A stretch of DNA of 64,000 nucleotides from Candidatus Termititenax persephonae (GTDB lineage Bacteria; Margulisbacteria; Termititenacia; Termititenacales; Termititenacaceae), in contig BGZO01000001.1 of assembly GCA_003864475.1 (NCBI GenBank), positions 26,799-90,798 of the forward strand, given 5' to 3'. How positions within the stretch are numbered: the stretch's first letter is position 1; each line of letters opens with the position of its first letter. Below the pieces are notes generated by a model, which made no database searches, had not been told where the DNA came from, and worked only from the letters and a program-made list of their open reading frames with translations. The translations under genes and the position numbers were made by a program. Below, piece after piece: positions 1 to 64,000 of this stretch.

Positions 1-8
1 GCGAATAA

Positions 9-1247
9 ATGGCGTACCTGCCGCACACCGAGTCGGATATACAAGAAATGCTCCGGGTGATTGGTGTACAGAGCATTGCTGACCTTTTAGGCGATGTTCC
101 GGCCAGTCTGCGGGCGGAGGGGTTAGAGGAATTTGGCTCCGTTTCCGAAATGGAATTAATGGCGGAGCTGGACAGCTCGCCGGGAGGACAAAAAGACGCG
201 CCAGACACTTTTTGCGGCGCGGGACGCTATGACCATTTTATCCCCGCCGTCGTGCCGTTGCTGGCGGGGCGCTCGGAATTTTACACCGCCTACACGCCGT
301 ATCAGCCGGAGATAAGCCAGGGGACTCTGACGGCCATCTATGAATTTCAATCAATGCTTTGTGAATTGACGGGTTTGGCTATTGCCAATGCCTCTCTCTA
401 TGACGGCGCGACGGCTTTGGCTGAGGCGGTCAATATGGCGGTGTCCACGACTGGTCGCCGGGAATATGTCGTGGTCAATCTCCTGTCGCCCAATTACCGT
501 GCGGTCTTGGCGACGAGCCTTGCGCCGCGCCAGATTACGGAGCAGAAAGAAATTACCGCCCAGACTGCCGCGGTGATTTTTAATCTGCCGGATTTTCACG
601 GCTTGCTGAGTGATTGGCAGCCGGCGCTGAACCAAGCCAAAGCCAGCGGCGCCTTGTTGATTGTCTGTGCCGACCCCTTATTGCTTTCAGTCTTGGAGCC
701 GCCGCGGGCCGACATTATCGTCGGCGAGGCACAGCCGCTGGGCAATCCGCAAAATTTTGGCGGTCCGGCTCTTGGTTATCTGGCCGCTCGTCAGGATTTT
801 TTGCGCCAAATGCCCGGACGTATAGTCGGTCGGACGGTAGACAGTAAAGGTCGGCGTTCTTTTGTCCTGACCATGCAGACCCGTGAACAGCATATCCGCC
901 GGGAAAAAGCGACTTCGAATATTTGCTCCAATCAAGCGCTTTGTGCGCTCAGGGCGGTTATTCACATGTCTTATCTGGGCCGAAGCGGCCTGCAGACCGT
1001 CGCCAAACTCTGCAAAGCCCATACCGATTATGCTAAGCAAAAACTTGGCGGGTTGCCGGGCTTTGCCGTGGAGCAGGGCGAGCATTTTCGGGATTTTGTC
1101 CTGCATTGTCCGCTAAGCGTAAAAAAATTAAATATCGGCTTGGCCTTAACGGACAAGTGTTTATTGTTGAGCGTTACGGAAAAAAACACCCGACAACAAA
1201 TAGACCTTTTGGCGGAAAAATTGCGCGGACTGGGAGAAGCCGCTTGA
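9..1247 (+). CDS. gcvPA: glycine dehydrogenase (decarboxylating) subunit 1, GcvPA
   Basis: 412-aa ORF. N-terminus MAYLPHTESDIQEML and the full-length layout are typical of the split glycine cleavage P-protein alpha subunit. It is immediately followed by the beta subunit. Confidence 0.85.
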   Translation: MAYLPHTESDIQEMLRVIGVQSIADLLGDVPASLRAEGLEEFGSVSEMELMAELDSSPGGQKDAPDTFCGAGRYDHFIPAVVPLLAGRSEFYTAYTPYQPEISQGTLTAIYEFQSMLCELTGLAIANASLYDGATALAEAVNMAVSTTGRREYVVVNLLSPNYRAVLATSLAPRQITEQKEITAQTAAVIFNLPDFHGLLSDWQPALNQAKASGALLIVCADPLLLSVLEPPRADIIVGEAQPLGNPQNFGGPALGYLAARQDFLRQMPGRIVGRTVDSKGRRSFVLTMQTREQHIRREKATSNICSNQALCALRAVIHMSYLGRSGLQTVAKLCKAHTDYAKQKLGGLPGFAVEQGEHFRDFVLHCPLSVKKLNIGLALTDKCLLLSVTEKNTRQQIDLLAEKLRGLGEAA

Positions 1248-1248
1248 A

Positions 1249-2704
1249 GATGGAGAGGCTGATTTTTGAATATTCGCGGGCAGGACGGCGGGCGCACACT
1301 CTGCCGGACGCGCCGTCGGTTGATTTTGGCTGGCCGGAACGCCAAGCTTTGCGCCTGCCCGAAGTTTCTGAGATTGATGTGGTGCGGCATTACACGCGTT
1401 TGTCCCGGCAAAATTACGGCGTGGACAATGGCTTTTATCCGCTCGGTTCCTGCACGATGAAATACAATCCCAAAGTTAATGAAAAATTTGCCGAGAAATT
1501 TGCCGGGCGTAACCCTCAAGAGGCGGACAGCGCCAATCAAGATTTGCTCAGCAAATTATATGCGACGGAGCGGATGCTCTGCCAAGTTTTCGGCTATGCC
1601 CGCTTTACGCTACAGCCTGCGGCGGGTGCGCACGGCGAGTTTACGGGACTGCTGATTATCCGCGCCTATCATCGGGACCGGGGCGACGCGCGGCGCACAA
1701 AAATTTTAGTGCCGGACGCGGCGCACGGCACGAATCCTGCTTCCTGTACCTTGGCCGGGTTTCAGCAGGTGTCCATCAAGTCCCTGCAGGGCGGCGTGGA
1801 TATTGCTGATTTAAAAAAGCATCTTGACGACACGGTGGCCGGACTGATGCTGACTAATCCCAATACGCTGGGTTTGTTTGAGAAGAATATTTTACAGATT
1901 GCCGACCTGGTGCATACGGCTGGCGGACTGCTCTACTATGACGGCGCCAACGCCAATGCGACCATGGGCATTGCCAAGCCCGCGGCCATGGGTTTTGACG
2001 TTTGTCATATCAATCTGCACAAGACTTTCTCCACTCCGCACGGCGGCGGCGGGCCGGGGGCTGGGCCGGTTGGCGTGTCCGCTGCGCTCGTTCCCTATTT
2101 GCCCTGTCCCGTGCTTGATTTTGCCCCGGAGGACGGCGGCCATTATTATTTTAATTATGCTTTGCCGAAGTCCATCGGCCAAGTCCATTCTTTTTATGGT
2201 AATGTCGGTGTCTTGCTCAAGGCCTATGCCTATTTGAGAATACAAGGCTCCGCTGGTTTAAAAAAAGCCTCGGCCTTGGCGGTCTTGAATGCTAATTATC
2301 TCAAGGCTCGTCTGCAAAAAGTTTATGACATTCCTTATCCGCGCTATTGCCAGCATGAGTTTGTCATCAGTGTCCAAAATTTTAAAAAACAATACGGGGT
2401 TACGGCGGCGGATATCGCCAAGCGGCTCATGGATTACGGGTATCATCCGCCGACGGTTTATTTCCCGCTGATTGTGCCGGAATGTCTGATGCTGGAGCCG
2501 ACCGAAACGGAAGCCAAAGAGGAGCTGGACGCTTTTTGCGACGCGCTCCTGCAAATCGCCGAGGAAGTGCGGACCAATCCAGCCTTGGTAAAGTCCGCGC
2601 CGCACAGCACAATCATTGGCCGTCCTGACGAAGTGCGGGCGGTCAAAGAGCCGGATTTAAATTATTTTAATTCTCTTGGAGTGTTTAGCGCTTACACGCG
2701 GTAA
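1249..2704 (+). CDS. gcvPB: glycine dehydrogenase (decarboxylating) subunit 2, GcvPB (PLP-dependent)
   Basis: ATG at 1249 lies 1 nt after the gcvPA stop and gives MERLIFEYSRAGRRAH. The long 1106 start in the ORF track overlaps gcvPA and is unlikely. Conserved GcvPB blocks are present (HINLHKTFSTPHGGGGPG). Confidence 0.85.
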
Positions 2705-3654
2705 TAACTTTTGTACCATTCGACAAAATTCCGGATGCCTTTAGCCAAAGTATATTGGGGCTTGTAGCCGAGCAGTTTTTGGGCTTGGCGAATGTCGGCG
2801 CAGGTCGTGAGAACATCGCCGGGTTGCCGAGGCAGTAATTGGGCCTGGGCTTTTTGCCCGAGTTGTTTTTCCAGCAGGGCGATGCAGGCGGTCAATTTTT
2901 CTGGCCGATGCTTGCCAAGATTCAGCACGGCAAAATCCAGTTTTTTAGTTTTGGCCAGGGCGCGTCTAATGCCGTCCACAATGTCGCTGATGTACGTAAA
3001 GTCCCGCGTCATTTGCCCGTGATTGTAAACCGCAATCGGCTGTCCGGCGAGAATATTTTTGGTAAATTTAAACAAGGCCATGTCCGGTCGTCCCCACGGG
3101 CCGTAGACCGTGAAGAAACGTAAGCCCACCAGATGCAGGCCGTACAGCTTGTGATAAACATGCGCCAGCAGTTCGTTGCTCCTTTTCGTCGCGGCGTAGA
3201 GCGAGATGGGCTTGTCCACGCTGTCCGTTTCCCGGAACGGGATTTTTTTGTTGTCGCCGTAAACCGAGGATGACGAAGCGTAAACAATCTCCCGGACTTG
3301 ATGCTGGCGGGCCAGTTCCAGAATGTTGACGAAGCCGTTCAGATTGCTGTGCAGGTAGGCGAAAGGGTTTTGCAATGAATAACGCACGCCCGCCTGCGCC
3401 GCCAAGTGGCAGATTTTGTTGAATTTTTCACGGCGAAAAATTTTGGCTAATTTTGGATAATCAGCCAAGTCGCATTTGTAGAATTTGTAATTGGGCTGGC
3501 GTTGCAGGATTTTATTGCGGGCTTTTTTTAGCTGCGGGTCATAATATTTATTGAGATTGTCCACGCCGACGACCTGCCAGCCAGCGCGCAGTAAGCGTTC
3601 CGCCGTGTGGAAGCCGATGAATCCGGCGCTGCCAGTAACTAAGATTTTAGGCAT
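2692..3654 (-). CDS. NAD-dependent epimerase/dehydratase, UDP-glucuronate 4-epimerase-like (extended SDR)
   Basis: N-terminal Rossmann motif TGSAGFIGFH and a YxxxK active-site region (YAATK). 320 aa. Convergent 13-nt overlap with gcvPB. Confidence 0.75.
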   Translation of the reverse strand: MPKILVTGSAGFIGFHTAERLLRAGWQVVGVDNLNKYYDPQLKKARNKILQRQPNYKFYKCDLADYPKLAKIFRREKFNKICHLAAQAGVRYSLQNPFAYLHSNLNGFVNILELARQHQVREIVYASSSSVYGDNKKIPFRETDSVDKPISLYAATKRSNELLAHVYHKLYGLHLVGLRFFTVYGPWGRPDMALFKFTKNILAGQPIAVYNHGQMTRDFTYISDIVDGIRRALAKTKKLDFAVLNLGKHRPEKLTACIALLEKQLGQKAQAQLLPRQPGDVLTTCADIRQAQKLLGYKPQYTLAKGIRNFVEWYKSYYRV

Positions 3655-3754
3655 GTCGGGAATTATAGCAAAAAAAACAGTTTAGTGGTTTTGGCCGCGG
3701 CTGGGCGGATTTTTGGTTTTTAGCCGTACTTAGAGTCATTGTTTTGGCTTGAAG

Positions 3755-3793
3755 AATATTGATATTGACATTCAATATTATTGTGTTAAACTT
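3755..3793 (+). promoter_or_regulatory. sigma70-like promoter (TTGACA at 3765-3770, TAAACT -10 near 3787) embedded in the 8-bp inverted repeat AATATTGA-N9-TCAATATT
   Basis: Read directly. AATATTGA at 3755-3762 and TCAATATT at 3772-3779 flank the -35 hexamer. It lies about 60 nt upstream of the ABC exporter operon start. Confidence 0.45.
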
Positions 3794-3844
3794 AAATTGC
3801 TTTTTTGTTTTTTTGGCAATTTGACTTCAGGGTAAGGAGCGGGC

Positions 3845-5671
3845 ATGTCTAAAACCAAACCCCGCCGGACAGGCATGGCGCGTTTGTGGGAGCTGGCTTT
3901 TCAAAAAAAAGCCCTGACTATCTCCGCCTGCTTTTTGTCTGTAGCCAGCGTGGTTGTGTCTTTCGCGCCTTTTGTGATTATTTATTATATTATCCGCGAG
4001 CTGGCGCTGCATTATGCGGACTTGACCGCGCTCAATGCGGACTATCTGCTCCGGCTCGGCTGGCTGGCTGGTGGCAGCGCGGCCACGGCGGTACTGCTAA
4101 ATTACGCGGCGTTGATGTGTTCGCATTGGGCCGCCTACACCACGCTGTACAAACTCAAGCTGGATTTTACCCGCCACCTTGCTGCTTTGCCGCTGGGTTT
4201 TCACACCGAACACTCGACCGGACAGTTGCGTAAAATAGTAGACGAAAACATCGAAAAATTGGAGGGTTTTATCGCGCATCAATTACCCGATTTGGCAGGT
4301 TCTTTTGCTATGCCGCTGGTGGCCTTGCTCATTCTTTTTTGGTTTGACTGGCGGCTGGGTCTGGCCAGTTTTGCGCCGATTCTGCTGGCTTATTTCATTC
4401 AGGCCTCCGCCTTTGGCAATAAAGCCGCGCAGGAATTTATAAAGAAATATCAGGACTCACTGGAGGAGCTGAATAACGCGGCGGTCGAATACGTGCGCGG
4501 CATCACGGTGGTCAAGGCTTTTAACCAGACGATTTTTTCTTTCCGCAAATTTTACGCCACTATTAAAAATTACGGACGCTTTTGTCTGAACTACACGCTG
4601 TCTTTTGAAAAGTATATGGTTCTGTTTATGCTGGCCATCGGCAATGTGTATGTGTTCCTGTTGCCAGCAATTATCTGGCTGGCTGACTCTGCGGCAGATT
4701 ACGCGCAGTTTGCGCTCTCCGCGGTGTTTTATCTGATATTTTCTGTGTCGCTGGCCACACCTTTTCTCAAGCTGCTGTATGTCTCGCAGACCGGACAGCA
4801 AATCGCGGACGGCGTGGCGCGTATGGACAAAATGCTGGATGCCCAGCCGTTGCCGGAGACCAAAACCCCGTTGACGGTGGACAGTTATTCGGTAAGTTTT
4901 AGGAATGTAACTTTTGCTTACAACAGCGGCGCGCAGACAGTCCCCGCCGCGCTGACGGACGTGAGTTTTACGGCGAGGCAGGGTGAGGTAACCGCGCTGG
5001 TCGGACCGTCCGGCGGCGGTAAAAGCACGATAGCCCAGCTGATTCCCCGCTTTTATGACGCGCAGTCCGGCGCGGTCAAGATTGGCGGCGTGAACATTCG
5101 GGATATGGCCAATGAATATTTGTTGAGCATAGTTAGTTTTGTTTTTCAGGAAGTGTTTTTGTTCAAGCAGAGTGTCGCAGACAATATCTTGATTGGCAAT
5201 AAAAACGCTTCCCGGGCGGAAGTCATCGCCGCCGCCCAGGCCGCGCAGTGCCATGAGTTTGTGCAAAAACTGCCGCAAGGCTATGACACGGTGATTGGCG
5301 CTCGGAATATTCATCTTTCGGGCGGGGAACGCCAGCGTCTCGTGCTGGCGCGGGCTATCCTTAAAAACGCGCCGATACTGGTGCTGGACGAGGCCACGGC
5401 TTTTGCCGACCCGGAAAATGAGCATAAGATACAACTGGCTCTGGAAAAATTAATGCGGGATAAGACGGTCATTATCATTGCCCACCGTCTCTCCACCGTG
5501 CGTGGCGCGGACAAAATACTGGTGCTGGACAGAGGGAAAATAGTTGAAGAAGGGACACCTGAAAAATTAGCCGCCGCGCAGGGACTTTACAGCCGGATGT
5601 GGGCGCAGTATGCGAGTGCGCTGAATTGGACATTATCCTCCGGCGCGGAAAAGGGGCGGGTCGATGTTTAA
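3845..5671 (+). CDS. ABC transporter permease/ATP-binding protein (half-transporter, exporter type)
   Basis: N-terminal six-TM region, Walker A GPSGGGKST, ABC signature LSGGERQR and Walker B ILVLDEAT. Confidence 0.85.
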   Translation: MSKTKPRRTGMARLWELAFQKKALTISACFLSVASVVVSFAPFVIIYYIIRELALHYADLTALNADYLLRLGWLAGGSAATAVLLNYAALMCSHWAAYTTLYKLKLDFTRHLAALPLGFHTEHSTGQLRKIVDENIEKLEGFIAHQLPDLAGSFAMPLVALLILFWFDWRLGLASFAPILLAYFIQASAFGNKAAQEFIKKYQDSLEELNNAAVEYVRGITVVKAFNQTIFSFRKFYATIKNYGRFCLNYTLSFEKYMVLFMLAIGNVYVFLLPAIIWLADSAADYAQFALSAVFYLIFSVSLATPFLKLLYVSQTGQQIADGVARMDKMLDAQPLPETKTPLTVDSYSVSFRNVTFAYNSGAQTVPAALTDVSFTARQGEVTALVGPSGGGKSTIAQLIPRFYDAQSGAVKIGGVNIRDMANEYLLSIVSFVFQEVFLFKQSVADNILIGNKNASRAEVIAAAQAAQCHEFVQKLPQGYDTVIGARNIHLSGGERQRLVLARAILKNAPILVLDEATAFADPENEHKIQLALEKLMRDKTVIIIAHRLSTVRGADKILVLDRGKIVEEGTPEKLAAAQGLYSRMWAQYASALNWTLSSGAEKGRVDV

Positions 5672-7406
5672 TTGCCAAGAATTACTGGGCTTATCGGACG
5701 GTGGCTACCGGGATTTTTTGCGCGGCGTACGCGCCTGTGTCCTGACCAATCTGCTGCTCTTGCTGTCTTTTGCCGTGATTATTCAGGCGGTCATTGTTCT
5801 CTTGGAGCCGTTGTTAAGCGGCGCGCCGTTAAATATTCGGCAGCTCTGGTTATTATTTGGCGTGGGTGCGGCGGTGGTTATGCTGTACTTTTTTGCCTAT
5901 CAAAATGAGTACCGTCAGACTTATACAGTGTCCTACAGCGAATCGGAGAAAATCCGGCTGGAAGTGGCGGAACATATTCGCCGCCTGCCGTTGAGTTTTT
6001 TCAATAACAAAGACTTGTCCGAACTGACCACCAATATAATGGCGGATTGCACCACCATCGAGCATGTCATGAGCCACGTGCTGCCGGGTCTGTGCGCGGA
6101 TATTATTGCGGCGGGTCTGGCCTGTGGCGCGTTGGCTTTTTATGACTGGCGCATGGCTCTGGCTTTGTTTGCCGCCTTGCCGCTGGCGCTGGGTCTGATT
6201 TTAGGCGGACGACAAATACAGGCTAAATTTGGCGAGCGTCATGTGCAGGCCAAGCTGAGAGTTTCAGACCAAGTGCAGGAATATCTGGACGGCATCAAGG
6301 TGGTCAAGGCTTTCGGACTGTCCGGCGAAAAATCCCGGGCGCTGGAAACAGCCCTGCGCTCGATGATGTTCGAGGCGATTAAATTTGAGGGAATTACCGG
6401 CACGGCTGTTACGCTGGCCATGATGATTCTGCAGGTGGGTCTCGGTTTGGTAACGCTGGTCGGCGTACTGCTTTTGCTGGGCGGCAGTCTGGACATTATC
6501 AAATTGTTGACTTTTATTATCATCAGTGCGCGTATTTATTCGCCGCTGATTGTCGTTTTTACCCTGCTGCCGGAACTTTTTTATTTTCTTATTTCCACAC
6601 GGCGTATGCAGGCTCTGCGCCGTGAGCCGCTTTTGGGCGGCGCGGAAGATATTGTTTTGCCGGACTACAATATTGAATTGAGAAATGTCAGCTTTGCCTA
6701 CAACAATAAAGATGTGCTGAAAAATATAAGCCTGAAAATTCCGCAAAATAGTGTTACTGCGCTGGTCGGACCGTCCGGCGGCGGCAAGACCACGGTCGCG
6801 CGCCTGATTGCCCGTTTCTGGGATGTGCGGTCAGGGGAAATATTGATTGGCGGCCAGAATATCTGCGGCATTGACCCGGAACGCCTGTTGCATTATATGA
6901 GTTTTGTTTTTCAGGACGTGGTGTTGTTTAACGACACGGTAATGAACAATATCCGTATTGGCAAACAGGACGCTTCGGATGCCCAAGTATGCGCGGCGGC
7001 TAAAATGGCGCGTTGCGACGAGTTTAGCCAAAGACTGCCGCAGGGTTACGCGACCATTATCGGCGAGAACGGCTGTACATTGTCGGGCGGCGAGCGTCAG
7101 CGTATTTCCATTGCCCGGGCGCTTTTGAAAGACGCGCCTATAGTCTTGCTGGACGAGGCCACCGCCAGCCTGGACCCGGAAAACGAAACCCAGATACAAG
7201 CGGCTCTGGCGGAGCTGGTCAAAGGCCGGACGGTTATCGTCATCGCGCACAGACTACGCACGGTGTTGGCTGCGGATAAAATAGCGGTGCTGGATAACGG
7301 GCGGCTGGTGGAGGAAGGCTCCGCCCTTGACTTGCCCAGGGACGGACTTTTCGCGCGGCTGTACAAACTGCAACAGGAAAGCCTGGGCTGGTCAATTAAG
7401 CGTTAG
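5664..7406 (+). CDS. ABC transporter permease/ATP-binding protein (second half-transporter, heterodimer partner)
   Basis: Same architecture (GPSGGGKTT, LSGGERQR, VLLDEATASLD). An 8-nt overlap with the upstream gene suggests translational coupling as a heterodimeric exporter. Confidence 0.85.
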   Translation: MFNCQELLGLSDGGYRDFLRGVRACVLTNLLLLLSFAVIIQAVIVLLEPLLSGAPLNIRQLWLLFGVGAAVVMLYFFAYQNEYRQTYTVSYSESEKIRLEVAEHIRRLPLSFFNNKDLSELTTNIMADCTTIEHVMSHVLPGLCADIIAAGLACGALAFYDWRMALALFAALPLALGLILGGRQIQAKFGERHVQAKLRVSDQVQEYLDGIKVVKAFGLSGEKSRALETALRSMMFEAIKFEGITGTAVTLAMMILQVGLGLVTLVGVLLLLGGSLDIIKLLTFIIISARIYSPLIVVFTLLPELFYFLISTRRMQALRREPLLGGAEDIVLPDYNIELRNVSFAYNNKDVLKNISLKIPQNSVTALVGPSGGGKTTVARLIARFWDVRSGEILIGGQNICGIDPERLLHYMSFVFQDVVLFNDTVMNNIRIGKQDASDAQVCAAAKMARCDEFSQRLPQGYATIIGENGCTLSGGERQRISIARALLKDAPIVLLDEATASLDPENETQIQAALAELVKGRTVIVIAHRLRTVLAADKIAVLDNGRLVEEGSALDLPRDGLFARLYKLQQESLGWSIKR

Positions 7407-7419
7407 ATTATAATACTTT

Positions 7420-7474
7420 GTGAATATTCGTAAAAATATTGACATATTCACTGAAAATAATAAAAATCAGTGAA
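7420..7474 (+). promoter_or_regulatory. nested inverted repeats (GTGAATATTC; ATATTCAC; TTCACTGA-N12-TCAGTGAA) overlapping a TTGACA hexamer at 7439-7444
   Basis: Read directly. It shares the ATATTGACAT core with the 3755-3779 element upstream of the ABC operon. Confidence 0.4.
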
Positions 7475-7598
7475 TGTATACAATAAGAGAGGTATTTGGC
7501 ACATCGGACAGCAATTTCGCGGCTCAAAAGCCGGGGCGTGAGCGCGGTAACTAACTTATTTTTATGTGGTATTCTCGCGCAGACCTATCCGCAAAAAA

Positions 7599-7614
7599 TG
7601 GCTTAGCTAAGCCA
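7599..7614. promoter_or_regulatory. perfect 16-bp palindrome TGGCTTAGCTAAGCCA (candidate operator)
   Basis: It is its own reverse complement and lies 16 nt upstream of a TTGACA-N18-TAAGAT promoter-like element. Confidence 0.4.
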
Positions 7615-7629
7615 AAAATTATTAGAAGT

Positions 7630-7659
7630 TTGACATCGCCTGCTAAAGTAGTGTAAGAT
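7630..7659 (+). promoter_or_regulatory. sigma70-like promoter TTGACA-N18-TAAGAT for the small gene at 7683
   Basis: Hexamers read directly. A GGAGGG Shine-Dalgarno at 7674-7679 precedes the ATG at 7683. Confidence 0.45.
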
Positions 7660-7682
7660 GTCGCGGCTCTATTGGAGGGAAA

Positions 7683-8057
7683 ATGGCTGAAGCGGGCAAG
7701 AAAGATTTACCAAAAGAGGAGACTGTTGCCAAGCAATCTGTGGAGACGATTTACGCGGAGACTGTCAATTGTTCCAAATCGCGGGCTGGTTCGATTAACG
7801 CGGGACGCGCGGAGATTGACCACTCAGGCATTGGCTTGCTCAAAGCGCAAAACGTCCAGCAGAGTAATTGCGGCAATGCCGTGGTGGTGGCCAAAAATCT
7901 CAAAACCTCTTCGGTGCGCTCTTTAATTACCATCTCGGACAATATTGAGGGCAATGTGCGGACGGTTTTGGACAAGCAAGGCGCGGCTATTTGTGGCGTG
8001 GTTTTTGCCTCGGTATTTATGTTTTTCCGCATAATTCGCCGTCTCTGTTTCCGATAA
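7683..8057 (+). CDS. hypothetical small protein with a C-terminal hydrophobic anchor (124 aa)
   Basis: Good SD and its own promoter. The C-terminus AAICGVVFASVFMFFRIIRR looks like a TM tail. No family recognised. Confidence 0.5.
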   Translation: MAEAGKKDLPKEETVAKQSVETIYAETVNCSKSRAGSINAGRAEIDHSGIGLLKAQNVQQSNCGNAVVVAKNLKTSSVRSLITISDNIEGNVRTVLDKQGAAICGVVFASVFMFFRIIRRLCFR

Positions 8058-8075
8058 TTTTCGACAGGGAGTTTT

Positions 8076-9245
8076 ATGGATAAAAATATCGTTACTTATT
8101 CGCGTTCAGCGACGGTCAATCTTTCGCGGATTTGTTCTTGCCTGTGCGACTATTGCGACTACCCGACCAATAATCTTGACCAAAACCAGTTTGAGCTGGT
8201 CATTCCTTATTTGACCATCAAGCTTTGCAATCAGGCTAAGAAAGCCGGGGCGAAAGAGGTCATGTTTGTGGCCGGAGAGCGACCTGACAATTTTTCGGCG
8301 GTCCGCGCCCGCCTTGACCTGTGGGGTTTTAACTCTTACATCGAATATGTCTATACGGTTTGTGAATTGATTTTTTTGGAAGGCCTACTGCCTTCGCTGA
8401 ATATCGGCTATCTTTCCAAGGAAGAGATTTTGGGTAGCCACGACGAGACTGGCTGGAACGGCATTCGGCGTATCGCGTCGGCGATTTATATGATGCTGGA
8501 CTGCGCCGATGAGAAAATCTTGGAAAAATATTCGCCGCGCAAGACCTTGCAGTCGCGCGTGGACACGATTTCTTACGCCGGGGTGGGCAAAGTGCCGATT
8601 ACCACGGGCATCCTGGTGGGGCTGGGCGAGTCGGACAAGAGCCGCCGTGAGGCGATGGAGATTATCAAGGCCTTGCATCAAGAGTACGGCAATATCCAAA
8701 ATGTCGTCCTGCAGAATTATCGGCCTATCGGGAACCCCAAATTTGAGATAAAAAGCCAGACCAAAAAAGACGAATTGTTACGGGTCTGCGAGATGGCGCG
8801 GCGGATTTTGCCGGACGATGTGCCAATCACAATCCCGGCCGTGTCTACGGAAAATATCCTGCCTTTTATCAATGCGGGAGTGCGCGACATCGGCTCTTTT
8901 GACGTGCTGACGGAGAAAAAATCAGGGCTGAATTACAATGAACTGCTCGGCGATTTGGAGAAAAGCTTGAAGAAAAAAGGGCTGGGCTTGCAAAGGCGTT
9001 TGCCGATTTTTTCTAAATACATTATCGACAATTGGTATTCACGCAAGCTGGCGCAGGTCTTGGACAGATACAAGGCTCTGCTCAAAGGCTCGGAGGACCC
9101 TGATTTGAGCGCGGAGACGGACAGCGCCTTTGCGGAAGAGTTTGCCTCCATTGTGCCGCGGCAGCGTAAAAAGAAAAAGACGGTGAGAAAAGCCAAACCG
9201 CACCCGGTCAAGAAAACCAAGGGCGGGAAGAGCAGAAAGAGATAG
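8076..9245 (+). CDS. radical SAM protein of the CofG/CofH/MqnC/MqnE/ThiH-like family with a polybasic C-terminal tail
   Basis: CxxxCxxC motif (CSCLCDYC). The N-terminal VTYSRSATVNLSRIC block resembles CofG/MqnE. It ends in RQRKKKKTVRKAKPHPVKKTKGGKSRKR. Confidence 0.6.
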   Translation: MDKNIVTYSRSATVNLSRICSCLCDYCDYPTNNLDQNQFELVIPYLTIKLCNQAKKAGAKEVMFVAGERPDNFSAVRARLDLWGFNSYIEYVYTVCELIFLEGLLPSLNIGYLSKEEILGSHDETGWNGIRRIASAIYMMLDCADEKILEKYSPRKTLQSRVDTISYAGVGKVPITTGILVGLGESDKSRREAMEIIKALHQEYGNIQNVVLQNYRPIGNPKFEIKSQTKKDELLRVCEMARRILPDDVPITIPAVSTENILPFINAGVRDIGSFDVLTEKKSGLNYNELLGDLEKSLKKKGLGLQRRLPIFSKYIIDNWYSRKLAQVLDRYKALLKGSEDPDLSAETDSAFAEEFASIVPRQRKKKKTVRKAKPHPVKKTKGGKSRKR

Positions 9246-9289
9246 CTGAATTTTTGCACCCCCCAAAAAACGGCCTACCGCCTGTTCCC

Positions 9290-9694
9290 TTATTTTTCTA
9301 TTACGCAGGTCGTGTCAATGCCGCCGCGCGTGTTGTAGCTGGTCGTAACTTTGAGTTGCTTGGCCCGCAAAACTTTTTGGAGGTCGGCGAAGATTTTTTG
9401 TGTGGCGTGTTCCTGATAAATCCCGACTTGGCGGTAAGAGAGCAGGTAATATTTCAGAGATTTTAACTCGATGATTTTCTGGTTTGGCGTGTATTCAATA
9501 GTTACGGTGGCGATGTCTGGCAGTCCCGAGAAAGGGCAGACCGCCGAGAATTCTGGGGTCGTGCAAGTGATGCGCTGATTGGGTGTCTGCCCAATCGCCA
9601 GTTCGGGCAGGGCATAGGGAAAAGTTTCCAGCAATTCCGGACGGATGGAGTCCGGTTTGGCAAAAGGCAATTTTTCCCCGTCAGCGCGCACCAT
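9290..9694 (-). CDS. queF: NADPH-dependent 7-cyano-7-deazaguanine reductase QueF (type I)
   Basis: Active-site Cys block FSAVCPFSGLPD, KSLKYYLLSYR and C-terminal RGGID are all QueF hallmarks. Confidence 0.8.
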   Translation of the reverse strand: MVRADGEKLPFAKPDSIRPELLETFPYALPELAIGQTPNQRITCTTPEFSAVCPFSGLPDIATVTIEYTPNQKIIELKSLKYYLLSYRQVGIYQEHATQKIFADLQKVLRAKQLKVTTSYNTRGGIDTTCVIEK

Positions 9695-9696
9695 GA

Positions 9697-10494
9697 TTGT
9701 ATTATTCTAACAGATATGCGAGTATTTTAAATATGGCGGAATTATTGGTCATCAAAATCGGCTCCAATGTTCTGACTGATAAATATGGCAGATTGGACAA
9801 ACGGAGTTTTCGGCGCATCGCCAAGCAAGTCAAGGAACTGTATCGGCAGGGCAATCAGGTGGTGCTGGTTTCTTCTGGCGCGGTGGTCTGCGGCATGGAG
9901 CGTCTGCGGCTGGACCAGCGGCAGCGCACGATTCCGCAGAAGCAGGCGGCGGCGGCGGTGGGGCAGACTTTGTTGATGAATTATTATGCCAAATTTATGC
10001 GCCCGCTGCCGGTGGGGCAGGTGCTTTTGACGGCTTTTGCCACCGCCAATAAAGAGCGTTCACAAAATCTCAGCAATACGATTAACCAGCTGCTGAAAAT
10101 GCAGGTCATTCCGATTATCAATGAGAATGACTCAGTGGTTGTGGAGGAAATCAAGTTCGGCGACAACGATACTCTCTCCGCGCAGGTCGCGGTTCTTTTG
10201 GGCGCAGCTAAGCTGTTGATGCTGACCGACATTGACGGCCTCTATGACAGCAACCCGCGCGTGAATCCTCGGGCGCGTTTGCTCCGGGTCGTCGCTAAAG
10301 TAACGCCGGAGATTGTGAAAATGGCGGGCGGCGCGGGTACGCATAAAGGCACGGGCGGCATGTTTTCCAAGGTGCAAGCCGCCCGGCTGGCGACCGCCGC
10401 GGGCGTGGAGACCTGTATTGTCAATGGTTTGCGGAGCGGCATTTTGCCTGCCGCCTTGCGGCGCACGGCGGACTGTACTTGGTTTAAAGTCTGA
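9697..10494 (+). CDS. proB: glutamate 5-kinase (ProB, kinase domain only, no PUA)
   Basis: LVIKIGSNVLT...VVLVSSGAVVCG...KQAAAAVGQTLLM matches the amino-acid kinase fold of ProB. An alternative start is the ATG at 9733 (MAELLVIKIG). Confidence 0.75.
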   Translation: MYYSNRYASILNMAELLVIKIGSNVLTDKYGRLDKRSFRRIAKQVKELYRQGNQVVLVSSGAVVCGMERLRLDQRQRTIPQKQAAAAVGQTLLMNYYAKFMRPLPVGQVLLTAFATANKERSQNLSNTINQLLKMQVIPIINENDSVVVEEIKFGDNDTLSAQVAVLLGAAKLLMLTDIDGLYDSNPRVNPRARLLRVVAKVTPEIVKMAGGAGTHKGTGGMFSKVQAARLATAAGVETCIVNGLRSGILPAALRRTADCTWFKV

Positions 10495-10585
10495 AGCGAA
10501 AAATATTTTGCCGGGCCACTTTAGAGTACGGCTAATAATGTACGGAGCAAAAATATTTTTTTAGACTAATCTGGAAGGAGAAAAC

Positions 10586-11350
10586 ATGGAGAATACTATG
10601 GAGAATACTAAGGTCATTATTCTTGCCGCTGGCCAAGGGACGCGGATGCGCTCGGACTTGGCCAAAGTTTTGCATGAGGTCAAGGGACAGCCCATGATTG
10701 GCCGTGTTTTGGACATGGTGGGGCTGGTCAGTCCTGACGAGATTTATCTGGTCATCGGTCATCAGGCCGAGCGGGTCAAGGCGGCGACCGCCCGCTATGA
10801 CGTGATTTATGTCGAGCAAAAAGTACAGCTCGGCACGGGACACGCCGTGCTGATGGCCGAGCCTGCCTTGAAAAATTATGATGGCTTGACCATCATCCTC
10901 TGCGGCGACGTGCCGCTGCTGCGCGGCGAGACGGTCAAGGAGCTGCGTGCCAAATGTTTGGCGGAAAAACTGGACGGGATTATCCTGACCGTGCGGCTGG
11001 ACGACCCGCAGCATTACGGGCGCATCGTGCGCGGCCCCACGGGTCAGGTCGAGCGCATCGTGGAATACCGCGATGCCACGGACGCGGAAAAAAAGATTGA
11101 CGAGGTTAACAGCGGGATTTATTGTTTTCGCACGCGGGAGTTATTTGCCGCGCTGCGGCAAATCCAGAACCAGAACGACCAGCGGGAATATTATTTGACG
11201 GACGTGATTGGCATCATGGCCGGGCAGGGCAAAACAATCGGTACGCTCCTGACAGCCGACGCGGGTCAGGTTCAGGGCGTGAATGACCTTGAGGATTTGC
11301 GGCGAGCCGAGGCTAGGTTGCAGTCCTCGCCGCACTGCGCCGCCCGCTAA
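10586..11350 (+). CDS. sugar-1-phosphate nucleotidyltransferase, GlmU N-terminal (uridyltransferase) domain only
   Basis: VIILAAGQGTRMRSDLAKVLH...GTGHAV...LCGDVPLL...YYLTDVI aligns along the GlmU pyrophosphorylase domain. No left-handed beta-helix acetyltransferase domain is present. Good SD. Confidence 0.7.
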   Translation: MENTMENTKVIILAAGQGTRMRSDLAKVLHEVKGQPMIGRVLDMVGLVSPDEIYLVIGHQAERVKAATARYDVIYVEQKVQLGTGHAVLMAEPALKNYDGLTIILCGDVPLLRGETVKELRAKCLAEKLDGIILTVRLDDPQHYGRIVRGPTGQVERIVEYRDATDAEKKIDEVNSGIYCFRTRELFAALRQIQNQNDQREYYLTDVIGIMAGQGKTIGTLLTADAGQVQGVNDLEDLRRAEARLQSSPHCAAR

Positions 11351-12363
11351 TTCAGGCTCAGGTCGTCCAGATAAAACACGCCGCGTGTTTGGGCGGGGAG
11401 ATAGACGCGCAAGCCATAATAATCTTCACTGCTCGTGATGGGCAGAGTGATTCTTTGCCAGGTTGGCTCGTACAGCGTGATTTGGTAACGCTTGACCCGG
11501 TACGGCTCGCCGAACTTAGCTTTCTTGTGTTCAGCGGTGGCCTCCGGCACAAGTTCCAATGTCAGCGGCGAATCACTGCGCAGGGCGAGGCTGGTTTTGG
11601 TCAGCTTGAGGCGGTTGTTTTTCTGATGATACGGGGTCATGGGAAAAAAGATTTCTGCCGGGCTGGTCTTGGTCTCAAAAACACATTGCAGGGACTGCCC
11701 GCTGGAACCGTAACGCCCCTCGCTCTCGACGGTCAATTGCAGTTCGGCGCCGCGGGTAGCCACGGACGGCAAGTCCTCATAGAGGCTTTTTAAGCCGTTG
11801 TCAAAATTATAGACCACTTGGTAATTGGCGCGTTGGTTTTCTTTTTTCTCCAAAGTGATGTCATCCAAATACAAAGTCAGCTCCTCGGTATCCTCCGCCA
11901 GCGTCTGAAACTGAATATATATCTTGCGCAGGTCATGGATATTGATGTCGCGATTGGCCAGCGGATACTCGGCTTTTTGCCATTGCTGGGTGATTTGCTT
12001 ATGGGGCAGGTATTCTTTGATATTCTCAAAGGCGGTTATTTTCCGGCTGTCGGCCAGCGCGATTTGCATCTCGCAGTCCTCGTCTGTCTTGCAGAAAAAA
12101 GTTAGAATATCGACATCTTCAGGACTGCTCATGCCCTCGATGACGACTAACGCCGCGCCGGCGGCGGTCGACCCGCTGAATTTTACGGCTTGGCCTTCCA
12201 GCGGCGTGAAATCATCAACGACCGTGATGGACAGCGTTGGATAGCTGGGCGGAATCAGTGTTTTATAACTGCCGTTAAAATCCTGCCAAACCCCGGCCAC
12301 CAATAGCTGGCTGAGAGTTAAGATTATCCAGAAAAGTTTATTGCTCATTTTTTTACACCTCAT
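11347..12363 (-). CDS. hypothetical secreted protein (signal peptide)
   Basis: N-terminus MRCKKMSNKLFWIILTLSQLLVAGVWQD is signal-peptide-like. 338 aa. No family recognised. Confidence 0.5.
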   Translation of the reverse strand: MRCKKMSNKLFWIILTLSQLLVAGVWQDFNGSYKTLIPPSYPTLSITVVDDFTPLEGQAVKFSGSTAAGAALVVIEGMSSPEDVDILTFFCKTDEDCEMQIALADSRKITAFENIKEYLPHKQITQQWQKAEYPLANRDINIHDLRKIYIQFQTLAEDTEELTLYLDDITLEKKENQRANYQVVYNFDNGLKSLYEDLPSVATRGAELQLTVESEGRYGSSGQSLQCVFETKTSPAEIFFPMTPYHQKNNRLKLTKTSLALRSDSPLTLELVPEATAEHKKAKFGEPYRVKRYQITLYEPTWQRITLPITSSEDYYGLRVYLPAQTRGVFYLDDLSLN

Positions 12364-12372
12364 TCTTTAGCG

Positions 12373-12930
12373 TCAAGGGGCAGAAGACTTATTCGACGGG
12401 AGATAGATTAAGGGCAGGAGCGGATTTTTTTGCTGGTAATAATCGGCCAAGAAGTCTGGGATGCTGGTATTTTTGTCTAAAGTTACAAACTTATAGACAG
12501 GGGTTTCTATTTCCGCGGCGTACTCGACCAGCCCGGCGGACGGCTGGGCAATGGCGGCAAAGTTGAGATAAGTAAAAGTATGCTCGTAGTGGTCAGGCTG
12601 GTCGGGCAGTAGCAGGCCGAGGCGGATTAAATATTTATGCTGGGCGATATACAGCTTCGCTTCTGCCAACTCGTTGACGGAGACCGTCCCCGTCAGCAGA
12701 ACGCTGATGTCGGCGGTGGGGTATTGGTCGGCCAGACTTTTTATGTCCGCAGCCGTGGCGTTGGCCGTGGGGTAATAGAGACAATTTCTTTTGGCTCCCG
12801 TATGCTCCGCCAGAGCCTCAATAGAGTCGACCGCCAGAATATACTCGCGTGGCCGCCAAAAATCGAGCGGCTTATCGCCCAAAGCCAGCCCCAGACTGAA
12901 CAATAATAGAAAAATAATCCCCCGCGACAT
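12373..12930 (-). CDS. hypothetical secreted protein
   Basis: The ORF runs to 13023, but Met at 12930 begins the signal-like MSRGIIFLLLFSLGLALG. Tandem with the previous secreted protein. Confidence 0.45.
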   Translation of the reverse strand: MSRGIIFLLLFSLGLALGDKPLDFWRPREYILAVDSIEALAEHTGAKRNCLYYPTANATAADIKSLADQYPTADISVLLTGTVSVNELAEAKLYIAQHKYLIRLGLLLPDQPDHYEHTFTYLNFAAIAQPSAGLVEYAAEIETPVYKFVTLDKNTSIPDFLADYYQQKNPLLPLIYLPSNKSSAP

Positions 12931-13094
12931 TCCGTTAATATATACAGATGCCAAAATATTTGCAACAAGTTTTAATTTTGGCGGGCCGAAGCTTGGGGGG
13001 AGCGGCTGGGCGGGGAGAACCAAGCCAGCCCCCTAAAACCTTGTAAAAAAGCATTGCCCGGTGTAGAATTGGGCGACTTTTTTAAGGAGTTTTT

Positions 13095-13313
13095 ATGCAA
13101 AAAGACATTCATCCTGATTATCACGAGGTCGTGGCGACTTGCGCCTGCGGCGCCCAGTTTAAGACCGGCTCGACGCTGAAAGAAATCCGCGTGGACATCT
13201 GTTCGGCCTGCCACCCGCTCTTCACGGGCAAGCAGAAGATTATGGACACCGAGGGTCGCGTAGACAAATTTATGAAAAAACTGGCCGCCGCCAAAAAGAA
13301 ACCTGCCAAGTAA
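13095..13313 (+). CDS. rpmE: 50S ribosomal protein L31
   Basis: [12 protein letters not shown]...CxxC...CxxCHP zinc ribbon, 72 aa. SD GGAG upstream. Confidence 0.9.
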
Positions 13314-13338
13314 TAGTCTGTTTTTTTAGGGAGCTGTC

Positions 13339-14442
13339 GTGGGTGAAGAAGGCGGAGATAAGACAGAGGAGCCTACGCCCCATAAATTACAGGAATTGCG
13401 GAAAAAAGGTCAGGTCGCCCATTCCAAAGAAATAACCACCGCTATTTTGTTGATTGTCGCCTACCGTACTTTCGCGGGGCAGGCGGAAAATATCTGGCTG
13501 CGTCTGCTCAATTTCGCCCAGGAAATGTTCCGGCAGATTGCCACGGCTCGGGACATTAATCTGGGTACCTTTGCCGGGCTTTTTTCTTACGGCGTGTACA
13601 CGATTTTGACCAGTATTATTGTTCTCTTGCTGGTTATCTTTGCGGTAACAATTATTGTCAGCATGGCGCAGACGCAGTTTTTGTTTTCCGGCGAGTCGTT
13701 GAAGCCCGACCTCAATAAACTCAATCCCTTGAGCGGCTTGAAACGGATTTTTTCGCTAAAGGGCTTGATTCAGATTTTAATTACGGCGGTCAAGATTATC
13801 TTGGTGGCTTGGGTAACGGTTTCGATTATCATGAGCCACATCGGCACGGTTATCAATTCCATGGTGCTGGACCCCTTCACCATCATGCTTTTTGCCGGGC
13901 AAATGGTCATGGAGATTGCCACCAAGGTGGGCTGGTTGTACATCGTGATTGCGATTTTGGATTATATGTATCAGCGTTACGAATTTAATAAGAATGCCAA
14001 GATGACCAAGCAGGAAGTCAAAGAAGAATACAAGCGCTTGGAGGGCGACCCGACCATCAAGCAGGCGCAAAAACAGAAGCAGCGCGAGATGTCCCAGAAA
14101 CGCCAGAAAGGTTCTGTTCCCGGCGCGGACGTGGTGGTAACCAATCCGGTACACTTGGCCTGCGCTGTCCGCTACAAGCCGGAGGTGGACAAGGCTCCGG
14201 TCCTGCTGGCCAAGGGGCAGCGAATCTTTGCGCAGGAGATTAAGGATATCGCCGAGGAACACAATGTGCCGATTGTGGAAAACGAGGTTTTGGCGCGGCA
14301 GATTTATGACACCACCGAGGTGGGCAATGAAGTGCCGCCGGAACTTTACCGCGCGATTGCCGAGGTTTTGGCGTTTGTCTATAAGCTGGGGCGCAACCGC
14401 GGCAAGAATAAATATAAACCAATCGTCGACAATAAGAATTAA
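13339..14442 (+). CDS. flhB: flagellar/type III secretion export apparatus protein FlhB (SctU family)
   Basis: GTG start. TEEPTPHKLQELRKKGQV N-terminus, four TM helices and the autocleavage-type motif NPVHLA (NPTH variant). Confidence 0.8.
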   Translation: MGEEGGDKTEEPTPHKLQELRKKGQVAHSKEITTAILLIVAYRTFAGQAENIWLRLLNFAQEMFRQIATARDINLGTFAGLFSYGVYTILTSIIVLLLVIFAVTIIVSMAQTQFLFSGESLKPDLNKLNPLSGLKRIFSLKGLIQILITAVKIILVAWVTVSIIMSHIGTVINSMVLDPFTIMLFAGQMVMEIATKVGWLYIVIAILDYMYQRYEFNKNAKMTKQEVKEEYKRLEGDPTIKQAQKQKQREMSQKRQKGSVPGADVVVTNPVHLACAVRYKPEVDKAPVLLAKGQRIFAQEIKDIAEEHNVPIVENEVLARQIYDTTEVGNEVPPELYRAIAEVLAFVYKLGRNRGKNKYKPIVDNKN

Positions 14443-14506
14443 TAGCATCTCCGCGCAAAATATGCTAAATTTAGACCAATAGAGGGGACAGAGGGGGAGT
14501 TTTGCT

Positions 14507-16630
14507 TTGGTAGCGACAACGACGACCGACCAGCCCAAAACCAACGGCTTGCGGGACTTGTTCCGCGGCGGCGACCTTGGTGTTTTAGCGGCCTTGGTCT
14601 TGATTATCGCCATGATGATTATCCCCTTGCCGACTTGGCTGTTGGATATTCTCATGGTTTTTTCCATCTCGATTGGCATCGTGATGCTTTTGATTTCTAT
14701 GTTTTTGCAAAAAGCCCTCGACCTATTGTCTTTCCCGTCGATTGTGCTGGTGGTTACGCTTTTCCGCTTGGCCTTGAATATCTCCTCGACCCGCTTGATT
14801 TTGAGCCAAGGCAAGGCTTTTGACGGGCAGGTCATCATGGCTTTTGCGGATTTTGTAACGGGCGGTAATTTCGTGGTCGGCGGCGTGATTTTCGTGATTA
14901 TCACGCTGGTCAATTTTATCGTGATTACCAAGGGCGCGGAGCGCGTCGCCGAAGTCGCGGCGCGGTTTACTTTGGACGCTATGCCCGGCAAGCAAATGTC
15001 TATCGACGCGGACTTGAACGCGGGCTTGATTGACGGCGACATGGCCAAAAAACGCCGCGAAGATTTGTCTAAAGAATCTTCATTCTTCGGCGCGATGGAT
15101 GGCGCGAACAAATTTGTGCGCGGTGACGCGATTGCGGGCATAGTCATTTTGATTGTGGAAATGCTCGGCGGTTTGGCGATTGGCATGATGCAACAAGGCA
15201 TGGAGATGAGCGAGGCGGGCAATCTTTTCTTTAAACTGACGATTGGCGACGGCTTGGTCAGCCAGGTGCCGGCCTTGCTCATGTCCATCGCGACTGGTTT
15301 GGTTGTTACCAAGTCGGCTTCGGCGGATTCTTTGGGCGCGGACTTGATTGGACAATTGGGTAATCAACCGCGCGCCTTTGCCTTTGCCGCGTTGGTGCTG
15401 GGGCTTTTCGGCATTGTTCCCGGTCTGCCGACCGCGCCGTTCCTTGTCCTAGCTGGTTTGCTGGGCGCGGTGGCTTTTGCCATTATGCGTTCCAAAGCCA
15501 AGGCGGAGATGGCGGAGCTGGGCAGGGCGCTGGGGACGAGCGGCGAGGATGCCGCCAAGGAAGCCATGAAAAAGCCGGAGAGCTTGCTCAGCACTTTGGC
15601 TCTCGACCCTATCGCGCTGAAGACTGGCCGCAATCTGGTGCCGCTGATTGACCCCAGCCAAGACGGTCCCTTGCTGGAGAGAATCACGCTCATTCGTTAC
15701 CATATCGGGCAGGAGCTGGGTTTTGTCATTCCTGGAGTGCGTGTCATGGACGACCTCTCCCTGCCGCCCAATGAGTATGTCGTGGAAATCCGCGGCACGA
15801 AAATCTCTAACGGCGTGGCCTTGGTCAATTATCACTATGTGCCGCAGTCCGTCCAGGAGCTGTCGGCCAAAAATATTACCGCCGAGGAGACCGTCGACCC
15901 CGTAACCAAACTGCCCGGCGCGTGGGTGGTTGATGATTTTCTGCCGCAACTGCAGGAGGCGGGCATTACGGTCATGTCCCCGGTGGACTATATCGCCAAT
16001 CATTTTACGGAAGTCGTGAAACAACATGCCGACGAGATTATGACGCGGCAGAATGTCCAGTCCCTGCTGGAATTGGTCAAAAACACCAACGCGGCGATTG
16101 TCCGCGAGCTGGTGCCGGACATGCTTTCTTTGGGGCAGGTGCATAAGGTTTTGCAATTGCTGGTCAAGGAGAGAATCTCCATCCGCGACCTCTCGACTAT
16201 CTTGGAGCGGCTGGCGGATTACGCGCATGTTTCCCGTGATACCAGTCTGCTGGCGGAGTATGTGCGGCAGGCCTTGGCGCGGCAGATTTGCTCGCAGTAC
16301 GCGGACAAGGATGACACGTTGACCGTGCTGACCATCGACCCGCGTTTGGAAGAGACGATGATTGGCTCGTTGCATCATTCCGAGTACGGCTCGTTTTTGG
16401 CGATTGACCCCTCGGTCGGCGAAAAAATACTGGGACAGCTGCAGGAATATATGCCGTACTTCAAGAAAATCAACAGTCCTGTGGTCGTGCTTTGTTCGCC
16501 GCGTTTGCGCCCGCACTTCAAGCGCTTTACCGAGCGTAATTATCCCAATATTGTCGTCTTGTCTTACAACGAAATTGTGCCGCAAATCAAAGTACAGTCC
16601 ATTGGCATTTTGGCCGTCGATGAATATTAG
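14507..16630 (+). CDS. flhA: flagellar/type III secretion export apparatus protein FlhA (SctV family)
   Basis: TTG start with a GGGGGAG SD. 707 aa, with a TM domain plus a large cytoplasmic domain. Conserved FlhA blocks (VVGGVIFVIITLVNFIVITKGAERVAEVAARFTLDAMPGKQMSIDADL). Confidence 0.85.
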   Translation: MVATTTTDQPKTNGLRDLFRGGDLGVLAALVLIIAMMIIPLPTWLLDILMVFSISIGIVMLLISMFLQKALDLLSFPSIVLVVTLFRLALNISSTRLILSQGKAFDGQVIMAFADFVTGGNFVVGGVIFVIITLVNFIVITKGAERVAEVAARFTLDAMPGKQMSIDADLNAGLIDGDMAKKRREDLSKESSFFGAMDGANKFVRGDAIAGIVILIVEMLGGLAIGMMQQGMEMSEAGNLFFKLTIGDGLVSQVPALLMSIATGLVVTKSASADSLGADLIGQLGNQPRAFAFAALVLGLFGIVPGLPTAPFLVLAGLLGAVAFAIMRSKAKAEMAELGRALGTSGEDAAKEAMKKPESLLSTLALDPIALKTGRNLVPLIDPSQDGPLLERITLIRYHIGQELGFVIPGVRVMDDLSLPPNEYVVEIRGTKISNGVALVNYHYVPQSVQELSAKNITAEETVDPVTKLPGAWVVDDFLPQLQEAGITVMSPVDYIANHFTEVVKQHADEIMTRQNVQSLLELVKNTNAAIVRELVPDMLSLGQVHKVLQLLVKERISIRDLSTILERLADYAHVSRDTSLLAEYVRQALARQICSQYADKDDTLTVLTIDPRLEETMIGSLHHSEYGSFLAIDPSVGEKILGQLQEYMPYFKKINSPVVVLCSPRLRPHFKRFTERNYPNIVVLSYNEIVPQIKVQSIGILAVDEY

Positions 16631-17315
16631 CATTGAAATTGATTACCCCCGCGGCGCGGCGGAAAATATGCGCAGAGACGAGACAGCTTTTTCTTGGCGT
16701 GAAAACGGCATTCTCTCCGGGGCTTATTTGCGTTTTTATTCTTGGCGCGCGCCCGCCATCAGCTTAGGCTATGCCCAAGAGCCAGAAAAAGTGTTTGCCG
16801 TCCGCAAGGCACAGGAACAGGGCGTGGAACTGACGCGGCGGATTACGGGCGGCGGGCTGGTCCTGCATCAGCCCCAAGAGTTGACTTATTGCTTGGTCGC
16901 GCCGCTGAACTTTTGGCCGGAAGGCATCCTGCTCTCCTGCAAGGCCGTCTCCGGTATTTTTATTGCTGCTTTGAGGAAAATGAAAATCAGGGCGCGTCTG
17001 GCGGCCAATCCCGGCGGGGGAGATGATTTTGCCCGGGATATTTGTTTTCTACGCCCGGCCAAGTATGAGGTGGTAGCGGGCGGCAGGAAACTGCTTGGGT
17101 CGGCGCAGAAGCGCGGGCGGTTTTATCTCTTACAGCACGGCTCCTTGCCGCTGACCCCGATTTGGCCGGGCTTTGCGGAGCTATTGGACATACGCCACAT
17201 CCGCCGCAACTCCACCAATATGCAAAGCCTGACCGGGCAGACCTATCGTTATCAGGATGTGGCGCAGATTATCGCCGCGGAGTTTCAACGCGCCGAGTTT
17301 CCGCCGGGCGGCTGA
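16620..17315 (+). CDS. lipoate-protein ligase / octanoyltransferase family protein (BPL/LPL catalytic domain)
   Basis: In-frame ATG at 16620 gives MNISIEIDYPRG. The RRITGGGLVLHQ motif matches the LplA/LipM-type RRxxGGGAVxHD. The ORF track start at 16362 overlaps flhA. Confidence 0.65.
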   Translation: MNISIEIDYPRGAAENMRRDETAFSWRENGILSGAYLRFYSWRAPAISLGYAQEPEKVFAVRKAQEQGVELTRRITGGGLVLHQPQELTYCLVAPLNFWPEGILLSCKAVSGIFIAALRKMKIRARLAANPGGGDDFARDICFLRPAKYEVVAGGRKLLGSAQKRGRFYLLQHGSLPLTPIWPGFAELLDIRHIRRNSTNMQSLTGQTYRYQDVAQIIAAEFQRAEFPPGG

Positions 17316-17333
17316 GTATGTTAAAATAAAAGG

Positions 17334-17657
17334 GTGTGTATTTTCTGCCAAATAATTCGGAAAGAAATCCCCGCCGCCCCGCTTTATGAGGACGAGGAGA
17401 CGTTAATCATTCCAGACCTCAATCCGCAAGCCCCGTTGCACTGGCTGATTATGCCCAAGGCTCATGTGGAAAATCTTACCCAGGCCGCGCCGGAGCAGGT
17501 GGCCGCCTGCGTCAGGGCTATGCAAAAACTGGTCAAAGAAAAAAATATTACCGACTACCGTCTAATCGTGAATAGCGGTGCGGAAGCCGGGCAGACCGTG
17601 CCGCATCTGCATTTTCATTTGCTGTCCGGGCGCGGCTTGGGTTGGCCGCCGGGGTAA
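17334..17657 (+). CDS. HIT family protein (histidine triad nucleotide-binding)
   Basis: HIT motif HLHFHLL near the C-terminus; 107 aa. Confidence 0.8.
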   Translation: MCIFCQIIRKEIPAAPLYEDEETLIIPDLNPQAPLHWLIMPKAHVENLTQAAPEQVAACVRAMQKLVKEKNITDYRLIVNSGAEAGQTVPHLHFHLLSGRGLGWPPG

Positions 17658-17779
17658 GGCAGGCTGCGGCTCTTAGATTAAGACGCTGGCAGAGAGCGGA
17701 TTATTTGGCAGTGAGGGCGGGTGATTTGCCAATTAGCGCCAACGCTGGGTATAATTAACTCTCGGGTTTTTTGTTACAC

Positions 17780-17855
17780 GGGGATGTAGCTCAGTTGGTA
17801 GAGCACTGCGTTCGCAATGCAGGGGTCAGGGATTCGAATTCCCTCATCTCCACCA
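17780..17855 (+). tRNA. tRNA-Ala (anticodon CGC), CCA encoded
   Basis: Cloverleaf folded by hand: acceptor GGGGATG/CATCTCC with G3:U70, D-stem GCTC/GAGC, anticodon loop TTCGCAA, T-loop TTCGAAT, then ACCA. Confidence 0.85.
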
Positions 17856-17957
17856 GAAATTTCACGAGTAGGCCAGTACGCGGCGAAGATTTTAGATAAA
17901 ATCCCAGAATGGCTGGGCCGTGTTTTAAATTTTTAACATTTTACCCCGTGCGCAAAT

Positions 17958-17986
17958 TTTACATTTTTGTCAAAATGCGGTAAAAT
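17958..17986 (+). promoter_or_regulatory. sigma70-like promoter TTTACA-N17-TAAAAT upstream of rpsU
   Basis: Hexamers read directly about 35 nt upstream of the rpsU SD. Confidence 0.45.
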
Positions 17987-18022
17987 TTGGCAAGTTTTTT
18001 TACTTTTTCTAAGGAGGTTTAC

Positions 18023-18220
18023 ATGGCTTACGCTGAGGCAAGAGATAATGAAGATATCGAAAAAGTTCTGCGCCGATTCAAGAGACAGGTCAAGGACGAG
18101 AATATTCTCCAAGATTTACGTGAAAGAGAAGTGTACGAAAAGCCCTCAGAACTACGCAAGAAAGAACAACGCGAAAGAGAACGCCAAAACTACCGCCGGA
18201 TGCGTCTGGAAGAATACTAA
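18023..18220 (+). CDS. rpsU: 30S ribosomal protein S21
   Basis: ATG at 18023 is preceded by [23 protein letters not shown]...REVYEKPSE...RRMR is an S21 signature. The ORF track start at 17987 is an N-extension. Confidence 0.85.
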   Translation: MAYAEARDNEDIEKVLRRFKRQVKDENILQDLREREVYEKPSELRKKEQRERERQNYRRMRLEEY

Positions 18221-18226
18221 AACGCG

Positions 18227-19351
18227 ATGTTACTGGGGGGGCGGAGCGGATTGAAAATCCTCGACAGATACATGTTGAGCGAATTATTGATGCTTTTTGG
18301 CTTGGGTATGGCGGCTTTGGTCATTATCGGCACGATTGATTTGGTTTTCAGCTTGATTGATATGTTCGTCAATAATGGTGTACCGTTTCCCGTCGTTTTT
18401 AAAATTTTGATTTTTAAGATTCCGGCTATTATGGTGCTGTTTTTCCCGATGGCGGTGCTTTTTGCCGTGGCCATCACGCTGATTCGGATGATTACCGCCT
18501 CGGAAATCACGGCCTTGCGCGCGGGCGGCTTGTCGCTGCTGCGAATTACCGCGCCGATTGTCGGCGCGGGAGTGCTGGCGGCTTGCTTGTCTTTTGCCAA
18601 TAATGACCTGCTGACCCCTTGGGCCAACGCTGTGTCCGACGGTCTGATTGACAAGGCTGTTCTGAAAAAACCGCTGACGGATATTCTCGAAAACACTTTT
18701 TTTCGGGAGTCCGAGTCGCGTTATTTTTATATCCGCCGGATTGATAGGCGCACCGATGTCATGGAAGACATTGCGGTTTATGAGCTGACCAATAATTTTC
18801 CGCGCGTCATCACCGCCAAACGCGCTTATTGGGACGGCAGTGAGTGGCGTTTGGAGAACGGCATTATCCACAAGTATGACGAGCAGGGCGTTTTGTCTTA
18901 CCAAGGCAATTTCGCGCAGTTGAGCCTCAATATTGGGCGCAGTTTTTATAATTATTACAAGTCGCAAAAAACACCGTCCGAAATGTCCACCCAAGAATTG
19001 CGCGGGCGCATCGCGGAGCTGCGGTCGAGCGGCGTGGCGACCAGCGCTTTGCAGACCGCCTATCACTTGAAGTACTCCATGCCAGCGGCTTGTTTGATTT
19101 TTGCCCTGGTCGGCACGGCCCTGCTCTTGCTTGCCTTGGGGCATGGGCGCGATGTGTGGAGCGTGGTGGTCGCGGTTATTTTGGCGCTGCTCTCCGTGGG
19201 TTTTTATTTTTTCCTCATGGCGGCTTTTCGCGCTTGGGGACGCGGCGGCATGGTTACGCCTTTTTGGGCGGCTTGGTCGCCCAATTTTATTTACGGCTCT
19301 TTGGCGGCGGGCATCATTGGCGTGCGTAATTTTAGCAAAGGCGGGGGCTGA
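18227..19351 (+). CDS. LptF/LptG family permease (YjgP/YjgQ)
   Basis: N-terminal ILDRYMLSELL motif, six TM segments and a periplasmic beta-jellyroll region. An alternative TTG start near 18251. Confidence 0.7.
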   Translation: MLLGGRSGLKILDRYMLSELLMLFGLGMAALVIIGTIDLVFSLIDMFVNNGVPFPVVFKILIFKIPAIMVLFFPMAVLFAVAITLIRMITASEITALRAGGLSLLRITAPIVGAGVLAACLSFANNDLLTPWANAVSDGLIDKAVLKKPLTDILENTFFRESESRYFYIRRIDRRTDVMEDIAVYELTNNFPRVITAKRAYWDGSEWRLENGIIHKYDEQGVLSYQGNFAQLSLNIGRSFYNYYKSQKTPSEMSTQELRGRIAELRSSGVATSALQTAYHLKYSMPAACLIFALVGTALLLLALGHGRDVWSVVVAVILALLSVGFYFFLMAAFRAWGRGGMVTPFWAAWSPNFIYGSLAAGIIGVRNFSKGGG

Positions 19352-19352
19352 C

Positions 19353-21713
19353 ATGGCGGTGGATTTGCTGGCGCAAGATTACTTGCAGGAATTACGGGAC
19401 AGCGCGGATAAATATTTTGCTCAGAATTATTTTTTGCAGGCGGTCGCCTATGACGAGCAGTTGATAAAATACAATCCCGCTTTGGCCCCGGGACTTATCC
19501 TCAAATATCAAACCGCCCAGCTGCTCACCCCGCAGTTTAAAAAAGAACTGCACCAAGCCCTGCTCAAGCTTTATCTGGCGGAGGGCAATCCGGCGGATAT
19601 TTTAGAGGAAATCAGCGATTACTTGGAAATTGACCCGTTCGACCAGCAGGTAATTAACCTGCTGCTCAAACTCGACTATGATTATAAGCAAAATCCCCAG
19701 CTTATCCCCGTCTTGGCCAAGGCGGTGCGGCGTAATTATCACAATCATTCTTTGCTAAAAATTCTCTCTGGGTTATACTTGGAACAGGGCGACAGCAAAG
19801 CGGCCATTGAGCTTTACGAAAATTGTTTAAAGCACGGCGAGGGGGGCGCGGAGATGTTAAATATTCTGACGGAACTGCATATCCGGGAGCATAATTATAA
19901 ACGGGCGGCGGAACTGTACCGCGATTTGTCGCGGGAGCAGGCGCAGAATGTGATGGAGCGTCTGGAGGCTCTGCGCAGTAAAAAGGGCATGTCAGCGGAG
20001 CTGCGGTTTTTACTGGCGGAACTGCGCGTCAAGAGCCGCGAGCCGGACCGGGCCTTGGAAGTCTATGAGGAAATCCTTGCCGAAACCCCTAAAGAAGCCA
20101 ATCAGGTCTTGTCCGCCGTCCGGGATTTTTTGCGGATTTATGAGGATTATCCCGCCGCCAATTTTTTGCTGGCGCGGATTCACCGGGCGAAAAATAATTA
20201 TTCCGAAGCGGTCATGGCTTTGCAAAAAATCGTCAATCTCGCGCCGCAGTATGTCGACCAGGCCGCCGTGGAGTTGCAGGATATTATCCGCCAAAATCCC
20301 GGACAGTTTATGGCTCTGGAGACCCTCGCCGTGATTCATCTGTACAAGCGGGACTTTGCCGAGGGCTTTCGGTGCTACAGCAGGATGCTGGACATCGCGC
20401 CGGAGCGCACGGAAGAGATTGTCGAAAAGGCGCGGCTGATTTTGAAACAGCATCCGCAGGTCGTGGCCGCGCGGGAAATTTTGGCCAAGTCTTTTTTAGC
20501 GAAAAAAGATTACCGCCGCGCCAAGAGCGAAGCGGAGGCTATTTTGGCGGTCGAGCAGAATAACGCCGGGGCTTTGGCGGTGCTGGGACGCGCCTGCCTA
20601 GGGCTGACTGAGTATGAGCAGGCGGCGACGGTCTTAAAAGATGCCCTGCGCCAAGACCCTTACAATAAGGCCTTGCAAGTTTATTACCGCGACGCGTCGA
20701 CTTTCAAGCTGGACCGGCGGATTGCCGAGCTGGCTAAGCGTCTGGGCAAGGACCAATATAAATATTCTTGGCACTATGACTTGGGGCGGCAGTATTTCCA
20801 ACGCGGCTTATTGACCGAGGCGCTCAGCGAGTTCCAAGCGGCGGTCAAGAGCGCGGCGCAGGAAAAAGACGCGCACCATTGGCAGGGCGTGTGCTACAAG
20901 GAGCTGGGGCGGTATGACTTGGCGGCGGCACAGTTCCAGAAAGCCTCGGCGCAGATTCCCGAGAGCGATTTGGCCGAGCGGCAAAAATCATTGTATTACA
21001 CCGGGCTGGCTTACGAGGCGCTGGGCGAGCATCAGCGGGCCTTGGCTGTCTATACCGAGATTTACAATCTCGACCTGCATTACAAAAATATCGGGCGACG
21101 CTTGGAGCATCTGCGTTCTTTTTCTTGGGTGGAGCTGCGCGGCAAGGCCTTGGCGGTGGTCATTGCCGACTTGGGCGGCCAGCGGCTGATTGGCAGTTGG
21201 GCGAAAAATAATGAGTCGGAAGAATACGTCAAACGCCACCGCAATAAAAATATTGATTTGTCTTTCAGCATGGAGCATAATAACCGCGCCGTGGACTTGG
21301 CCTTGCGGGGACGGCTGGCGGAGGCTGAAGAGGAACTGGTTCTCGCCGCACAGATGGACTCCACTTTCACGATAGTTTTCAATAACCAAGCCGTGCTGGC
21401 GTTGCTCAACGGGCAGTTGGCTAAGGCCAAGGATTATTTGGAGCAAGCCATCAGCCTCAATCCCCGGCTGTGCATCACTTATGCTAATTACGGGGTGTGG
21501 CATCTCCTGCGCGGCGAACAGGAGAGCGCCAAGGAAAAACTGGAAATCGCGCTTTCGCTGGACAATACCCTGTGCCTGACCCAGCTCAATCTCGGCGACA
21601 TTTATTACGCGCAGGACGATGTGCCGAAAGCCATCGCCTACTGGAATATGGTTTTGGATTTTGGGGCCTTGCCCGAGCTGGCCTCGCGCCGTCTCCAATA
21701 CTGCCAGCCGTGA
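19353..21713 (+). CDS. tetratricopeptide (TPR) repeat protein, 786 aa
   Basis: ATG at 19353 right after the LptF/G stop. Multiple TPR-like 34-aa repeats (AxxxYxxA/L patterns) throughout. The longer 19101 start in the ORF track overlaps the LptF/LptG-like gene. Confidence 0.7.
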   Translation: MAVDLLAQDYLQELRDSADKYFAQNYFLQAVAYDEQLIKYNPALAPGLILKYQTAQLLTPQFKKELHQALLKLYLAEGNPADILEEISDYLEIDPFDQQVINLLLKLDYDYKQNPQLIPVLAKAVRRNYHNHSLLKILSGLYLEQGDSKAAIELYENCLKHGEGGAEMLNILTELHIREHNYKRAAELYRDLSREQAQNVMERLEALRSKKGMSAELRFLLAELRVKSREPDRALEVYEEILAETPKEANQVLSAVRDFLRIYEDYPAANFLLARIHRAKNNYSEAVMALQKIVNLAPQYVDQAAVELQDIIRQNPGQFMALETLAVIHLYKRDFAEGFRCYSRMLDIAPERTEEIVEKARLILKQHPQVVAAREILAKSFLAKKDYRRAKSEAEAILAVEQNNAGALAVLGRACLGLTEYEQAATVLKDALRQDPYNKALQVYYRDASTFKLDRRIAELAKRLGKDQYKYSWHYDLGRQYFQRGLLTEALSEFQAAVKSAAQEKDAHHWQGVCYKELGRYDLAAAQFQKASAQIPESDLAERQKSLYYTGLAYEALGEHQRALAVYTEIYNLDLHYKNIGRRLEHLRSFSWVELRGKALAVVIADLGGQRLIGSWAKNNESEEYVKRHRNKNIDLSFSMEHNNRAVDLALRGRLAEAEEELVLAAQMDSTFTIVFNNQAVLALLNGQLAKAKDYLEQAISLNPRLCITYANYGVWHLLRGEQESAKEKLEIALSLDNTLCLTQLNLGDIYYAQDDVPKAIAYWNMVLDFGALPELASRRLQYCQP

Positions 21714-22294
21714 GCGACTGCCCATACAAGTATTCCCTGACTTTTACGAAAAATGGTCTGCTGATTTTTCTTTCCCAGCTGGACTTGATGCGGCTCTTCG
21801 GGCGGGTTATCCAAAAAAGTTCCCTGCCAGTCGCTTATACGCAAGGTTTCAATCCGCACCCGCGCTATGCCTTGCCTTATCCCTTGCCGGTGGGCTATGT
21901 TGGCGAGGCGGAAATTTTGGCAATATACTTGACACAGCCCGTGCCGGAAAACACCTTGATTGAGGAATTTAACCGCTTCTTGCCGCCGGATATTCGGGTA
22001 CGCCAGGCGGTGGGCGGCGCGCTTACACCGCGTTATTATCTGAGAGTTGTTTTGGCGGGACCCCGCGATTGGTCTCTGCCCGCCAATTGGGCGGACTTGA
22101 CCGTGGCCAAGGAGAATAAAAAAAGCGAGGTCCAAAAATATCGTCTGGGCGACCATGTGCGGCTTGAGCAGTCCGGGGCGGAATTGCGTCTCCTGCCGCT
22201 GAGCGATAAGGTTTTTAAGGCTGAGAAAGTCTGTGCCGCGCTGGGAATTGCGCTGGAGCAAATCACCGAGATTGTCCGGGCAGAAGCCCATTAA
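21710..22294 (+). CDS. radical SAM-linked protein (DUF2344 / TIGR03936-like)
   Basis: GTG start overlaps the TPR stop. FTKNGLLIFLSQLDLMRLFGRVIQKSSLPVAYTQGFNPHPR matches the conserved DUF2344 block (FSKxGxxRFISHLDLMRxFxRAxRRAxxPxAYSQGFNPHPK). Confidence 0.65.
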   Translation: MSDCPYKYSLTFTKNGLLIFLSQLDLMRLFGRVIQKSSLPVAYTQGFNPHPRYALPYPLPVGYVGEAEILAIYLTQPVPENTLIEEFNRFLPPDIRVRQAVGGALTPRYYLRVVLAGPRDWSLPANWADLTVAKENKKSEVQKYRLGDHVRLEQSGAELRLLPLSDKVFKAEKVCAALGIALEQITEIVRAEAH

Positions 22295-22333
22295 AAAAAG
22301 AAATTGTCCCAGACACTACCACACTACCAAAAA

Positions 22334-22362
22334 AACGCCCCTCTTGGCGAGGGGCGTTTTGG
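22334..22362. terminator. bidirectional intrinsic terminator (AAAAACGCCCCTC-ttgg-CGAGGGGCGTTTT) between convergent genes
   Basis: 10-bp GC-rich stem with A-run and T-run on either side. Confidence 0.7.
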
Positions 22363-22388
22363 CACGACAAAACTAAAACTACGCGGCG

Positions 22389-23726
22389 TTATTTCAATTT
22401 ATCATAACTGCCTAAGAGCCTGAGCAGTTTGTCATTTTCCGCGCGGACAATCGCCGAGGCGCTGGATGAATTGGCGTTGTACAGCGTATTGATTTGCACC
22501 GCGATGCCGTCCGAACCGAGATTATTAACCAGCAAGTAATGGGCTTGGTGGGGATTGACTTTGCTGATTGCGCTGAAGGCATATTCATTGGCATCATAAG
22601 TGTAAGTATATCCGGCTTCCGCCAAGGCTTGCCGCGCAAAACCAAGTATCTCCGGCTGGCTATTGGACAGATAGATTTTTTCACTGGTCAGCACTGTCTG
22701 ATAAGCCGCCAAGGCCTGCGCCAGATTGAACAACTCTTCGGTTACCCGGTCGGATAGAGCGGTCTTGGTCTCATTGGCCGCGCCCTCGATGAAAGCCTCG
22801 ATGTTCACACCGATAGCCGCGTTTACTTGGGTAAAAGTAACGCTAAGATTCAGGTCTTTTTTTACCGCCGAGAAAACATAATTGGTCTGGTTTTCGTTCT
22901 TGATGGTATAGCCGCTGGCGGCAATGGCGGTACGCGCATTGACGTAGGCTTGCGGGAAGTCGATAAACCGATAAATATGTCTCGTGCCTTTCTCCACCAC
23001 GGGATACGTGTCAAGGTAGGCGGTCAAATTGTCGTTAAAATTTTCGATATAGGCTTGATTGCCGTTGACATCATAATTGCCGTCGAGGCTGGTGTTGATG
23101 CCGATAACAGTACGTCCCGCCTCGCCGCTGGCAATGATATTAAGCACGGCAGTCAAGGGTTCGTTGAAGACGTGGTTGGCCGTGCGCTCCTGTAGCGAGA
23201 TGACGTTGCCGTTGGCCTGATACAGCAGGCTGTTGGCCTCCAAGTAGTCTTCGATAAAAGATTTTACGCGCGCGGTCGTCGCGACCGGATAAACATATTC
23301 CGTGGTCGCCCGTGAGGACCAGCGTCCGTATTTGTCCAACTCCGCGATGATTTCGGCCACCGCTTCTTGGGCGATTTGCCTGGACTGCGCCTCGTCGATA
23401 TTGCCGTCGAGGAGAGCCAAAATCGTAACGACCGTCTCGCCATTACTGCCGTCCGTAACCACCGCTTCGACGTGCTTATTGTCGGTTTCGACCGCGCCGA
23501 GCGTGGCGTTGTCCTCAGGCAGGGCGGAGACGACTTTGTAATTGTCCGCATCCTCTTCGACGATGGTGTAGCCCTTGGTCTGCAGGGCGGCGGTGGTAAA
23601 TTCATAAACCCTGTCCTTGCTCAGGCTGGTATAGACTTTGTTGTCTTCCTGACGAATATTTACCCCGCAACCCGTCAGTAAAAACAGGCTGGCCATCAGG
23701 CCGATAATTGTCAACTTCTTTAACAT
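22389..23726 (-). CDS. hypothetical lipoprotein (445 aa)
   Basis: Signal peptide with lipobox: MLKKLTIIGLMASLFLLTGCGV. Confidence 0.6.
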   Translation of the reverse strand: MLKKLTIIGLMASLFLLTGCGVNIRQEDNKVYTSLSKDRVYEFTTAALQTKGYTIVEEDADNYKVVSALPEDNATLGAVETDNKHVEAVVTDGSNGETVVTILALLDGNIDEAQSRQIAQEAVAEIIAELDKYGRWSSRATTEYVYPVATTARVKSFIEDYLEANSLLYQANGNVISLQERTANHVFNEPLTAVLNIIASGEAGRTVIGINTSLDGNYDVNGNQAYIENFNDNLTAYLDTYPVVEKGTRHIYRFIDFPQAYVNARTAIAASGYTIKNENQTNYVFSAVKKDLNLSVTFTQVNAAIGVNIEAFIEGAANETKTALSDRVTEELFNLAQALAAYQTVLTSEKIYLSNSQPEILGFARQALAEAGYTYTYDANEYAFSAISKVNPHQAHYLLVNNLGSDGIAVQINTLYNANSSSASAIVRAENDKLLRLLGSYDKLK

Positions 23727-23882
23727 ATTTTTTCTCCTTCTGCTTGATTATTTTGGCCGAGAACAATTTTTGATATGCGCGTAATTCCCCGCCCAACTTA
23801 CGCACCCAGTTATAATACAATAGGTCGACCAAATTTTGCAACTATCGGCGGCGGGACAATACCAGGCGCGGTCAACGCCTAG

Positions 23883-23956
23883 TGGGCCCACTTGGACTTG
23901 AACCAAGGACCCACCGGTTATGAGCCGGTTGCTCTAACCAACTGAGCTATGGGCCC
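23883..23956 (-). tRNA. tRNA-Met/Ile2 type (anticodon CAT), elongator-like (G1-C72, A73)
   Basis: Reverse complement folds as GGGCCCA-TA-GCTC-AGTTGGTTA-GAGC-A-ACCGG-CTCATAA-CCGGT-GGGTC-CTTGG-TTCAAGT-CCAAG-TGGGCCC-A. Confidence 0.85.
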
Positions 23957-24338
23957 CAACCGACGCGGAGCGGATTATACCAGCAAAAACCGTCCACCAC
24001 AACCGATTTTATTTACGCTATTTGGCCAATGTCTCGTGCCCGCACATTGAACACAAAAATTCAATGCGTGAAATCAGCATTTTGCGTCGATAGGTTGATG
24101 TAGCTTTTTAGGCCTTGGTAATTATGTATAAATCCGCCAAAAGTGGGTATTAATGTTGGCAAAGAAGGGCAGGTATTTATGGTCAAACTCAGGCTGAAGC
24201 CGCAGAGAATAGCGCTGGAAGACATAGTGCGCCGCCAGGAAATGGCGAAATACGGTCAAGTCGTCAGCGCCTTTAAGCCTATGGTCAGCCGACGGGCGGT
24301 CAATGGCCCGACAATTGTCGCGATAGAATAATAGGGGG

Positions 24339-27300
24339 TTGGGTATGCGAGTGTGGATGTGTGAATTGACTGCTACTTCTTCTCCTTCTTCTAGATATTA
24401 TACAATGATGTCCTCCCATGGTATGTCTGGTGAAAATCTTGCGGTAATGGAAAACGCTGATGAAGACCCCAATGAAGAGGGAGTACAAATTAGTGCGAAA
24501 AAAGCGGCAACGTCTCAAGATTTATTAAAGTTTATGTTAATAGATGTTGATAAAAAAATAGAAGAGGGGAAGCTTACTCCCGAAGATATAAAATACTTTA
24601 AAGATGTCTGGGACGAGGCAAAAGATACTCCTGCCGCAAGAACGGAATTACTTAACTACATCACGCGGACAGGTGAAGAAGGTTTATTGGGAAAAGTGAT
24701 TGGCGGAGACGCGGAGACGTTTAAGGAACTCTTGGATACCGCAATAAATTCATTGCCTTCTTCAATTACTACGCAAGGGAGATTAGTGGGATATCTCACG
24801 GAGAACCAAGATTTGTTGAATGCAGTGATAGGCACAGATACAGACAAGGCAAAAAACTTTATGGAACTCTTGAGCACCGCGAAAGATAATCCTGACGCGC
24901 AAGGGAAATTGCTGGGATATCTCATAGAGCAATACAATTCAGTCAATTCAGACAATAAAAATTTGTTGAAGGCAGTGATAGGGGAAGGCACAGACAAGGC
25001 AGAGAACTTTATGAAACTTTGGGATGCCGCGAACAACAATTCTGCCGCGCGAGAGAATTTGGTGAAATATCTCACGGACAGCCAAGATTTGTTGAATGCA
25101 GTAATAGATAGGAACGGAAACAAGACAGAAAACTTTATGGAACTTTGGGATGCCACGAACAACAATTCTGCCGCGCGAGAGAATTTGGTGAAATATCTCA
25201 CGGACAGCCAAGATTTGTTGAATGCAGTGATAGATAGGAACGAAAACAAGGCAGCAAACTTTATGGAACTTTGGGATGTTGCGAAAAACAATCTTGCCAC
25301 GCAAGAAAAATTGGTAGAAAAATACGAGGGATCCTTGTTAGGAAATATTGGTGTACACAAGATTAAGGAACTCTATGAGGCAACCAAAAATTTGGACTTA
25401 CTTGGCTGCGTAAGAAGTGAATTAAATGAATTATACAATAATCCTCCTAATCCTCCTAATGCTATTTCGCTTAAAATATTTGGCATAGTTGGTAAGGACT
25501 TAAGTCAAGCCAATTTTGGCGATAACGGTCGTGTCGATGGCAAAGGCCATACTACTGGCGGCTGGGCGCTTGGCTTGGTAACTGGCGAAGACGAAGCTGG
25601 CGGTATTGAGGGCGTGATTACGGCCGAGGAATTTCTTACTTGGCATAATAGTGATATTGATGAGTTTATTCGAGATATTGTTACTCTTTTTGGAGATGAT
25701 GCGCTGGCTGCCCTCGTAACGATGTCTAAACATTTGGGTGGAGAGGCGGAAAAGAAGCTGCTCGATAGGCTAATGACTTTTTATGATAATCCAGGCGTAA
25801 CCAATGTAAGGGACCCCCACTTTGCTTCAGCGCATATTACTCAACAAATTGCCGATGGCATCAATAAAGCTAGTGAAGATGGTGAGCCAGACTTCATTGC
25901 TTTACAATTAGTCTCCAAAATGAATGACAATCAATTGACCAAGTTACTGGTGTTTATGTATCAGTGTAGTGGAAATAGCGGGCAGTCAGTTGTGAATACA
26001 ATATTAAAAATGACAGGGCAAGAATCCCCAACAAGCGATGTCGGTAATCGGTTGTTGCATCAAGCATTGGAATTATACAGTGATACAGATGACCGTAGGA
26101 ATGGAGCGCATCCAATAGTGGGGAAGGCTATAACCGATGCAATTAATGTGATAATAGCAGGTGGGAATGAGGGTGCGTATAAGGATGAGTATAAAAATCT
26201 TTGTGATTACTTTTCGCGACCGGAGAACTCTGCCCAGTTAAGAAAAGTTGTTAGGCATTGTATTGACATAGATATCCCAAAAGATAAAGGTGATACTAAC
26301 GGTGATACTACAGAGGCTCAGGCCGTAAGAAAGTTATTGCTCGACGATAGAACCCAGAGAGCCACGCTAGGTTTTCTTGATGAGGCTTATGACCAGACTG
26401 GCGGGCGGATTTGGGATAGCGATGTCAAAGATTTTTTGAGAACATGTAAAAATGATAGTGCTATAAAAGACGACAATCCAGCATTGGCAAAAGCTTTAGA
26501 TACGGTAACAAATCCGGCCAATAGGGCCAGGATGAGAGCGGGACTTCCACCAGCTAGAGAGAAGAGTACGACACCCGAACAAATAAATGGTGGGACAGGA
26601 GGGTTGCACGTTGCTGCGCCCGCCGCCACGCCCGCGCCTGTACGTACCAAGGATGAGATAAAATTGGAGAATGAGGCAAGAGTCAGTGATATTTTTTATA
26701 AGGGGTTCACTGAAGAAGATTTTAAGGCACTAAAAGATAATGGCATAAATTTAGGATTAGATTACAAAGCATTTATTAAGATGGCCTCAACACAATTCAG
26801 CCAGTTTGAGTTTAGGGCAACTGGTGGTGGGGATGCTCAAAAGAAAGTTGTTACAGACTTTTTGACGGCTTACGCAAAAGCTCTTTCTCATGGGGATACC
26901 GACAATGGTAAAACGGCGATGCGAGAAGCCGTTATGCTGTTAACGGACCATGGTTTCACCAAAGCATTCTTAGAGGCATATACATCCGCAAATTATATCG
27001 CAGGATTCTTCGACAAAGGGAGTCCTCATGCCGGGGAGCAGTACAAGGCGGACGGCACTACGAACACTCAGGCTAAGTCCTATCACTATATCGGTAGTGG
27101 TTCCACCCGGGCGGCTGTCGATGCTTTCCACGACTGGGCGAAAAATAACGGGGGGGATATAGGGAGCGGCGCCGAATCTTCTTATATGAAAGCGATAAAA
27201 GGTGGTACCCCTGTGTTTGAGGGTGCTACATTTCTTGGCATTGACGTTACGTTAAATGGGATAAAACTAAGGATTAGGCCTGATGATGCAGTAATTAGCA

Positions 27301-27458
27301 AAATAAGCGGTGATGTTGAGGGTGAGGCATGGAAAGATGCCTTGCTGACTGAACTGAGAAGAGAAACCAGAACAGAAAACATCGGGTTTACGCTTACGAT
27401 ACCAAATGAACAAGATGGTATAGTCGAAAACAAAGCCCCCCAACTAGACCTGCCCTAG
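24339..27458 (+). CDS. large hypothetical repeat protein (1039 aa), no signal peptide, low-GC codon usage
   Basis: Long ORF in an AT-rich island. Residues about 120-330 form about five 42-aa tandem repeats (LLNAVIDRNGNKTENFMELWDATNNNSAARENLVKYLTDSQD). No recognised catalytic motifs. The start codon is uncertain. Confidence 0.6.
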   Translation: MGMRVWMCELTATSSPSSRYYTMMSSHGMSGENLAVMENADEDPNEEGVQISAKKAATSQDLLKFMLIDVDKKIEEGKLTPEDIKYFKDVWDEAKDTPAARTELLNYITRTGEEGLLGKVIGGDAETFKELLDTAINSLPSSITTQGRLVGYLTENQDLLNAVIGTDTDKAKNFMELLSTAKDNPDAQGKLLGYLIEQYNSVNSDNKNLLKAVIGEGTDKAENFMKLWDAANNNSAARENLVKYLTDSQDLLNAVIDRNGNKTENFMELWDATNNNSAARENLVKYLTDSQDLLNAVIDRNENKAANFMELWDVAKNNLATQEKLVEKYEGSLLGNIGVHKIKELYEATKNLDLLGCVRSELNELYNNPPNPPNAISLKIFGIVGKDLSQANFGDNGRVDGKGHTTGGWALGLVTGEDEAGGIEGVITAEEFLTWHNSDIDEFIRDIVTLFGDDALAALVTMSKHLGGEAEKKLLDRLMTFYDNPGVTNVRDPHFASAHITQQIADGINKASEDGEPDFIALQLVSKMNDNQLTKLLVFMYQCSGNSGQSVVNTILKMTGQESPTSDVGNRLLHQALELYSDTDDRRNGAHPIVGKAITDAINVIIAGGNEGAYKDEYKNLCDYFSRPENSAQLRKVVRHCIDIDIPKDKGDTNGDTTEAQAVRKLLLDDRTQRATLGFLDEAYDQTGGRIWDSDVKDFLRTCKNDSAIKDDNPALAKALDTVTNPANRARMRAGLPPAREKSTTPEQINGGTGGLHVAAPAATPAPVRTKDEIKLENEARVSDIFYKGFTEEDFKALKDNGINLGLDYKAFIKMASTQFSQFEFRATGGGDAQKKVVTDFLTAYAKALSHGDTDNGKTAMREAVMLLTDHGFTKAFLEAYTSANYIAGFFDKGSPHAGEQYKADGTTNTQAKSYHYIGSGSTRAAVDAFHDWAKNNGGDIGSGAESSYMKAIKGGTPVFEGATFLGIDVTLNGIKLRIRPDDAVISKISGDVEGEAWKDALLTELRRETRTENIGFTLTIPNEQDGIVENKAPQLDLP
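24690..25330 (+). repeat. in-frame 126-bp tandem repeat array inside the 1039-aa gene (about 5 units; the last two, 25053-25178 and 25179-25304, are near-identical)
   Basis: Seen at DNA and protein level. Confidence 0.8.
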
Positions 27459-27713
27459 TCGCTGACGACCCTGCTAACCCTGCTCCTAACCCTGGCACTA
27501 CTGGCCCTAACCCTGCTGGTGATGGTGCTGGTGGTCCCCCCGACTCCAACACCCCTAATAGTTGAAGAAGATAAGGCGGGGAGTAATTAAAAGCACAAGA
27601 CAATCCTTGACCCGCCGCCCCCGCGTAAGGAGCGACGCGGTTTGCTACCCAGCAGAGACCAGCCGGATTAGACGGGCGCAGATAAAACAATTCAGATTGA
27701 ACGTACGAATTCC

Positions 27714-28382
27714 GTGTCGGCGCAAAAAGGTGGTAGAATCCTGAGAGTTATCGAGAATTATAATTCTGACTTCAGAGAGGAAGAACACCCGCGCAATAAT
27801 AACGGCAAGTTTTCGACCAGTTCCGGTAGTGGCAGTAGCAAATCCAAGCCGCAAAAAACAGACCGCACACAGGAGACGGGCATGGCAGACGATTTAAAGA
27901 CCAAGAAGCAAAAGCAGGAAATTATCAGCCGTTTAGATAAAGATTATATTCAAACCGCTGAGGAATTTTTTGAGAAAGCCAAAGGCAAAATCAAACAACG
28001 CAAGGAAAAAGTGTACAGAAGTATAGACAAACAAGAAGCAAAAAGAATCAAAGATGTAACTGGACTTGATGTCGAAGGTTATGAACATAAAATAATAAAT
28101 GAGGATTTTGCGCACATATTCAGACGGCATGGTAATCCCAGAAAACAAGAAAAACTTGGACAGGTTGCGGTTACAAAAGATGATTTAAAACTCATACCCG
28201 AAATAACCAAAAATTACGACTCTCTCAAATTAAGCCCTGAAACATCTGAAGGTCGTCCTGTATTGGTTTACACTAAAAAAATAGGAAATGAATATTACTA
28301 CCTTGAAACTGTTGGCGGTAAAAAGACCAGAGATTTGCGGTCAAAAAGCATGTGGATTAGAAAGACGGGAACAACCGACTGA
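27714..28382 (+). CDS. hypothetical protein, 'expressed copy' of a three-member cassette family; N-terminal module GGRILRVIENYNSDFREEEHPRNNNGKF plus variable C-terminal domain
   Basis: GTG start with no clear SD. The ORF is in the same frame as the upstream 1039-aa gene. The first about 71 nt after Lys-5 are repeated at 28590 and 28965. The C-terminal region has an HIFRRHG motif. Confidence 0.55.
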   Translation: MSAQKGGRILRVIENYNSDFREEEHPRNNNGKFSTSSGSGSSKSKPQKTDRTQETGMADDLKTKKQKQEIISRLDKDYIQTAEEFFEKAKGKIKQRKEKVYRSIDKQEAKRIKDVTGLDVEGYEHKIINEDFAHIFRRHGNPRKQEKLGQVAVTKDDLKLIPEITKNYDSLKLSPETSEGRPVLVYTKKIGNEYYYLETVGGKKTRDLRSKSMWIRKTGTTD

Positions 28383-28445
28383 TGCCTATTAGTTTCCTAA
28401 CCCTCAATCTCTACGCCCAAAGCGTGGTCGTTCCCGCTATGAATA

Positions 28446-28589
28446 TATTATACCACAAAAGGACTACAATATACATGCAAGCCCCGCGTCTCAAAGATTC
28501 CTGCTGGTAGCCACTAGCACGTCAGTTGCAGCAGTTTTTCTTTGCGGCATATTTTGCCCAAGCTATTTGAGGCCGTAAAGAAACCGCAG
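28446..28589 (+). repeat. 144-bp direct repeat R1 (R2 28821-28964; R3 29587-29705), contains a CTGCTG...CAGCAG hairpin followed by TTTTTCTTT
   Basis: Three about 90%-identical copies, each following a cassette. The stem-loop plus T-run is compatible with a weak intrinsic terminator. Confidence 0.8.
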
Positions 28590-28753
28590 GTGATAGAATC
28601 CTGAGAGTTATCGAGAATTATAATTCTGACTTCAGAGAGGAAGAACACCCGTGCAATAATGAATATTATTATCTTGAAACTGTTGGTGGTAAGAGAACCA
28701 GAGATTTAAGGCCAAAAACGATGTACATAAAAAAAACCAGAAGCAGGCACTGA
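28590..28753 (+). pseudogene. decayed cassette 2: 5-prime module (with a 1-nt deletion, TTATAATT to TTTAATT) fused directly to the last 30 codons of a cassette-1-like tail
   Basis: Aligning module copies shows a single-base deletion. Apart from that deletion it is an in-frame internal deletion derivative (..EHPCNNEYYYLETVGGKRTRDLRPKTMYIKKTRSRH). No start codon. Confidence 0.6.
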
Positions 28754-28820
28754 ATGCGCCATATTTTTCAATATGTCCCTCGCTTAAACGTCCTAGACGC
28801 TCCTGCTTCTGGCATTATCA

Positions 28821-28964
28821 ATATTATACCACAAAAGGACTAAAATATACATGCAAGCCCCGCGTCTCAAAGACTCCTGCTGGCAACCACTAGCACGTCA
28901 GCTGCAGCAGTTTTTCTTTAAGGCATATTTTGCCCAAGCTATTTGAGGCCGTAAAGAAACCGCA
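28821..28964 (+). repeat. 144-bp direct repeat R2
   Basis: See R1. Confidence 0.8.
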
Positions 28965-29487
28965 GGTGGTAGAATCCAGAGAGTTATCGAGAATTATAAT
29001 TCTGACTTCAGAGAGGAAGAACACCCGCGCAATAATGACGGCAAGTTTACGTCTGGCGGAAATGGCTCGAGCAACATAAAATCAGACAGCGATAAAACAA
29101 TCAAAAAGGATGATAATGTGAAATACGAGAAAAAATCAAAATCCAAAAAAAAAAGAAGCGGACGATGCCATAGAAAAAGTAACGAAAACAAAAGGCGAAA
29201 CTACCGTTAAAGAGCTTCGTAACGATTTGGATGAATACGAGGGAACTAATGATGTTACTTTTATTTATGGAGATGAGAAAAAAGGTCTAAAACATATTGA
29301 GGATAAGCACGGCAAAGATGTAATTCCTAAAGTTGTAGATGCAGTTGTTTACGGCGAGATAAAAAAATATGTTCGGGCAAAGAAAACCATCCACTTAGAA
29401 AAAGATGGATATGAAGCCGTATTGTCGCTTGATGAATACGGGAAAAAGAAAACTTGGCTATTAACTGGTTGGGAAATAAATGATTGA
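28965..29487 (+). pseudogene. cassette 3: 5-prime module plus alternative variable domain, split by a frameshift at an A10 tract (29145-29154); removing one A gives a continuous ORF of about 174 codons
   Basis: Frame A reads GGRIQRVIENYNSDFREEEHPRNNDGKF...KSKSKKK and frame B continues EADDAIEKV...GLKHIEDKHG...WLLTGWEIND (the ORF-track 29227..29487 piece). No start codon upstream. Confidence 0.6.
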
Positions 29488-29586
29488 TATGTGGTGTTGG
29501 GTGGAAATAGCGAGGTTTGTGCTCAACTATTCCTACGCAGTCAAAGCCTACATTTAGTCGTCAGTGACTGGGAGCCAGCACCATAT

Positions 29587-29705
29587 ATATTATACCACAA
29601 AAGGACTAAAATATACAGGCAAGCCCCGCGTCTCAAAGACTCCTGCTGGCAACCACTAGCACGTCAGTTGTAGCAGTTTTTCTTTGCGGCATATTTTGCC
29701 CAAGC
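29587..29705 (+). repeat. 144-bp-family direct repeat R3 (terminal copy, diverges after about 119 bp)
   Basis: See R1. Confidence 0.75.
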
Positions 29706-29922
29706 AACCGTCATTATTGCCGTTTCCCAAGTTGCCAAACCTGCCTGCCATGATTTGGAAATTGCAGGATATAGCTAAAATGCCTGCCGCTAAAAATGAA
29801 GTGGAAATCAAAAAACTGAAAAGATTCATGGCTTAACAATCCGTGGACTTGGCCTACACTGTCTAAGTGGAGATAAAAATAACGGCCACGACTATTTTTG
29901 AGAAAAAAAGGAGCGGCTTGAA

Positions 29923-30129
29923 ATGGTGAAAAAAATGAAAAAGAAAATTGTGTTTGATTTAGACCCCGATGAACAAAACATAGAAGACCAACTGGAGACT
30001 TTTGTGCCTGCCTCGGCTGAGACCGCTGGCGAGTGTGGTTTGCCGTACCAGACTTTTATCACAATGGTTTTGCATAAATATGTTACCGACCAATTCGTTG
30101 ACCGCAATGAGGTCAAAAAACTTTGGTAG
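29923..30129 (+). CDS. orphan RHH/BrnA-like antitoxin family protein (68 aa)
   Basis: The C-terminal GLPYQTFITMVLHKYV resembles the BrnA GIPYQTLINLYLR block. Good SD AAAGGAG. No cognate toxin ORF upstream. Confidence 0.5.
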   Translation: MVKKMKKKIVFDLDPDEQNIEDQLETFVPASAETAGECGLPYQTFITMVLHKYVTDQFVDRNEVKKLW

Positions 30130-30191
30130 ATAAAGACCGGGGCGTGAATTTTTTTGCTTCCCGCGGTTTCGCGATATGCTACAATAAACCC

Positions 30192-30425
30192 ATGTCCACC
30201 GAGAACACCGAGCGCATTTTAGCTGAACTGGCCGCCGCGCGGTTTGCGCCGCCGGGGTCAGCTTATGCCGCGCATCGGGCGGGGATATACCCTGCCTTCC
30301 AGGATTTTGTAGAAATCACGTCCCGGCATATCGCTGACCCGCGGATTTTGGCGGAGCTGGAGTTGATGGGCCAAAAACTGCAAAAAGAGACTGTGGAGAG
30401 AGGACAGCATGAGCGGCAAAATTAA
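30192..30425 (+). CDS. hypothetical small protein
   Basis: ORF MSTENTERILAELAAARF... overlaps the argC start. No family recognised. Confidence 0.3.
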   Translation: MSTENTERILAELAAARFAPPGSAYAAHRAGIYPAFQDFVEITSRHIADPRILAELELMGQKLQKETVERGQHERQN

Positions 30426-31428
30426 AATCGGCATAGTTGGCGCGACGGGGTACACCGGGGCGGAGCTTGTCCGCCTGCTCCTTGACCATCCCTTGGCGGA
30501 GATTCGCTGCCTGACGACCACCTCGGCGGCGGGGCAGGACCTCGCCGGGATTTATCCGTTTTTGCGCCCGCGTTTCTCGCAAACGCTCGTCGAGTATAAG
30601 CTGGACGAGGTTAAAAATCTGGACATGGTTTTTATCTGCCTGCCGCACGGCAAGTCTATGGAGATTGCCCCGGAACTGGTAAATGCTGGCGTAAAAGTTA
30701 TCGACCTCGGTGCGGACTTTCGTTTTCGCGACTTGGCCGCCTATGAGCAGGCCTACCAAAAACATGCCGCCCCGGAAATGAACGCGCAGGCTGTTTACGG
30801 CCTGCCGGAATATCACCGCGCCCGGCTAAAGAAAGCGCGTCTGGTCGCCAACCCGGGCTGTTACGTTACGGCGGCGACGCTGGCCTTGAAGCCGATTGTC
30901 GACGGTCTGGCGTATCTTCCCGGTTCGATTATCATCGATGCCAAATCCGGCGTGTCCGGGGCGGGGCGGGCTTTGCGGCAGGACACTCATTTCTTGGAAG
31001 TCTATACCAATTTTTCGGCCTACAAAATCGGCGCGCATCGCCATCAGCCGGAGATAGAGCAAAATATCGGCGACTCTGTGGTTTTCGTGCCGCAATTATT
31101 GCCAGTAAATAGGGGCATTTTGGCCACAATTTACGTGAAGTTGCGCGAAAAATTATCTACTGAGGACGCGCTGGCCGTTCTGCGCCAAAAATACCGGGAC
31201 GAGCCTTTTGTCCGTGTCGTGGACGAACCGCCGACGCTCAAGGACGCGCTGGGCAGTAATTACTGCCTGATTTCGGCCAAGATTGTCGGCGACGGCGGGC
31301 AGTTGGTTTTGCTGTCCGTCTTGGACAATCTGGTCAAGGGCGCGTCTGGTCAGGCCGTGCAGAATATGAATATAATGTTTGACCTGCCGGAGACTATGGG
31401 TTTGGAGAGGCCTGCTCTCAATCCGTAA
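30409..31428 (+). CDS. argC: N-acetyl-gamma-glutamyl-phosphate reductase
   Basis: KIGIVGATGYTGAELVRLL N-terminus and active-site Cys region (ANPGCYVT). Confidence 0.9.
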   Translation: MSGKIKIGIVGATGYTGAELVRLLLDHPLAEIRCLTTTSAAGQDLAGIYPFLRPRFSQTLVEYKLDEVKNLDMVFICLPHGKSMEIAPELVNAGVKVIDLGADFRFRDLAAYEQAYQKHAAPEMNAQAVYGLPEYHRARLKKARLVANPGCYVTAATLALKPIVDGLAYLPGSIIIDAKSGVSGAGRALRQDTHFLEVYTNFSAYKIGAHRHQPEIEQNIGDSVVFVPQLLPVNRGILATIYVKLREKLSTEDALAVLRQKYRDEPFVRVVDEPPTLKDALGSNYCLISAKIVGDGGQLVLLSVLDNLVKGASGQAVQNMNIMFDLPETMGLERPALNP

Positions 31429-31484
31429 GTTGATGCCTGGGGCGCGGGGTAAAAATATTTGTTGCGCCAAAAAAGGAGCAGAAA

Positions 31485-32579
31485 ATGTTGCCAAAAGGTT
31501 TTCAATATGCCGGGGTATACGCTGGCCTCAAGGACAATGGCAAAAAAGACATGGGCGTGATTGTCTCGGAAAGGAAGGCGGTTTGCGCCGGGGTTACGAC
31601 GACCAATCTGGCCTGTGCCGCCTGCGTCAAACGCGCCCGCAAAATCCTGCGCCGCGGCGCGGCCAAAGCCATCATCGTCAATACTAAGTACGCCAATGCC
31701 TGCACGGGCAAGCAAGGCGAAAGGGACGATGCCGAGTACGCCAAGATTGCCGAAAAGCTGTTTGGCGGCCCGGTCTTGACGGCTTCGACTGGCGTGATTG
31801 GCCAGAACATGCCGCTGGATAATATTAGGCGCGGCGCGGAACTGTTAAAAAAAGAGTTGAGAGATGATTACGATGCTTTTGCCGAGGCGATTTTGACCAC
31901 CGATTTGGTTGTCAAGAAGATAAGTAAAACCGTGCAGATTTTGGGCAGGGACGTAACTGTCGCCGGGGTCGCCAAGGGGTCGGGCATGATACACCCCGAT
32001 ATGGCGACGATGCTGGCTTTTATCACGACGGATGCGGATATTGACCGCGGGCTTTTACAACGAATTATTCGTGAAGTAACCGCTATTTCTTTCAATCAAA
32101 TAACGGTGGACGGCGACACCAGCACCAATGACATGTGTCTCTGCCTGGCTAATGGTCTGTCCGGCGTGCGCATTGACCGTCAGGCCTTGCCGATTTTTCA
32201 GGCGGCTTTGACTGAGGTGCTGATTTATTTGGCGAAAGCCATAGCCGCGGACGGCGAGGGCGCGACCAAGCTCATGGAAGTCAATGTAACCGGGGCGCGC
32301 TCGCTCAAGGAGGCGCGTCTGGCCGCCAAAGCGGTGGCAGGCTCGCCGCTGGTCAAATGCGCGGTGTACGGCGGTGATGATAATTGGGGCAGGGTGATTG
32401 CCGCGGTTGGCCGTAGCGGCGCCAGATTTGACCCCGAAAAAGTTAGAATGAACTGGGACGGCCTGCAAAGCAAAACCGTTACTATCAATATCGACCTCGC
32501 CAATGGTCGCGAGTCCGCGCAGGCTTGGGGCTGTGATTTGACTGAGGGGTATATTAAAATAAACACGAAATATAATTAA
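31485..32579 (+). CDS. argJ: bifunctional ornithine acetyltransferase / N-acetylglutamate synthase ArgJ
   Basis: Self-cleavage site ATMLAFITTDA and other ArgJ blocks. SD AAAGGAG. Confidence 0.9.
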   Translation: MLPKGFQYAGVYAGLKDNGKKDMGVIVSERKAVCAGVTTTNLACAACVKRARKILRRGAAKAIIVNTKYANACTGKQGERDDAEYAKIAEKLFGGPVLTASTGVIGQNMPLDNIRRGAELLKKELRDDYDAFAEAILTTDLVVKKISKTVQILGRDVTVAGVAKGSGMIHPDMATMLAFITTDADIDRGLLQRIIREVTAISFNQITVDGDTSTNDMCLCLANGLSGVRIDRQALPIFQAALTEVLIYLAKAIAADGEGATKLMEVNVTGARSLKEARLAAKAVAGSPLVKCAVYGGDDNWGRVIAAVGRSGARFDPEKVRMNWDGLQSKTVTINIDLANGRESAQAWGCDLTEGYIKINTKYN

Positions 32580-32685
32580 CTGAAATTTTTTGAAGCGTAA
32601 TAAATATAGCGCAAAGTTAAGAGAGAGGCCACGGCAAGCAGTATTCGCGTAACTATAACGGAAAATCATGTTATAATTCCGTCCT

Positions 32686-33540
32686 ATGCAGAAATTTCAG
32701 GACAAAGTGGAGGTTATTTTAGACGCGTTGCCGTATATTCGGAAGTTTCAGGGCGCGATAGTTGTCATCAAATACGGCGGTTCCGCCATGACCGACCCGC
32801 GGCTCAAACGCGAGGTGGCGCGGGACATTGCCTTGTTGAATTATATCGGCATGAAGCCCGTCGTGGTGCATGGCGGCGGCAAGGAAATCAACAGTTGGCT
32901 GGACAAAATTGGCAAAAAGGCGGAGTTTGCGCCTAACGGCCTGCGCGTAACAGACAAGGAGACGATGGAGCTTGCCGAGATGGTGCTGGGGCGCATCGGC
33001 AAGGAAATCGTCGAATTACTGCACCGCGAGGGGGAGACCAGGGCGGTGTCGCTCTCGGGAAAGGACGGCGGTCTTTTTGTCGCGGAAAAACTACAGTCGG
33101 AGTACGACTTGGGCTATGTCGGCGAGATAAAGACTGTCAACGCCGAGATTGTTCACGAACTGCTAAGCAAAGACTTTATCCCGGTTATTTCGTCTGTCGC
33201 CATGAGCCGTACTGGCGAGACTTACAATATCAATGCCGATATTGCCGCCTGTAAAATCGCCAAGGAATTAGAAGCGACGAAACTGTATTTGATGACCGAT
33301 GTGGACGGCGTGCTGGACGGGAACAAAAAACTCATCCAGCGTATTGATAAGAAAAAAGCCGAGGAATTGCTGGAGAGCAAAGTGATTGCGGGCGGCATGA
33401 TTCCCAAAATCAAAAGCGCCTTGGACGTTTTGAGCATTGGCGTGAAATCGGTGCATATCATCAACGGCACGGTCGAACATTCGTTGCTGCTGGAGACCTT
33501 GACCAGTCAGGGTATCGGCACGATGGTAACTTGGGATTAG
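32686..33540 (+). CDS. argB: acetylglutamate kinase
   Basis: VVIKYGGSAM...VVVHGGG amino-acid kinase motifs; 284 aa. Confidence 0.9.
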   Translation: MQKFQDKVEVILDALPYIRKFQGAIVVIKYGGSAMTDPRLKREVARDIALLNYIGMKPVVVHGGGKEINSWLDKIGKKAEFAPNGLRVTDKETMELAEMVLGRIGKEIVELLHREGETRAVSLSGKDGGLFVAEKLQSEYDLGYVGEIKTVNAEIVHELLSKDFIPVISSVAMSRTGETYNINADIAACKIAKELEATKLYLMTDVDGVLDGNKKLIQRIDKKKAEELLESKVIAGGMIPKIKSALDVLSIGVKSVHIINGTVEHSLLLETLTSQGIGTMVTWD

Positions 33541-33544
33541 AGTA

Positions 33545-33745
33545 TTATTCCGAGGCAATTTTTTCTAGTCTGGAACGTAATTTTTGGTTTGTTATTTTTA
33601 TCGGTTTTATTTTACCGTGTGGATTTTTTATAGGCCGATACGCTCCTTTTTCCAGTGCTGAATAAACATCCAACACCATTTTTTTGACAAGTTTTTCCGT
33701 TAACGGAGTGCCATCGTCAAGCGTCTCGAACGTTTTCTCAAGCAT
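33545..33745 (-). CDS. BrnA-like antitoxin (66 aa)
   Basis: DDGTPLTEKLVKKMVLDVYSAL resembles the BrnA GIPYQTLIN block. 8-nt overlap with the upstream toxin gene. Confidence 0.5.
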   Translation of the reverse strand: MLEKTFETLDDGTPLTEKLVKKMVLDVYSALEKGAYRPIKNPHGKIKPIKITNQKLRSRLEKIASE

Positions 33746-33995
33746 TTTGCAGCTCCTTTAATATTTTAATGACCTTTTTCGTCGCTTTCATAGCATGTAT
33801 TACAATTTCTTCCCCATTGCTTTTTAAAACAGTAATTACTTCAAGCGTTCGTAAAGACCTATCAAACCCAATATAAAGCAATTTTTGCGGATTTTCCGCA
33901 ATTTCAATAACTTCAATAGCATGTTCAATGACATAGATTATGTCTTTTTCGTGAATGCCATGTTTTTTAGCCGAGTCAAGTATCTTGACAGCCAT
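33738..33995 (-). CDS. BrnT-like ribonuclease toxin (start at MAVKIL; a longer start at 34040 is possible)
   Basis: AKKHGIHEKDI...LLYIGFDRSLRTLEVITV...EEIVIHAMKATKK parallels BrnT (KHGVSFEEA...IGMSSRGRLL...IRIISARKATKKE). TATAAT sits 7 nt upstream of the ATG at 33995, suggesting a leaderless transcript. Confidence 0.55.
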   Translation of the reverse strand: MAVKILDSAKKHGIHEKDIIYVIEHAIEVIEIAENPQKLLYIGFDRSLRTLEVITVLKSNGEEIVIHAMKATKKVIKILKELQNA

Positions 33996-34067
33996 GAATA
34001 TATTATAACACAGCTTGCGGCTGCTTCTAAAAATTTCCAAACAAATAGTGTATACTAACTCAAAAAT

Positions 34068-34964
34068 ATGGTAAAAAAAGACTTTATATCAATAAGCGAC
34101 CATGACGCGCGGACAATCAATCATCTGATTCGTCAGGCCTACAACCTCAAGGCGCAGGCGCGTGCCGGAAAAAAACATGAGCTGTTGCAGGGCGAGTCGC
34201 TGGCCATGATTTTTGACAAGCCGTCCACGCGGACGCGCGTCTCCTTTGACGTGGCGATGTATGAATTGGGCGGACATGCCATCAATATTACCGCCGGCGA
34301 ATGTGGTCTGGGTACGCGCGAGTCTGTGCCGGATGTGGCGCGGACTTTGAGCCGCTTTTGCGACGCGATTATGGTGCGTACTTTTGGCCACGATATCGCG
34401 CTGGGTTTGGCGGAACACGCCACCGTGCCGGTCATCAACGGCTTGACCGACCTCCTGCACCCCTGCCAGGCTATGGCGGACGCGCTGACCATGTACGAAA
34501 TCACGGGCGACTTAAAAGGCGTGCGCTTGACCTATATTGGCGATGCCAATAATGTAACCAATTCGCTCATCAATCTGGCGGATAAAACAGGCCTCGATAT
34601 CACGGTCTGCGCGCCCAAAGGCTACACGCCGGATGAGAAAATTTTGGGCGGTCAGTTTACCTTGATTAGCGACCCGGTCGCCGCCGTGAAAAAAGCGGAT
34701 TTTATCTATACGGATGTTTGGGCGAGCATGGGGCAGGAAAAACTGGCCGCGCAGAAAAATAAGGCTTTCAAAGACTATCAGGTCAACAGCCAGCTCCTCA
34801 AAAAAGCCCCCAAAAATGTGAAAATAATGCACTGCCTGCCCGCCCACCGTGGCTTGGAAATTACCGATGAAGTGATTGACCACCCGGAAAAATCCATCGT
34901 CTTTGAACAGGCGGAGAATCGGCTACATGCCCAAAAGGCGATATTGGTGTATTTGTTGAAGTAA
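34068..34964 (+). CDS. argF: ornithine carbamoyltransferase
   Basis: STRTRVSFDVAM carbamoyl-phosphate-binding motif and HCLP motif. Confidence 0.9.
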   Translation: MVKKDFISISDHDARTINHLIRQAYNLKAQARAGKKHELLQGESLAMIFDKPSTRTRVSFDVAMYELGGHAINITAGECGLGTRESVPDVARTLSRFCDAIMVRTFGHDIALGLAEHATVPVINGLTDLLHPCQAMADALTMYEITGDLKGVRLTYIGDANNVTNSLINLADKTGLDITVCAPKGYTPDEKILGGQFTLISDPVAAVKKADFIYTDVWASMGQEKLAAQKNKAFKDYQVNSQLLKKAPKNVKIMHCLPAHRGLEITDEVIDHPEKSIVFEQAENRLHAQKAILVYLLK

Positions 34965-34979
34965 GTTTTGCTGTTTTAA

Positions 34980-34999
34980 TGTTTCGCTAAAGCGAAACA
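34980..34999. promoter_or_regulatory. perfect 20-bp palindrome TGTTTCGCTAAAGCGAAACA between argF and argG
   Basis: Read directly. It is followed at 35029-35051 by a second GC-rich inverted repeat, CCCTCCCCTT-atc-AAGGGGAGGG, with no U-run. Confidence 0.4.
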
Positions 35000-35081
35000 C
35001 CCCACCCGCTCCAGCTAACGCTGTCGCGCCCTCCCCTTATCAAGGGGAGGGCTGGGGTAGTTAAGAAAAAGGAGCATAAAC

Positions 35082-36293
35082 ATGGTAAAAAAAGTAGTCC
35101 TAGCGTATTCCGGCGGCTTGGACACGTCCATAATGATTCATTGGCTGAGAGAAAATTATGGCTGTGAGGTCATCGCCTATGCGGCGGACGTGGGGCAGGG
35201 ACTGCGGGAACTGGATGATTTGCGGGAACGCGCCAGGGCCGCCGGGGCGAGCAAGGTTTATGTTTTGGATTTGCGGCGGGAATTCGTCGAGGACTACATC
35301 TGGCCGACGCTCAAGGCCGGGGCGGTTTACGAGTCGCGTTATCTGCTCGGCACGTCATTTGCCCGGCCAGTCATCGCCAAGCATCAGGTTTTGCTGGCCC
35401 AGAAAGAAAAAGCCGACGCGGTTGCCCACGGCGCGACAGGCAAGGGCAATGACCAAGTGCGTTTTGAGTTGACCTTTATGGCCCTTGACCCTAGCCTGCA
35501 AATCATCGCCCCTTGGAAAGACCCGGACTGGACAATCAACTCCCGTGAGGAAGCGATAGACTATGCTAAGGCGCACAATATTCCGCTCAAAATCACGAAA
35601 AAACGCATATACTCGGAAGATGCCAATCTCTGGCATATTTCTCACGAGGGGGCGGAACTGGAAGACCCTTGGCGTGAGCCGGGCGGGGCTGTTTACAGTA
35701 TTTCCAATACTTTGGAGAAGGCCCCGGCAAGGCCGGAATATGTGGAGATAGAATTTCGCCAAGGTGTTCCCGTCGCCTTGAATAAAAAGAGATTGCCAAG
35801 TGTGGATTTGCTGCGCAAGTTAAATATTATTGGCGGCAGGCACGCCATCGGGCAGATTGATATTGTGGAGAATCGCCTGGTCGGCATGAAATCACGCGGC
35901 GTATATGAAACGCCGGGCGGCACGATACTCTATGCGGCGCATGACAATCTCGAACAATTGACCTTGGACAAGGAAACCTATCATCTCAAACAGCAATTGG
36001 CATCTAAATACGCGGATTTGGTCTACAACGGTCAATGGTTTACCTCGGCGCGTGAGGCCCTCGACGCTTTTGTCAATAAGACGCAGGAGACGGTCAATGG
36101 CACGGTGCGCCTCAAATTGTACAAGGGCAATGTTGTCTCGGCGGGGGTCAAGTCGCCGGATTCGCTGTACTTGGAAAATCTGGCTTCGTTTACGAACTCC
36201 GCCCTCTATGACCAGAAAGATGCGACGGGTTTTATCCGTTGTTTTGGCCTGCCGCTTAAAGTGGCGCGTTTGCGGGGACGGTTGCCCGCCTAA
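35082..36293 (+). CDS. argG: argininosuccinate synthase
   Basis: [14 protein letters not shown]-loop and full-length ArgG conservation. Confidence 0.9.
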
Positions 36294-36294
36294 G

Positions 36295-36340
36295 AAGAGG
36301 TAAACATTCTTTCGTAAAAATTACCTCTTGCTTTTTTTTT
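36295..36340 (+). terminator. intrinsic terminator after argG (AAGAGGTAA-N17-TTACCTCTT followed by T9)
   Basis: 9-bp stem followed by a run of nine T. Confidence 0.7.
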
Positions 36341-36410
36341 AGAAATTTGTTATATATAACGCAACGAGGTCAATTATTCATACCCCCCATTGATAATTGA
36401 CCTTAGAAAT

Positions 36411-36441
36411 AGCCCTGCCTTTCTCGGCAGGGCTTCTTTTT
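36411..36441 (+). terminator. second intrinsic-terminator-like hairpin AGCCCTGCC-tttctc-GGCAGGGCT-TCTTTTT, preceded by the 11-bp inverted repeat AGGTCAATTAT...ATAATTGACCT (36367-36402)
   Basis: Read directly. It lies upstream of the putative proS promoter (TATACT at 36503). Confidence 0.5.
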
Positions 36442-36514
36442 GCCCAGCCGATATGTTTTTTTAGTTCAAGCGGTTCGTTAGCCTCTGCGGGCTTCGTATG
36501 ATATACTCCTCCCC

Positions 36515-38236
36515 ATGAGAATTTCCCAGATGCTGCTGCCGACACTGCGCGAGGACCCCGCGGATGCCGAGATTATCAGCCACAAATTGCTCGTGCGCGC
36601 GGGGCTGATTCAGAAGGCCGCCGCGGGTATTTACAGTTATTTGCCTCTGGGGTACCGCGTCATCCGCAAGGTCGAGAATATCATCCGCGCCGAGATGAAT
36701 AGGGCGGGGGCGCAGGAAGTTTTGTTGCCTGTGGTCGTTCCGGCGGAGCTTTGGCAGCAGTCGGGACGCTGGGAAAAATACGGCAAAGAGCTGCTGCGTT
36801 TCAAGGACCGCAAGGACGCGGACTATTGTCTGGGACCGACGCACGAGGAAGTTATCACGTCTCTGGCGCGGTCGTTCATTCATTCGTACAGGCAGTTGCC
36901 GCTCAATCTTTATCAGATTCAAACCAAGTTTCGCGACGAAATCCGCCCGCGCTTTGGTCTGATGCGTGGCCGCGAGTTTATTATGAAAGACGCATATTCT
37001 TTTCACGCTTCGCCGGAGTCGCTCGATGCCGAATACCAAAATATGCGCGAGACGTACTGCCGCATTTTTACGGCCTGCGGTTTGCAATACAAAATAGTGC
37101 AGGCGGACAGCGGTAATATCGGCGGCTCGGTCTCCCAGGAATTTATGGTGCTGGCGGAGAACGGCGAGGACGGCCTCTTGTCCTGTGCCAAGTGCGATTA
37201 TTCTGCCAACCTTGAGGCGGCTGTCTCCCATGTCGATATTCCGCGCGGCGGCCAGGCTTCACCTGCCGTTACGGAAGCCGTCCGCGAAATCTCCACGCCC
37301 CAGCGGAAATCTATCGAAGAAGTCTCCGCGTTTTTGCAAGTCGCGCCGGAAAAGTTAATCAAGACGCTGGTTTATTATTATAAGAAAAATGCCCGAGAGG
37401 ATTATGTCGTGGTCTTATTGCGCGGCGGCGACCAGCTCAATGAGATTAAGCTGAAAAATTACCTCGGCGCGGATGTGGTATTGCCGGCGGAGGACAGCGC
37501 GGTCGAAAAAATTACGGGTGTCGAGCCAGGTTTTTGCGGCCCCGTGGGCTTGACCAAGGCACGGATTGTGGCGGACGAGCTGGTTAAGGCCGGCGGCGCG
37601 GGCGTAACCGGAGCGAATAAAAAAGATACGCATTTGCTCAATGTCGTGCCGGGGCGGGATTTTGCGCTGACCGAGACGGCGGATTTGCGTCTGGCGCGTC
37701 CCGGCGAAAAATGTCCGCATTGCGGCGCACCGCTGGAGGCTGTCCGCGGCATCGAAGTGGGGCATATTTTTAAGCTGGGGACGAGGTACTCCGAGGCCAT
37801 GCAGGCGGAATATCTCGACCAGTCCGGCGTGAGCCGCCCTTTCCTCATGGGCTGTTATGGCATTGGCGTGGGGCGTACAGTGGCGGCGGCAGTCGAACAG
37901 CACTTTGACGACAGTGGCATTGTCTGGCCGCAAGCCTTGGCTCCGTATCATTGCGTGGTCATGCCCGCCGCGGCGCGGGACCAGGGGCAGCTGGCGGTGG
38001 CGGAAAAAATTTATCAAGAGTTGCTGGCCGCCGGAGTGGAAGTTCTCCTTGACGACCGCGACGAGCGGATTGGCGTAAAATTAAAAGACATGGAGTTGAT
38101 GGGCATTGCCAGCCGGGTCGTGGTCGGCAAGGCTTTGAGCGAGGGCAAGGTGGAATTCCGCCTGCGTCAGGCCAAGGACAATGAAATGTTCCCGCTGGCC
38201 GAGGCGGGCAAAAAAGTTTTAGAGAGACTGGCATGA
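36515..38236 (+). CDS. proS: proline-tRNA ligase (bacterial type with editing domain)
   Basis: 573 aa with class II aaRS motifs and a ProRS N-terminus MRISQMLLPTLRE. Confidence 0.9.
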   Translation: MRISQMLLPTLREDPADAEIISHKLLVRAGLIQKAAAGIYSYLPLGYRVIRKVENIIRAEMNRAGAQEVLLPVVVPAELWQQSGRWEKYGKELLRFKDRKDADYCLGPTHEEVITSLARSFIHSYRQLPLNLYQIQTKFRDEIRPRFGLMRGREFIMKDAYSFHASPESLDAEYQNMRETYCRIFTACGLQYKIVQADSGNIGGSVSQEFMVLAENGEDGLLSCAKCDYSANLEAAVSHVDIPRGGQASPAVTEAVREISTPQRKSIEEVSAFLQVAPEKLIKTLVYYYKKNAREDYVVVLLRGGDQLNEIKLKNYLGADVVLPAEDSAVEKITGVEPGFCGPVGLTKARIVADELVKAGGAGVTGANKKDTHLLNVVPGRDFALTETADLRLARPGEKCPHCGAPLEAVRGIEVGHIFKLGTRYSEAMQAEYLDQSGVSRPFLMGCYGIGVGRTVAAAVEQHFDDSGIVWPQALAPYHCVVMPAAARDQGQLAVAEKIYQELLAAGVEVLLDDRDERIGVKLKDMELMGIASRVVVGKALSEGKVEFRLRQAKDNEMFPLAEAGKKVLERLA

Positions 38237-39690
38237 AAGTCTATCTCGCGGGTTTTAATATTGACTCCGAAGTCATTGCGGACTTGCGAGGGGACAGTCG
38301 GCGTTTGGACATCACGCCGGAGACGCTTTCCGCCGCCTATGCGCGTATCTCCCGCGACCCGCGCCCGGTCAATGAATTGCGCCGCGCGGCGCGCGCCGAG
38401 GTGGAAAAAGCGCGTCAGTCCAATCAAGCGATTATTTTTGGTCTCGGGCATAGTTCCGTTGCTGAGCACGCGGTGTTTAACTTTGATGTGCTGGATTTGA
38501 GCCGCCGTGCCATGGAGGAATTAGAAAAATTTCGGCTCTGCTCTTTCACGGAAAAGTCCCAGCGTTATATTACTTTGGACAGCGCTTATTACACGCCGCC
38601 GGAGTTAAGAGCCACGCGCTTTGAGCCGCTTTTTCACGCGCAGGTCAAACAACAGAACGAGTTGTACGGTGCGTTATTGGACAGGCTGAAAGCTTATGTT
38701 TTGCACAGGCACAGTGATTTGGCTGCTGACCCGAAGAACAAAAATTTGCTGGAAGGTTATGCCAAAGAGGACGCACGCTACATTACCTCGCTGGCGACTT
38801 TTTCGCAGGCAGGCATGACGGTCAATGCCCGCAATCTGGAAAAGATGCTGCGGCGTTTTGCCTCCAGTCCTTGTCCGGAAATAAATAATCTCGGCACGGC
38901 CTTGCATGCCTTGGTCAAAGATATCGCGCCGTCGATTATCAAGTACCCGGGAGCCAACGCTTATGACCGCGACACATATCGCGAATTGGCTGAATACACG
39001 CAAAAAACAGCCAATGTTTTTGGCATAACTTCACGAAAAACCAAGGCATGTGCCTTGCTGGATTATACCAAGGGCGGAGACGATAAGATTTTGACCGCCT
39101 TGGCTGTCAAATCTGCCAATCTAGATTGGCGGTCGTCCACCCGGCTGGTCAAGAAGCTGAAAAAATCCCAGAAAAAAGAGATGTTCAGACTTTGCGTCAA
39201 GAACATGCAGGCTTGGGACCAGATGCTCCGGGAGTTTGAATTGGTGGATTTGACTTTTGAATTGGTCGTGTCGGCGAGTTGTTTTGCCCAGTTGAAACGC
39301 CACCGCCTGGCCACTTTACTGTCCGCCGACTATGACCCCGCCCTAGGTTTGCGTGTGCCGTCGGCGATTGAGGCGGTCGGTCTGGCGGAAGAGTTTGTCC
39401 GGGTGGCGGAGGCGAGCGCCGAATTGTCCGCCGAGATTGGGCAGGAATTTCCTCGGGCGGCGGGTTATCTCCTGACCAATGCCCATCAGCGGCGCGTGAT
39501 TTGCCGCGTCAATCTGCGCGAGCTTTACCACATCTCCAGACTGCGCGAGGACGCGCATGCCCAATGGGACATTCGGGAAATCACGGCACAGATGACGGCT
39601 CTGGCCAGAAAAGTCCTGCCCCTGACCGCCTCTTTTATCGGCGGCAAGGATGCCTGCTCGGAATTGCGGCGCAGGCAGATTACAACTTGA
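38233..39690 (+). CDS. thyX: FAD-dependent thymidylate synthase ThyX, tandem-domain (485 aa)
   Basis: The first half carries the ThyX signature ([10 protein letters not shown]...SFTEKSQRY, i.e. RHR/S...SxRY-type). The second half keeps RHRLAT but is degenerate. Twice the usual ThyX length. Confidence 0.6.
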
Positions 39691-41827
39691 ACAGCATCTC
39701 CGCGTAAGTCGGCACTGGCCAAATATCTGCGGGAGTGATGACCTCCAGAGCGTCAATGTCCTCGCGCAGGGCGGAGAGGGCGACAAACACCTCGTCACGG
39801 GCAATAGTCGCCTGCTTGGTCGCGTCATCGGCGGCCTTGGCTAAAGCGGCGGCGGCGGCCAGCGCGGCGGTCTTCTTGTCTATGGCGGAGAGCAGGCGGC
39901 TGGCGTTATCCAGCAGTTTTTCCTGCACCGTGGTCGAGACGGCCGCCGCCTTGAGATTCTTAATCTGTTTGGCCAGCTTAGCCGCAAGGTTTAACGCCGT
40001 GGGGATATACAGCGTCTTGGCCATACGCACCGCCGTCTGCGCCTCAATATTGATGTGCTTATAATACTGTTCGATGTAAATCTCGTAGCGGGAGTGCAGT
40101 TCGTCCTTGGTCAATACGCCGTATTTCTCGTACAGTTTCTGCGCTTTCGGTGTGAGATAGGCTTTCAACGCGTCGACCGTGTTTTTCACATTAGGCAGAC
40201 CGCGTTTTTCCGCTTCCTGTGGCCATTCTTCAGTGTAGCCGTTGCCGTTGAAAATCACGCGGCCATGTTTTTCCATGACTTCCTTGACATAAGCGGCGAC
40301 TTCCGTGTTGACATCTTTGGCTTTTTCCAAGCGGCCAGCCAATTCGTCCAGAGCCTCCGCTACGATGGTGTTCAGCGTAACGTTTGGTCCCGAAATCGAT
40401 GCCGATGAGCCGACCATGCGGAACTCAAACTTATTACCCGTGAAAGCAAACGGCGAGGTGCGGTTGCGGTCAGAATTGTCTAGGGGCAGGGCGGGGAGCG
40501 TATCCACGCCGAGTTTCAAAAATTCCTTGCCGCCAGCCTTGTATTTTTCACCGCGGGCAATGGAGTTCAGCACGGCATTCAAGGTGTCGCCCAGAAAGAT
40601 GGAAATGATTCCGGGAGGAGCCTCATTGGCTCCTAGGCGATGGTCATTGCCGCTGGTGGCGCAGGTGGCGCGCAGTATATCGGCGTGCGTGTCAACGGCC
40701 TTGATGACCGCGGCGCAAAAGGCCAAAAACTGCTCGTTGGCTTCCGGGGTCTTGCCCGGCTCCAGCAGATTCTGGCCGTCGTCCGTGGACAGCGACCAGT
40801 TATTGTGTTTGCCGTTGCCGTTGATGCCCGCGTAAGGCTTCTCATGCAGCAGGCAGGCCATGCCGTGCCGCAGAGCAACCTTCTGAATCGTCTCCATGAG
40901 TAGCTGATTGTGGTCGGCGGCGATGTTCGTTGTGGAGAAAACTGGCGCAATCTCGAACTGGCTGGGGGCGACTTCATTGTGCTTGGTCTTGGCGAGAATG
41001 CCCATTTTCCACAACTCAATGTCCAAGTCTTTCATAAAAACAGACACCCGGTCTTTAATCGCGCCGAAATATTGGTCTTCCAGTTCCTGCCCTTTGGGCG
41101 ATGCCGCGCCGAACAATGTGCGTCCCGTCATCAGCAAATCCAGGCGCTTCAGGTAAAAATCCCGGTCAATTAAAAAATATTCCTGCTCCGGCCCGACAGT
41201 CGAAAGCACGGTGGAGGCGGTCTTATTGCCAAAAGTTTTCAATACCCGCAGGGCCTGTTTGGACACGGCGTTCATCGAACGCAGTAGCGGGGTTTTCTTG
41301 TCCAGCGCATGTCCAGTGTAGGAGCAGAATGCTGTCGGTATGCACAGGGTTACGTCCCCCGCCGCATCGGTCTTCAAGAAGACCGGGGAGGTAACGTCCC
41401 AAGCCGTGTAGCCGCGCGCCTCAAAGGTCGCCCGCAGACCGCCGCTGGGAAAAGACGAAGCGTCCGGCTCGCCTTTGATGAGCTGTTTGCCGGAAAATTC
41501 CATGATGATGCCGCCGTCCTCGGTGGGATTAATGAAAGAATCATGCTTCTCCGCGGTGATATTGGTCAGCGGCTGAAACCAATGCGTGTAATGCGACGCG
41601 CCTTTTTCTATCGCCCAGTCCTTAATCGCGTTGGCGACGACATCGGCGACATCGCCCGTCAATTCAGTCTGCCCGGACAGCACTTTTTTCAGCGCTTGGT
41701 AAGTGTCTTTGGGCAGACGCTCCCTCATCGCCTTGTCATTGAACACATTGGAGCCGAACAACTCCGTGATATCTGGTTTTTTCTCGCAACAGCCCATGAT
41801 TCCCTCCTCAAATTTTTTAAATACCAA
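39680..41827 (-). CDS. glnN: glutamine synthetase type III (GlnN)
   Basis: 715 aa, with conserved GS catalytic blocks in a type III-length protein (MGCCEKK N-terminus typical of GSIII). Confidence 0.8.
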
Positions 41828-41993
41828 ATTCTGCCCTTTAGTCTAACATGCTTTATGCCAAGCCCAAAAAATGCGCTTAATAAGCCAAAAACAGGAGAAA
41901 CCACCAAGTCGACAAGACAAAAATGTAACTTTTTTTTGCAAAAAATTACAGAAATGTTGGGCAATCTGGTAAATTCTTGCAATTTTCCGCAAT

Positions 41994-42263
41994 ATGGCAG
42001 ATGGCGAAACTTATTCTTTTGAGTTCCTATCTAGCGAAATGACAGTAACTCGCAAGGGCGGCGAATTTTTCCTAGACAGTAATACTCATCCCGCCAGTAA
42101 AGATTTTATAATTGCTTTCATGAGAAATCAATTTATAGCAGAATTTATAGTAGCCAAAGAACAAAATAGAGAACAGGAATTATTGGATAAATTACGAAAT
42201 ATGCAACAACCTGCACAGGCTGTACAAGACAATCAGGCAATGAAGCAAGCTCTGTCCCATTAA
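41994..42263 (+). CDS. hypothetical protein (89 aa), AT-rich
   Basis: ORF in a low-GC islet. No family recognised. Confidence 0.35.
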   Translation: MADGETYSFEFLSSEMTVTRKGGEFFLDSNTHPASKDFIIAFMRNQFIAEFIVAKEQNREQELLDKLRNMQQPAQAVQDNQAMKQALSH

Positions 42264-42332
42264 ATTGACTTTTTAGCCGTATATATGTAAAAAACAGGGT
42301 ATAAGTTAGATAATGAATTTACGGGAGTTACA

Positions 42333-43337
42333 ATGAATATTTCTTCAGAAAATTTTGCCCCCAACAGAGTTTCGACAGCGGCGACAACTGTTAGCGCAAA
42401 CGTTGTGCCAGCAAAAACACCAATAATTCGCAATAAAATCCCGCCGACTGGTGTTACTTTTGAGCCGATCAGCGTTTTTGATCCGGCAAATGTCTGGCAA
42501 GGGTTGATCCAACATTCCGAATCAGGCAAAATGTCCCTGTTAAAAGAAATCAAGAATGATCCCGCCAAAATCCAGCACACACCTTACGCTAACGATTTTG
42601 ACTTTGTCACCCAGGCCTTGCTTTCTCTTGAGAACATAGAAGACAAGTTAGCTCTAGTCAAATATATAGGTTACGATGCGGCGGTCAAATTAACAGAAAT
42701 TACCCCGCACTACATATATTTTGTCGCGGACGATGTTGCTAAACAGTTGATCACCGAACACGACCCGCATTTGCTTAGCTTTGCCAAAGATACGATGGCC
42801 GTCGAACTGATCATGGAGGATCACAAACTGCTGGCCTTTGCCGAGAATGAGTTAGCAACTTATATTAACCAGGTTACGCCGCAATTGCTGGACGAAACCC
42901 TGGAGTACCTCAAAACAAATAAACAAGAACTGGCCTATGTTAATAATCTTGTGGCTTTAAAAATGCTTACTTTAAAGCCTATTGAAACCAATGTGGCAGA
43001 GTATTTGCCGTACATGAACGAAAGTCTGACGTTATCAGTATGCAAACAAAATCCTCTGTTAATTTGGTATGTCAATGAAGATCTGCTGGAAAAACCTGAT
43101 TTTGTTTTGGCTGTTTTAGAAGCTTATCAGGCCAAACCTCAATATTACACAGACGACAACGGTCAGCAAGAGCGTAACGATTTGCTACCTCATCTCTGGG
43201 CGGTCAATGAACGCCGTGTCAAAGCTGGACAGCCAGCCAATCCGCTCCTTTCCGATCATGATTTTTTACGCCAGTGTGAACAACTTGGCGACACTGCTGC
43301 CAGCCTGCTTTTACGCAAACTGGACTCTAATCTGTAG
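42333..43337 (+). CDS. hypothetical protein with DUF4116-like repeats (334 aa), AT-rich
   Basis: Repeated segments of the form L..Y..EDLL.KPDFVLAVLE resemble the DUF4116 repeat. Low GC. Confidence 0.4.
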   Translation: MNISSENFAPNRVSTAATTVSANVVPAKTPIIRNKIPPTGVTFEPISVFDPANVWQGLIQHSESGKMSLLKEIKNDPAKIQHTPYANDFDFVTQALLSLENIEDKLALVKYIGYDAAVKLTEITPHYIYFVADDVAKQLITEHDPHLLSFAKDTMAVELIMEDHKLLAFAENELATYINQVTPQLLDETLEYLKTNKQELAYVNNLVALKMLTLKPIETNVAEYLPYMNESLTLSVCKQNPLLIWYVNEDLLEKPDFVLAVLEAYQAKPQYYTDDNGQQERNDLLPHLWAVNERRVKAGQPANPLLSDHDFLRQCEQLGDTAASLLLRKLDSNL

Positions 43338-43416
43338 TTCAGCCGCACCAGTTACACCCCCCTCACCAATCCCTCAAGATACGGAATTCGCGGTCGATGG
43401 TGCGAGATAATTTGCC

Positions 43417-44997
43417 CTATCGATAATTCTTATAGTCAATATTGTACTGCTTCATCTTGTAGCCGACCACGCGGACGGTTACGCGCAGTAGCTCGGCGGT
43501 TTTGCTGATATTGCCGCGCGTCGCCTTGAGCGCATCGATGATGAGGTCTTTCTCGTAAGTAGCGACTTTCTCGGCAAAAGAGATGTCCTCGGCGCGTTCT
43601 TTTTGCGTACTGGTCTGCAGAGAGGGCGGCAGATGATGCCCGTGAATCGTCTCGCCGTCGCAGACCAAGACCGCGCGTTCGATACAGTTTTCCAGTTCGC
43701 GCACATTGCCCGGCCAATGATAGGTCATCATCATATCGATGGCTGGCGTGGAGATGCGGTTGATTTTTTTGTTATTTTCCTCGGCGTAGGTTTTGAGGAA
43801 ATGCTCTGCCAAGAGCAGAATATCCGTCCGTCGGTCGCGCAGGGGCGGCAGGAAAATGCAAAAGACATTGAGGCGGTAGTAGAGGTCTTCACGGAAAAGC
43901 CCGTCCTTAATCATGGCTTCCAAGTTTTTATTGGTTGCGGAGATGAGCCGAAAATTGGTCTTGATGGTCTCGATGCCGCCGACGCGCTCAAACTCTTTTT
44001 CCTGCAGGACGCGCAGTAGCTTGACCTGGGTGGGCATGGAGAGGTCGCCCACCTCGTCGAGCAAAATCGTGCCGCCGTGCGCCAGCTCAAACTTGCCTTT
44101 CTTTTGCTGATGCGCGTCCGTGAACGCGCCTTTTTCGTGGCCGAAAAGCTCCGCCTCAATCAGCTCCGCGGGTATCGCCGCGCAATTGACCTTGACGAAA
44201 GGCTTGGCGGAACGGATGGAATTATAATGAATGGCGTGGGCGACCAGTTCCTTGCCCGTACCGGATTCGCCGCGAATCAGGATGGAAGCGTTGCCCTTGG
44301 AGGCCTGGTGGATTTGCACATACACGTCATGCATCTGGCTGCTGTTGCCGATGATGTTCGTAAAATTAAATTTCTCGCTCAACTGCGAGCGCAGTTTTTC
44401 CGCCTCGGCGCGGAGCTTGTCGCGCTCCTCATTGATGGCGCGGTGGATTTTTACCGCCTGCCCGACCATCGAGGAGATAATCGTCAGCAGGCGCAAATCC
44501 TCGTCCAGCGAAATATCTTTTTGAAACAATTTGTCCACGCTCAGTGCGCCGATGGTTTCCTTGCCGATTTTTATCGGCACGCAGATAAATGAAATGTTTT
44601 TCTTGTCCAGTTCGTTGCGGGATTTGGTTTTGTTGAGAAAACGCGGCTCATCATTGATATTGGAAATTACCATAGGCTTGCCGCTGCTGGCGACCTTGCC
44701 CGTGATGCCTTCACCCAGCTTGTAATGCCCGCGCTTTCTTGCGTCGTAGGACATGCCGTGCGCCGCCTCGATAAGCAAGTCGTCGGTGTAGGGTTTCAGC
44801 AGGGTAATCGTGCCGCGGGTCATGCCCATTTTGCGTGAGAGAATGTCCAGCAGGGTGTTCAAAATGTCTTGCAAATCGGTGGAAATATTGATTTTTTGGC
44901 TCAACTCTAGGAGAACGCTCAGTTCTTCTAATTCACGGGTGCCCCTGCTGCTCATTATGATTAAATTATAACACAAATTTACAAAAATGTAAGACAA
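43417..44997 (-). CDS. sigma-54-dependent transcriptional activator (GAF - AAA+ - Fis-type HTH)
   Basis: Walker [15 protein letters not shown] (GAFTGA-type sigma-54 contact motif) and a C-terminal HTH. The N-terminal region is GAF-like. Confidence 0.8.
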
Positions 44998-45013
44998 GTA
45001 TTACAATAATGTT

Positions 45014-45700
45014 ATGTTTACTGCTTTAAGCCAATTCTGTAAAAAAATTGGGCTGATTTTGCTCTACAGGCTCGTCTCGCCGACTTTGCGTCTGGACAGC
45101 ACGGAAGTGGACGCGCTGGTTGCCCAATATTTGGGGCAGGGGCGGAGCATCTTATTTTGTAGCTGGCATGAGTTGAGTTTTATCGGGTTTTACTGGTTTC
45201 GCCAGCGCGGGGCCGGGGCGCTGATGGAAGCCTCGCTCAAAGGCGATGTGCTGGCGGCGATGTCTAATTTTTACGGCATCAAGGATTTTCGCGTTACCGA
45301 CGATTACAAAAACCCGCAGACCATCCGTGGCACCGTGGGGTTTATCAAGCACATCAAGCAGGGCAATTGCGGGGTCATCGCTCTGGACGGTCCCAATGGC
45401 CCGCGGCGGGTCGCCAAGCCTGGCATGATTAAGATAGCGCAAAAAACTAACGCCGTGATTTTTCCCATCGCCGCGGCGTATTCGCGCAAGCTGGTTTTGC
45501 GAAGACGCTGGGACAAGTACCAGGTGCCGCTTTTGGGCGCTAAGGCCGCGCTCCGGGTAATGAAGCCGCTCGAAATCCCCGCCAGCTTGACGGAAGAAAA
45601 TGAAAAGGCTCTGTATGAGGAAGTGGTCAGCGATTTAAACAGAGCCATGGAAGTGGCAGAAAAGGCGGTTAAGCCCGGTTCAAGCAATAAAAAAGCCTAG
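45014..45700 (+). CDS. lysophospholipid acyltransferase-like protein (DUF374 family)
   Basis: 228 aa. The GVIALDGPNGPRR block is conserved in DUF374. Confidence 0.5.
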   Translation: MFTALSQFCKKIGLILLYRLVSPTLRLDSTEVDALVAQYLGQGRSILFCSWHELSFIGFYWFRQRGAGALMEASLKGDVLAAMSNFYGIKDFRVTDDYKNPQTIRGTVGFIKHIKQGNCGVIALDGPNGPRRVAKPGMIKIAQKTNAVIFPIAAAYSRKLVLRRRWDKYQVPLLGAKAALRVMKPLEIPASLTEENEKALYEEVVSDLNRAMEVAEKAVKPGSSNKKA

Positions 45701-45718
45701 GCTTACCCAGGCTTTTTT
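45693..45718. terminator. bidirectional terminator AAAAAAGCCTAGGCTTACCCAGGCTTTTTT between convergent genes
   Basis: Palindromic GC stem flanked by A-run and T-run. Confidence 0.6.
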
Positions 45719-45740
45719 GCCAAACCTCGCTTACCAAAAA

Positions 45741-45920
45741 CTAGAGGTCGTAAGGCTTGACCGTAACCCGGCCATTGTCCTTTGTCCTCGCTATGGCTTT
45801 GTCCAGCAGACAAGCCACTTTTTTGCTCAGAGCCTCGATAACCTCTCCGGCAGTCTGGCAATCCTTACTCTTAATATAGTCCTTCACTTTACTTGCCACT
45901 ATCAAAATATCTTCCGCCAT
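45741..45920 (-). CDS. small histone-fold protein (DUF1931-like), 59 aa. Not in the supplied ORF track
   Basis: Minus-strand translation: MAEDILIVASKVKDYIKSKDCQTAGEVIEALSKKVACLLDKAIARTKDNGRVTVKPYDL. It resembles the bacterial DUF1931 / archaeal-histone-like singlet fold (..KS.VK.FIK.....S.EA.EAL...V..LL..A...AK.NGRKTV.P.DL). Confidence 0.55.
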   Translation of the reverse strand: MAEDILIVASKVKDYIKSKDCQTAGEVIEALSKKVACLLDKAIARTKDNGRVTVKPYDL

Positions 45921-45988
45921 CGCACACCTCCCAAAAAAATTTGCATATCTGGTTAATTTTAGCCAAGCGTTTTGACGCTTGTCAAACG

Positions 45989-46870
45989 TTATTTTTCGGC
46001 TGGCAGATTGTCGAGGAGAGAGTTTTTCAGAATGTCAAGCGGAATTTCCGCCAGCGGAATGCCCGTAAAGAGATGGAAAGCCAGGACTCCCTGCCAGAGC
46101 AACATGCCCCAGCCCTCATGGGTCCGCGCTCCCCGGTCTGCGGCGTTCTTTAAAAACAATGTCCGGCGCGGATGGTAAACTATGTCGGAAAAAATCTGCC
46201 CGGCACGGATTTGGGCGAGCAGCCCCGGTTCGGGCAGGATAGTGGAGTGGGTGTCAGGGAGCATCCCGACCGAGGTGGCATTTATAACTAGGTCAGCCTC
46301 GTTAAGTAAGCGGGGCATATTGAGCAGAAATTTTTTGTCAATAATCTCCAAGTTCGGAAATTTAGCAAACAAGCGGATAATAGCGGGGGCTTTGGTTAAA
46401 TCACGCACAATAATCCACACTTTATCCGCCGTTTTTTGCAAAGCGTAGGCCATAGCCTGCGCCGCGCCGCCGCTGCCAAAAAGGACGATTTTTTTGCCCC
46501 GCGGGTCGATGCCGTCCATGTCTAGCGAGCGCAGGTAACCCTCGCCGTCCGTGCTGTACCCGGTCAGACCGCCCGCGCGACAGACCAGCGTGTTGACCGA
46601 GCCGCACTCCCGCGCGCCCGCAGCCAGCTCGGCGCACAAGGCCACGGCGGCTTTCTTATGCGGGACGGTTATATTTGCCCCCCAGAAACTTGGGTCTGAC
46701 CGCAAGTCCGCCAGTACTCTGGTCAAATCCGCTGGCGGGACTTCTAATTTTTCGTAAACGTAGTCCAGACCCAAAGCCCGGTAGGCGGCGTTGTGCATGG
46801 CGGGCGACAGGCTATGCCCGAGCGGATAACCGAGAAGGTAGATTTTTTTTACCATTTTTTGCCGAGCCAT
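45989..46870 (-). CDS. aroE: shikimate dehydrogenase
   Basis: LGYPLGHSLSPAMHNAAYRALGL N-terminus and Rossmann GSGGAAQA. Confidence 0.85.
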   Translation of the reverse strand: MARQKMVKKIYLLGYPLGHSLSPAMHNAAYRALGLDYVYEKLEVPPADLTRVLADLRSDPSFWGANITVPHKKAAVALCAELAAGARECGSVNTLVCRAGGLTGYSTDGEGYLRSLDMDGIDPRGKKIVLFGSGGAAQAMAYALQKTADKVWIIVRDLTKAPAIIRLFAKFPNLEIIDKKFLLNMPRLLNEADLVINATSVGMLPDTHSTILPEPGLLAQIRAGQIFSDIVYHPRRTLFLKNAADRGARTHEGWGMLLWQGVLAFHLFTGIPLAEIPLDILKNSLLDNLPAEK

Positions 46871-47496
46871 TCTTGCGGATTGACCCTTACATTATGCACG
46901 GACAGGCCAAAATGTAAATGCGGCCCGGTGGACTGCCCGGTGTTGCCGCTGTAGGCGATGAGCGCGTTCTTGGTTACGTACTGATTTTTTTGTACCAAGA
47001 GCGCGTCGAGATGGCTGTAGATGCTCATCACGCCCTGCCCGTGGTCGAGGACGATTATGCCGCCATTGACCTGCATCATCTCGGCGACGGAGATTACTCC
47101 ATTCTGCACGGCATAGACAGGGGTGCGTCGTTTGGCGGCAAAATCCATGCCGCGGTGCGACCAAGAATAAAGCGGCCGTCCGGCTTGGTCTCGGTAATGA
47201 CGCTGTACGCCATAAGGCGAGGTGATTGGCGCTTGGGTATTGCGCAAGGGATGACCGAAAGCTCCGGTTACATACGAGCCGTTCTTGCGTTCCCGAAAAG
47301 CCGCGCCGAGCAGGCGATTCTCGCGCAGTAAGGCAGTGGTGTCCGTCGCGCCCTCCTGCTGTTTTTGCTGGGAGATGGTCAGCGTCTCGGTGTCAAACTT
47401 AGCGTCGCGTAGCCGGATGACCGCGGATTGGCGGAGAGTTTTGCCGTTCTGCTGGTACGTTACTTCCAACAAATAATTGCCAGTCGCCCAGTCCAT
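46849..47496 (-). CDS. M23 family metallopeptidase (mature domain; the N-terminal signal peptide is encoded in another frame at 47669-47710, see findings)
   Basis: HRGMDFAAKRRTPVYAVQNGVI and the HxH region (IYSHLD). The frame is open upstream to 47686 without ATG. The signal peptide MLKKLLILIWLAGG sits one frame off across a G6 run. Confidence 0.7.
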   Translation of the reverse strand: MDWATGNYLLEVTYQQNGKTLRQSAVIRLRDAKFDTETLTISQQKQQEGATDTTALLRENRLLGAAFRERKNGSYVTGAFGHPLRNTQAPITSPYGVQRHYRDQAGRPLYSWSHRGMDFAAKRRTPVYAVQNGVISVAEMMQVNGGIIVLDHGQGVMSIYSHLDALLVQKNQYVTKNALIAYSGNTGQSTGPHLHFGLSVHNVRVNPQEWLGKKW

Positions 47497-47826
47497 ATAC
47501 GTCCCGACCAGCGCGGAGTATCGGCCCGAACCGTTCCAGTAGAGGGGCAGGGTTATTTTGTTGAAAATGACCTGCGGCGAGCTGATTTGTTCCGCGGTAA
47601 GCAGTTCTACTTTTAGGCTGTTGCCCTGCAGGGGATTGAGCGGTGCGACATTGAGCGTGGCGGCCTGTACCCCCCGCCAGCCAAATTAAAATCAGTAATT
47701 TTTTTAACATAATCTTGGCAGGGATTGTAACATAATCTTAGTCGGCGCGGCCTCTTAAATTTGCGCTGATAAAATTTTTATGTTATATTCGGCGCACTTT
47801 TATCTTGGACGCGGAGGGAATCCACA

Positions 47827-48399
47827 ATGGCAGAGACTATCGAGATTCGCTGGCACGGGCGTGGCGGGCAGGGAGCGAAGACAGCCGCTTTGCTGGTCGC
47901 GGACGCGGCTATCGCCACGGGCAAGCTGGCGCAGGCTTTTCCAGAATACGGGCCGGAACGTATGGGGGCTCCGGTCAAGGCTTTCAACCGCATCTCCGAC
48001 CAGGAAATTCGGATACACTGCTCCGTAGAGCATCCGTCCATCGTGTTGGTACTGGACGAGACGCTGGTCGATTCGGTAAATATCTTGGAGGGCGTTCCCG
48101 CCAATGGCACAATCATCATCAATACCGAAAAATCTGCCGACGAGTACAGACAGCAATTGGGCTTCCAAGGCAGCCTCTATACGGTCAACGCGTCGGGCAT
48201 TGCCCTGAAAAATATCGGCATGAATAAACCTAATACGCCGATGCTGGGTGCGCTGGTCAAGGCGACGGGCATTTTGGATTATCAAAAAATGCTGGAAGAC
48301 ACGACGCATAAATTGGAGAAAAAATTTAAAAACAAACCAGAGGTTATCGAGGGTAATGTCAAGGCGATACAGGATGCCTATGAGGAGGTAAACAAATAA
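47827..48399 (+). CDS. porG: 2-oxoacid:ferredoxin oxidoreductase gamma subunit (PorG-like)
   Basis: 190 aa. IRWHGRGGQGAKTAALLVADAA is typical of the gamma subunit. Confidence 0.75.
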   Translation: MAETIEIRWHGRGGQGAKTAALLVADAAIATGKLAQAFPEYGPERMGAPVKAFNRISDQEIRIHCSVEHPSIVLVLDETLVDSVNILEGVPANGTIIINTEKSADEYRQQLGFQGSLYTVNASGIALKNIGMNKPNTPMLGALVKATGILDYQKMLEDTTHKLEKKFKNKPEVIEGNVKAIQDAYEEVNK

Positions 48400-48737
48400 T
48401 GACTTTCACGGCGGGAAATTACACGGGCAAGCTGACGGTTACGGAATTGCCGGAGGGCGGTATTTGGACGGAGCCAGGTTCATCCCTGATGCGCAAGACC
48501 GGGGATTGGAAAACTTTGCAGCCTGTCTGGGACGGACAAAAATGTATCAGTTGCCTGACCTGCTGGGCTTATTGCCCGGATTCCTGTTTCAAAACGGAAA
48601 AAGTCCTCAACGAGAAGACCGGCAAGGAAGATGTAAAAAATAGAGGCATCGACCTCGACCATTGCAAGGGCTGTGGTATTTGTGCCGCAGTTTGTCCGCC
48701 AAAAGTGGCGGCGATAACAATGGAAAAGGCGCGTTAA
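48399..48737 (+). CDS. porD: 2-oxoacid:ferredoxin oxidoreductase delta subunit (2x[4Fe-4S] ferredoxin)
   Basis: Two Cys clusters: CISCLTCWAYCP and CKGCGICAAVCP. Confidence 0.75.
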   Translation: MTFTAGNYTGKLTVTELPEGGIWTEPGSSLMRKTGDWKTLQPVWDGQKCISCLTCWAYCPDSCFKTEKVLNEKTGKEDVKNRGIDLDHCKGCGICAAVCPPKVAAITMEKAR

Positions 48738-48766
48738 TTCACGAAAAAGAAAAAAAGGAGTAATGA

Positions 48767-49969
48767 ATGACTGCAACAACAATAATTAAACAATTGACCG
48801 TCGCCAAGACAGGCAATGAGGCCATGGCGGACGCGATGCGCCAAGTCAATCCAGATGTGGTGGCGGCTTATCCGATAACCCCGGCCACGGAGATTGCCCA
48901 GATTTTTTCTAGCTTTGTGGCGGACGGTATGGTAACGACGGACATGGTAACCGTCGAGTCCGAACATTCCGCGATGTCGGCGACCATCGGCGCCGCGGCG
49001 GCAGGGGCTAGGGCGATGACCGCCACGGCCTCGCAGGGTCTGATGCTCATGGCGGAAATGTTGCCGATAGCCGCCGCGCTCCGCCTGCCGATAGTCATGC
49101 CCGAGGTCAACCGTGCGATTTCTGGCCCGATTAACATTCATTGCGACCATTCCGACACGATGTTTTGCCGCGACGCTGGCTGGCTACAGATTTTCTCGGA
49201 AAACGCGCAGGAAGCCTATGACAATGTGCTGCAAGCCGTCAAGATAGCCGAGGACCCTCGGGTGCATTTGCCGGCCTTGGTAACGACAGATGGTTTCATC
49301 ATTTCCCACGGCATGGAGACGATAAAAATCCTGCCCGACGATGAGGCGAAGAGTTTTGTGGGCGAATATAAGCCAAATTATTCATTACTAAATCACGAAA
49401 AACCGATAACTGTCGGTTCGATTGACTTACAGAATTACTATTTCGAGCATCGTATCCCGATGATTGAGGCGATGAAAACGGCAAAGGATATTATCAAGCA
49501 AGTGGGCAGGGAATACGGTGAAAAATACGGTCGCTTTTACGATTTGATTGAGCAATACAAAATCGATGACGCGGAGGTGGCGTTGATTTGTCTGGGTTCA
49601 ACGGCTGGGACGGCGAAGGACGTGGTTGACGCTCTACGCACCAAGGGTCAAAAAGTCGGACTGATTAAGATTCGTGTTTTTCGCCCTTTCCCGGTCGAAG
49701 ATTTGGCGGCGGCATTGCGTAATCTGCGCGCCGCGGCTGTGTTTGACCGTTCCGACTCTTTGAGCGGTTATGGCGGCCCAGTTTTTACGGAGGTTTGCTC
49801 GGCTCTGTTTAATTCTGAAAATAAGCCAAAAATCGTCAATTATATTTACGGTTTGGGCGGGCGTGATATTGATATTCACACTATCGAAGCCGTGTATGAC
49901 CGTCTGAATAAGCTGAAAGACGCGCAGGATACCGGCGAGATAGTCAGCTACCTAGGTGTAAGAAAATAG
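48767..49969 (+). CDS. porA: 2-oxoacid:ferredoxin oxidoreductase alpha subunit
   Basis: 400 aa, with the conserved N-terminal block GNEAMADAMRQVNPDVVAAYPITP. Confidence 0.75.
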   Translation: MTATTIIKQLTVAKTGNEAMADAMRQVNPDVVAAYPITPATEIAQIFSSFVADGMVTTDMVTVESEHSAMSATIGAAAAGARAMTATASQGLMLMAEMLPIAAALRLPIVMPEVNRAISGPINIHCDHSDTMFCRDAGWLQIFSENAQEAYDNVLQAVKIAEDPRVHLPALVTTDGFIISHGMETIKILPDDEAKSFVGEYKPNYSLLNHEKPITVGSIDLQNYYFEHRIPMIEAMKTAKDIIKQVGREYGEKYGRFYDLIEQYKIDDAEVALICLGSTAGTAKDVVDALRTKGQKVGLIKIRVFRPFPVEDLAAALRNLRAAAVFDRSDSLSGYGGPVFTEVCSALFNSENKPKIVNYIYGLGGRDIDIHTIEAVYDRLNKLKDAQDTGEIVSYLGVRK

Positions 49970-49978
49970 GAGGACAAA

Positions 49979-50920
49979 ATGGCAACTTTGAAAGAACTGG
50001 CCGCGCAAGAGGAAAAATTTGTCGGCGGACATACGTCCTGCGCGGGCTGTGGTTATCCCAATATTTTCCGTCTGTCTCTGGCGGCCATTAAGGACCCGGT
50101 GGTGGTGGTCGGCGCGACGGGGTGTTGCGAGGTCAATACCTCGATTTTTCCGTATACTTCGTGGAAAGTACCTTTTCTGCACAGCGCTTTTGAGAACAGC
50201 GCGGCGACCTGTTCCGGCGTGGAGGCGGCTTATCAATCGCTGGTCAAATCCGGCAAGGCCAAGGACGAGAATTTCCGCTTTGTGGCTTTCGGCGGCGACG
50301 GCGGTACGTATGACATCGGCCTGCAGTCCCTCTCCGGGGCTATGGAGCGCGGGCATGACCTGCTCTATATCTGTTATGACAATGGCGCGTACATGAATAC
50401 CGGCATTCAGCGTTCCGGCGCGACACCGCGTTATGCCAATACGACCACGGCTCCCGTCGGCAAGGTTAAGCCGGGCAAGCTACAGAAGAAAAAAGATTTG
50501 GCGAAAATCATGGTCGGGCATAATGTCCCTTATGTCGCCCAGACCATCGCGGGCAATTGGAAAGATTTGACGAATAAGGTGGAGAAAGCCATGAGCATCC
50601 GCGGCCCGAAATTTATCGTGGTGCTGGCGACCTGTCCGCTGGGCTGGGCAACCAAAACTCAGGACACGGTTAAGCTGACGCAAATGGCGGTGGACAGTTG
50701 TTTTTGGCCGCTGTACGAGGTGGAAAACGGCAAATACAAATTGAGTTATGACCCCAAGGACAAAAAAATCCCCTTGGCCGAATGGCTGAAACTACAGGGA
50801 CGCTTCAAGCACCTTTTCAAACCGGGCAATGAAAATCTCTTGGCAGAAATCCAAGCCGAGGTTGACCAAGATTGGGCAGATTTGAAAGCGTTATGTGACT
50901 TTCACTCCCAAAAGGTGTAA
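49979..50920 (+). CDS. porB: 2-oxoacid:ferredoxin oxidoreductase beta subunit (TPP-binding)
   Basis: Cys motif CAGCGYP...GCCE and the GGDGGTYDIG TPP-binding motif. Confidence 0.75.
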   Translation: MATLKELAAQEEKFVGGHTSCAGCGYPNIFRLSLAAIKDPVVVVGATGCCEVNTSIFPYTSWKVPFLHSAFENSAATCSGVEAAYQSLVKSGKAKDENFRFVAFGGDGGTYDIGLQSLSGAMERGHDLLYICYDNGAYMNTGIQRSGATPRYANTTTAPVGKVKPGKLQKKKDLAKIMVGHNVPYVAQTIAGNWKDLTNKVEKAMSIRGPKFIVVLATCPLGWATKTQDTVKLTQMAVDSCFWPLYEVENGKYKLSYDPKDKKIPLAEWLKLQGRFKHLFKPGNENLLAEIQAEVDQDWADLKALCDFHSQKV

Positions 50921-50947
50921 AATACTTTAGCGAGGAGAGGGCGTTTC

Positions 50948-51238
50948 ATGAACCAAAAAGAGCTGGCCGGGCAAGTTGCTAAACAGCTTAATCTCAATAA
51001 GGTCGAGGTCGAGGAAATCTTAGACTGTTTTTTGCGTAACATTATTACCGCTTTGGCGGCTGGAGAAAAAATCCGCTTGGTGGGCTTCGGTATTTTTGAG
51101 GCGCATACCAGAGCCGGGCGCGAGGGGCGCAATCCACAGACGGGCGAGAAAATTTTTATCCCTGAGACTAGGACCCCGGCTTTTATCTCAGGGCGGGTTT
51201 TAAAAGACGCGGTTAGACATAAGAACGCAGACACCTAA
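50948..51238 (+). CDS. hup: DNA-binding protein HU
   Basis: MNQKELAGQVA...VGFGIFEAHTRAGREGRNPQTGEKIFIPETRTPAFISGRVLK is a canonical HU fold sequence. Confidence 0.9.
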   Translation: MNQKELAGQVAKQLNLNKVEVEEILDCFLRNIITALAAGEKIRLVGFGIFEAHTRAGREGRNPQTGEKIFIPETRTPAFISGRVLKDAVRHKNADT

Positions 51239-51245
51239 TCCCCTA

Positions 51246-51845
51246 ATGTTCATCACTTTTGAAGGTCCTGACGGTTCTGGGAAAACCACCCAGTCTAAGC
51301 TGCTCTACGAAGAGTTGCGGCGGCGGGGCAAGGGCGTGGTCTGGACACGCGAGCCGGGCGGAACGGATTTGGGGCGCAGCATCCGCCAGTTACTGCTTGA
51401 TGACCAGAATGCCAGTCTCGCGCCGGAGACGGAGTTATTTTTATTTGCGGCTGACCGCGCCCAGCACGTCGCGAAAGTATTACGCCCGGGGCTGGCGGCA
51501 GGCCAAATCGTGCTTTGCGACCGTTATGTGGATTCCACGACGGCCTATCAGGCGGGTGGCCGGGGATTTTCGGCGGAACTTATCGCCAGCCTTAACGCTT
51601 ATTCCACGGGCGGTCTTTTGCCGGACATAACTTTTTTGCTGGACGTGCCGTCCGAGATTGGTTTGCAGAGGGCGACGCGCCAAAAGGCCGACAAGTTTGA
51701 GCAGGAGTCGCTGGCCTTTCATCAGAAAGTCCGTGCCAAGTATTTGGAGCTGGCCGCCGCCCAAACGCGTATCCATGTCCTCGATGGCCTACAGACCAAG
51801 GAGGCGATTTTTCAGCAAATCATGGCGCGGCTGGATATGTTATAA
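51246..51845 (+). CDS. tmk: thymidylate kinase
   Basis: FITFEGPDGSGKTTQ P-loop, DRY motif (CDRYVDS), LID region. Confidence 0.9.
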   Translation: MFITFEGPDGSGKTTQSKLLYEELRRRGKGVVWTREPGGTDLGRSIRQLLLDDQNASLAPETELFLFAADRAQHVAKVLRPGLAAGQIVLCDRYVDSTTAYQAGGRGFSAELIASLNAYSTGGLLPDITFLLDVPSEIGLQRATRQKADKFEQESLAFHQKVRAKYLELAAAQTRIHVLDGLQTKEAIFQQIMARLDML

Positions 51846-51870
51846 TTGCCGCGCAGACAAGGGGATTTTT

Positions 51871-53019
51871 ATGAGAGATACGTTTTTGGTTTTTGGCAGT
51901 CCGCGCCTGGAGGACGATGATATTCAGGCGGTTACGGAAGTTCTAAAATCCGGCTGGCTCGGCACGGGACCGCAAGTTAAGCAATTCGAGACGGATTTCC
52001 AAAATTATATTGGTAGCCGACATGCGATGGCTCTTAATTCCTGCACGGCGGGTCTGCACCTCTCCATGGTCGTGCTGGGACTAGAGGCTGGCGATGAGGT
52101 CATCACCACGCCGCTGACTTTTTGCGCGACGGCCAATTCGATTATTCACGCGGGCGGACGGCCAGTCTTTGTGGACATTGACCGGGAGACGCTCAATATC
52201 GACGCGGACAAAATCGAAGCCGCCATCACGCCGCGCACCAAGGCGATTTTGCCAGTGCATTTTGCGGGTCGGCCTTGCGCTATGGACAAAATCATGGCCA
52301 TCGCCGCCCGGCACAAGCTGACGGTCATTGAGGACTGCGCCCACGCGATTGAGGCCGAATATCACGGGCGGCATGTCGGGACCTTCGGTACGCTGGGCTG
52401 TTTTTCTTTTTACGTAACCAAGAATGTAGTAACGGGCGAGGGCGGCATGGTTACGACCGATAACGAAGCCTATGCCGACAAAATCAAAATGTACGGCCTG
52501 CACGGCATGTCCCGCGACGCTTGGAAACGTTTTTCGGATGAAGGTTTCAAGCATTATCAAGTCATGTTTCCCGGTTTTAAATATAATATGATGGACATTC
52601 AAGCCGCGCTGGGCATTCAGCAGCTGCAAAAAGTGGAGAAATTTTATCGGCGGCGGCAGGAGATTTGGGACGCATATAATCAACGTTTGTCCGGCTTGCC
52701 GTTGTTTTTGCCCGCGCCGTTTGAGCCGGAGACCAAACACGCCCTGCATCTTTACACCGTTCTGCTCGACACGGACAGGGTAAAAATCACGCGCGACGCT
52801 CTGCTCAATGCCTTGATTAAAGAAAATATCGGGACAGGCGTGCATTACACGGCCCTGCACCTGCATCCCTATTATCGGGAGAGTTTTGGCTATCAGGAAG
52901 GCGACTTCCCGCAAGCCGAGTACGTGGCGGAACGGGTTTTGAGCCTGCCGCTTTCTGCCAAATTGACGGCGCAGGACGTGGACGATGTGGTCAAGGCTCT
53001 GGAGAAAATCCTTGGCTAA
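51871..53019 (+). CDS. DegT/DnrJ/EryC1/StrS family sugar aminotransferase (PLP)
   Basis: ATG at 51871 (MRDTFLVFGSPRLEDDDIQAV). The ORF track start at 51658 overlaps tmk. Conserved Lys region (SFYVTKNV). Confidence 0.8.
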   Translation: MRDTFLVFGSPRLEDDDIQAVTEVLKSGWLGTGPQVKQFETDFQNYIGSRHAMALNSCTAGLHLSMVVLGLEAGDEVITTPLTFCATANSIIHAGGRPVFVDIDRETLNIDADKIEAAITPRTKAILPVHFAGRPCAMDKIMAIAARHKLTVIEDCAHAIEAEYHGRHVGTFGTLGCFSFYVTKNVVTGEGGMVTTDNEAYADKIKMYGLHGMSRDAWKRFSDEGFKHYQVMFPGFKYNMMDIQAALGIQQLQKVEKFYRRRQEIWDAYNQRLSGLPLFLPAPFEPETKHALHLYTVLLDTDRVKITRDALLNALIKENIGTGVHYTALHLHPYYRESFGYQEGDFPQAEYVAERVLSLPLSAKLTAQDVDDVVKALEKILG

Positions 53020-54997
53020 GCCGCTGGTCTCTATTGTCGTGCCTACTTATAACCGCTTGGCGTGCCTGAAGCAGACGCTCGCCTCGCTGGAAAAACAGAC
53101 TTTCCAAGATTTTGAGGTGGTGGTTTCGGACGATGGCAGCGCCGACCAGACTAGGACACTCCAGCGTCAGAAATTTCCTTTCCAATTTAAGCTGGTTTCC
53201 CAGCTCAATTCTGGGCGGGCGGCCGCCCGCAATCACGGCATCGCCGAGAGTTCCGGGGAGATAGTCATTTTTATCGATGACCATATCATCCTCGACAAAG
53301 ATTTTGTGCGCGAGCATTACTTTGCCCATAAAAAATATGAGAAAAAAGGCGTGGCGGTGATTCGCGGACGCGCCGAATATGTGCAGACTCCTGATAAAGC
53401 TCCGGAAAAACCGCCTCGTTTCACGAAAAAAATCAGTAAATTCAATGAAAACTCTCCCTTTGTTAATTTTATTACCAATAACATTTCTATCACGCGCTAC
53501 GCGCTGGAATTGACCGGGGGTTTCGACCCGGAGTTTAAGGAATACGGCTTTCAAGACCAGGAATTGGGGTATCGGATACGCCAGCGCGGTTTTAAGTTTA
53601 AGGTCAATCCCAAGGCGGTCGGCTATATTTTCAATGTTGACGGGCAGTCCACACCCGAGCTTTTGGAACGAAAATTGGACAAATTTCGTCAGGCCGGGCG
53701 GTCGGCGGTGCTTTTCTCCCGCAAGCATTATTGGGGCGGGCTAGGCGCCGGGGTCAATTTATTTAATGTTTTTCTGAACGCGGTTTTTTCACTGCAGGAC
53801 GATTGGTTTTTGCGGTTTTGCCGCCGCCGCCAGAGCAAAACCAAGAATGAAAAAAGCTGGCAGTCTTGGCGCGCCAAAATCCGCTGGCTCTTTTTCCTCA
53901 AAGGTCTGCGCGAAGGTTTTGATAAATATCCGGCGGACAAATATGCGCCGCGCAGTGGAGCCAACGTGGTGATGCTGGTTTCGCATCAAGCTGACCTCTC
54001 TGGCGCGCCGATTTCGCTGACGATTCTGGCCAACCGTTTGCGGTCGCGCGGTTATTATCCGATTTTTGTCCTGCCACATTCCGGCCCGATAGAGAAACGC
54101 CTCGATAAAAAGAGCGTCAAGATTCTCAATCTGCATGGCTGGTTCAAGGCCGTGAAATTATACGTCTATATGGCTAGATTTCGCCCGGCTATCGTCCACG
54201 CCAATACTTTTTTGACCGAGTACGCGCTGGATATTGCCCGGCGGTTTGGCATTAAAACCATCATGCATGTCCGCGAGGATTTGACCATGTACCCGCAGAT
54301 TGCCGTGCGTTTACTGCGCAAGGCCAATCGCTTGGTTTTGATTTCCAACAGCATGGTGCGTTACTTTGATTCGGAGCCGACCAGGCTGGACGTGGTATAC
54401 AATGCCGTCGAGGAATTGCCGAATTCTGCCCCGGTAGAGGAAACCCCCTACAAATTGCTTTACGTGGGGGCGATAGAGAAACGCAAGGGTCTCTGGGATT
54501 TGGTACGCGCTCTGGACAGCATTTATCAGCAAAATAAGCGGGTAACGCTGACGGTGGTGGGGCAGGTTATTCTAACGGAAAAAAGCTATCTTTGGCGCAT
54601 CAAGCGTTTTTTACAGAAACGCGGCTTGAGTCAGAGGGTAAAATTTGTCGGTTCCACGCCGGATGTCGGACGGTATCTGGATGAGGCCTCGCTGGTCGTC
54701 GTGCCGTCGCATCAAGAGCCGTTCGGGCGGGTGGTCATTGAGGCGATGGCGCGGCGCAAAATAGTTGTGGCGACTATGGTGGGCGGTATTCCAGAAATTA
54801 TCGAGCAGTACCGTGATGGTTTCTTGGTCGAGCCGGGCAACCCGGAACAACTAGCCAAAATGATTATGTATGTCTGGAATAAGTCCCCTGAACACAAAGA
54901 GCAGATTAAGGACAAGGCCTATCGAACGGTGGCGGAACGTTTTTTGCCGGACGGCTATGTTGACAATATCGTGGCGTGCTACAAAAAGCTATTGTGA
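52985..54997 (+). CDS. two-domain glycosyltransferase (N-terminal GT2 fused to C-terminal GT4/GT1-type)
   Basis: N-terminus VSIVVPTYNR...FEVVVSDDGS (GT2 DxD region). C-terminus EPFGRVVIEAMARRKIVVATMVGGIPEII (GT4 EX7E-type). The start is uncertain, and the listed ORF overlaps the aminotransferase by 35 nt. Confidence 0.7.
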   Translation: MWSRLWRKSLAKPLVSIVVPTYNRLACLKQTLASLEKQTFQDFEVVVSDDGSADQTRTLQRQKFPFQFKLVSQLNSGRAAARNHGIAESSGEIVIFIDDHIILDKDFVREHYFAHKKYEKKGVAVIRGRAEYVQTPDKAPEKPPRFTKKISKFNENSPFVNFITNNISITRYALELTGGFDPEFKEYGFQDQELGYRIRQRGFKFKVNPKAVGYIFNVDGQSTPELLERKLDKFRQAGRSAVLFSRKHYWGGLGAGVNLFNVFLNAVFSLQDDWFLRFCRRRQSKTKNEKSWQSWRAKIRWLFFLKGLREGFDKYPADKYAPRSGANVVMLVSHQADLSGAPISLTILANRLRSRGYYPIFVLPHSGPIEKRLDKKSVKILNLHGWFKAVKLYVYMARFRPAIVHANTFLTEYALDIARRFGIKTIMHVREDLTMYPQIAVRLLRKANRLVLISNSMVRYFDSEPTRLDVVYNAVEELPNSAPVEETPYKLLYVGAIEKRKGLWDLVRALDSIYQQNKRVTLTVVGQVILTEKSYLWRIKRFLQKRGLSQRVKFVGSTPDVGRYLDEASLVVVPSHQEPFGRVVIEAMARRKIVVATMVGGIPEIIEQYRDGFLVEPGNPEQLAKMIMYVWNKSPEHKEQIKDKAYRTVAERFLPDGYVDNIVACYKKLL

Positions 54998-56283
54998 TTA
55001 TGCCTAAAAAATTCCGCCCGGAAACGATAAAAAAAGCCCTCTTTACTACCTCGGCCTTAAATTTTATTTCCCGTTGCGGCGGGTATTTAAAAAATATCTC
55101 TATCGCGGCATTGCTCGGCTTCACTTATGAGACTGACGCTTATTTTTTTGCCCTAGGGATTATCGCGATTTTTAGTATTTTTTCCGGGACGATAAGCTCG
55201 GTCGGCGTGCCGTGGCTGACCCAAGCGCGGCAAAAAAACGCGCGTTCTTTTGCCAAAGCCGCCGCCCAGCTTTTGGGTTTTAATGTTTGGCTGGGGGGGA
55301 TTATCACGCTGGTTACTTTGCTGGTATTGCCAATTGTCGTCAACTTATTTTTACTTGAAAATAGGCTGATTTTTGCGCTTATTCTCTTGGTTTTATTCCC
55401 GACGGTGGCTTTAAATTTTCTCTACAATTATTTTGGCACAGTCCTGCAGGCGCAGCGTCTTTTTACTATTCAGACCGCCGCCTTTAGCATCAACTCTCTG
55501 GCACAATTTCTGCTAATTACCACAGGTTTGTTCGTGTTTCGCAGTATTTGGGTTTTGCCGTTTTCGACTTTGCTGGCGCTGGTTTTGGCGATAGCTTGGC
55601 AGATTTTATTTGTCTATAAGCATTTGAGGCCGGATTTTCGGCTGGACAAGCGGGTCAAGGAACTCATCCGGCAGTTTTTAGTTTTTGCCGTGTTGGGCGC
55701 GACCAGCACGTTGTATTCAGTTATTGACAAGGCCTTTGCTTCCTATCTCCCCACCAAGTCTATCAGCGCCTTGGTTTATGGCGCCTTGATTGCTCAATTA
55801 CCCTTGGGAATCATAAGCCTCAATAGCATGTTTTTTACGTCTATTTCAGAAAAAATCTCATGGGTAACGATACGTAAATTTACGTTAATAGCCTTGGTCA
55901 TCAGCCTGCCTTATGCGCTGGTCTTGGCGGTTATCCCGGAGTTTTTGGTAGACTTGATTCTGGGCTACGGGCGTTTTGGCGGTCTGGATGTCCAATACAC
56001 GGCGCAGGCGGTGCGCTATTACGCCTTGGCTTTGCCGGCTTTTTATCTCTCAGATATTTTTAACAACACGCTGGTCGTCCAGAAAGCTTTTGGCGGGCTT
56101 TTTTTCGTATCCAGTATGAATGTAATCTTGAATGTCGCGGCTAATTATGTTTTCTTATTTAAATTTGGCCTAGGCTTGGCGGGCTTGGTTCTGGCGACGG
56201 CAATCGTTTCTTACTTCAGTTTGTTTTTGCAGGCCGGGCTGGTGGTCTATTTCTCAAAAACCCCGCGGACTGTCCGTCAATAA
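54976..56283 (+). CDS. polysaccharide biosynthesis/export membrane protein (MOP/Wzx-like flippase superfamily)
   Basis: 435 aa with about 12-14 predicted TM helices, in a glycan gene cluster. Confidence 0.55.
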   Translation: MLQKAIVIMPKKFRPETIKKALFTTSALNFISRCGGYLKNISIAALLGFTYETDAYFFALGIIAIFSIFSGTISSVGVPWLTQARQKNARSFAKAAAQLLGFNVWLGGIITLVTLLVLPIVVNLFLLENRLIFALILLVLFPTVALNFLYNYFGTVLQAQRLFTIQTAAFSINSLAQFLLITTGLFVFRSIWVLPFSTLLALVLAIAWQILFVYKHLRPDFRLDKRVKELIRQFLVFAVLGATSTLYSVIDKAFASYLPTKSISALVYGALIAQLPLGIISLNSMFFTSISEKISWVTIRKFTLIALVISLPYALVLAVIPEFLVDLILGYGRFGGLDVQYTAQAVRYYALALPAFYLSDIFNNTLVVQKAFGGLFFVSSMNVILNVAANYVFLFKFGLGLAGLVLATAIVSYFSLFLQAGLVVYFSKTPRTVRQ

Positions 56284-57201
56284 TGCCTGTCCCTCTAGCG
56301 GGCGGGATTTTATCGGCAAGACCTTGCCGTCTTGAGTAAAAACGTAATGATAATCATGACTGCCGCTTGCGCCGCGTAACATCTGAAGCTGGGGCAGGCC
56401 AGCGGACTGGTTAAGCTCAAACTTTATCGGTGAGGGCAGGCTGGCAATGAATACCGGGGCTTCTTTCCTGACCCAAGCCAAGACCTCGCGGGCGAGATTG
56501 GCATAAGCGTCGGGGGTACTGTCATAAATGGCGGCGGGCATCCCGCTTAACGCCGCATCCTTGTACAGTTCAGTAAAAGGGATTTTAGTTCTCAATAGAT
56601 TGTCCTTGAAAAAAGGGCGCAAAGAATTGACAAAATTGCCGCAAAACTTGGTTGGACGATACATCGTCAGCACGTAACGAATCTCTACGGCGTGTCCGGC
56701 CTTGGTTTTGAGCAGGGCAAGCGTCTCGTCGAGTTTTTGCAGGCCGTGCAAGGCGTAATTGCTTGGCTCCAGCGGGGTCAGCACTTTATTGGCGGCCAAC
56801 AGGGAATTAATCGTCAGCAAACCTAGACTGGGCGGTGTGTCAATCAAGACGTAATCATAGCCCCGCGCCTTTTGCAAAACATCTTGGAGACGGTACTCGC
56901 GGCGATTTTTACCCGCCAGCAATTGCTCGATAAAAGCGGTCTTTGTCGCTCCCGGGATGAGGTCGAGGCGGGGCAGGATTTTCAACGCCACATCGGCCAG
57001 CGGTTTTTTCTGCAAGAAATCAAAGCAACTCAATTTAACGCCGTCGGGATTGATATTTAACCCTAAAGAACTGTGGCCTTGCGGGTCGAGGTCGATTAGG
57101 AGAACTTTTTGCCGGAGCTTGGTCAATTGATAGGCGAGATTAATGGCTGTGGTAGTTTTGCCGCAACCGCCTTTATGGTTGGCAATAGCGATTACTTCCA
57201 T
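56254..57201 (-). CDS. ParA/MinD-like ATPase with C-terminal extension (no adjacent parB)
   Basis: Deviant Walker A KGGCGKTTTAINLAY. The start is placed at MEVIAIANHKGG (57201); the ORF track start at 57285 adds 28 aa. Confidence 0.7.
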   Translation of the reverse strand: MEVIAIANHKGGCGKTTTAINLAYQLTKLRQKVLLIDLDPQGHSSLGLNINPDGVKLSCFDFLQKKPLADVALKILPRLDLIPGATKTAFIEQLLAGKNRREYRLQDVLQKARGYDYVLIDTPPSLGLLTINSLLAANKVLTPLEPSNYALHGLQKLDETLALLKTKAGHAVEIRYVLTMYRPTKFCGNFVNSLRPFFKDNLLRTKIPFTELYKDAALSGMPAAIYDSTPDAYANLAREVLAWVRKEAPVFIASLPSPIKFELNQSAGLPQLQMLRGASGSHDYHYVFTQDGKVLPIKSRPLEGQALLTDSPRGF

Positions 57202-57352
57202 GCCATTTAACCCCCCGCATGAATTAACACCGTACAAAAATGGGACAGCTACCTTGCCCTTACGATATCTTAAGTAGTATAACAATTATTTGCTTAAAAA
57301 GCTAGACCTTAGTTTTTAGGGTCTGGGCGGATTTGAATTTTAAGAAAAGAGT

Positions 57353-58807
57353 TTGAGAGTTATGCAAAGAAGAGTCGTGATAACTGGCCTAGGGCCAATC
57401 TCCCCCATCGGCAAAGAACGGGAGACTTTTTGGCGTTCTTTGGTCAACGGTGTCTCCGGTATCAGGCTTATCCCCGAAATTGCCGCTTCACCGCTGAATT
57501 TTAAGACGAAAATCGGCGGAGTTATCCCGGATTTTAATCCGCAGTCCTATCTCAAAGACGAGGAGATTAAACACTTTTCCCGTTTCACGCAGCTGGCGGT
57601 GGTGGCGGCGGATATTGCGCTGGCGGACGCGCACTTGACGGTCGCCGCCGAGGATGCGGCGCGTCTCGGCGTGATTATGGGTACGGGCATTGGCGGGCAT
57701 GAGGTGGTCGAGCGGCTGCAAAAAGCCCTGCTGGCGGATCAAGAAAACAAAGCCATGGTCAAGACCAAACAATTTATCGACGAGCTGATTAAGCAACACG
57801 CCGAAAATCCTCTGGAAGTGGAGTTGGTCGCGGGTCTGAAAAGCAAAACGTTGGGCGATTTTCTGACGCATCATTTTAATAATTATTTTCAAGCTTATCT
57901 TTTGGAACAGCAATTGACGCGGCTGGATAAGACGGGGGAAAAAGATTTGATTAATTCCTGCGCCAAGGCAACTTTTACTCACGCGGCGGCGGCAGAAATC
58001 TCCGCGCATTGCGGTCTGTCCGGTGTAAATTATTCTCTGTCGACAGGCTGTTCGGCCTCCGCCAATGCTATCGGCGCGGCCTTGAACGCCATCCGCGAGG
58101 GCAAGGCGGATGTGGTTTTGAGCGGCGGAGCCGAGGCTCCCTTTACGGACATGGTGTACGCCAGCTTTGACTTTGCCAGCCCGCGGCAGATGTCGGTCCG
58201 CAACGACACTCCCGCCCAGGCCATCACGCCTTATGCTAAAAATCGCGATGGCTTTTTGCTGGCGGAAGGGGCGGGCGTTGTCGTCCTAGAAGAACTGGAA
58301 CATGCTCTCCGGCGCGGCGCGTATATTTATGGCGAATTGCTGGGTTTCGGTTCGGCGGCCAACGCCAATATTTCCCCCGCTGAGGAGCTGAAAGGCGCTG
58401 GTCTGGCGCAGGCGATGGAGGCGGCCATCAAGGATGCGGATATTACGCCTTATGAATTGGACTATATTTGTTCACATGGCTCCGGCTCGGCCTTTGCGGA
58501 CTTGAAAGAAACCAACGCCGTCAAGCGCGTCCTCGGAGAGCGCGCCAAAGCCGTGCCAGTCAGCACGGTCAAGTCCGCCATGGGTATGCCTTTTGGCGCG
58601 TCCACAGCATTCCAGCTGATAGCCTCGTCCCTGATGCTGGACAAACAAATCGTCATCCCGACGCTGAATCTGGAAACGCCCGACCCGAACTGCGACCTCG
58701 ACTATGTGCCGCGGACCGCGCGCCCGATGATTCTCAATTATATTCTCCTGGACTCGATTGGGCTGGGCGGCAATAATGCCGCGCTGGTAATAAAAAAATA
58801 CAAGTAG
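57353..58807 (+). CDS. beta-ketoacyl-[acyl-carrier-protein] synthase (KAS I/II type) with an insertion of about 75 aa
   Basis: N-terminal RVVITGLGPISPIG, active-site Cys (STGCSASANAIG), catalytic His region and C-terminal GFGGNNAALV. 484 aa versus the usual about 410. Confidence 0.75.
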   Translation: MRVMQRRVVITGLGPISPIGKERETFWRSLVNGVSGIRLIPEIAASPLNFKTKIGGVIPDFNPQSYLKDEEIKHFSRFTQLAVVAADIALADAHLTVAAEDAARLGVIMGTGIGGHEVVERLQKALLADQENKAMVKTKQFIDELIKQHAENPLEVELVAGLKSKTLGDFLTHHFNNYFQAYLLEQQLTRLDKTGEKDLINSCAKATFTHAAAAEISAHCGLSGVNYSLSTGCSASANAIGAALNAIREGKADVVLSGGAEAPFTDMVYASFDFASPRQMSVRNDTPAQAITPYAKNRDGFLLAEGAGVVVLEELEHALRRGAYIYGELLGFGSAANANISPAEELKGAGLAQAMEAAIKDADITPYELDYICSHGSGSAFADLKETNAVKRVLGERAKAVPVSTVKSAMGMPFGASTAFQLIASSLMLDKQIVIPTLNLETPDPNCDLDYVPRTARPMILNYILLDSIGLGGNNAALVIKKYK

Positions 58808-58885
58808 CCTTAATGACAAAAAACATTTCTGATGTTAGAATCTTAATCCTTAAAGAGGAGATAGCGGCACAAAGAAAGAGGAGAG

Positions 58886-59155
58886 TTGTTCATGGTAGTC
58901 AAGAATAAAACTGAAGTGATTGAGAAATTTAGAATCGGCGGCACAGACACTGGCTCTACACCCGTGCAGGTGGCTTTGCTAACCACGTCGATTAATAATC
59001 TGGTCGAGCATCTCAAGGTCAACAAAAATGATTTTCATTCCCGCCGCGGTCTCCTGCTCATGGTAGGCAAACGCCGCCGTCTGTTGCGTTACTACAAGTC
59101 CAAAAATTTGAACGAATACAATGATTTGATTACCAAGCTGGGGATTAAGGGTTAG
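58886..59155 (+). CDS. rpsO: 30S ribosomal protein S15
   Basis: ..[48 protein letters not shown] is a canonical S15. Confidence 0.9.
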
Positions 59156-59262
59156 GGAAAACCATTTCCTCCGGCAATGTCGATAGGGGGATTTGTCTAA
59201 ACTGCTCCAGTATGCTATTTTATCTCCTAAATAAAAACAAATAAAGAAAGAGGAGCAAAAAA

Positions 59263-61353
59263 ATGGCGAAAGTTTCAGTTTCAACAGAATTTCACGGCAA
59301 AAAATATACTTTGGAAACAGGCGTGATTGCCAAGCAAGCGCACGGGGCGGTCATGGCCACTTGTGGCGAAACGGTAGTGCTGGCGACGGCTGTGGCGGCG
59401 GATAAGCCGCGCGAGGGCGTGGATTTTTTTCCGCTGACCGTCGACTTCATCGAGAAATATTACGCTTCGGGCAAAATCCCCGGCAGTTTTTTTAAGCGCG
59501 AGGCGAAGCCGTCTACGGATGCGACTTTGACGGCGCGGCTGATAGACCGCCCGTTGCGCCCTTTGTTTCCCGAGGGTTTTCGCAATGATGTGAATATCGT
59601 CGTAACAGTGCTGTCTTATGACGGTGTGAACATGCCCGACCATTTGGGCATGACTGCCGCTTCCGCCGCCTTGTCCATCTCCAAGATTCCTTTTGCGGGG
59701 CCGATTGGCGGCGTGGTGGTCGGGCGCGTGGACGGCCAGCTGGTCATCAACCCCAGCCCAGAGGAATTGGAAAAATCCACGCTGGAATTGTCTATCGCCG
59801 GGACGCGCGAGGCCGTGATGATGGTCGAGGCGGAAGTCGGTCTGCTCACTGAAGAACAGATGCTGGAGGCTTTGGATTTTGGCCATCAGGAGTTAAAAAA
59901 GCTAATTGACCTGCAGGAAGAACTGGTCAAAAAAGCAGGCGTGGAAAAAATGCCGCTAAGCCTGATTCTGCCTGACGAAAACTTGGTCAAGAATGTGCAG
60001 GGTAAAATCGGCGACAGTCTGAAAAAAGCGCTCGCCACCGACGGTAAGCTGGCCAAGTATGCGGCGATTGATGCGGTGCAGGCCAAACTGCTGTCCGACC
60101 TGCAGGCAGAGTTGGGCGCGGAAGAGTACGCTAAAAAAGAGAAAGAGATTAAGGGCATTTTTCACGATTTCGAAAAGACCGCCGTGCGCAGCATGATTTT
60201 GGACGAGGGTCAGCGTCTGGATGGCCGTCAGATGGACGAGTTGCGCCCGCTGAGTTCGGAGGCGGGCTTGTTTAAACGCACGCACGGCTCGGCGCTCTTT
60301 ACGCGTGGCGAGACGCAGGCTCTGGTCATCACGACTCTCGGCACGGCAGATGACGAGCAGATGATTGACGGTCTCGACCCGACATACAAAAAGCAGTTTT
60401 TCCTGCATTACAATTTTCCGCCCTACTCAGTTGGTGAAGTGGGACGCATGGGCAGTCCGGGCCGCCGCGAACTGGGACACGGCAACCTGGCCGAGCGCGG
60501 GCTACGGGCGGTTCTCCCTGCGCACCAAGATTTTCCCTACACCATCCGCATCGTTTCGGAAATCACCGAGTCTAACGGTTCTTCCTCTATGGCCTCGATT
60601 TGCGGCGGCACGCTCTCGCTGATGGACGCGGGTGTGCCAATCAAGGCCCCAGTGGCGGGTATTGCCATGGGTTTGATTAAGGAAAAGGACAAATTTCAGG
60701 TGCTGACGGACATCATGGGCTTGGAAGACCATCTGGGCGACATGGATTTTAAGGTCGCCGGCACGCGCGACGGCATCACGGCTCTGCAAATGGACATCAA
60801 GATTGTCGGAGTAACCCGCGAGATTATGCGTCAGGCTCTGGCGCAGGCTAAGACCGGACGGATGACCTTGCTGGACCACTTGCAAAGCACTATTGCCGCG
60901 CCGCGCCATGACCTCAATAAATACGCGCCGCGCATCGAGTCCCTGATGATTCCGGTCGACCGTATCGGCGAGTTGATAGGGCCGGGCGGCAAGACTATCA
61001 AGAAAATCCAAGAGACTTATGGGGTGGAGGTTAATATCGCCGAGGACGGCAAGGTTGATATTGCTTCAGCGGACGGGGAATCTCTGCGGGCCGCCAAGGA
61101 CTATATCGCCGCGCTGATGCGCGAGGTCGAGGTGGGGGACGTTTTTGAGAATGCCAAGGTCGTTAAGATTATTGAGATTGGCGCATTTGTCGAGGTGGCT
61201 CCCGGCAAGCAAGGCTTGGTGCATATCTCCGAGATTGCGCCGCAGCGCATTGCGGCGGTTACGGACGCGCTCTCCGAGGGACAGACGGTCAAGGTAAAAT
61301 GCATTAAGATTGACGAACGCGGTCGCTATAATTTTACTATCAAGAACGCTTAA
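59263..61353 (+). CDS. pnp: polyribonucleotide nucleotidyltransferase (PNPase)
   Basis: 696 aa: two RNase PH domains, a KH domain and a C-terminal S1 domain. rpsO-pnp synteny. Confidence 0.9.
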   Translation: MAKVSVSTEFHGKKYTLETGVIAKQAHGAVMATCGETVVLATAVAADKPREGVDFFPLTVDFIEKYYASGKIPGSFFKREAKPSTDATLTARLIDRPLRPLFPEGFRNDVNIVVTVLSYDGVNMPDHLGMTAASAALSISKIPFAGPIGGVVVGRVDGQLVINPSPEELEKSTLELSIAGTREAVMMVEAEVGLLTEEQMLEALDFGHQELKKLIDLQEELVKKAGVEKMPLSLILPDENLVKNVQGKIGDSLKKALATDGKLAKYAAIDAVQAKLLSDLQAELGAEEYAKKEKEIKGIFHDFEKTAVRSMILDEGQRLDGRQMDELRPLSSEAGLFKRTHGSALFTRGETQALVITTLGTADDEQMIDGLDPTYKKQFFLHYNFPPYSVGEVGRMGSPGRRELGHGNLAERGLRAVLPAHQDFPYTIRIVSEITESNGSSSMASICGGTLSLMDAGVPIKAPVAGIAMGLIKEKDKFQVLTDIMGLEDHLGDMDFKVAGTRDGITALQMDIKIVGVTREIMRQALAQAKTGRMTLLDHLQSTIAAPRHDLNKYAPRIESLMIPVDRIGELIGPGGKTIKKIQETYGVEVNIAEDGKVDIASADGESLRAAKDYIAALMREVEVGDVFENAKVVKIIEIGAFVEVAPGKQGLVHISEIAPQRIAAVTDALSEGQTVKVKCIKIDERGRYNFTIKNA

Positions 61354-61358
61354 AGTCA

Positions 61359-62621
61359 GTGAACCCTGCGGTTAAAATTAAAAAATTGTCCAGCGGGATT
61401 ACCGTGCTGGCGGAAGAAATGCCCTTGGTACACTCGGTGGCGGTGGGTTTTTTGACGGGTTTCGGCTCCAAGCACGAGCGCGATTTTCCAGGGGGCATCG
61501 CCCACTATGTCGAACACATGCTCTTCAAAGGCACTCTGAAGCGCAGCAAGGCGGATATTGCCGAGCAGATTGACGCGGTGGGCGGGCGCATCAATGCGCA
61601 CACCAGCAAGGAGTACACGAGTTATTTTGCCGTGGTGCTGGACGAGCATTTTACTTTGGCTCTGGACATTTTGACCGACATGTATTTGAACAGCGCCTTT
61701 GACGAGGCAGAGATAGAGCTGGAGCGCAATGTCATCTTGGAGGAAATCAAGATGTACGAGGACGCGCCGGAAGAAAAAATCCACGACCTCGCTTTTCAGA
61801 ATATTTGGGACGGGCATATTTTGGGTCGCCCGATTATCGGCACGGAAAAATCCGTCCGCCAAATCGCCCGCGCGGATATTTTAGCCTGCCTGAAAAGTTT
61901 TTATACGCCGGACAATACCTTGATTGCGGTGGCGGGCAATGTCCGGGCGGACGAGGTGTTCCAGCAGATTGAGGCGAGGTTTGACGGTTTTCGCGGCAAA
62001 GTCCGGGAATACCAAGAGTTACCGGTTGCCATTGTCCCCGGTATCAAGACCGTCAAGAAAGACACTGAACAGGCGCATCTTTGTCTCTCCACCAAGGGCG
62101 TGGCCTACAGCAGTAACGACCGTTTTACGCTCTCACTCCTGTCCTCCATACTCGGCGGCAGCATGTCCTCGCGCCTTTTCCAAAAAGTCCGCGAGCAAAA
62201 AGGCTTGGTCTACTCTATCTACACTTATCCGACTTTTTATCAGCAGGCCGGCTTATTTACTTTGTATGTCGGCACGCAGCTCAAGAATGCCAGGCAAGTG
62301 TTGGATTTGTCGCTAAAAGAATTGACTTTATTTAAGCAAAACGGCGTAACCCCGACAGAATTACAGCGAGCCAAGGAGCAGGTCAAGGGGCATTTGGTCT
62401 TAAATCTTGAGGACTCGGCCAGCCGGATGAGCTGGCTGCTCAAGTCGCTGTACAATTACGGTAAACTGAGTACTGTCGAGGAGATTATGCAGAAAGTCGA
62501 CCGGGTAACCGGCGACGACATTCAGCGGCTGGCGACGGAGATTTTTATCAAAGAGGACTTACAATTGACTGCCATCGGTAATTTTACCAAAAGCAGTTTT
62601 TTTCAAAATCTGGACTGCTAA
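61359..62621 (+). CDS. M16 family zinc peptidase (pitrilysin-like)
   Basis: Inverted zinc motif HYVEHMLFKGT (HxxEH), 420 aa. Confidence 0.8.
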   Translation: MNPAVKIKKLSSGITVLAEEMPLVHSVAVGFLTGFGSKHERDFPGGIAHYVEHMLFKGTLKRSKADIAEQIDAVGGRINAHTSKEYTSYFAVVLDEHFTLALDILTDMYLNSAFDEAEIELERNVILEEIKMYEDAPEEKIHDLAFQNIWDGHILGRPIIGTEKSVRQIARADILACLKSFYTPDNTLIAVAGNVRADEVFQQIEARFDGFRGKVREYQELPVAIVPGIKTVKKDTEQAHLCLSTKGVAYSSNDRFTLSLLSSILGGSMSSRLFQKVREQKGLVYSIYTYPTFYQQAGLFTLYVGTQLKNARQVLDLSLKELTLFKQNGVTPTELQRAKEQVKGHLVLNLEDSASRMSWLLKSLYNYGKLSTVEEIMQKVDRVTGDDIQRLATEIFIKEDLQLTAIGNFTKSSFFQNLDC

Positions 62622-62644
62622 ACATCGCCAGCAGACGGCGCGTT

Positions 62645-64000
62645 TTACTTAACAAGCGAGCCGTAAGCAAATGTGCCGCCGCCTTTACTCGCTAAAGTAG
62701 TAATCGTTATGTCAAAACGCCTGTAGCGGTATATGTCGGCTTGGGAGATGCTCAAGGGCGCGGTATTGTAATTTATGTTCGTGTCGCCAGTTAAGGTGGC
62801 GGTATAAGTCTGGGGCGTGCCGCTGCCCGCGCTATTGTCATAGGCCTTGATGGTAACGGAGCCGTTAGCGGCGGTCAGCCCTTCCATACGCAATTCCCCG
62901 CTCCAATATACGTCGTCCGGCAGGATTGCCGTGAGGGTAAGGGTAATTGGACTCATTGTAGAGGAGTTCAAATTCTTAAATACATGACGATAGTAAATTT
63001 TACCCCCAGCGGATTGCTGGGTTATCTCTGCACCCCCTGTCAGGGCATTCCAAGCCGAAAGTGTCAGGTCAAGCTCGGGTAAGCTTATCTTAAACCAAAC
63101 TGGCGATGTCCAATCACTCCAGCCCTGCCCGTCGAGGGCGTTCTGGGCACGCACCTGCCAATAATAAGTCTTCCCCCGAACCAGAGAAGAGTCTAATGAA
63201 TGCTTGATACTGGAGCTAGCATTAGTCTTGTAATTGCCGCTGGTAACTATTGTGGCGGCCGACAGTCCAGCCTGACTGTCGGCCATCCTGAACTGGTACT
63301 GTAGCGGCGTGCCATTATGATAGCCGATGTCGTTAAGGAAAAAAGCAACCTTGGTGGGCGGGTTAGTCAATTCGATATTTTCCTGACCAGCATTATCAAG
63401 ATAAGGTATCTCTGCTTTTCTGGAAGTTGCCGTGCCGCTTGCGGCGTTCAGCCACGGCTCATAATCTATTGCACCTGATCCGGTGAAATTAGCGGTAGCT
63501 GGCGTGGCCGCGCCCCAATAATTTCTTTCCAGCATATAGGTGGTGCTGGAGCTAGGCGCATATACTTGCGGATTGGCATCAGTAAAATTATTGTTTTCAA
63601 AAGAACCGCTTGCCGCAAAAACGCCATCAGTAAGGCGAACAGCCTCGTTGTTGGCATAACCACTAAAAGTATTTTGCTTGACGGTGGGCGAACCGCCGGT
63701 AACACGGACTGCGGAATAGGTGACTAAGGGATCTGACCCGGTGGTATTATTGCCCACCACAGTATTGGAAGTAAAACTAGGCGCGCCACCGCTGATATAG
63801 ATGCCGTTTACGGAGTACTTGAGGCTATTATTGGTAATGGTGGGCTTGCCTTCACTGACGCGAATAGCAGTGCTGGTAAAATTCTCGAAAGTATTGCGCT
63901 GAATAACGGGAGCGGCGTTGCTGTCGCTCGCCACATTGATGCCCTCGGAGGAATTACGAAAAACATTGTCAGAATAATTACCGCCGCCCGCGCTTGGCTC
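62645..64000 (-). CDS. cell-surface repeat protein with parallel beta-helix-like repeats (C-terminal part; the gene continues beyond the window end)
   Basis: Repeated N/T/G-rich segments (..TNNSLKYSVNGIYISGGAPSFTSNTVVGNNTTG..) typical of right-handed beta-helix/pectate-lyase-like repeats, plus an Ig/FN3-like region. The ORF is open to the window edge. Confidence 0.5.
   Translation of the reverse strand, partial: EPSAGGGNYSDNVFRNSSEGINVASDSNAAPVIQRNTFENFTSTAIRVSEGKPTITNNSLKYSVNGIYISGGAPSFTSNTVVGNNTTGSDPLVTYSAVRVTGGSPTVKQNTFSGYANNEAVRLTDGVFAASGSFENNNFTDANPQVYAPSSSTTYMLERNYWGAATPATANFTGSGAIDYEPWLNAASGTATSRKAEIPYLDNAGQENIELTNPPTKVAFFLNDIGYHNGTPLQYQFRMADSQAGLSAATIVTSGNYKTNASSSIKHSLDSSLVRGKTYYWQVRAQNALDGQGWSDWTSPVWFKISLPELDLTLSAWNALTGGAEITQQSAGGKIYYRHVFKNLNSSTMSPITLTLTAILPDDVYWSGELRMEGLTAANGSVTIKAYDNSAGSGTPQTYTATLTGDTNINYNTAPLSISQADIYRYRRFDITITTLASKGGGTFAYGSLVK

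Follow-up and report, generated by a model that had tools for sequence, protein, structure and literature searches.

Between a tRNA-Met gene and the arg operon of Candidatus Termititenax persephonae lies a block of AT-rich DNA with unusual genes, raising the question of whether it entered the genome as one island next to the tRNA or has a more mixed origin. We addressed this question in a window of 64,000 nucleotides, i.e., the whole stretch of DNA analyzed here. The block appears to be a hotspot of variation that contains debris of phage-derived toxins together with a single domesticated RNase; on balance, it is best read as a composite variable region that, in the Termititenax lineage, is anchored 5′ of the arg operon, not as one element integrated at tRNA-Met.

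Base Composition and Overall Content

Between 24.0 and 30.15 kb, GC is ~0.42 versus ~0.52. In 500-nt windows, it falls from 0.51–0.55 at 22.7–24.0 kb to 0.37–0.50 at 24.0–30.25 kb and climbs back to 0.54–0.58 right of 30.25 kb. The 1-kb bins from 24 to 30 kb have values of 0.43, 0.42, 0.44, 0.49, 0.40, and 0.40, while the other bins of the window average ~0.52; thus, the flanks of 57% GC described in an earlier note on this DNA are an overestimate, since only the immediate right flank reaches 0.56–0.58. Codon usage places the drop at synonymous sites: GC3 is 0.41 in the 1039-aa ORF, 0.32 in PBECR3, and 0.28 in PBECR1, versus 0.63–0.69 in flanking genes, and GC2 of the giant ORF (0.385) is within the flank range (0.33–0.44). 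After correction for base composition, the block is the strongest tetranucleotide outlier of the 64 kb, with 3-kb windows correlating at 0.61–0.67 with the remaining window, compared to 0.85–0.96 elsewhere. GC, GC3, and tetranucleotides all agree with the AT-rich composition and codon-usage drop that the earlier note had reported. The block is also internally heterogeneous, the giant ORF and the cassette part correlating at only 0.54.

The note's 1039-aa ORF, its repeated cassettes, and its 68-aa ORF were found where it had placed them (Table 1), and the content it called unusual is indeed lineage-specific.

Table 1. Features of the AT-rich block and its borders (positions in the window).
Feature	Position	Strand	Evidence or remarks
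tRNA-Met(CAT)	23882..23956	-	ARAGORN; Rfam tRNA, 72.8 bits; 5′ end toward block, outside block
ATTATACCAGCAAAA, minus-strand reading TGGTATAAT	23974..23988	-	Extended -10 box; repeat family D7; sequence
62-aa ORF	24143..24331	+	Directly upstream of giant ORF; kept in three genomes
Giant ORF NO2_0038, 1039 aa	24339..27458	+	No family in Pfam, PADLOC, or NCBIfam
Tandem 126-nt (42-aa) repeats in giant ORF	24772..25371	+	Repeat families D2, D3
GC-rich stretch (0.56) broken by stops	27459..27713	+	Sequence; three-frame translations
Leader copy 1, encodes GGRILRVIENYNSDFREEEHPRNNNGKF	27728..27815	+	Repeat family D4
Solo PBECR3 RNase gene (predicted), 166 aa	27882..28382	+	Pfam PF18812, 62.9 bits (cut-off 30)
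Inter-unit spacer copy A	28445..28587	+	Repeat family D1; alignments; tblastn to L081, L090
Cassette 2	28588..28753	+	Repeat families D4, D6; translation
Inter-unit spacer copy B	28821..28963	+	Repeat family D1; 95% identical to copy A
Cassette 3, leader and PBECR1-like domain	28964..29487	+	Translations; PF18809
Inter-unit spacer copy C	29587..29700	+	Repeat family D1; alignment; tblastn
68-aa ORF, weak CopG/BrnA-type antitoxin similarity	29923..30129	+	Pfam PF12441
Conserved small ORF upstream of argC	30186..30425	+	tblastx; GC3 0.63
argC	30409-31428		Followed by argJ, argB

Borders of the Block

tRNA-targeting elements integrate at the 3′ end of the tRNA. With tRNA-Met encoded by the minus strand, the block faces its 5′ (promoter) side and not the 3′ integration end. 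The extended -10 box lies 18 nt upstream of the tRNA 5′ end, and the 23974 element is, judging by its sequence, probably the tRNA-Met promoter; a similar sequence is present at the start of every inter-unit spacer. This 14-nt similarity was considered as an att site and rejected, the minus-strand reading being most simply a tRNA promoter. The domain scan found no integrase in the ORFs covered, and the repeat search found no att-like duplicate of tRNA-Met, as the earlier note had said; rightward, the tRNA is matched nowhere over more than 11 nt, including by the partial 3′-end copy that the note had proposed to look for near 30.1 kb. The link to tRNA-Met that the note had drawn fails on the position of the block at the tRNA's 5′ side.

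At the other edge, a small ORF before argC is 50–56% identical to sequences of three relatives (L001, L002, and L003) from 30186–30192 on (tblastx). This ORF is probably where native, syntenic DNA begins and where the block has its right boundary. In the related termite-gut bacteria L001 and L002, an AT-rich giant ORF, AT-rich also relative to the genome's own flanks, immediately precedes the conserved small ORF and argC, and neither genome has a tRNA in the 10 kb upstream of argC. The expectation that relatives would lack the insertion is not supported, and synteny is partly conserved, in that the giant ORF before argC in L002 is homologous. Left neighbors of this locus differ among genomes because of rearrangement, and the flanking genes share 66–90% identity with those of L001 and L002. 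Further AT-rich micro-insertions with toxin-like ORFs, missing in relatives, are found nearby.

The Giant ORF Module

The left part of the block contains a 62-aa ORF that, from its position and conservation, appears to be the first gene of a two-gene module with the giant ORF; it is 52% identical to L002:1838-2119 and L092:184-426 and has no Pfam match. The giant protein (1037 aa with the ATG start at 24345) is predicted to be all-helical (AF2 pLDDT 47), with a repeat of period 126 and 90% matches detected by TRF at 24994–25320, and its family has only three members among 1.84 billion (1.84e9) representative proteins. Alignment places the conserved portion in the C-terminal half (~490 aa), only ~26–32% identical to its two relatives, compared to 66–90% for the flanking genes; of the two, the L002 protein matches at 26% identity over ~490 aa (E 3e-32). 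The L001 giant ORF at the same site has no homology to it, which counts against the reading we favor. The low GC3 of the giant ORF is maintained irrespective of host GC3, and equal values across hosts of differing GC3 fit repeated import as well as vertical descent. The ORF may end at 27565, if a frameshift is present in the C6 run at ~27438–27443: in the +1 frame, 27459–27565 reads as a Pro/Gly/Asn-rich tail. In-frame stops lie at TAG 27456, TAA 27588, and TAG 27669 (CAG in L085), and 27628–27713 is the remnant of an upstream ORF, open in L085 (blastn to L085:66-147, 81%).

PBECR Cassettes, Leader, and Spacers

Three modules carry the same leader, NSDFREEEHPRNNxGKF, each fused to a different RNase domain: an intact PBECR3, a PBECR3 fragment, and a frameshifted PBECR1. 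A 49-nt leader core is identical in all three copies, with 85–97% identity over 88 nt; copy 1 is predicted to be disordered (pLDDT <50). The solo PBECR3 gene is preceded by GGAG at 27872–27875. Cassette 2 has no start codon, and an internal deletion joins its leader directly to the last 32 codons of another PBECR3 allele. Cassette 3 also lacks a start codon upstream of the leader, and its frame shifts by +1 within the A10 run (29145–29154); a TTG ORF (29227–29487, 86 aa) covers its domain. The PBECR1 match to PF18809 (21.4 bits) is below the cut-off of 27.6; homologues of this PBECR1-like domain, up to E 2e-36, are often N-terminal domains of HExxH polyvalent proteins.

The only conserved ORF of the spacers is broken in every copy: it starts at ATG 28474 in spacer A (MQAPRLKDSCW) and meets TAG at codon 12; in spacer B (ATG 28850), it is open for 31 codons and then, past an insertion of 1 nt compared with L081 and L090, meets TGA; and in spacer C, which no leader follows, its start is mutated to AGG at 29616. 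None of the three cassettes is followed by an immunity ORF. The PBECR3 3′ ends share 76% identity, unlike the near-identical leaders and spacers; contrary to the reading we favor, this difference could point to ongoing cassette exchange instead of a fossil array.

A (D/N)SDF(K/R)E.(E/D)HPR..GKF linker occurs three times between domains of a 1186-aa polyvalent protein (L087) and at the head of a 192-aa ORF beside a methylase-like ORF (L088), whose phage setting was judged by eye. The leader appears to be an inter-domain linker of phage portal/MuF polyvalent proteins. PBECR domains have been described both on their own and within polyvalent phage effectors, joined to portal or MuF domains (PMC5512222). 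Two results count against the explanation we favor: the searches found no full-length parent gene with the leader, and the neighborhood of the block is free of phage genes. The leader turned up in no other protein of T. persephonae, and a viral-contig scan returned no relatives of the modules. Relatives retain the solo domain, but their leader, where present, is degenerate, truncated, or out of frame.

The Solo PBECR3 Gene and the CopG-Like ORF

Among the toxin-type genes of the block, only the solo PBECR3 is clearly intact; from its sequence, it is also the only PBECR unit that looks functional, with a dN/dS of 0.13 versus L083. Its homologues are nearly all from Margulisbacteria, ~160 aa long, with the same start as the solo ORF. 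The AF2 model has a core pLDDT >90 and a disordered leader, and the top fold matches are the RNase toxins CdiA-CT and BrnT, albeit weak (E 0.046). We infer a cytoplasmic endoribonuclease acting in conflict or stress. No antitoxin is visible, which weighs against our explanation, and no neighbor is conserved across genomes, where PBECR units occupy unrelated chromosomal contexts; homologues at contig ends in several assemblies suggest multiple copies.

The orphan antitoxin-like gene of the earlier note is a weak call: the 68-aa ORF exists and has no partner toxin, but its similarity to CopG_antitoxin (15.2 bits, E 0.037) is weak and below the cut-off of 28. It has no PDB or NCBIfam match, no similarity to BrnA of L002, and no BrnT remnant nearby.

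Origin of the Block

The composite origin proposed here would have three parts. (i) The module at 24143–27458 (perhaps to 27565), comprising the 62-aa ORF and the giant helical repeat protein, holds the same position in other Termititenax-clade genomes; the giant gene is presumably accessory and either evolves rapidly or has been replaced repeatedly, and its product might act at the surface of this symbiont, which attaches to spirochetes, or as an effector. (ii) The region 27628–29700 would be what is left of the C-terminal effector modules of a polyvalent protein from a phage or conjugative element, each module a linker followed by a BECR-fold RNase domain, multiplied and reshuffled by recombination via the near-identical leader (88 nt) and spacer (~120–200 nt); PBECR3 would survive as a solo gene, domesticated and equipped with a ribosome-binding site and a start codon, the other two units being apparently dead, one by internal deletion and one by frameshift and loss of a start codon. 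(iii) The weak CopG-like ORF would be the third part.

A single horizontally acquired island beside tRNA-Met, its integrase and att sites since lost, would account for the strong and sharply bounded compositional anomaly, the tRNA 380 bp from the left edge, and the lineage-specific content, and a PBECR3 unit does lie just 3′ of tRNA-Leu in two other Margulisbacteria contigs. We consider it improbable, given the 5′ location, the lack of integrase and tRNA-derived repeat, the argC junction and giant ORF shared with L002 away from any tRNA, and the internal heterogeneity. What stands of the old, decayed insertion suggested earlier is the partial decay of the toxin-type cassettes, not a single insertion at tRNA-Met. 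Equally improbable is that nothing was transferred, i.e., that these are native genes, AT-rich through weak expression or fast evolution that lets them escape the genome's high-GC3 driver. The conserved position, the synonymous-site anomaly, and the AT-richness of the relatives' giant ORFs agree with this idea; however, the tetranucleotide signature persists after composition correction, the PBECR units carry a phage linker and change contexts between genomes, the L001 giant ORF is non-homologous, and the nearby micro-insertions are absent from relatives.

Somewhat less improbable, though still unlikely, is an active polymorphic-toxin system, in which silent or alternative C-terminal RNase cassettes would recombine, via the shared leaders and spacers, into a delivery gene expressed from another site of the genome; that gene could encode a portal/MuF-like or another secreted protein, and exchange would then switch the toxin sent to competitors or to the host spirochete. 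The near-identity of leaders, spacers flanking both unrelated domains (PBECR3, PBECR1) and two PBECR3 alleles, cassettes without start codons, the ORF open upstream of the leader in L085, and the contig-end homologues all point this way. Against it stand the missing immunity ORFs, the broken spacer ORF, the lack of a second leader-bearing protein, the erosion of the leader around a conserved solo domain in relatives, and the disabling lesions within cassettes 2 and 3 themselves.

Comparison with Known Systems

Like tRNA-associated integrative genomic islands, the block has atypical composition, accessory content, and a tRNA gene near one edge; it differs in lying on the wrong side of the tRNA, without integrase or att repeat, and in that its distal junction and main gene are also conserved where relatives lack a tRNA. 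Type II toxin–antitoxin systems occupy the same inter-block space in L002 (BrnT/BrnA) and L001 (MNT/HepT), and the window contains BECR-fold RNases and an ORF with weak CopG similarity, but no recognizable toxin–antitoxin pair, PBECR3 having no conserved neighbor. The orphan arrays of polymorphic toxins (CdiA-CT/CdiI, Rhs, MafB, MuF) share with the cassettes a conserved pre-toxin segment followed by unrelated nuclease domains, tandem repetition, modules without their own start codons, and a fold, that of CdiA-CT RNases, which PBECR resembles; in contrast, immunity genes are absent here, neither the window nor the proteome search yielded a full-length delivery gene, and two of the three modules are internally damaged. 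The phage portal/MuF PBECR effectors of Iyer et al. 2017 (PMC5512222) have the same domain families and the same linker, and solo versions were also described. Unlike these polyvalent proteins, the block has no portal, MuF, or other virion genes, and its modules form a chromosomal tandem array adjoining housekeeping genes, one of them a stand-alone gene under purifying selection.

Composition of the block and the tRNA question

The drop in GC content in front of argC is real: values of 0.37–0.50 (500-nt windows) extend over 24.0–30.25 kb and return to 0.54–0.58 at 30.0–31.2 kb. The earlier note had put the flanks at about 57% GC, a figure that has to be lowered, as the remainder of the window averages ~0.52. 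GC3 is 0.41 in the 1039-amino acid (aa) giant ORF, 0.32 in PBECR3, and 0.28 in PBECR1, against 0.63–0.69 in flanking genes, while the GC2 of the giant ORF (0.385) stays within the flank range of 0.33–0.44, which places the compositional effect at synonymous sites. The composition-corrected tetranucleotide correlation with the remainder of the window is 0.61–0.67 in the block versus 0.85–0.96 outside it. The block therefore has the atypical base composition and codon usage by which genomic islands are recognized. The giant ORFs of related genomes are also AT-rich compared to their own flanks (GC 0.41–0.43 versus 0.46–0.52; GC3 0.36–0.41 versus 0.51–0.58). Elsewhere in the window, a low-GC stretch (0.44–0.49) surrounds tRNA-Ala(CGC), and a low-GC patch (0.405 for 42–43 kb) carries ORFs of 89 and 334 aa, with a weak DUF4116 hit (E 0.001) as its sole match; this patch may be further accessory content.

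The block had been proposed to be an island inserted beside tRNA-Met(CAT). The tRNA gene lies on the minus strand, so its 3′ end faces away and the block sits on its 5′ side. No match longer than 11 nt exists between the tRNA ± 30 nt and the sequence to its right, which disposes of a tRNA-derived duplicate near 30.1 kb, and a repeat search likewise gave no direct copy of the tRNA 3′ part at the far end of the block. The reported lack of an integrase was borne out: Pfam scans of plus-strand ORFs of at least 60 aa and of one 42-aa ORF in 23.9–30.4 kb gave no integrase or transposase, and the main ORFs of the block, when scanned with PADLOC, NCBIfam, and PHROGs, added no integrase or recombinase. 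An empty site was not seen in relatives, two of which (L001 and L002, from termite guts) lack any tRNA gene within 10 kb of argC and carry a giant AT-rich ORF at the corresponding site; a recent empty site could still have existed, since ArgC identity to the nearest relatives is no more than 78%.

The only suggestive repeat at the tRNA, ATTATACCAGCAAA, is similar to the start of every inter-cassette spacer (family D7). We rejected it as an attachment site: its minus-strand reading, TGGTATAAT, matches the extended −10 box consensus and is correctly placed for the tRNA, 18 nt from the tRNA 5′ end, and matches as short and as good are also expected by chance. Most simply, this box would be the tRNA promoter. 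Overall, the evidence speaks against a tRNA-linked island.

Features of the window and of the contigs compared with it
Sequence	Feature	Position	Strand
Window	tRNA-Ala(CGC)	17780-17855	
Window	Low-GC stretch around tRNA-Ala	17500-18750	
Window	tRNA-Met(CAT)	23882-23956	minus
Window	Family D7 repeat	23974	
Window	Giant ORF (1039 aa)	24339-27458	
Window	GC-rich tail, +1 frame	27459-27565	
Window	Solo PBECR3 gene	27882-28382	
Window	Promoter-like motifs in spacers	28494-28466, 28870-28842, 29636-29608	minus
Window	68-aa CopG-like ORF	29923-30129	
Window	Small ORF directly before argC	30186-30425	
Window	AT-rich patch in arg cluster	33545-34040	
Window	Low-GC patch (89-aa and 334-aa ORFs)	41994-43337	
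Window	Rearranged blocks	36497-39666, 51850-56232	
L001	Rearranged blocks	2132-5295, 18290-21017	
L001	Sequence between argJ and argB	12387-14407	
L002	Rearranged blocks	1-1123, 13200-17570	
L081	Leader-PBECR3 unit after tRNA-Leu	30-120, 162-812	
L081	CdiA_C fragment (78 aa)	8465-8701	
L090	Leader-PBECR3 unit after tRNA-Leu	121-207, 528-1157	
L092	Putative antitoxin-like ORF after P0016 gene	4523-4553	

A conserved position in front of the arg operon

Scanning genomes with ArgC identified four related genomes (71–78% identity), none of which has a tRNA within 10 kb upstream of argC. Homology between the window and its relatives starts at 30186–30192, in a small conserved ORF just before argC, and continues rightward through the arg block; in the window, argC, argJ, argB, and an ornithine carbamoyltransferase gene lie on this side. 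This small ORF is 50–56% identical in L001, L002, and L003 (another related genome) and is assigned to no family; it might regulate the arg operon or serve as its leader. At the position of the giant ORF, L002 has an ORF of 1376 aa and L001 one of 1001 aa. Further left, both hold homologues of window genes at 36.5–39.7 kb (A), and after the arg block both proceed with homologues of window 51.8–56.2 kb (D). The order in relatives is A, giant ORF, arg block, and D; in the window, A and ~12 kb of extra sequence sit between the arg block and D. Thus, in a comparison that covered the right-hand junction, with the closest relatives 78% identical in ArgC, the giant ORF/argC junction is conserved, whereas the one between tRNA-Met and the giant ORF would be lineage-specific and derived from rearrangement.

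The variable space in relatives also holds toxin-antitoxin genes, BrnT/BrnA in L002 and MNT/HepT in L001. Within the arg cluster of the window, a ~0.5 kb AT-rich patch (GC 0.36–0.40) separates argB from the ornithine carbamoyltransferase gene and contains two small ORFs on the minus strand (100 and 66 aa), of which the 100-aa one has a sub-threshold DUF4258 match (E 0.0017); it looks like a small toxin-antitoxin-type insertion, as the two genes are almost adjacent in L002 and L003. In T. aidoneus (L001), ~2 kb between argJ and argB is absent from the window.

The giant protein and its 62-aa partner

The giant ORF exactly matches NO2_0038 of Candidatus Termititenax persephonae, which belongs to the Margulisbacteria and lives as a symbiont in the termite gut. 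When 1.84 billion representative proteins were searched exhaustively with HMMER, the sole matches besides the query were P0015 and P0016 (the latter encoded on contig L092), and no Pfam, PADLOC, or NCBIfam family was found for the giant protein. A weak match to PHROG tape-measure proteins (E 0.0034) is attributed to helical repeats. The protein contains 42-aa tandem repeats, and its C-terminal half has invariant motifs, e.g., KVVRHC.D.D and TGG.IWDSDV. AlphaFold, run with three sequences, gave an all-helical model (pLDDT 47) unusable for fold comparison.

The L002 protein is homologous over the C-terminal ~490 residues (26% identity, E 3e-32) and the extreme N-terminus. We rejected the 1001-aa ORF of L001 as a distant family member (BLASTP E 0.26, hhalign probability 1.5%). 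Directly upstream of the giant gene, a 62-aa ORF is conserved at 52% identity across the window, L002, and L092, so the two form a two-gene module. After the giant ORF, a GC-rich segment read in the +1 frame encodes a Pro/Gly/Asn-rich tail that resembles the Pro-rich end of the L002 protein; the annotated ORF may thus have been truncated by a frameshift in a C6 run (about 27438–27443). The giant ORF shares a reading frame with cassette 1, but a fusion of the two was discarded: three stop codons lie between them, its L002 and P0016 homologues terminate where it does, and the GC-rich tail reads better as a +1-frame Pro-rich extension. On L092, the P0016 gene is followed at the contig end by an ORF starting MQQVNIHAAK, which may resemble Phd/YefM-type antitoxins.

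A shared leader and three PBECR units

Three units downstream of the giant gene share an 88-nt leader (85–97% identity) whose 49-nt core does not differ between them; no such repeat is expected by chance. The leader codes for GGRILRVIENYNSDFREEEHPRNN(N/D)GKF. In unit 1, it precedes a PBECR3 domain (PF18812, 62.9 bits versus a cut-off of 30); in unit 2, it is joined directly to the last 32 codons of another PBECR3 allele; and in unit 3, it precedes a PBECR1-like domain whose PF18809 score of 21.4 bits is below the cut-off of 27.6, but which is supported by homologues at E 2e-36, one of them with PF18809. Unit 3 is disrupted by a +1 frameshift in an A10 run (29145–29154); frameshifts in homopolymers may be assembly errors, given the draft status of the source. 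Units 2 and 3 lack a start codon, and three in-frame stops lie before unit 1; one of these, the TAG at 27669, is CAG in the homologous, open sequence of contig L085.

The leader contains ..SDF(K/R)E..HPR..GKF, an inter-domain linker motif of polyvalent proteins. A metagenome scan with the motif gave three distant matches, two of them informative, and no parent gene. A 1186-aa polyvalent protein on contig L087 has ..SDFKES(D/E)HPR..GKF three times between domains, and a 192-aa ORF on contig L088 has one linker copy beside a methylase-like ORF, a setting that we judged by eye to be phage-like. These findings agree with the literature, where PBECR domains are described as effectors of phages and conjugative elements, either solo or polyvalent and often fused to MuF or portal domains (PMC5512222).

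The PBECR3 gene of unit 1 appears to stand by itself. Its homologues, nearly all from Margulisbacteria, are ~160 aa long and start at the position of ATG 27882, which a GGAG box precedes. Compared to its closest homologue, dN/dS is 0.13 (dS 0.52), and all family-invariant residues (His, Asp, Lys, and Glu positions) are kept. A structure model has a disordered leader followed by ~165 confidently folded residues, whose best PDB fold matches are CDI RNase toxins, BrnT, and HigB, albeit weak (E 0.046). In other genomes, the chromosomal surroundings of PBECR3 are unrelated to one another: it lies between tRNA-Leu and fur, behind a LolA-like gene, next to murC, or next to polA; its frequent location at contig ends suggests multiple copies. 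The leader in other PBECR3 genomes is degenerate, out of frame, truncated, or absent. With solo homologues conserved and the leader decayed elsewhere, the functional unit would be a solo, predicted RNase, and the leader a remnant of an ancestral fusion. Across the genomes compared, no conserved neighbour fit to be its antitoxin was found. In two Margulisbacteria contigs (L081 and L090), a leader-PBECR3 unit lies just 3′ of tRNA-Leu, upstream of a fur-like gene; L081 also holds a CdiA_C fragment.

The inter-unit spacers (~120–200 nt) are 95% identical between copies and occur within the window only in the array. We rejected the 120-nt spacer as a structured RNA or attC-like element: it folds no better than shuffled sequence (z-score +0.35), and Rfam finds only the tRNA. 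The spacer holds the start of a short ORF, MQAPRLKDSCWQPLARQLQQFFF.AYFA..., whose protein sequence is conserved downstream of PBECR3 in L081 and L090, and each of the three window copies is broken by a lesion (TAG at codon 12, a 1-nt insertion, and ATG to AGG). A proposed similarity of this ORF to a MuF N-terminus was dropped, having no PHROG, Pfam, or phage tblastn match. On the minus strand, each spacer has a promoter-like TTGAGA, 17 nt, TATTTT or TATTGT, then GTGGTATAAT; judging from these motifs, such putative promoters could drive transcripts antisense to PBECR 3′ ends.

Interpretation and significance

Our preferred reading of the block is a variable region that keeps its position and has three parts. 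The first would be the giant-protein module, fast-evolving or repeatedly replaced; the second, phage-derived predicted RNase modules that may have multiplied via the linker, one probably domesticated and two dead; and the third, a weak CopG-like ORF. An active toxin-cassette system is a less likely but live alternative: leaders and spacers are nearly identical, while the two PBECR3 alleles of the array are only 76% identical at their 3′ ends. Against it stand the absence of immunity genes and of a parent gene, and the lesions within the modules. We regard as highly improbable a bolder reading, in which the array would function as a novel type of cassette system that has no immunity genes. The spacer ORF (MQAPRLKDSCWQPLARQL...) and the polyvalent linker would serve as a portable 'handle', to which recombination, or recoding across a single in-frame TGA, would add alternative BECR RNase heads; the array would be coupled genetically to the Termititenax-specific giant effector and its 62-aa partner and would serve this ectosymbiont in its interaction with its spirochete host or with competitors.

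The reading as a positionally conserved variable hotspot before the arg operon corrects a plausible tRNA-island annotation, a case where composition alone misleads. The two-gene module, whose giant protein is essentially without relatives beyond the clade, is a candidate symbiosis or surface factor. A linker and RNase module typical of polyvalent proteins of phages and conjugative elements is now seen in chromosomal settings, apparently multiplied via the linker and partly domesticated as a solo, predicted RNase with no visible antitoxin, and in several genomes toxin-type genes have repeatedly gathered near this one operon. These observations leave current understanding in place and supply concrete genes in an uncultured termite-gut symbiont (Margulisbacteria), from a lineage with nothing characterized.

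Comparison with known toxin systems

The 68-aa ORF, taken in the earlier note for an orphan antitoxin-like gene, bears that label weakly, with a CopG match of 15.2 bits versus a cut-off of 28. It has no similarity to the BrnA of L002, and tblastn found no BrnT remnant in the window, setting the block apart from BrnT/BrnA; PADLOC defence-system models gave no matches on its main ORFs. It also differs from a phage portal/MuF polyvalent protein, as Pfam and PHROG detect no portal/MuF domain or virion gene in the block, and viral contigs scanned for its relatives yielded none. Compared to a polymorphic toxin locus, a search of the 64-kb window and the protein database gave no full-length gene encoding an N-terminal domain for secretion or delivery, and no other protein with the leader was found; the giant ORF ends where its L002 homologue does. 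Nor does a cognate immunity gene follow any module, only ~200 nt separating them. Nonetheless, the array resembles the orphan cassettes of polymorphic toxins in two respects: a conserved pre-toxin segment, here the leader common to the modules, and divergent C-terminal domains, here PBECR3 versus PBECR1-like and the two PBECR3 alleles.

Follow-up and report, generated by a model that had tools for sequence, protein, structure and literature searches.

Phage-derived RNase-toxin cassettes in tandem in a Margulisbacteria genome, with candidate antisense small-RNA genes at the toxin 3′ ends

PBECR nucleases are widespread predicted effectors of phages, for which we found no described antidote; the paper that defined these domains (Iyer et al., 2017; PMC5512222) mentions none, and the terms "antisense", "small RNA" and "noncoding" are absent from it. 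They occur in phage polyvalent proteins, in fusions to MuF (MuF toxins: Jamet et al., 2017; PMC5576092) or portal domains, and also as solo versions. Conserved 5′ segments joined to divergent toxin domains are found in the orphan cassettes of Rhs and CdiA loci (cited in PMC5576092), the downstream units of which lack a start and are partly decayed. In type I toxin–antitoxin systems the toxins are usually small hydrophobic peptides (PMC6563280), and in the prophage-linked pairs bsrG/SR4 (PMC3834814) and yonT/SR6, the latter on prophage SP-beta (PMC5848175), toxin and RNA genes are convergent, with an antisense RNA of ~90–100 nt lying over the toxin 3′ end.

The window, i.e. the whole stretch of 64,000 nt of Candidatus Termititenax persephonae DNA analysed here, comes from a termite-gut Margulisbacteria genome. 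Between 27.6 and 29.7 kb it holds a tandem array of three phage-derived cassettes for predicted RNase toxins, one of them intact and two decayed; the region is low in GC. Each unit opens with a 72-nt module (starting at 27729, 28589 and 28965), the copies of which are 96–99% identical to each other where chance would give none. The earlier note had described one and the same 71-nt sequence at three sites; the three copies are real, but they are not strictly identical and the second begins at 28589 rather than 28590. A second repeat, R, follows each unit on the plus strand: R1 (28445..28588) and R2 (28821..28964) are 144 nt long and 95% identical, and R3 (29587..29705), the right edge of the array, breaks off at "gcccaagc", so that a 144-bp repeat after every unit, as had been proposed, holds for the copies at 28445 and 28821 and is shortened to 119 nt at 29587. 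Since R1 and R2 each directly abut the next module, R and module together form one repeat of 218 nt. Identity along the array is mosaic, reaching 95–99% in modules and R and only 45–77% in the cassette interiors between them (45–54% for the trailers, 77% between the toxin tails of units A and B). Because the copies differ by 1–5% and enclose unrelated sequence, we could rule out an assembly duplication as the source of the repeats, a concern that had been raised before. Homology was also said to begin exactly at the module, which is true of units B and C compared to A, but the upstream flank of A (~27590–27728) has a conserved counterpart in another Margulisbacteria locus (L010). This pre-module segment (27590..27728, plus strand) is decayed coding sequence that reads DQPD, a stop and TGADKTIQIERTNS, and it corresponds to positions 1–140 of L010, where "GDQPDQTGANKTIQIEHTNS" is read and no stop is found at that point.

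Module copy A (27729..27800, plus strand), whose homology to copy C extends to 27815, encodes GGRILRVIENYNSDFREEEHPRNN. The peptide motif, GGRxxxVI...DFxExEHPRxxxGKF with the core DFxExEHPRxxxGKF, lies in a part that is disordered in the AF2 model. We found the same motif between a Phage_portal_3 and a Zeta-like domain (L005), at the N-termini of other effectors (L006 and L007) and in P0011, which consists of the module and PBECR3 and is placed in a phage tail module; PBECR3-like C-termini are also present on portal proteins of Burkholderia phages. By homology, the module is a phage junction motif that joins portal proteins or short N-termini to variable effector domains. Virion effectors of phages, from the portal, minor-capsid or polyvalent-protein lineage, best explain where the cassettes would have come from. 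Scanning GTDB genomes with the module pattern gave no match, the metagenome pattern scan returned one locus, and the scan with the trailer pattern recovered only the already known contig.

Pfam profile searches with the variable domains, which the earlier note had suggested, led to PBECR toxin families, PBECR3 for unit A and a divergent relative of PBECR1 for unit C. The ORF of unit A (27714..28382, plus strand) is 222 aa long when read from a GTG that lies ~5 codons before the module and has no Shine-Dalgarno sequence. It matches PBECR3 (PF18812) with 62.9 bits (cut-off 30, E 3.3e-17), has the conserved His/Glu positions and every invariant column of the 17-sequence alignment of the family, and belongs by its fold to the BECR group, with likeness to barnase, EndoU, colicin E5/D and RelE toxins. 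The real start is probably ATG 27882, with AGGAG ahead of it at 27871–27875, which would yield a solo PBECR3 RNase of 166 aa. An intact PBECR3 ORF is also found in at least eight related loci with modules absent or decayed, and relatives carry single cassettes at unrelated sites (beside tRNA-Leu/fur, dprA/hupA, murC and polA). Other homologues (L015–L027) are proteins of 800–2700 aa, and two homologues (P0016 and P0017) have a MuF-like C-terminal motif, recognised by eye only; the Pfam profile search detected neither MuF nor a second domain in the units of the window.

In the remnant of unit B (28589..28753, plus strand), the module, which has HPC in place of HPR, is joined to the final 31 codons of another PBECR3 allele, and the deletion junction shows an AAT microhomology. 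Unit C (28965..29487, plus strand) has no start codon and comprises the module, a Lys/Ser-rich linker and a PBECR1-like domain, with a +1 frameshift in an A10 run (29145–29154). Its own match to PBECR1 (PF18809) is weak (20.7 bits, cut-off 27.6); in alignment A7 (unit C and 12 homologues) five of the 13 sequences match this profile at E up to 0.01 (best 1.1e-9). Unit C thus appears PBECR1-like and of another domain family than A and B. Its homologues extend into a zincin (HExxH) peptidase domain, and the trailer on the plus strand, as judged by tblastn, continues a polyvalent protein in decayed form, interrupted by stop codons (GNSEVCA..PTQSKPTFSRQ, a stop, then LGA). In B and C alike, no start codon lies in frame from the preceding stop to the module, and their description as orphan or decayed cassettes has stood up.

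In layout, with toxin domains that vary behind a conserved 5′ module and downstream units that lack a start, the locus resembles orphan arrays of Rhs and CdiA loci, and the near-identity of the modules would make recombination between them feasible. The array might then be an active polymorphic-toxin locus, in which silent cassettes are swapped at the module into one expressed gene for specificity or antigenic variation. We consider this improbable, since no trafficking domain and no immunity ORF are present and the ORF upstream is a separate conserved gene; moreover unit B retains only 31 codons of the toxin domain, unit C is frameshifted and then runs into decayed coding sequence, relatives hold solitary cassettes scattered over the chromosome, and the expressed product probably begins past the module. 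What remains of the earlier idea of a conserved 5′ module with variable toxin parts are the toxin domains and the shared junction motif, without an N-terminal delivery domain, and nothing indicates antigenic variation or programmed gene conversion, both of which had been brought up.

The upstream ORF (24339..27458, plus strand) encodes 1039 aa with 42-aa tandem repeats, and only two homologues (P0033 and P0034) were found with HMMER among 1.84 billion representatives. Its residues 554–1020 match their extreme C-termini, and the stop at 27458 is therefore native. We rejected the possibility that this ORF is a toxin carrier broken by frameshifts, because the two homologues stop where it stops and a syntenic relative (L028) has the gene without an array. 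The relative carries the big gene followed by a brnT-family pair, argC and argJ; judged by this synteny, the array occupies a variable spot between the conserved large gene and argC, which in the relative is taken by the brnT-family pair. That the right edge of the array holds a brnT remnant is not supported. The same variable spot contains a 68-aa ORF (29923..30129, plus strand) with weak likeness to CopG-type antitoxins (PF12441, E 0.037, below threshold) and without a PADLOC match; it is a weak candidate for such an antitoxin, which does not imply that it belongs to the array.

The earlier note had found no immunity-like ORF between the units. Indeed there is no intact ORF, and a candidate explanation lies on the opposite strand: each toxin is followed by a conserved, predicted and previously unannotated small-RNA gene that reaches over the toxin 3′ end and may encode the missing antidote. 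These genes are ~85–115 nt long and start 3–6 nt past an extended −10 promoter, and their U-run is made from the last lysine codons of the toxin. Antisense RNA A (28355..28441, minus strand; 88.4 bits with covariance model R2) would consist of a 13-bp closing stem (P1), the hairpin P2 ACGCUUUGGGCGU, a third helix (P3) and a U-rich tail, with an MFE of −34.2 kcal/mol (z −5.5), and it shares 28 nt with the end of the unit A ORF, stop codon included. Its predicted promoter (28447..28455, minus strand), the extended −10 TGGTATAAT, lies inside the first 17 nt of R1 and scores far above random anchors from the same loci. The gene for antisense RNA B (28727..28816, minus strand; 74.8 bits, MFE z −4.4), with a U8 tail and a promoter at 28823–28831, is intact though its toxin is deleted, i.e. 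it is an orphan. A candidate of PBECR1 type, antisense RNA C (29470..29584, minus strand), was recognised by nucleotide homology to a phage locus (L054); it folds weakly (MFE z −1.7) and has probably decayed. Its phage counterpart shows a perfect TTGACA-17-TATAAT, P1 and a U7 tail, and P1 of this type covaries in six of seven pairs in a three-sequence RNAalifold analysis.

The minus-strand structure of 23 pairs is 90.8% paired as compared to 40–50% when the partners are slid, and 17 of the pairs show changes on both sides; none of 500 shuffles reached the observed value, and RNAalifold finds the same helices independently. The covariance model, which rests on nine sequences and gives ~16 matches, some of them close kin, and has rough E-values, matches the held-out loci L014 (1e-7), L001 (2e-6), L026, L021/L023, L019 and L027, always directly 3′ of the PBECR3 domain. 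Matches in phage contigs include sites inside intact ORFs of polyvalent proteins; a match in L040 was judged a false positive. Promoter scores of at least 9/12 were obtained at 13 of 16 matches (11 of 14 loci), of at least 10/12 at nine (0.2% of random anchors) and of at least 11/12 at six (0.045%), where promoters and terminators were called by matching a consensus and the promoter consensus may not be that of Margulisbacteria. An RNA element on the plus strand (a terminator or recoding signal) was rejected, as most stem mismatches on that strand are A.C and would be G.U pairs on the opposite one, and as the G.U pairs of the third helix, the promoters and the U-tails favour the minus strand. 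The trailer as a translated peptide (the "LRPKR" frame) was also discarded: it is locally conserved, but stops block it and its register varies among loci. No Rfam family matched either strand of positions 26000–31000 at E up to 1. Because pairing is kept through compensatory changes and the promoter is correctly placed, selection appears to act on an RNA element that is not a relic. Within polyvalent ORFs, part of the conservation could reflect the encoded peptide LNNII..DV[DK] and not the RNA. This linker motif is seen in the PBECR1-type sequence P0020.

R, so far regarded as a plain flanking repeat, opens with the antisense promoter and continues with the dead 5′ end of a small ORF; relatives carry this ORF intact. 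In R1 this is ATG 28475 and ~37 codons, which read MQAPRLKDSCW, a stop, PLARQLQQFFFAAYFAQAI and another stop; in R3 the start codon is changed from ATG to AGG and an extra TAG is found. The small ORF is disrupted in all three copies, which carry the same frameshift plus further stops. Triplication therefore came after R had died, which fits a local duplication as well as serial acquisition. Intact homologues of the ORF follow PBECR3 in L001 and L012. That R might be the 5′ part of a MuF or immunity gene was rejected: searches of Pfam, PHROG and PADLOC gave no match for the small ORF, no viral relative was found, and most related PBECR3 loci lack the ORF.

With such shared lesions in R, the decayed polyvalent-protein sequence after unit C, unit B as a deletion product and the low GC content, the array could be read as a purely decaying remnant, i.e. 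a tandem-duplicated fragment of a polyvalent-protein gene from a phage or ICE, and the hairpins as relics or simple terminators without an antitoxin role; P1 and the U-run alone do resemble a terminator. We regard this as unlikely, given that the PBECR3 ORF has stayed intact in unit A and the related loci, that RNA pairing and promoter placement are kept, also inside intact phage ORFs, and that a terminator would not need a promoter of its own 3–6 nt upstream. A site acting at the DNA level, such as an integron attC or another single-strand hairpin site that shuffles PBECR domains among polyvalent proteins and chromosomal sites, would fit the position of the element, which in all contexts examined coincides with the 3′ boundary of the PBECR cassette, also at domain boundaries within polyvalent ORFs. 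It would also fit the spread of cassettes over many unrelated chromosomal sites and a structure that, as in attC sites, is kept though the stems vary in sequence. This is very improbable: reading of the stem arms revealed no RYYYAAC or GTTRRRY cores, on which ground attC itself was rejected, no recombinase was noticed among the ORFs scanned, the element does not form a long imperfect hairpin in its interior, and G.U pairs, promoter and U-tail suit an RNA and not a DNA site.

We favour, as reasonably likely, type I-like modules of toxin and antisense RNA that became arrayed through recombination between the R-plus-module repeats. Each cassette would be composed of the 5′ module and a low-complexity linker, a PBECR-family RNase domain, a small-RNA gene on the opposite strand and the dead 5′ end of the small ORF. 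The antisense RNA would pair with the 3′ end of the toxin mRNA and limit toxin expression, as 3′-overlapping type I antitoxins of Bacillus prophages do, or, less likely, it might bind the RNase directly; either action would explain why an immunity ORF is missing. Growth and homogenisation of the array could proceed by homologous recombination at the 218-nt junction repeats. The overlap of the RNA with only ~28 nt of the toxin ORF counts against the type I-like reading. More tentatively, as a possibility that we would not yet call probable, PBECR RNase domains, whether solo or in giant polyvalent proteins of phages, may as a rule come with an antisense small RNA dedicated to them, the gene for which would lie on the opposite strand at the 3′ limit of the domain, sometimes within coding sequence; there it would constrain the linker PTFSR..LGA..NNII..DVK.

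If these RNAs act as antidotes, an antisense RNA attached to the PBECR domain would account for the fact that producers tolerate these nucleases, and unit B would represent an orphan RNA antitoxin kept after the loss of its toxin. Type I-like RNA antitoxins would then extend to enzymatic toxins, to polyvalent proteins of phages and to the candidate phylum Margulisbacteria, forming a new class across phages and bacteria beyond the phyla with known type I systems. Where a small-RNA gene lies antisense within a protein-coding linker, selection would further act on both strands. The lesson for annotation is that RNA genes can hide in the "spacers" and "flanking repeats" of toxin cassette arrays.

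Compared to the polyvalent, MuF and portal fusion proteins of phages, the array has the same families (PBECR3 and PBECR1) and the same phage origin, the junction motif stands before the effector domain in both, and the zincin extension of polyvalent proteins recurs in the homologues of unit C; the window differs in its solo tandem cassettes, which are chromosomal and come without MuF, portal or a multi-domain polypeptide. With Rhs and CdiA loci it shares variable domains behind a conserved segment and orphan units downstream, but it has neither a large delivery protein nor a protein immunity gene downstream, comprises only three units, and has a short junction motif of phages as its conserved segment. 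Type III systems differ in that tandem RNA repeats, which the toxin processes, lie upstream of the endoRNase gene; here short tandem repeats are lacking upstream of the toxins, the RNA being single-copy, downstream and antisense. With bsrG/SR4 and yonT/SR6 the array shares the convergent layout and the link to prophages and phages: a cis antisense RNA gene overlapping the toxin is predicted from the minus-strand promoter, the covarying structure and the U-tail. The predicted toxin is not a small membrane peptide but a soluble BECR-fold RNase domain of 166 aa (222 aa from the GTG). Partial precedents exist in SymE and RalR, which are enzymatic type I toxins. Unlike in known type I systems, the PBECR-linked RNA gene can sit inside a large phage ORF.

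The three tandem cassettes of the array (units A, B and C) each open with the conserved module, a segment of 72 nt whose copies at 27729, 28589 and 28965 (+) are 96-99% identical, where chance would produce none. Each cassette is followed by a repeat, R, of which the first two copies (R1, 28445-28588, and R2, 28821-28964, both +) are 95% identical to each other and the third (R3, 29587-29705, +) ends after 119 nt. The repeats described in an earlier note are thereby borne out, with its module length, module identities and third R copy corrected to these values. In both full R copies the repeat and the next module are contiguous and form a single 218-nt repeat, whereas the interiors from module to R are divergent or unrelated (45-54% identity among the trailers that follow each toxin stop codon, 77% between the toxin tails of A and B). 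Since unit interiors diverge between near-identical repeats, the region is a mosaic and an assembly duplication is ruled out. Near-identical R-plus-module junctions flanking divergent interiors indicate that the array was probably built by homologous recombination, either by unequal exchange or by gene conversion that replaced cassettes.

Unit A (27714-28382, +) encodes a domain of the phage RNase-toxin family PBECR3 (PF18812; 62.9 bits, E 3.3e-17) that retains every invariant residue of the family, and its product is 100% identical to the hypothetical protein NO2_0039 of Candidatus Termititenax persephonae (Margulisbacteria, termite gut). In the AlphaFold model pLDDT is mostly >90 at residues 60-216, and residues 1-52, comprising module and linker, are disordered. 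Because the annotated GTG start is without a ribosome-binding site, while an in-frame ATG at 27882 is preceded by AGGAG (27871-27875) and coincides with the start of most orthologues, the product is likely a solo RNase of 166 aa. In unit B the module is joined, at an AAT microhomology, to the final 31 codons of another PBECR3 allele. Unit C, whose domain appears to be a divergent relative of PBECR1 (PF18809), has no start codon and carries a +1 frameshift in an A10 run (29145-29154); A9 would restore the frame, and the A10 could be an artefact of sequencing or amplification, or else slippage or phase variation. In homologues of unit C the frame stays open through '..EVS..TQ..PTFSR..LGA..' and in some of them extends to a zincin HExxH motif, a continuation likewise known from polyvalent proteins, the multi-domain phage effectors. 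Its counterpart in the window is found only in decayed form, with a frameshift and stops.

The module motif, DFxExEHPRDNDGKF plus a Gly/Ser linker, recurs in three contexts among phage contigs: in L005 it lies between a Phage_portal_3 and a Zeta-like domain, in L006 and L007 it stands N-terminally in other effectors, and in P0011 it belongs to a module-plus-PBECR3 protein encoded within a phage tail module. Together with the PBECR3-like C-termini on Burkholderia phage portal proteins in GenBank, these contexts mark the module as a general junction or linker motif of phages. At most Margulisbacteria loci the module is decayed or absent and the PBECR3 ORF intact. In two related genomes (L008, L013) a solo PBECR3 gene lies directly 3' of dprA and 5' of a convergent hupA, with a directly read stop/start overlap (ATGA) between dprA and PBECR3 at L008, which suggests domestication into a host operon with the predicted antisense RNA kept.

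The 60-100 nt that follow each stop codon make up a stem reaching across the stop, with a sequence that varies from locus to locus. We infer that this trailer encodes a small antisense RNA transcribed from the minus strand, because pairing and covariation, promoter, tail and distribution all point to this placement. On the plus strand the stem is 86.9% paired and its mismatches are mostly A.C; the same positions are G.U on the minus strand, where pairing reaches 91.5%. RNAalifold independently returned a 13-bp closing helix, the hairpin ACGCUUCGGGCGU and a third, G.U-rich helix. Across all 23 pairs of the structure, 90.8% of cells are paired, compared with 40-50% when partners are slid; 17 of the 23 pairs have changed on both sides, and none of 500 shuffles matched the observed value, in a small RNA sample that includes some closely related loci. 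Folding on the minus strand gives MFE z-scores of -5.5 for A and -4.4 for B. R begins with 17 nt (ATATTATACCACAAAAG) whose minus-strand reading, CTTTTGTGGTATAAT, is a predicted extended -10 box that precedes the helix by 3-6 nt; at the equivalent position other loci have full TTGACA-16/17-TATACT, TATAAT or near variants, and 9 of 16 sites reach a promoter score of at least 10/12, as do 0.2% of random anchors. Beyond the closing helix comes a U-run; read on the plus strand, it corresponds to the terminal lysine codons of the toxin. A covariance model recovers held-out loci, every one directly 3' of a PBECR3 domain; its matches include sites within polyvalent ORFs of ~1300-2700 aa (L026, L021/L023, L019, L027), where RNA and peptide constraints are confounded. 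The trailer of unit C shares nucleotide homology with the region 3' of a solo PBECR1-like gene from a phage head module (L054); that region combines a perfect TTGACA-17-TATAAT with a closing stem that covaries and a U7 tail. Rfam gave no match, and the terms 'antisense', 'small RNA' and 'noncoding' are absent from the text of the paper defining PBECR (PMC5512222). The earlier note saw no immunity determinant; the predicted RNA gene at each trailer is now a candidate for one.

In the PBECR1-type ORF P0020 (L056) the conserved post-domain linker '..PTFSR..LGA..LNNII..DVD' coincides in position with the predicted antisense RNA body and -10 box, and in the PBECR3-type ORFs of L026, L021/L023 and L027 the Ile and Val-Lys/Asn codons of the equivalent linker read as -10 and -35 boxes when taken from the other strand. 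The linker protein motif may partly reflect the RNA gene opposite. At L054 the same predicted RNA gene lies 3' of a solo gene; the ORFs of L056, L026, L021/L023 and L027 are polyvalent or polyvalent-like.

Beyond the antisense promoter, R holds an ATG that shares the frame of the next module, with ~37 codons homologous to intact ORFs of 66-72 codons 3' of PBECR3 in two syntenic loci (L001, L012; order tRNA-Leu, cassette, fur). A 1-nt insertion is common to all three window copies, so this small ORF was dead before R was triplicated; each copy has additional lesions. The intact ORFs ('M..HLKD.YW.PIA.QL..FFF..YF.KLF..'; L001 900-1130, L012 1240-1460) are conserved only over the first ~33 residues. 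No family match or viral relative was found for the small ORF, which could encode an immunity protein or be a native neighbouring gene. A 57-codon ORF extending into R3 (29656-29829, -), hydrophobic in its N-terminal half and without a family match, may be a spurious or truncated gene.

Between ~24.0 and 30.0 kb the GC content is 37-50%; the flanks mostly have 50-58%. Upstream, a 1039-aa ORF (24339-27458) shares its reading frame with unit A. An exhaustive HMMER search of 1.84 billion representatives returned only two relatives, both distant, and since their extreme C-termini align to residues 554-1020, its stop codon is native and the ORF is a separate gene. It has no family in Pfam, PHROG or PADLOC, contains four to eight 42-aa tandem repeats at low GC, and could be a surface or interaction protein that evolves fast in this ectosymbiont lineage. 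Directly 3' of its stop, a 34-codon Pro/Asn/Gly-rich stretch in the -1 frame (27461-27562) may be a remnant linker. The contig of one relative (L028) is syntenic with the window, in the order large gene, brnT-family toxin gene with two small ORFs, argC, argJ, argB and further arginine genes. Its positions 6254-6795 are the counterpart of window 27459-30190, and of the small ORFs of 75 and 64 aa after the brnT-family gene, the shorter is conserved in the window. As L028 holds a different toxin module there, the array occupies a variable spot (~27459-30190) between the large gene and argC. The same spot, which resembles a hot-spot for toxin modules, also contains a 68-aa ORF (29923-30129, +) with weak similarity to CopG antitoxin. 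A thyX-like gene adjoins the large gene in L028 (1-1099) and lies 11 kb downstream in the window (38553-39651), which indicates local rearrangement.

Judged from sequence, the array would thus comprise toxin/antisense-RNA modules of phage origin, with toxicity and neutralisation inferred: unit A as a complete predicted module, unit B as an orphan predicted RNA gene and unit C as a putative decayed PBECR1-type module. Of the polymorphic-toxin reading first proposed, the toxin family, the phage or MuF-type descent and the classing of B and C as orphans stand; the delivery gene does not, the 1039-aa ORF being separate. Functionally, the array's nearest counterparts are the type I systems of Bacillus prophages in which the RNA overlaps the toxin gene's 3' end (PMC3834814, PMC5848175), although the system here is predicted from sequence and, whereas type I toxins are usually small membrane peptides (PMC6563280), its toxin is an enzyme.
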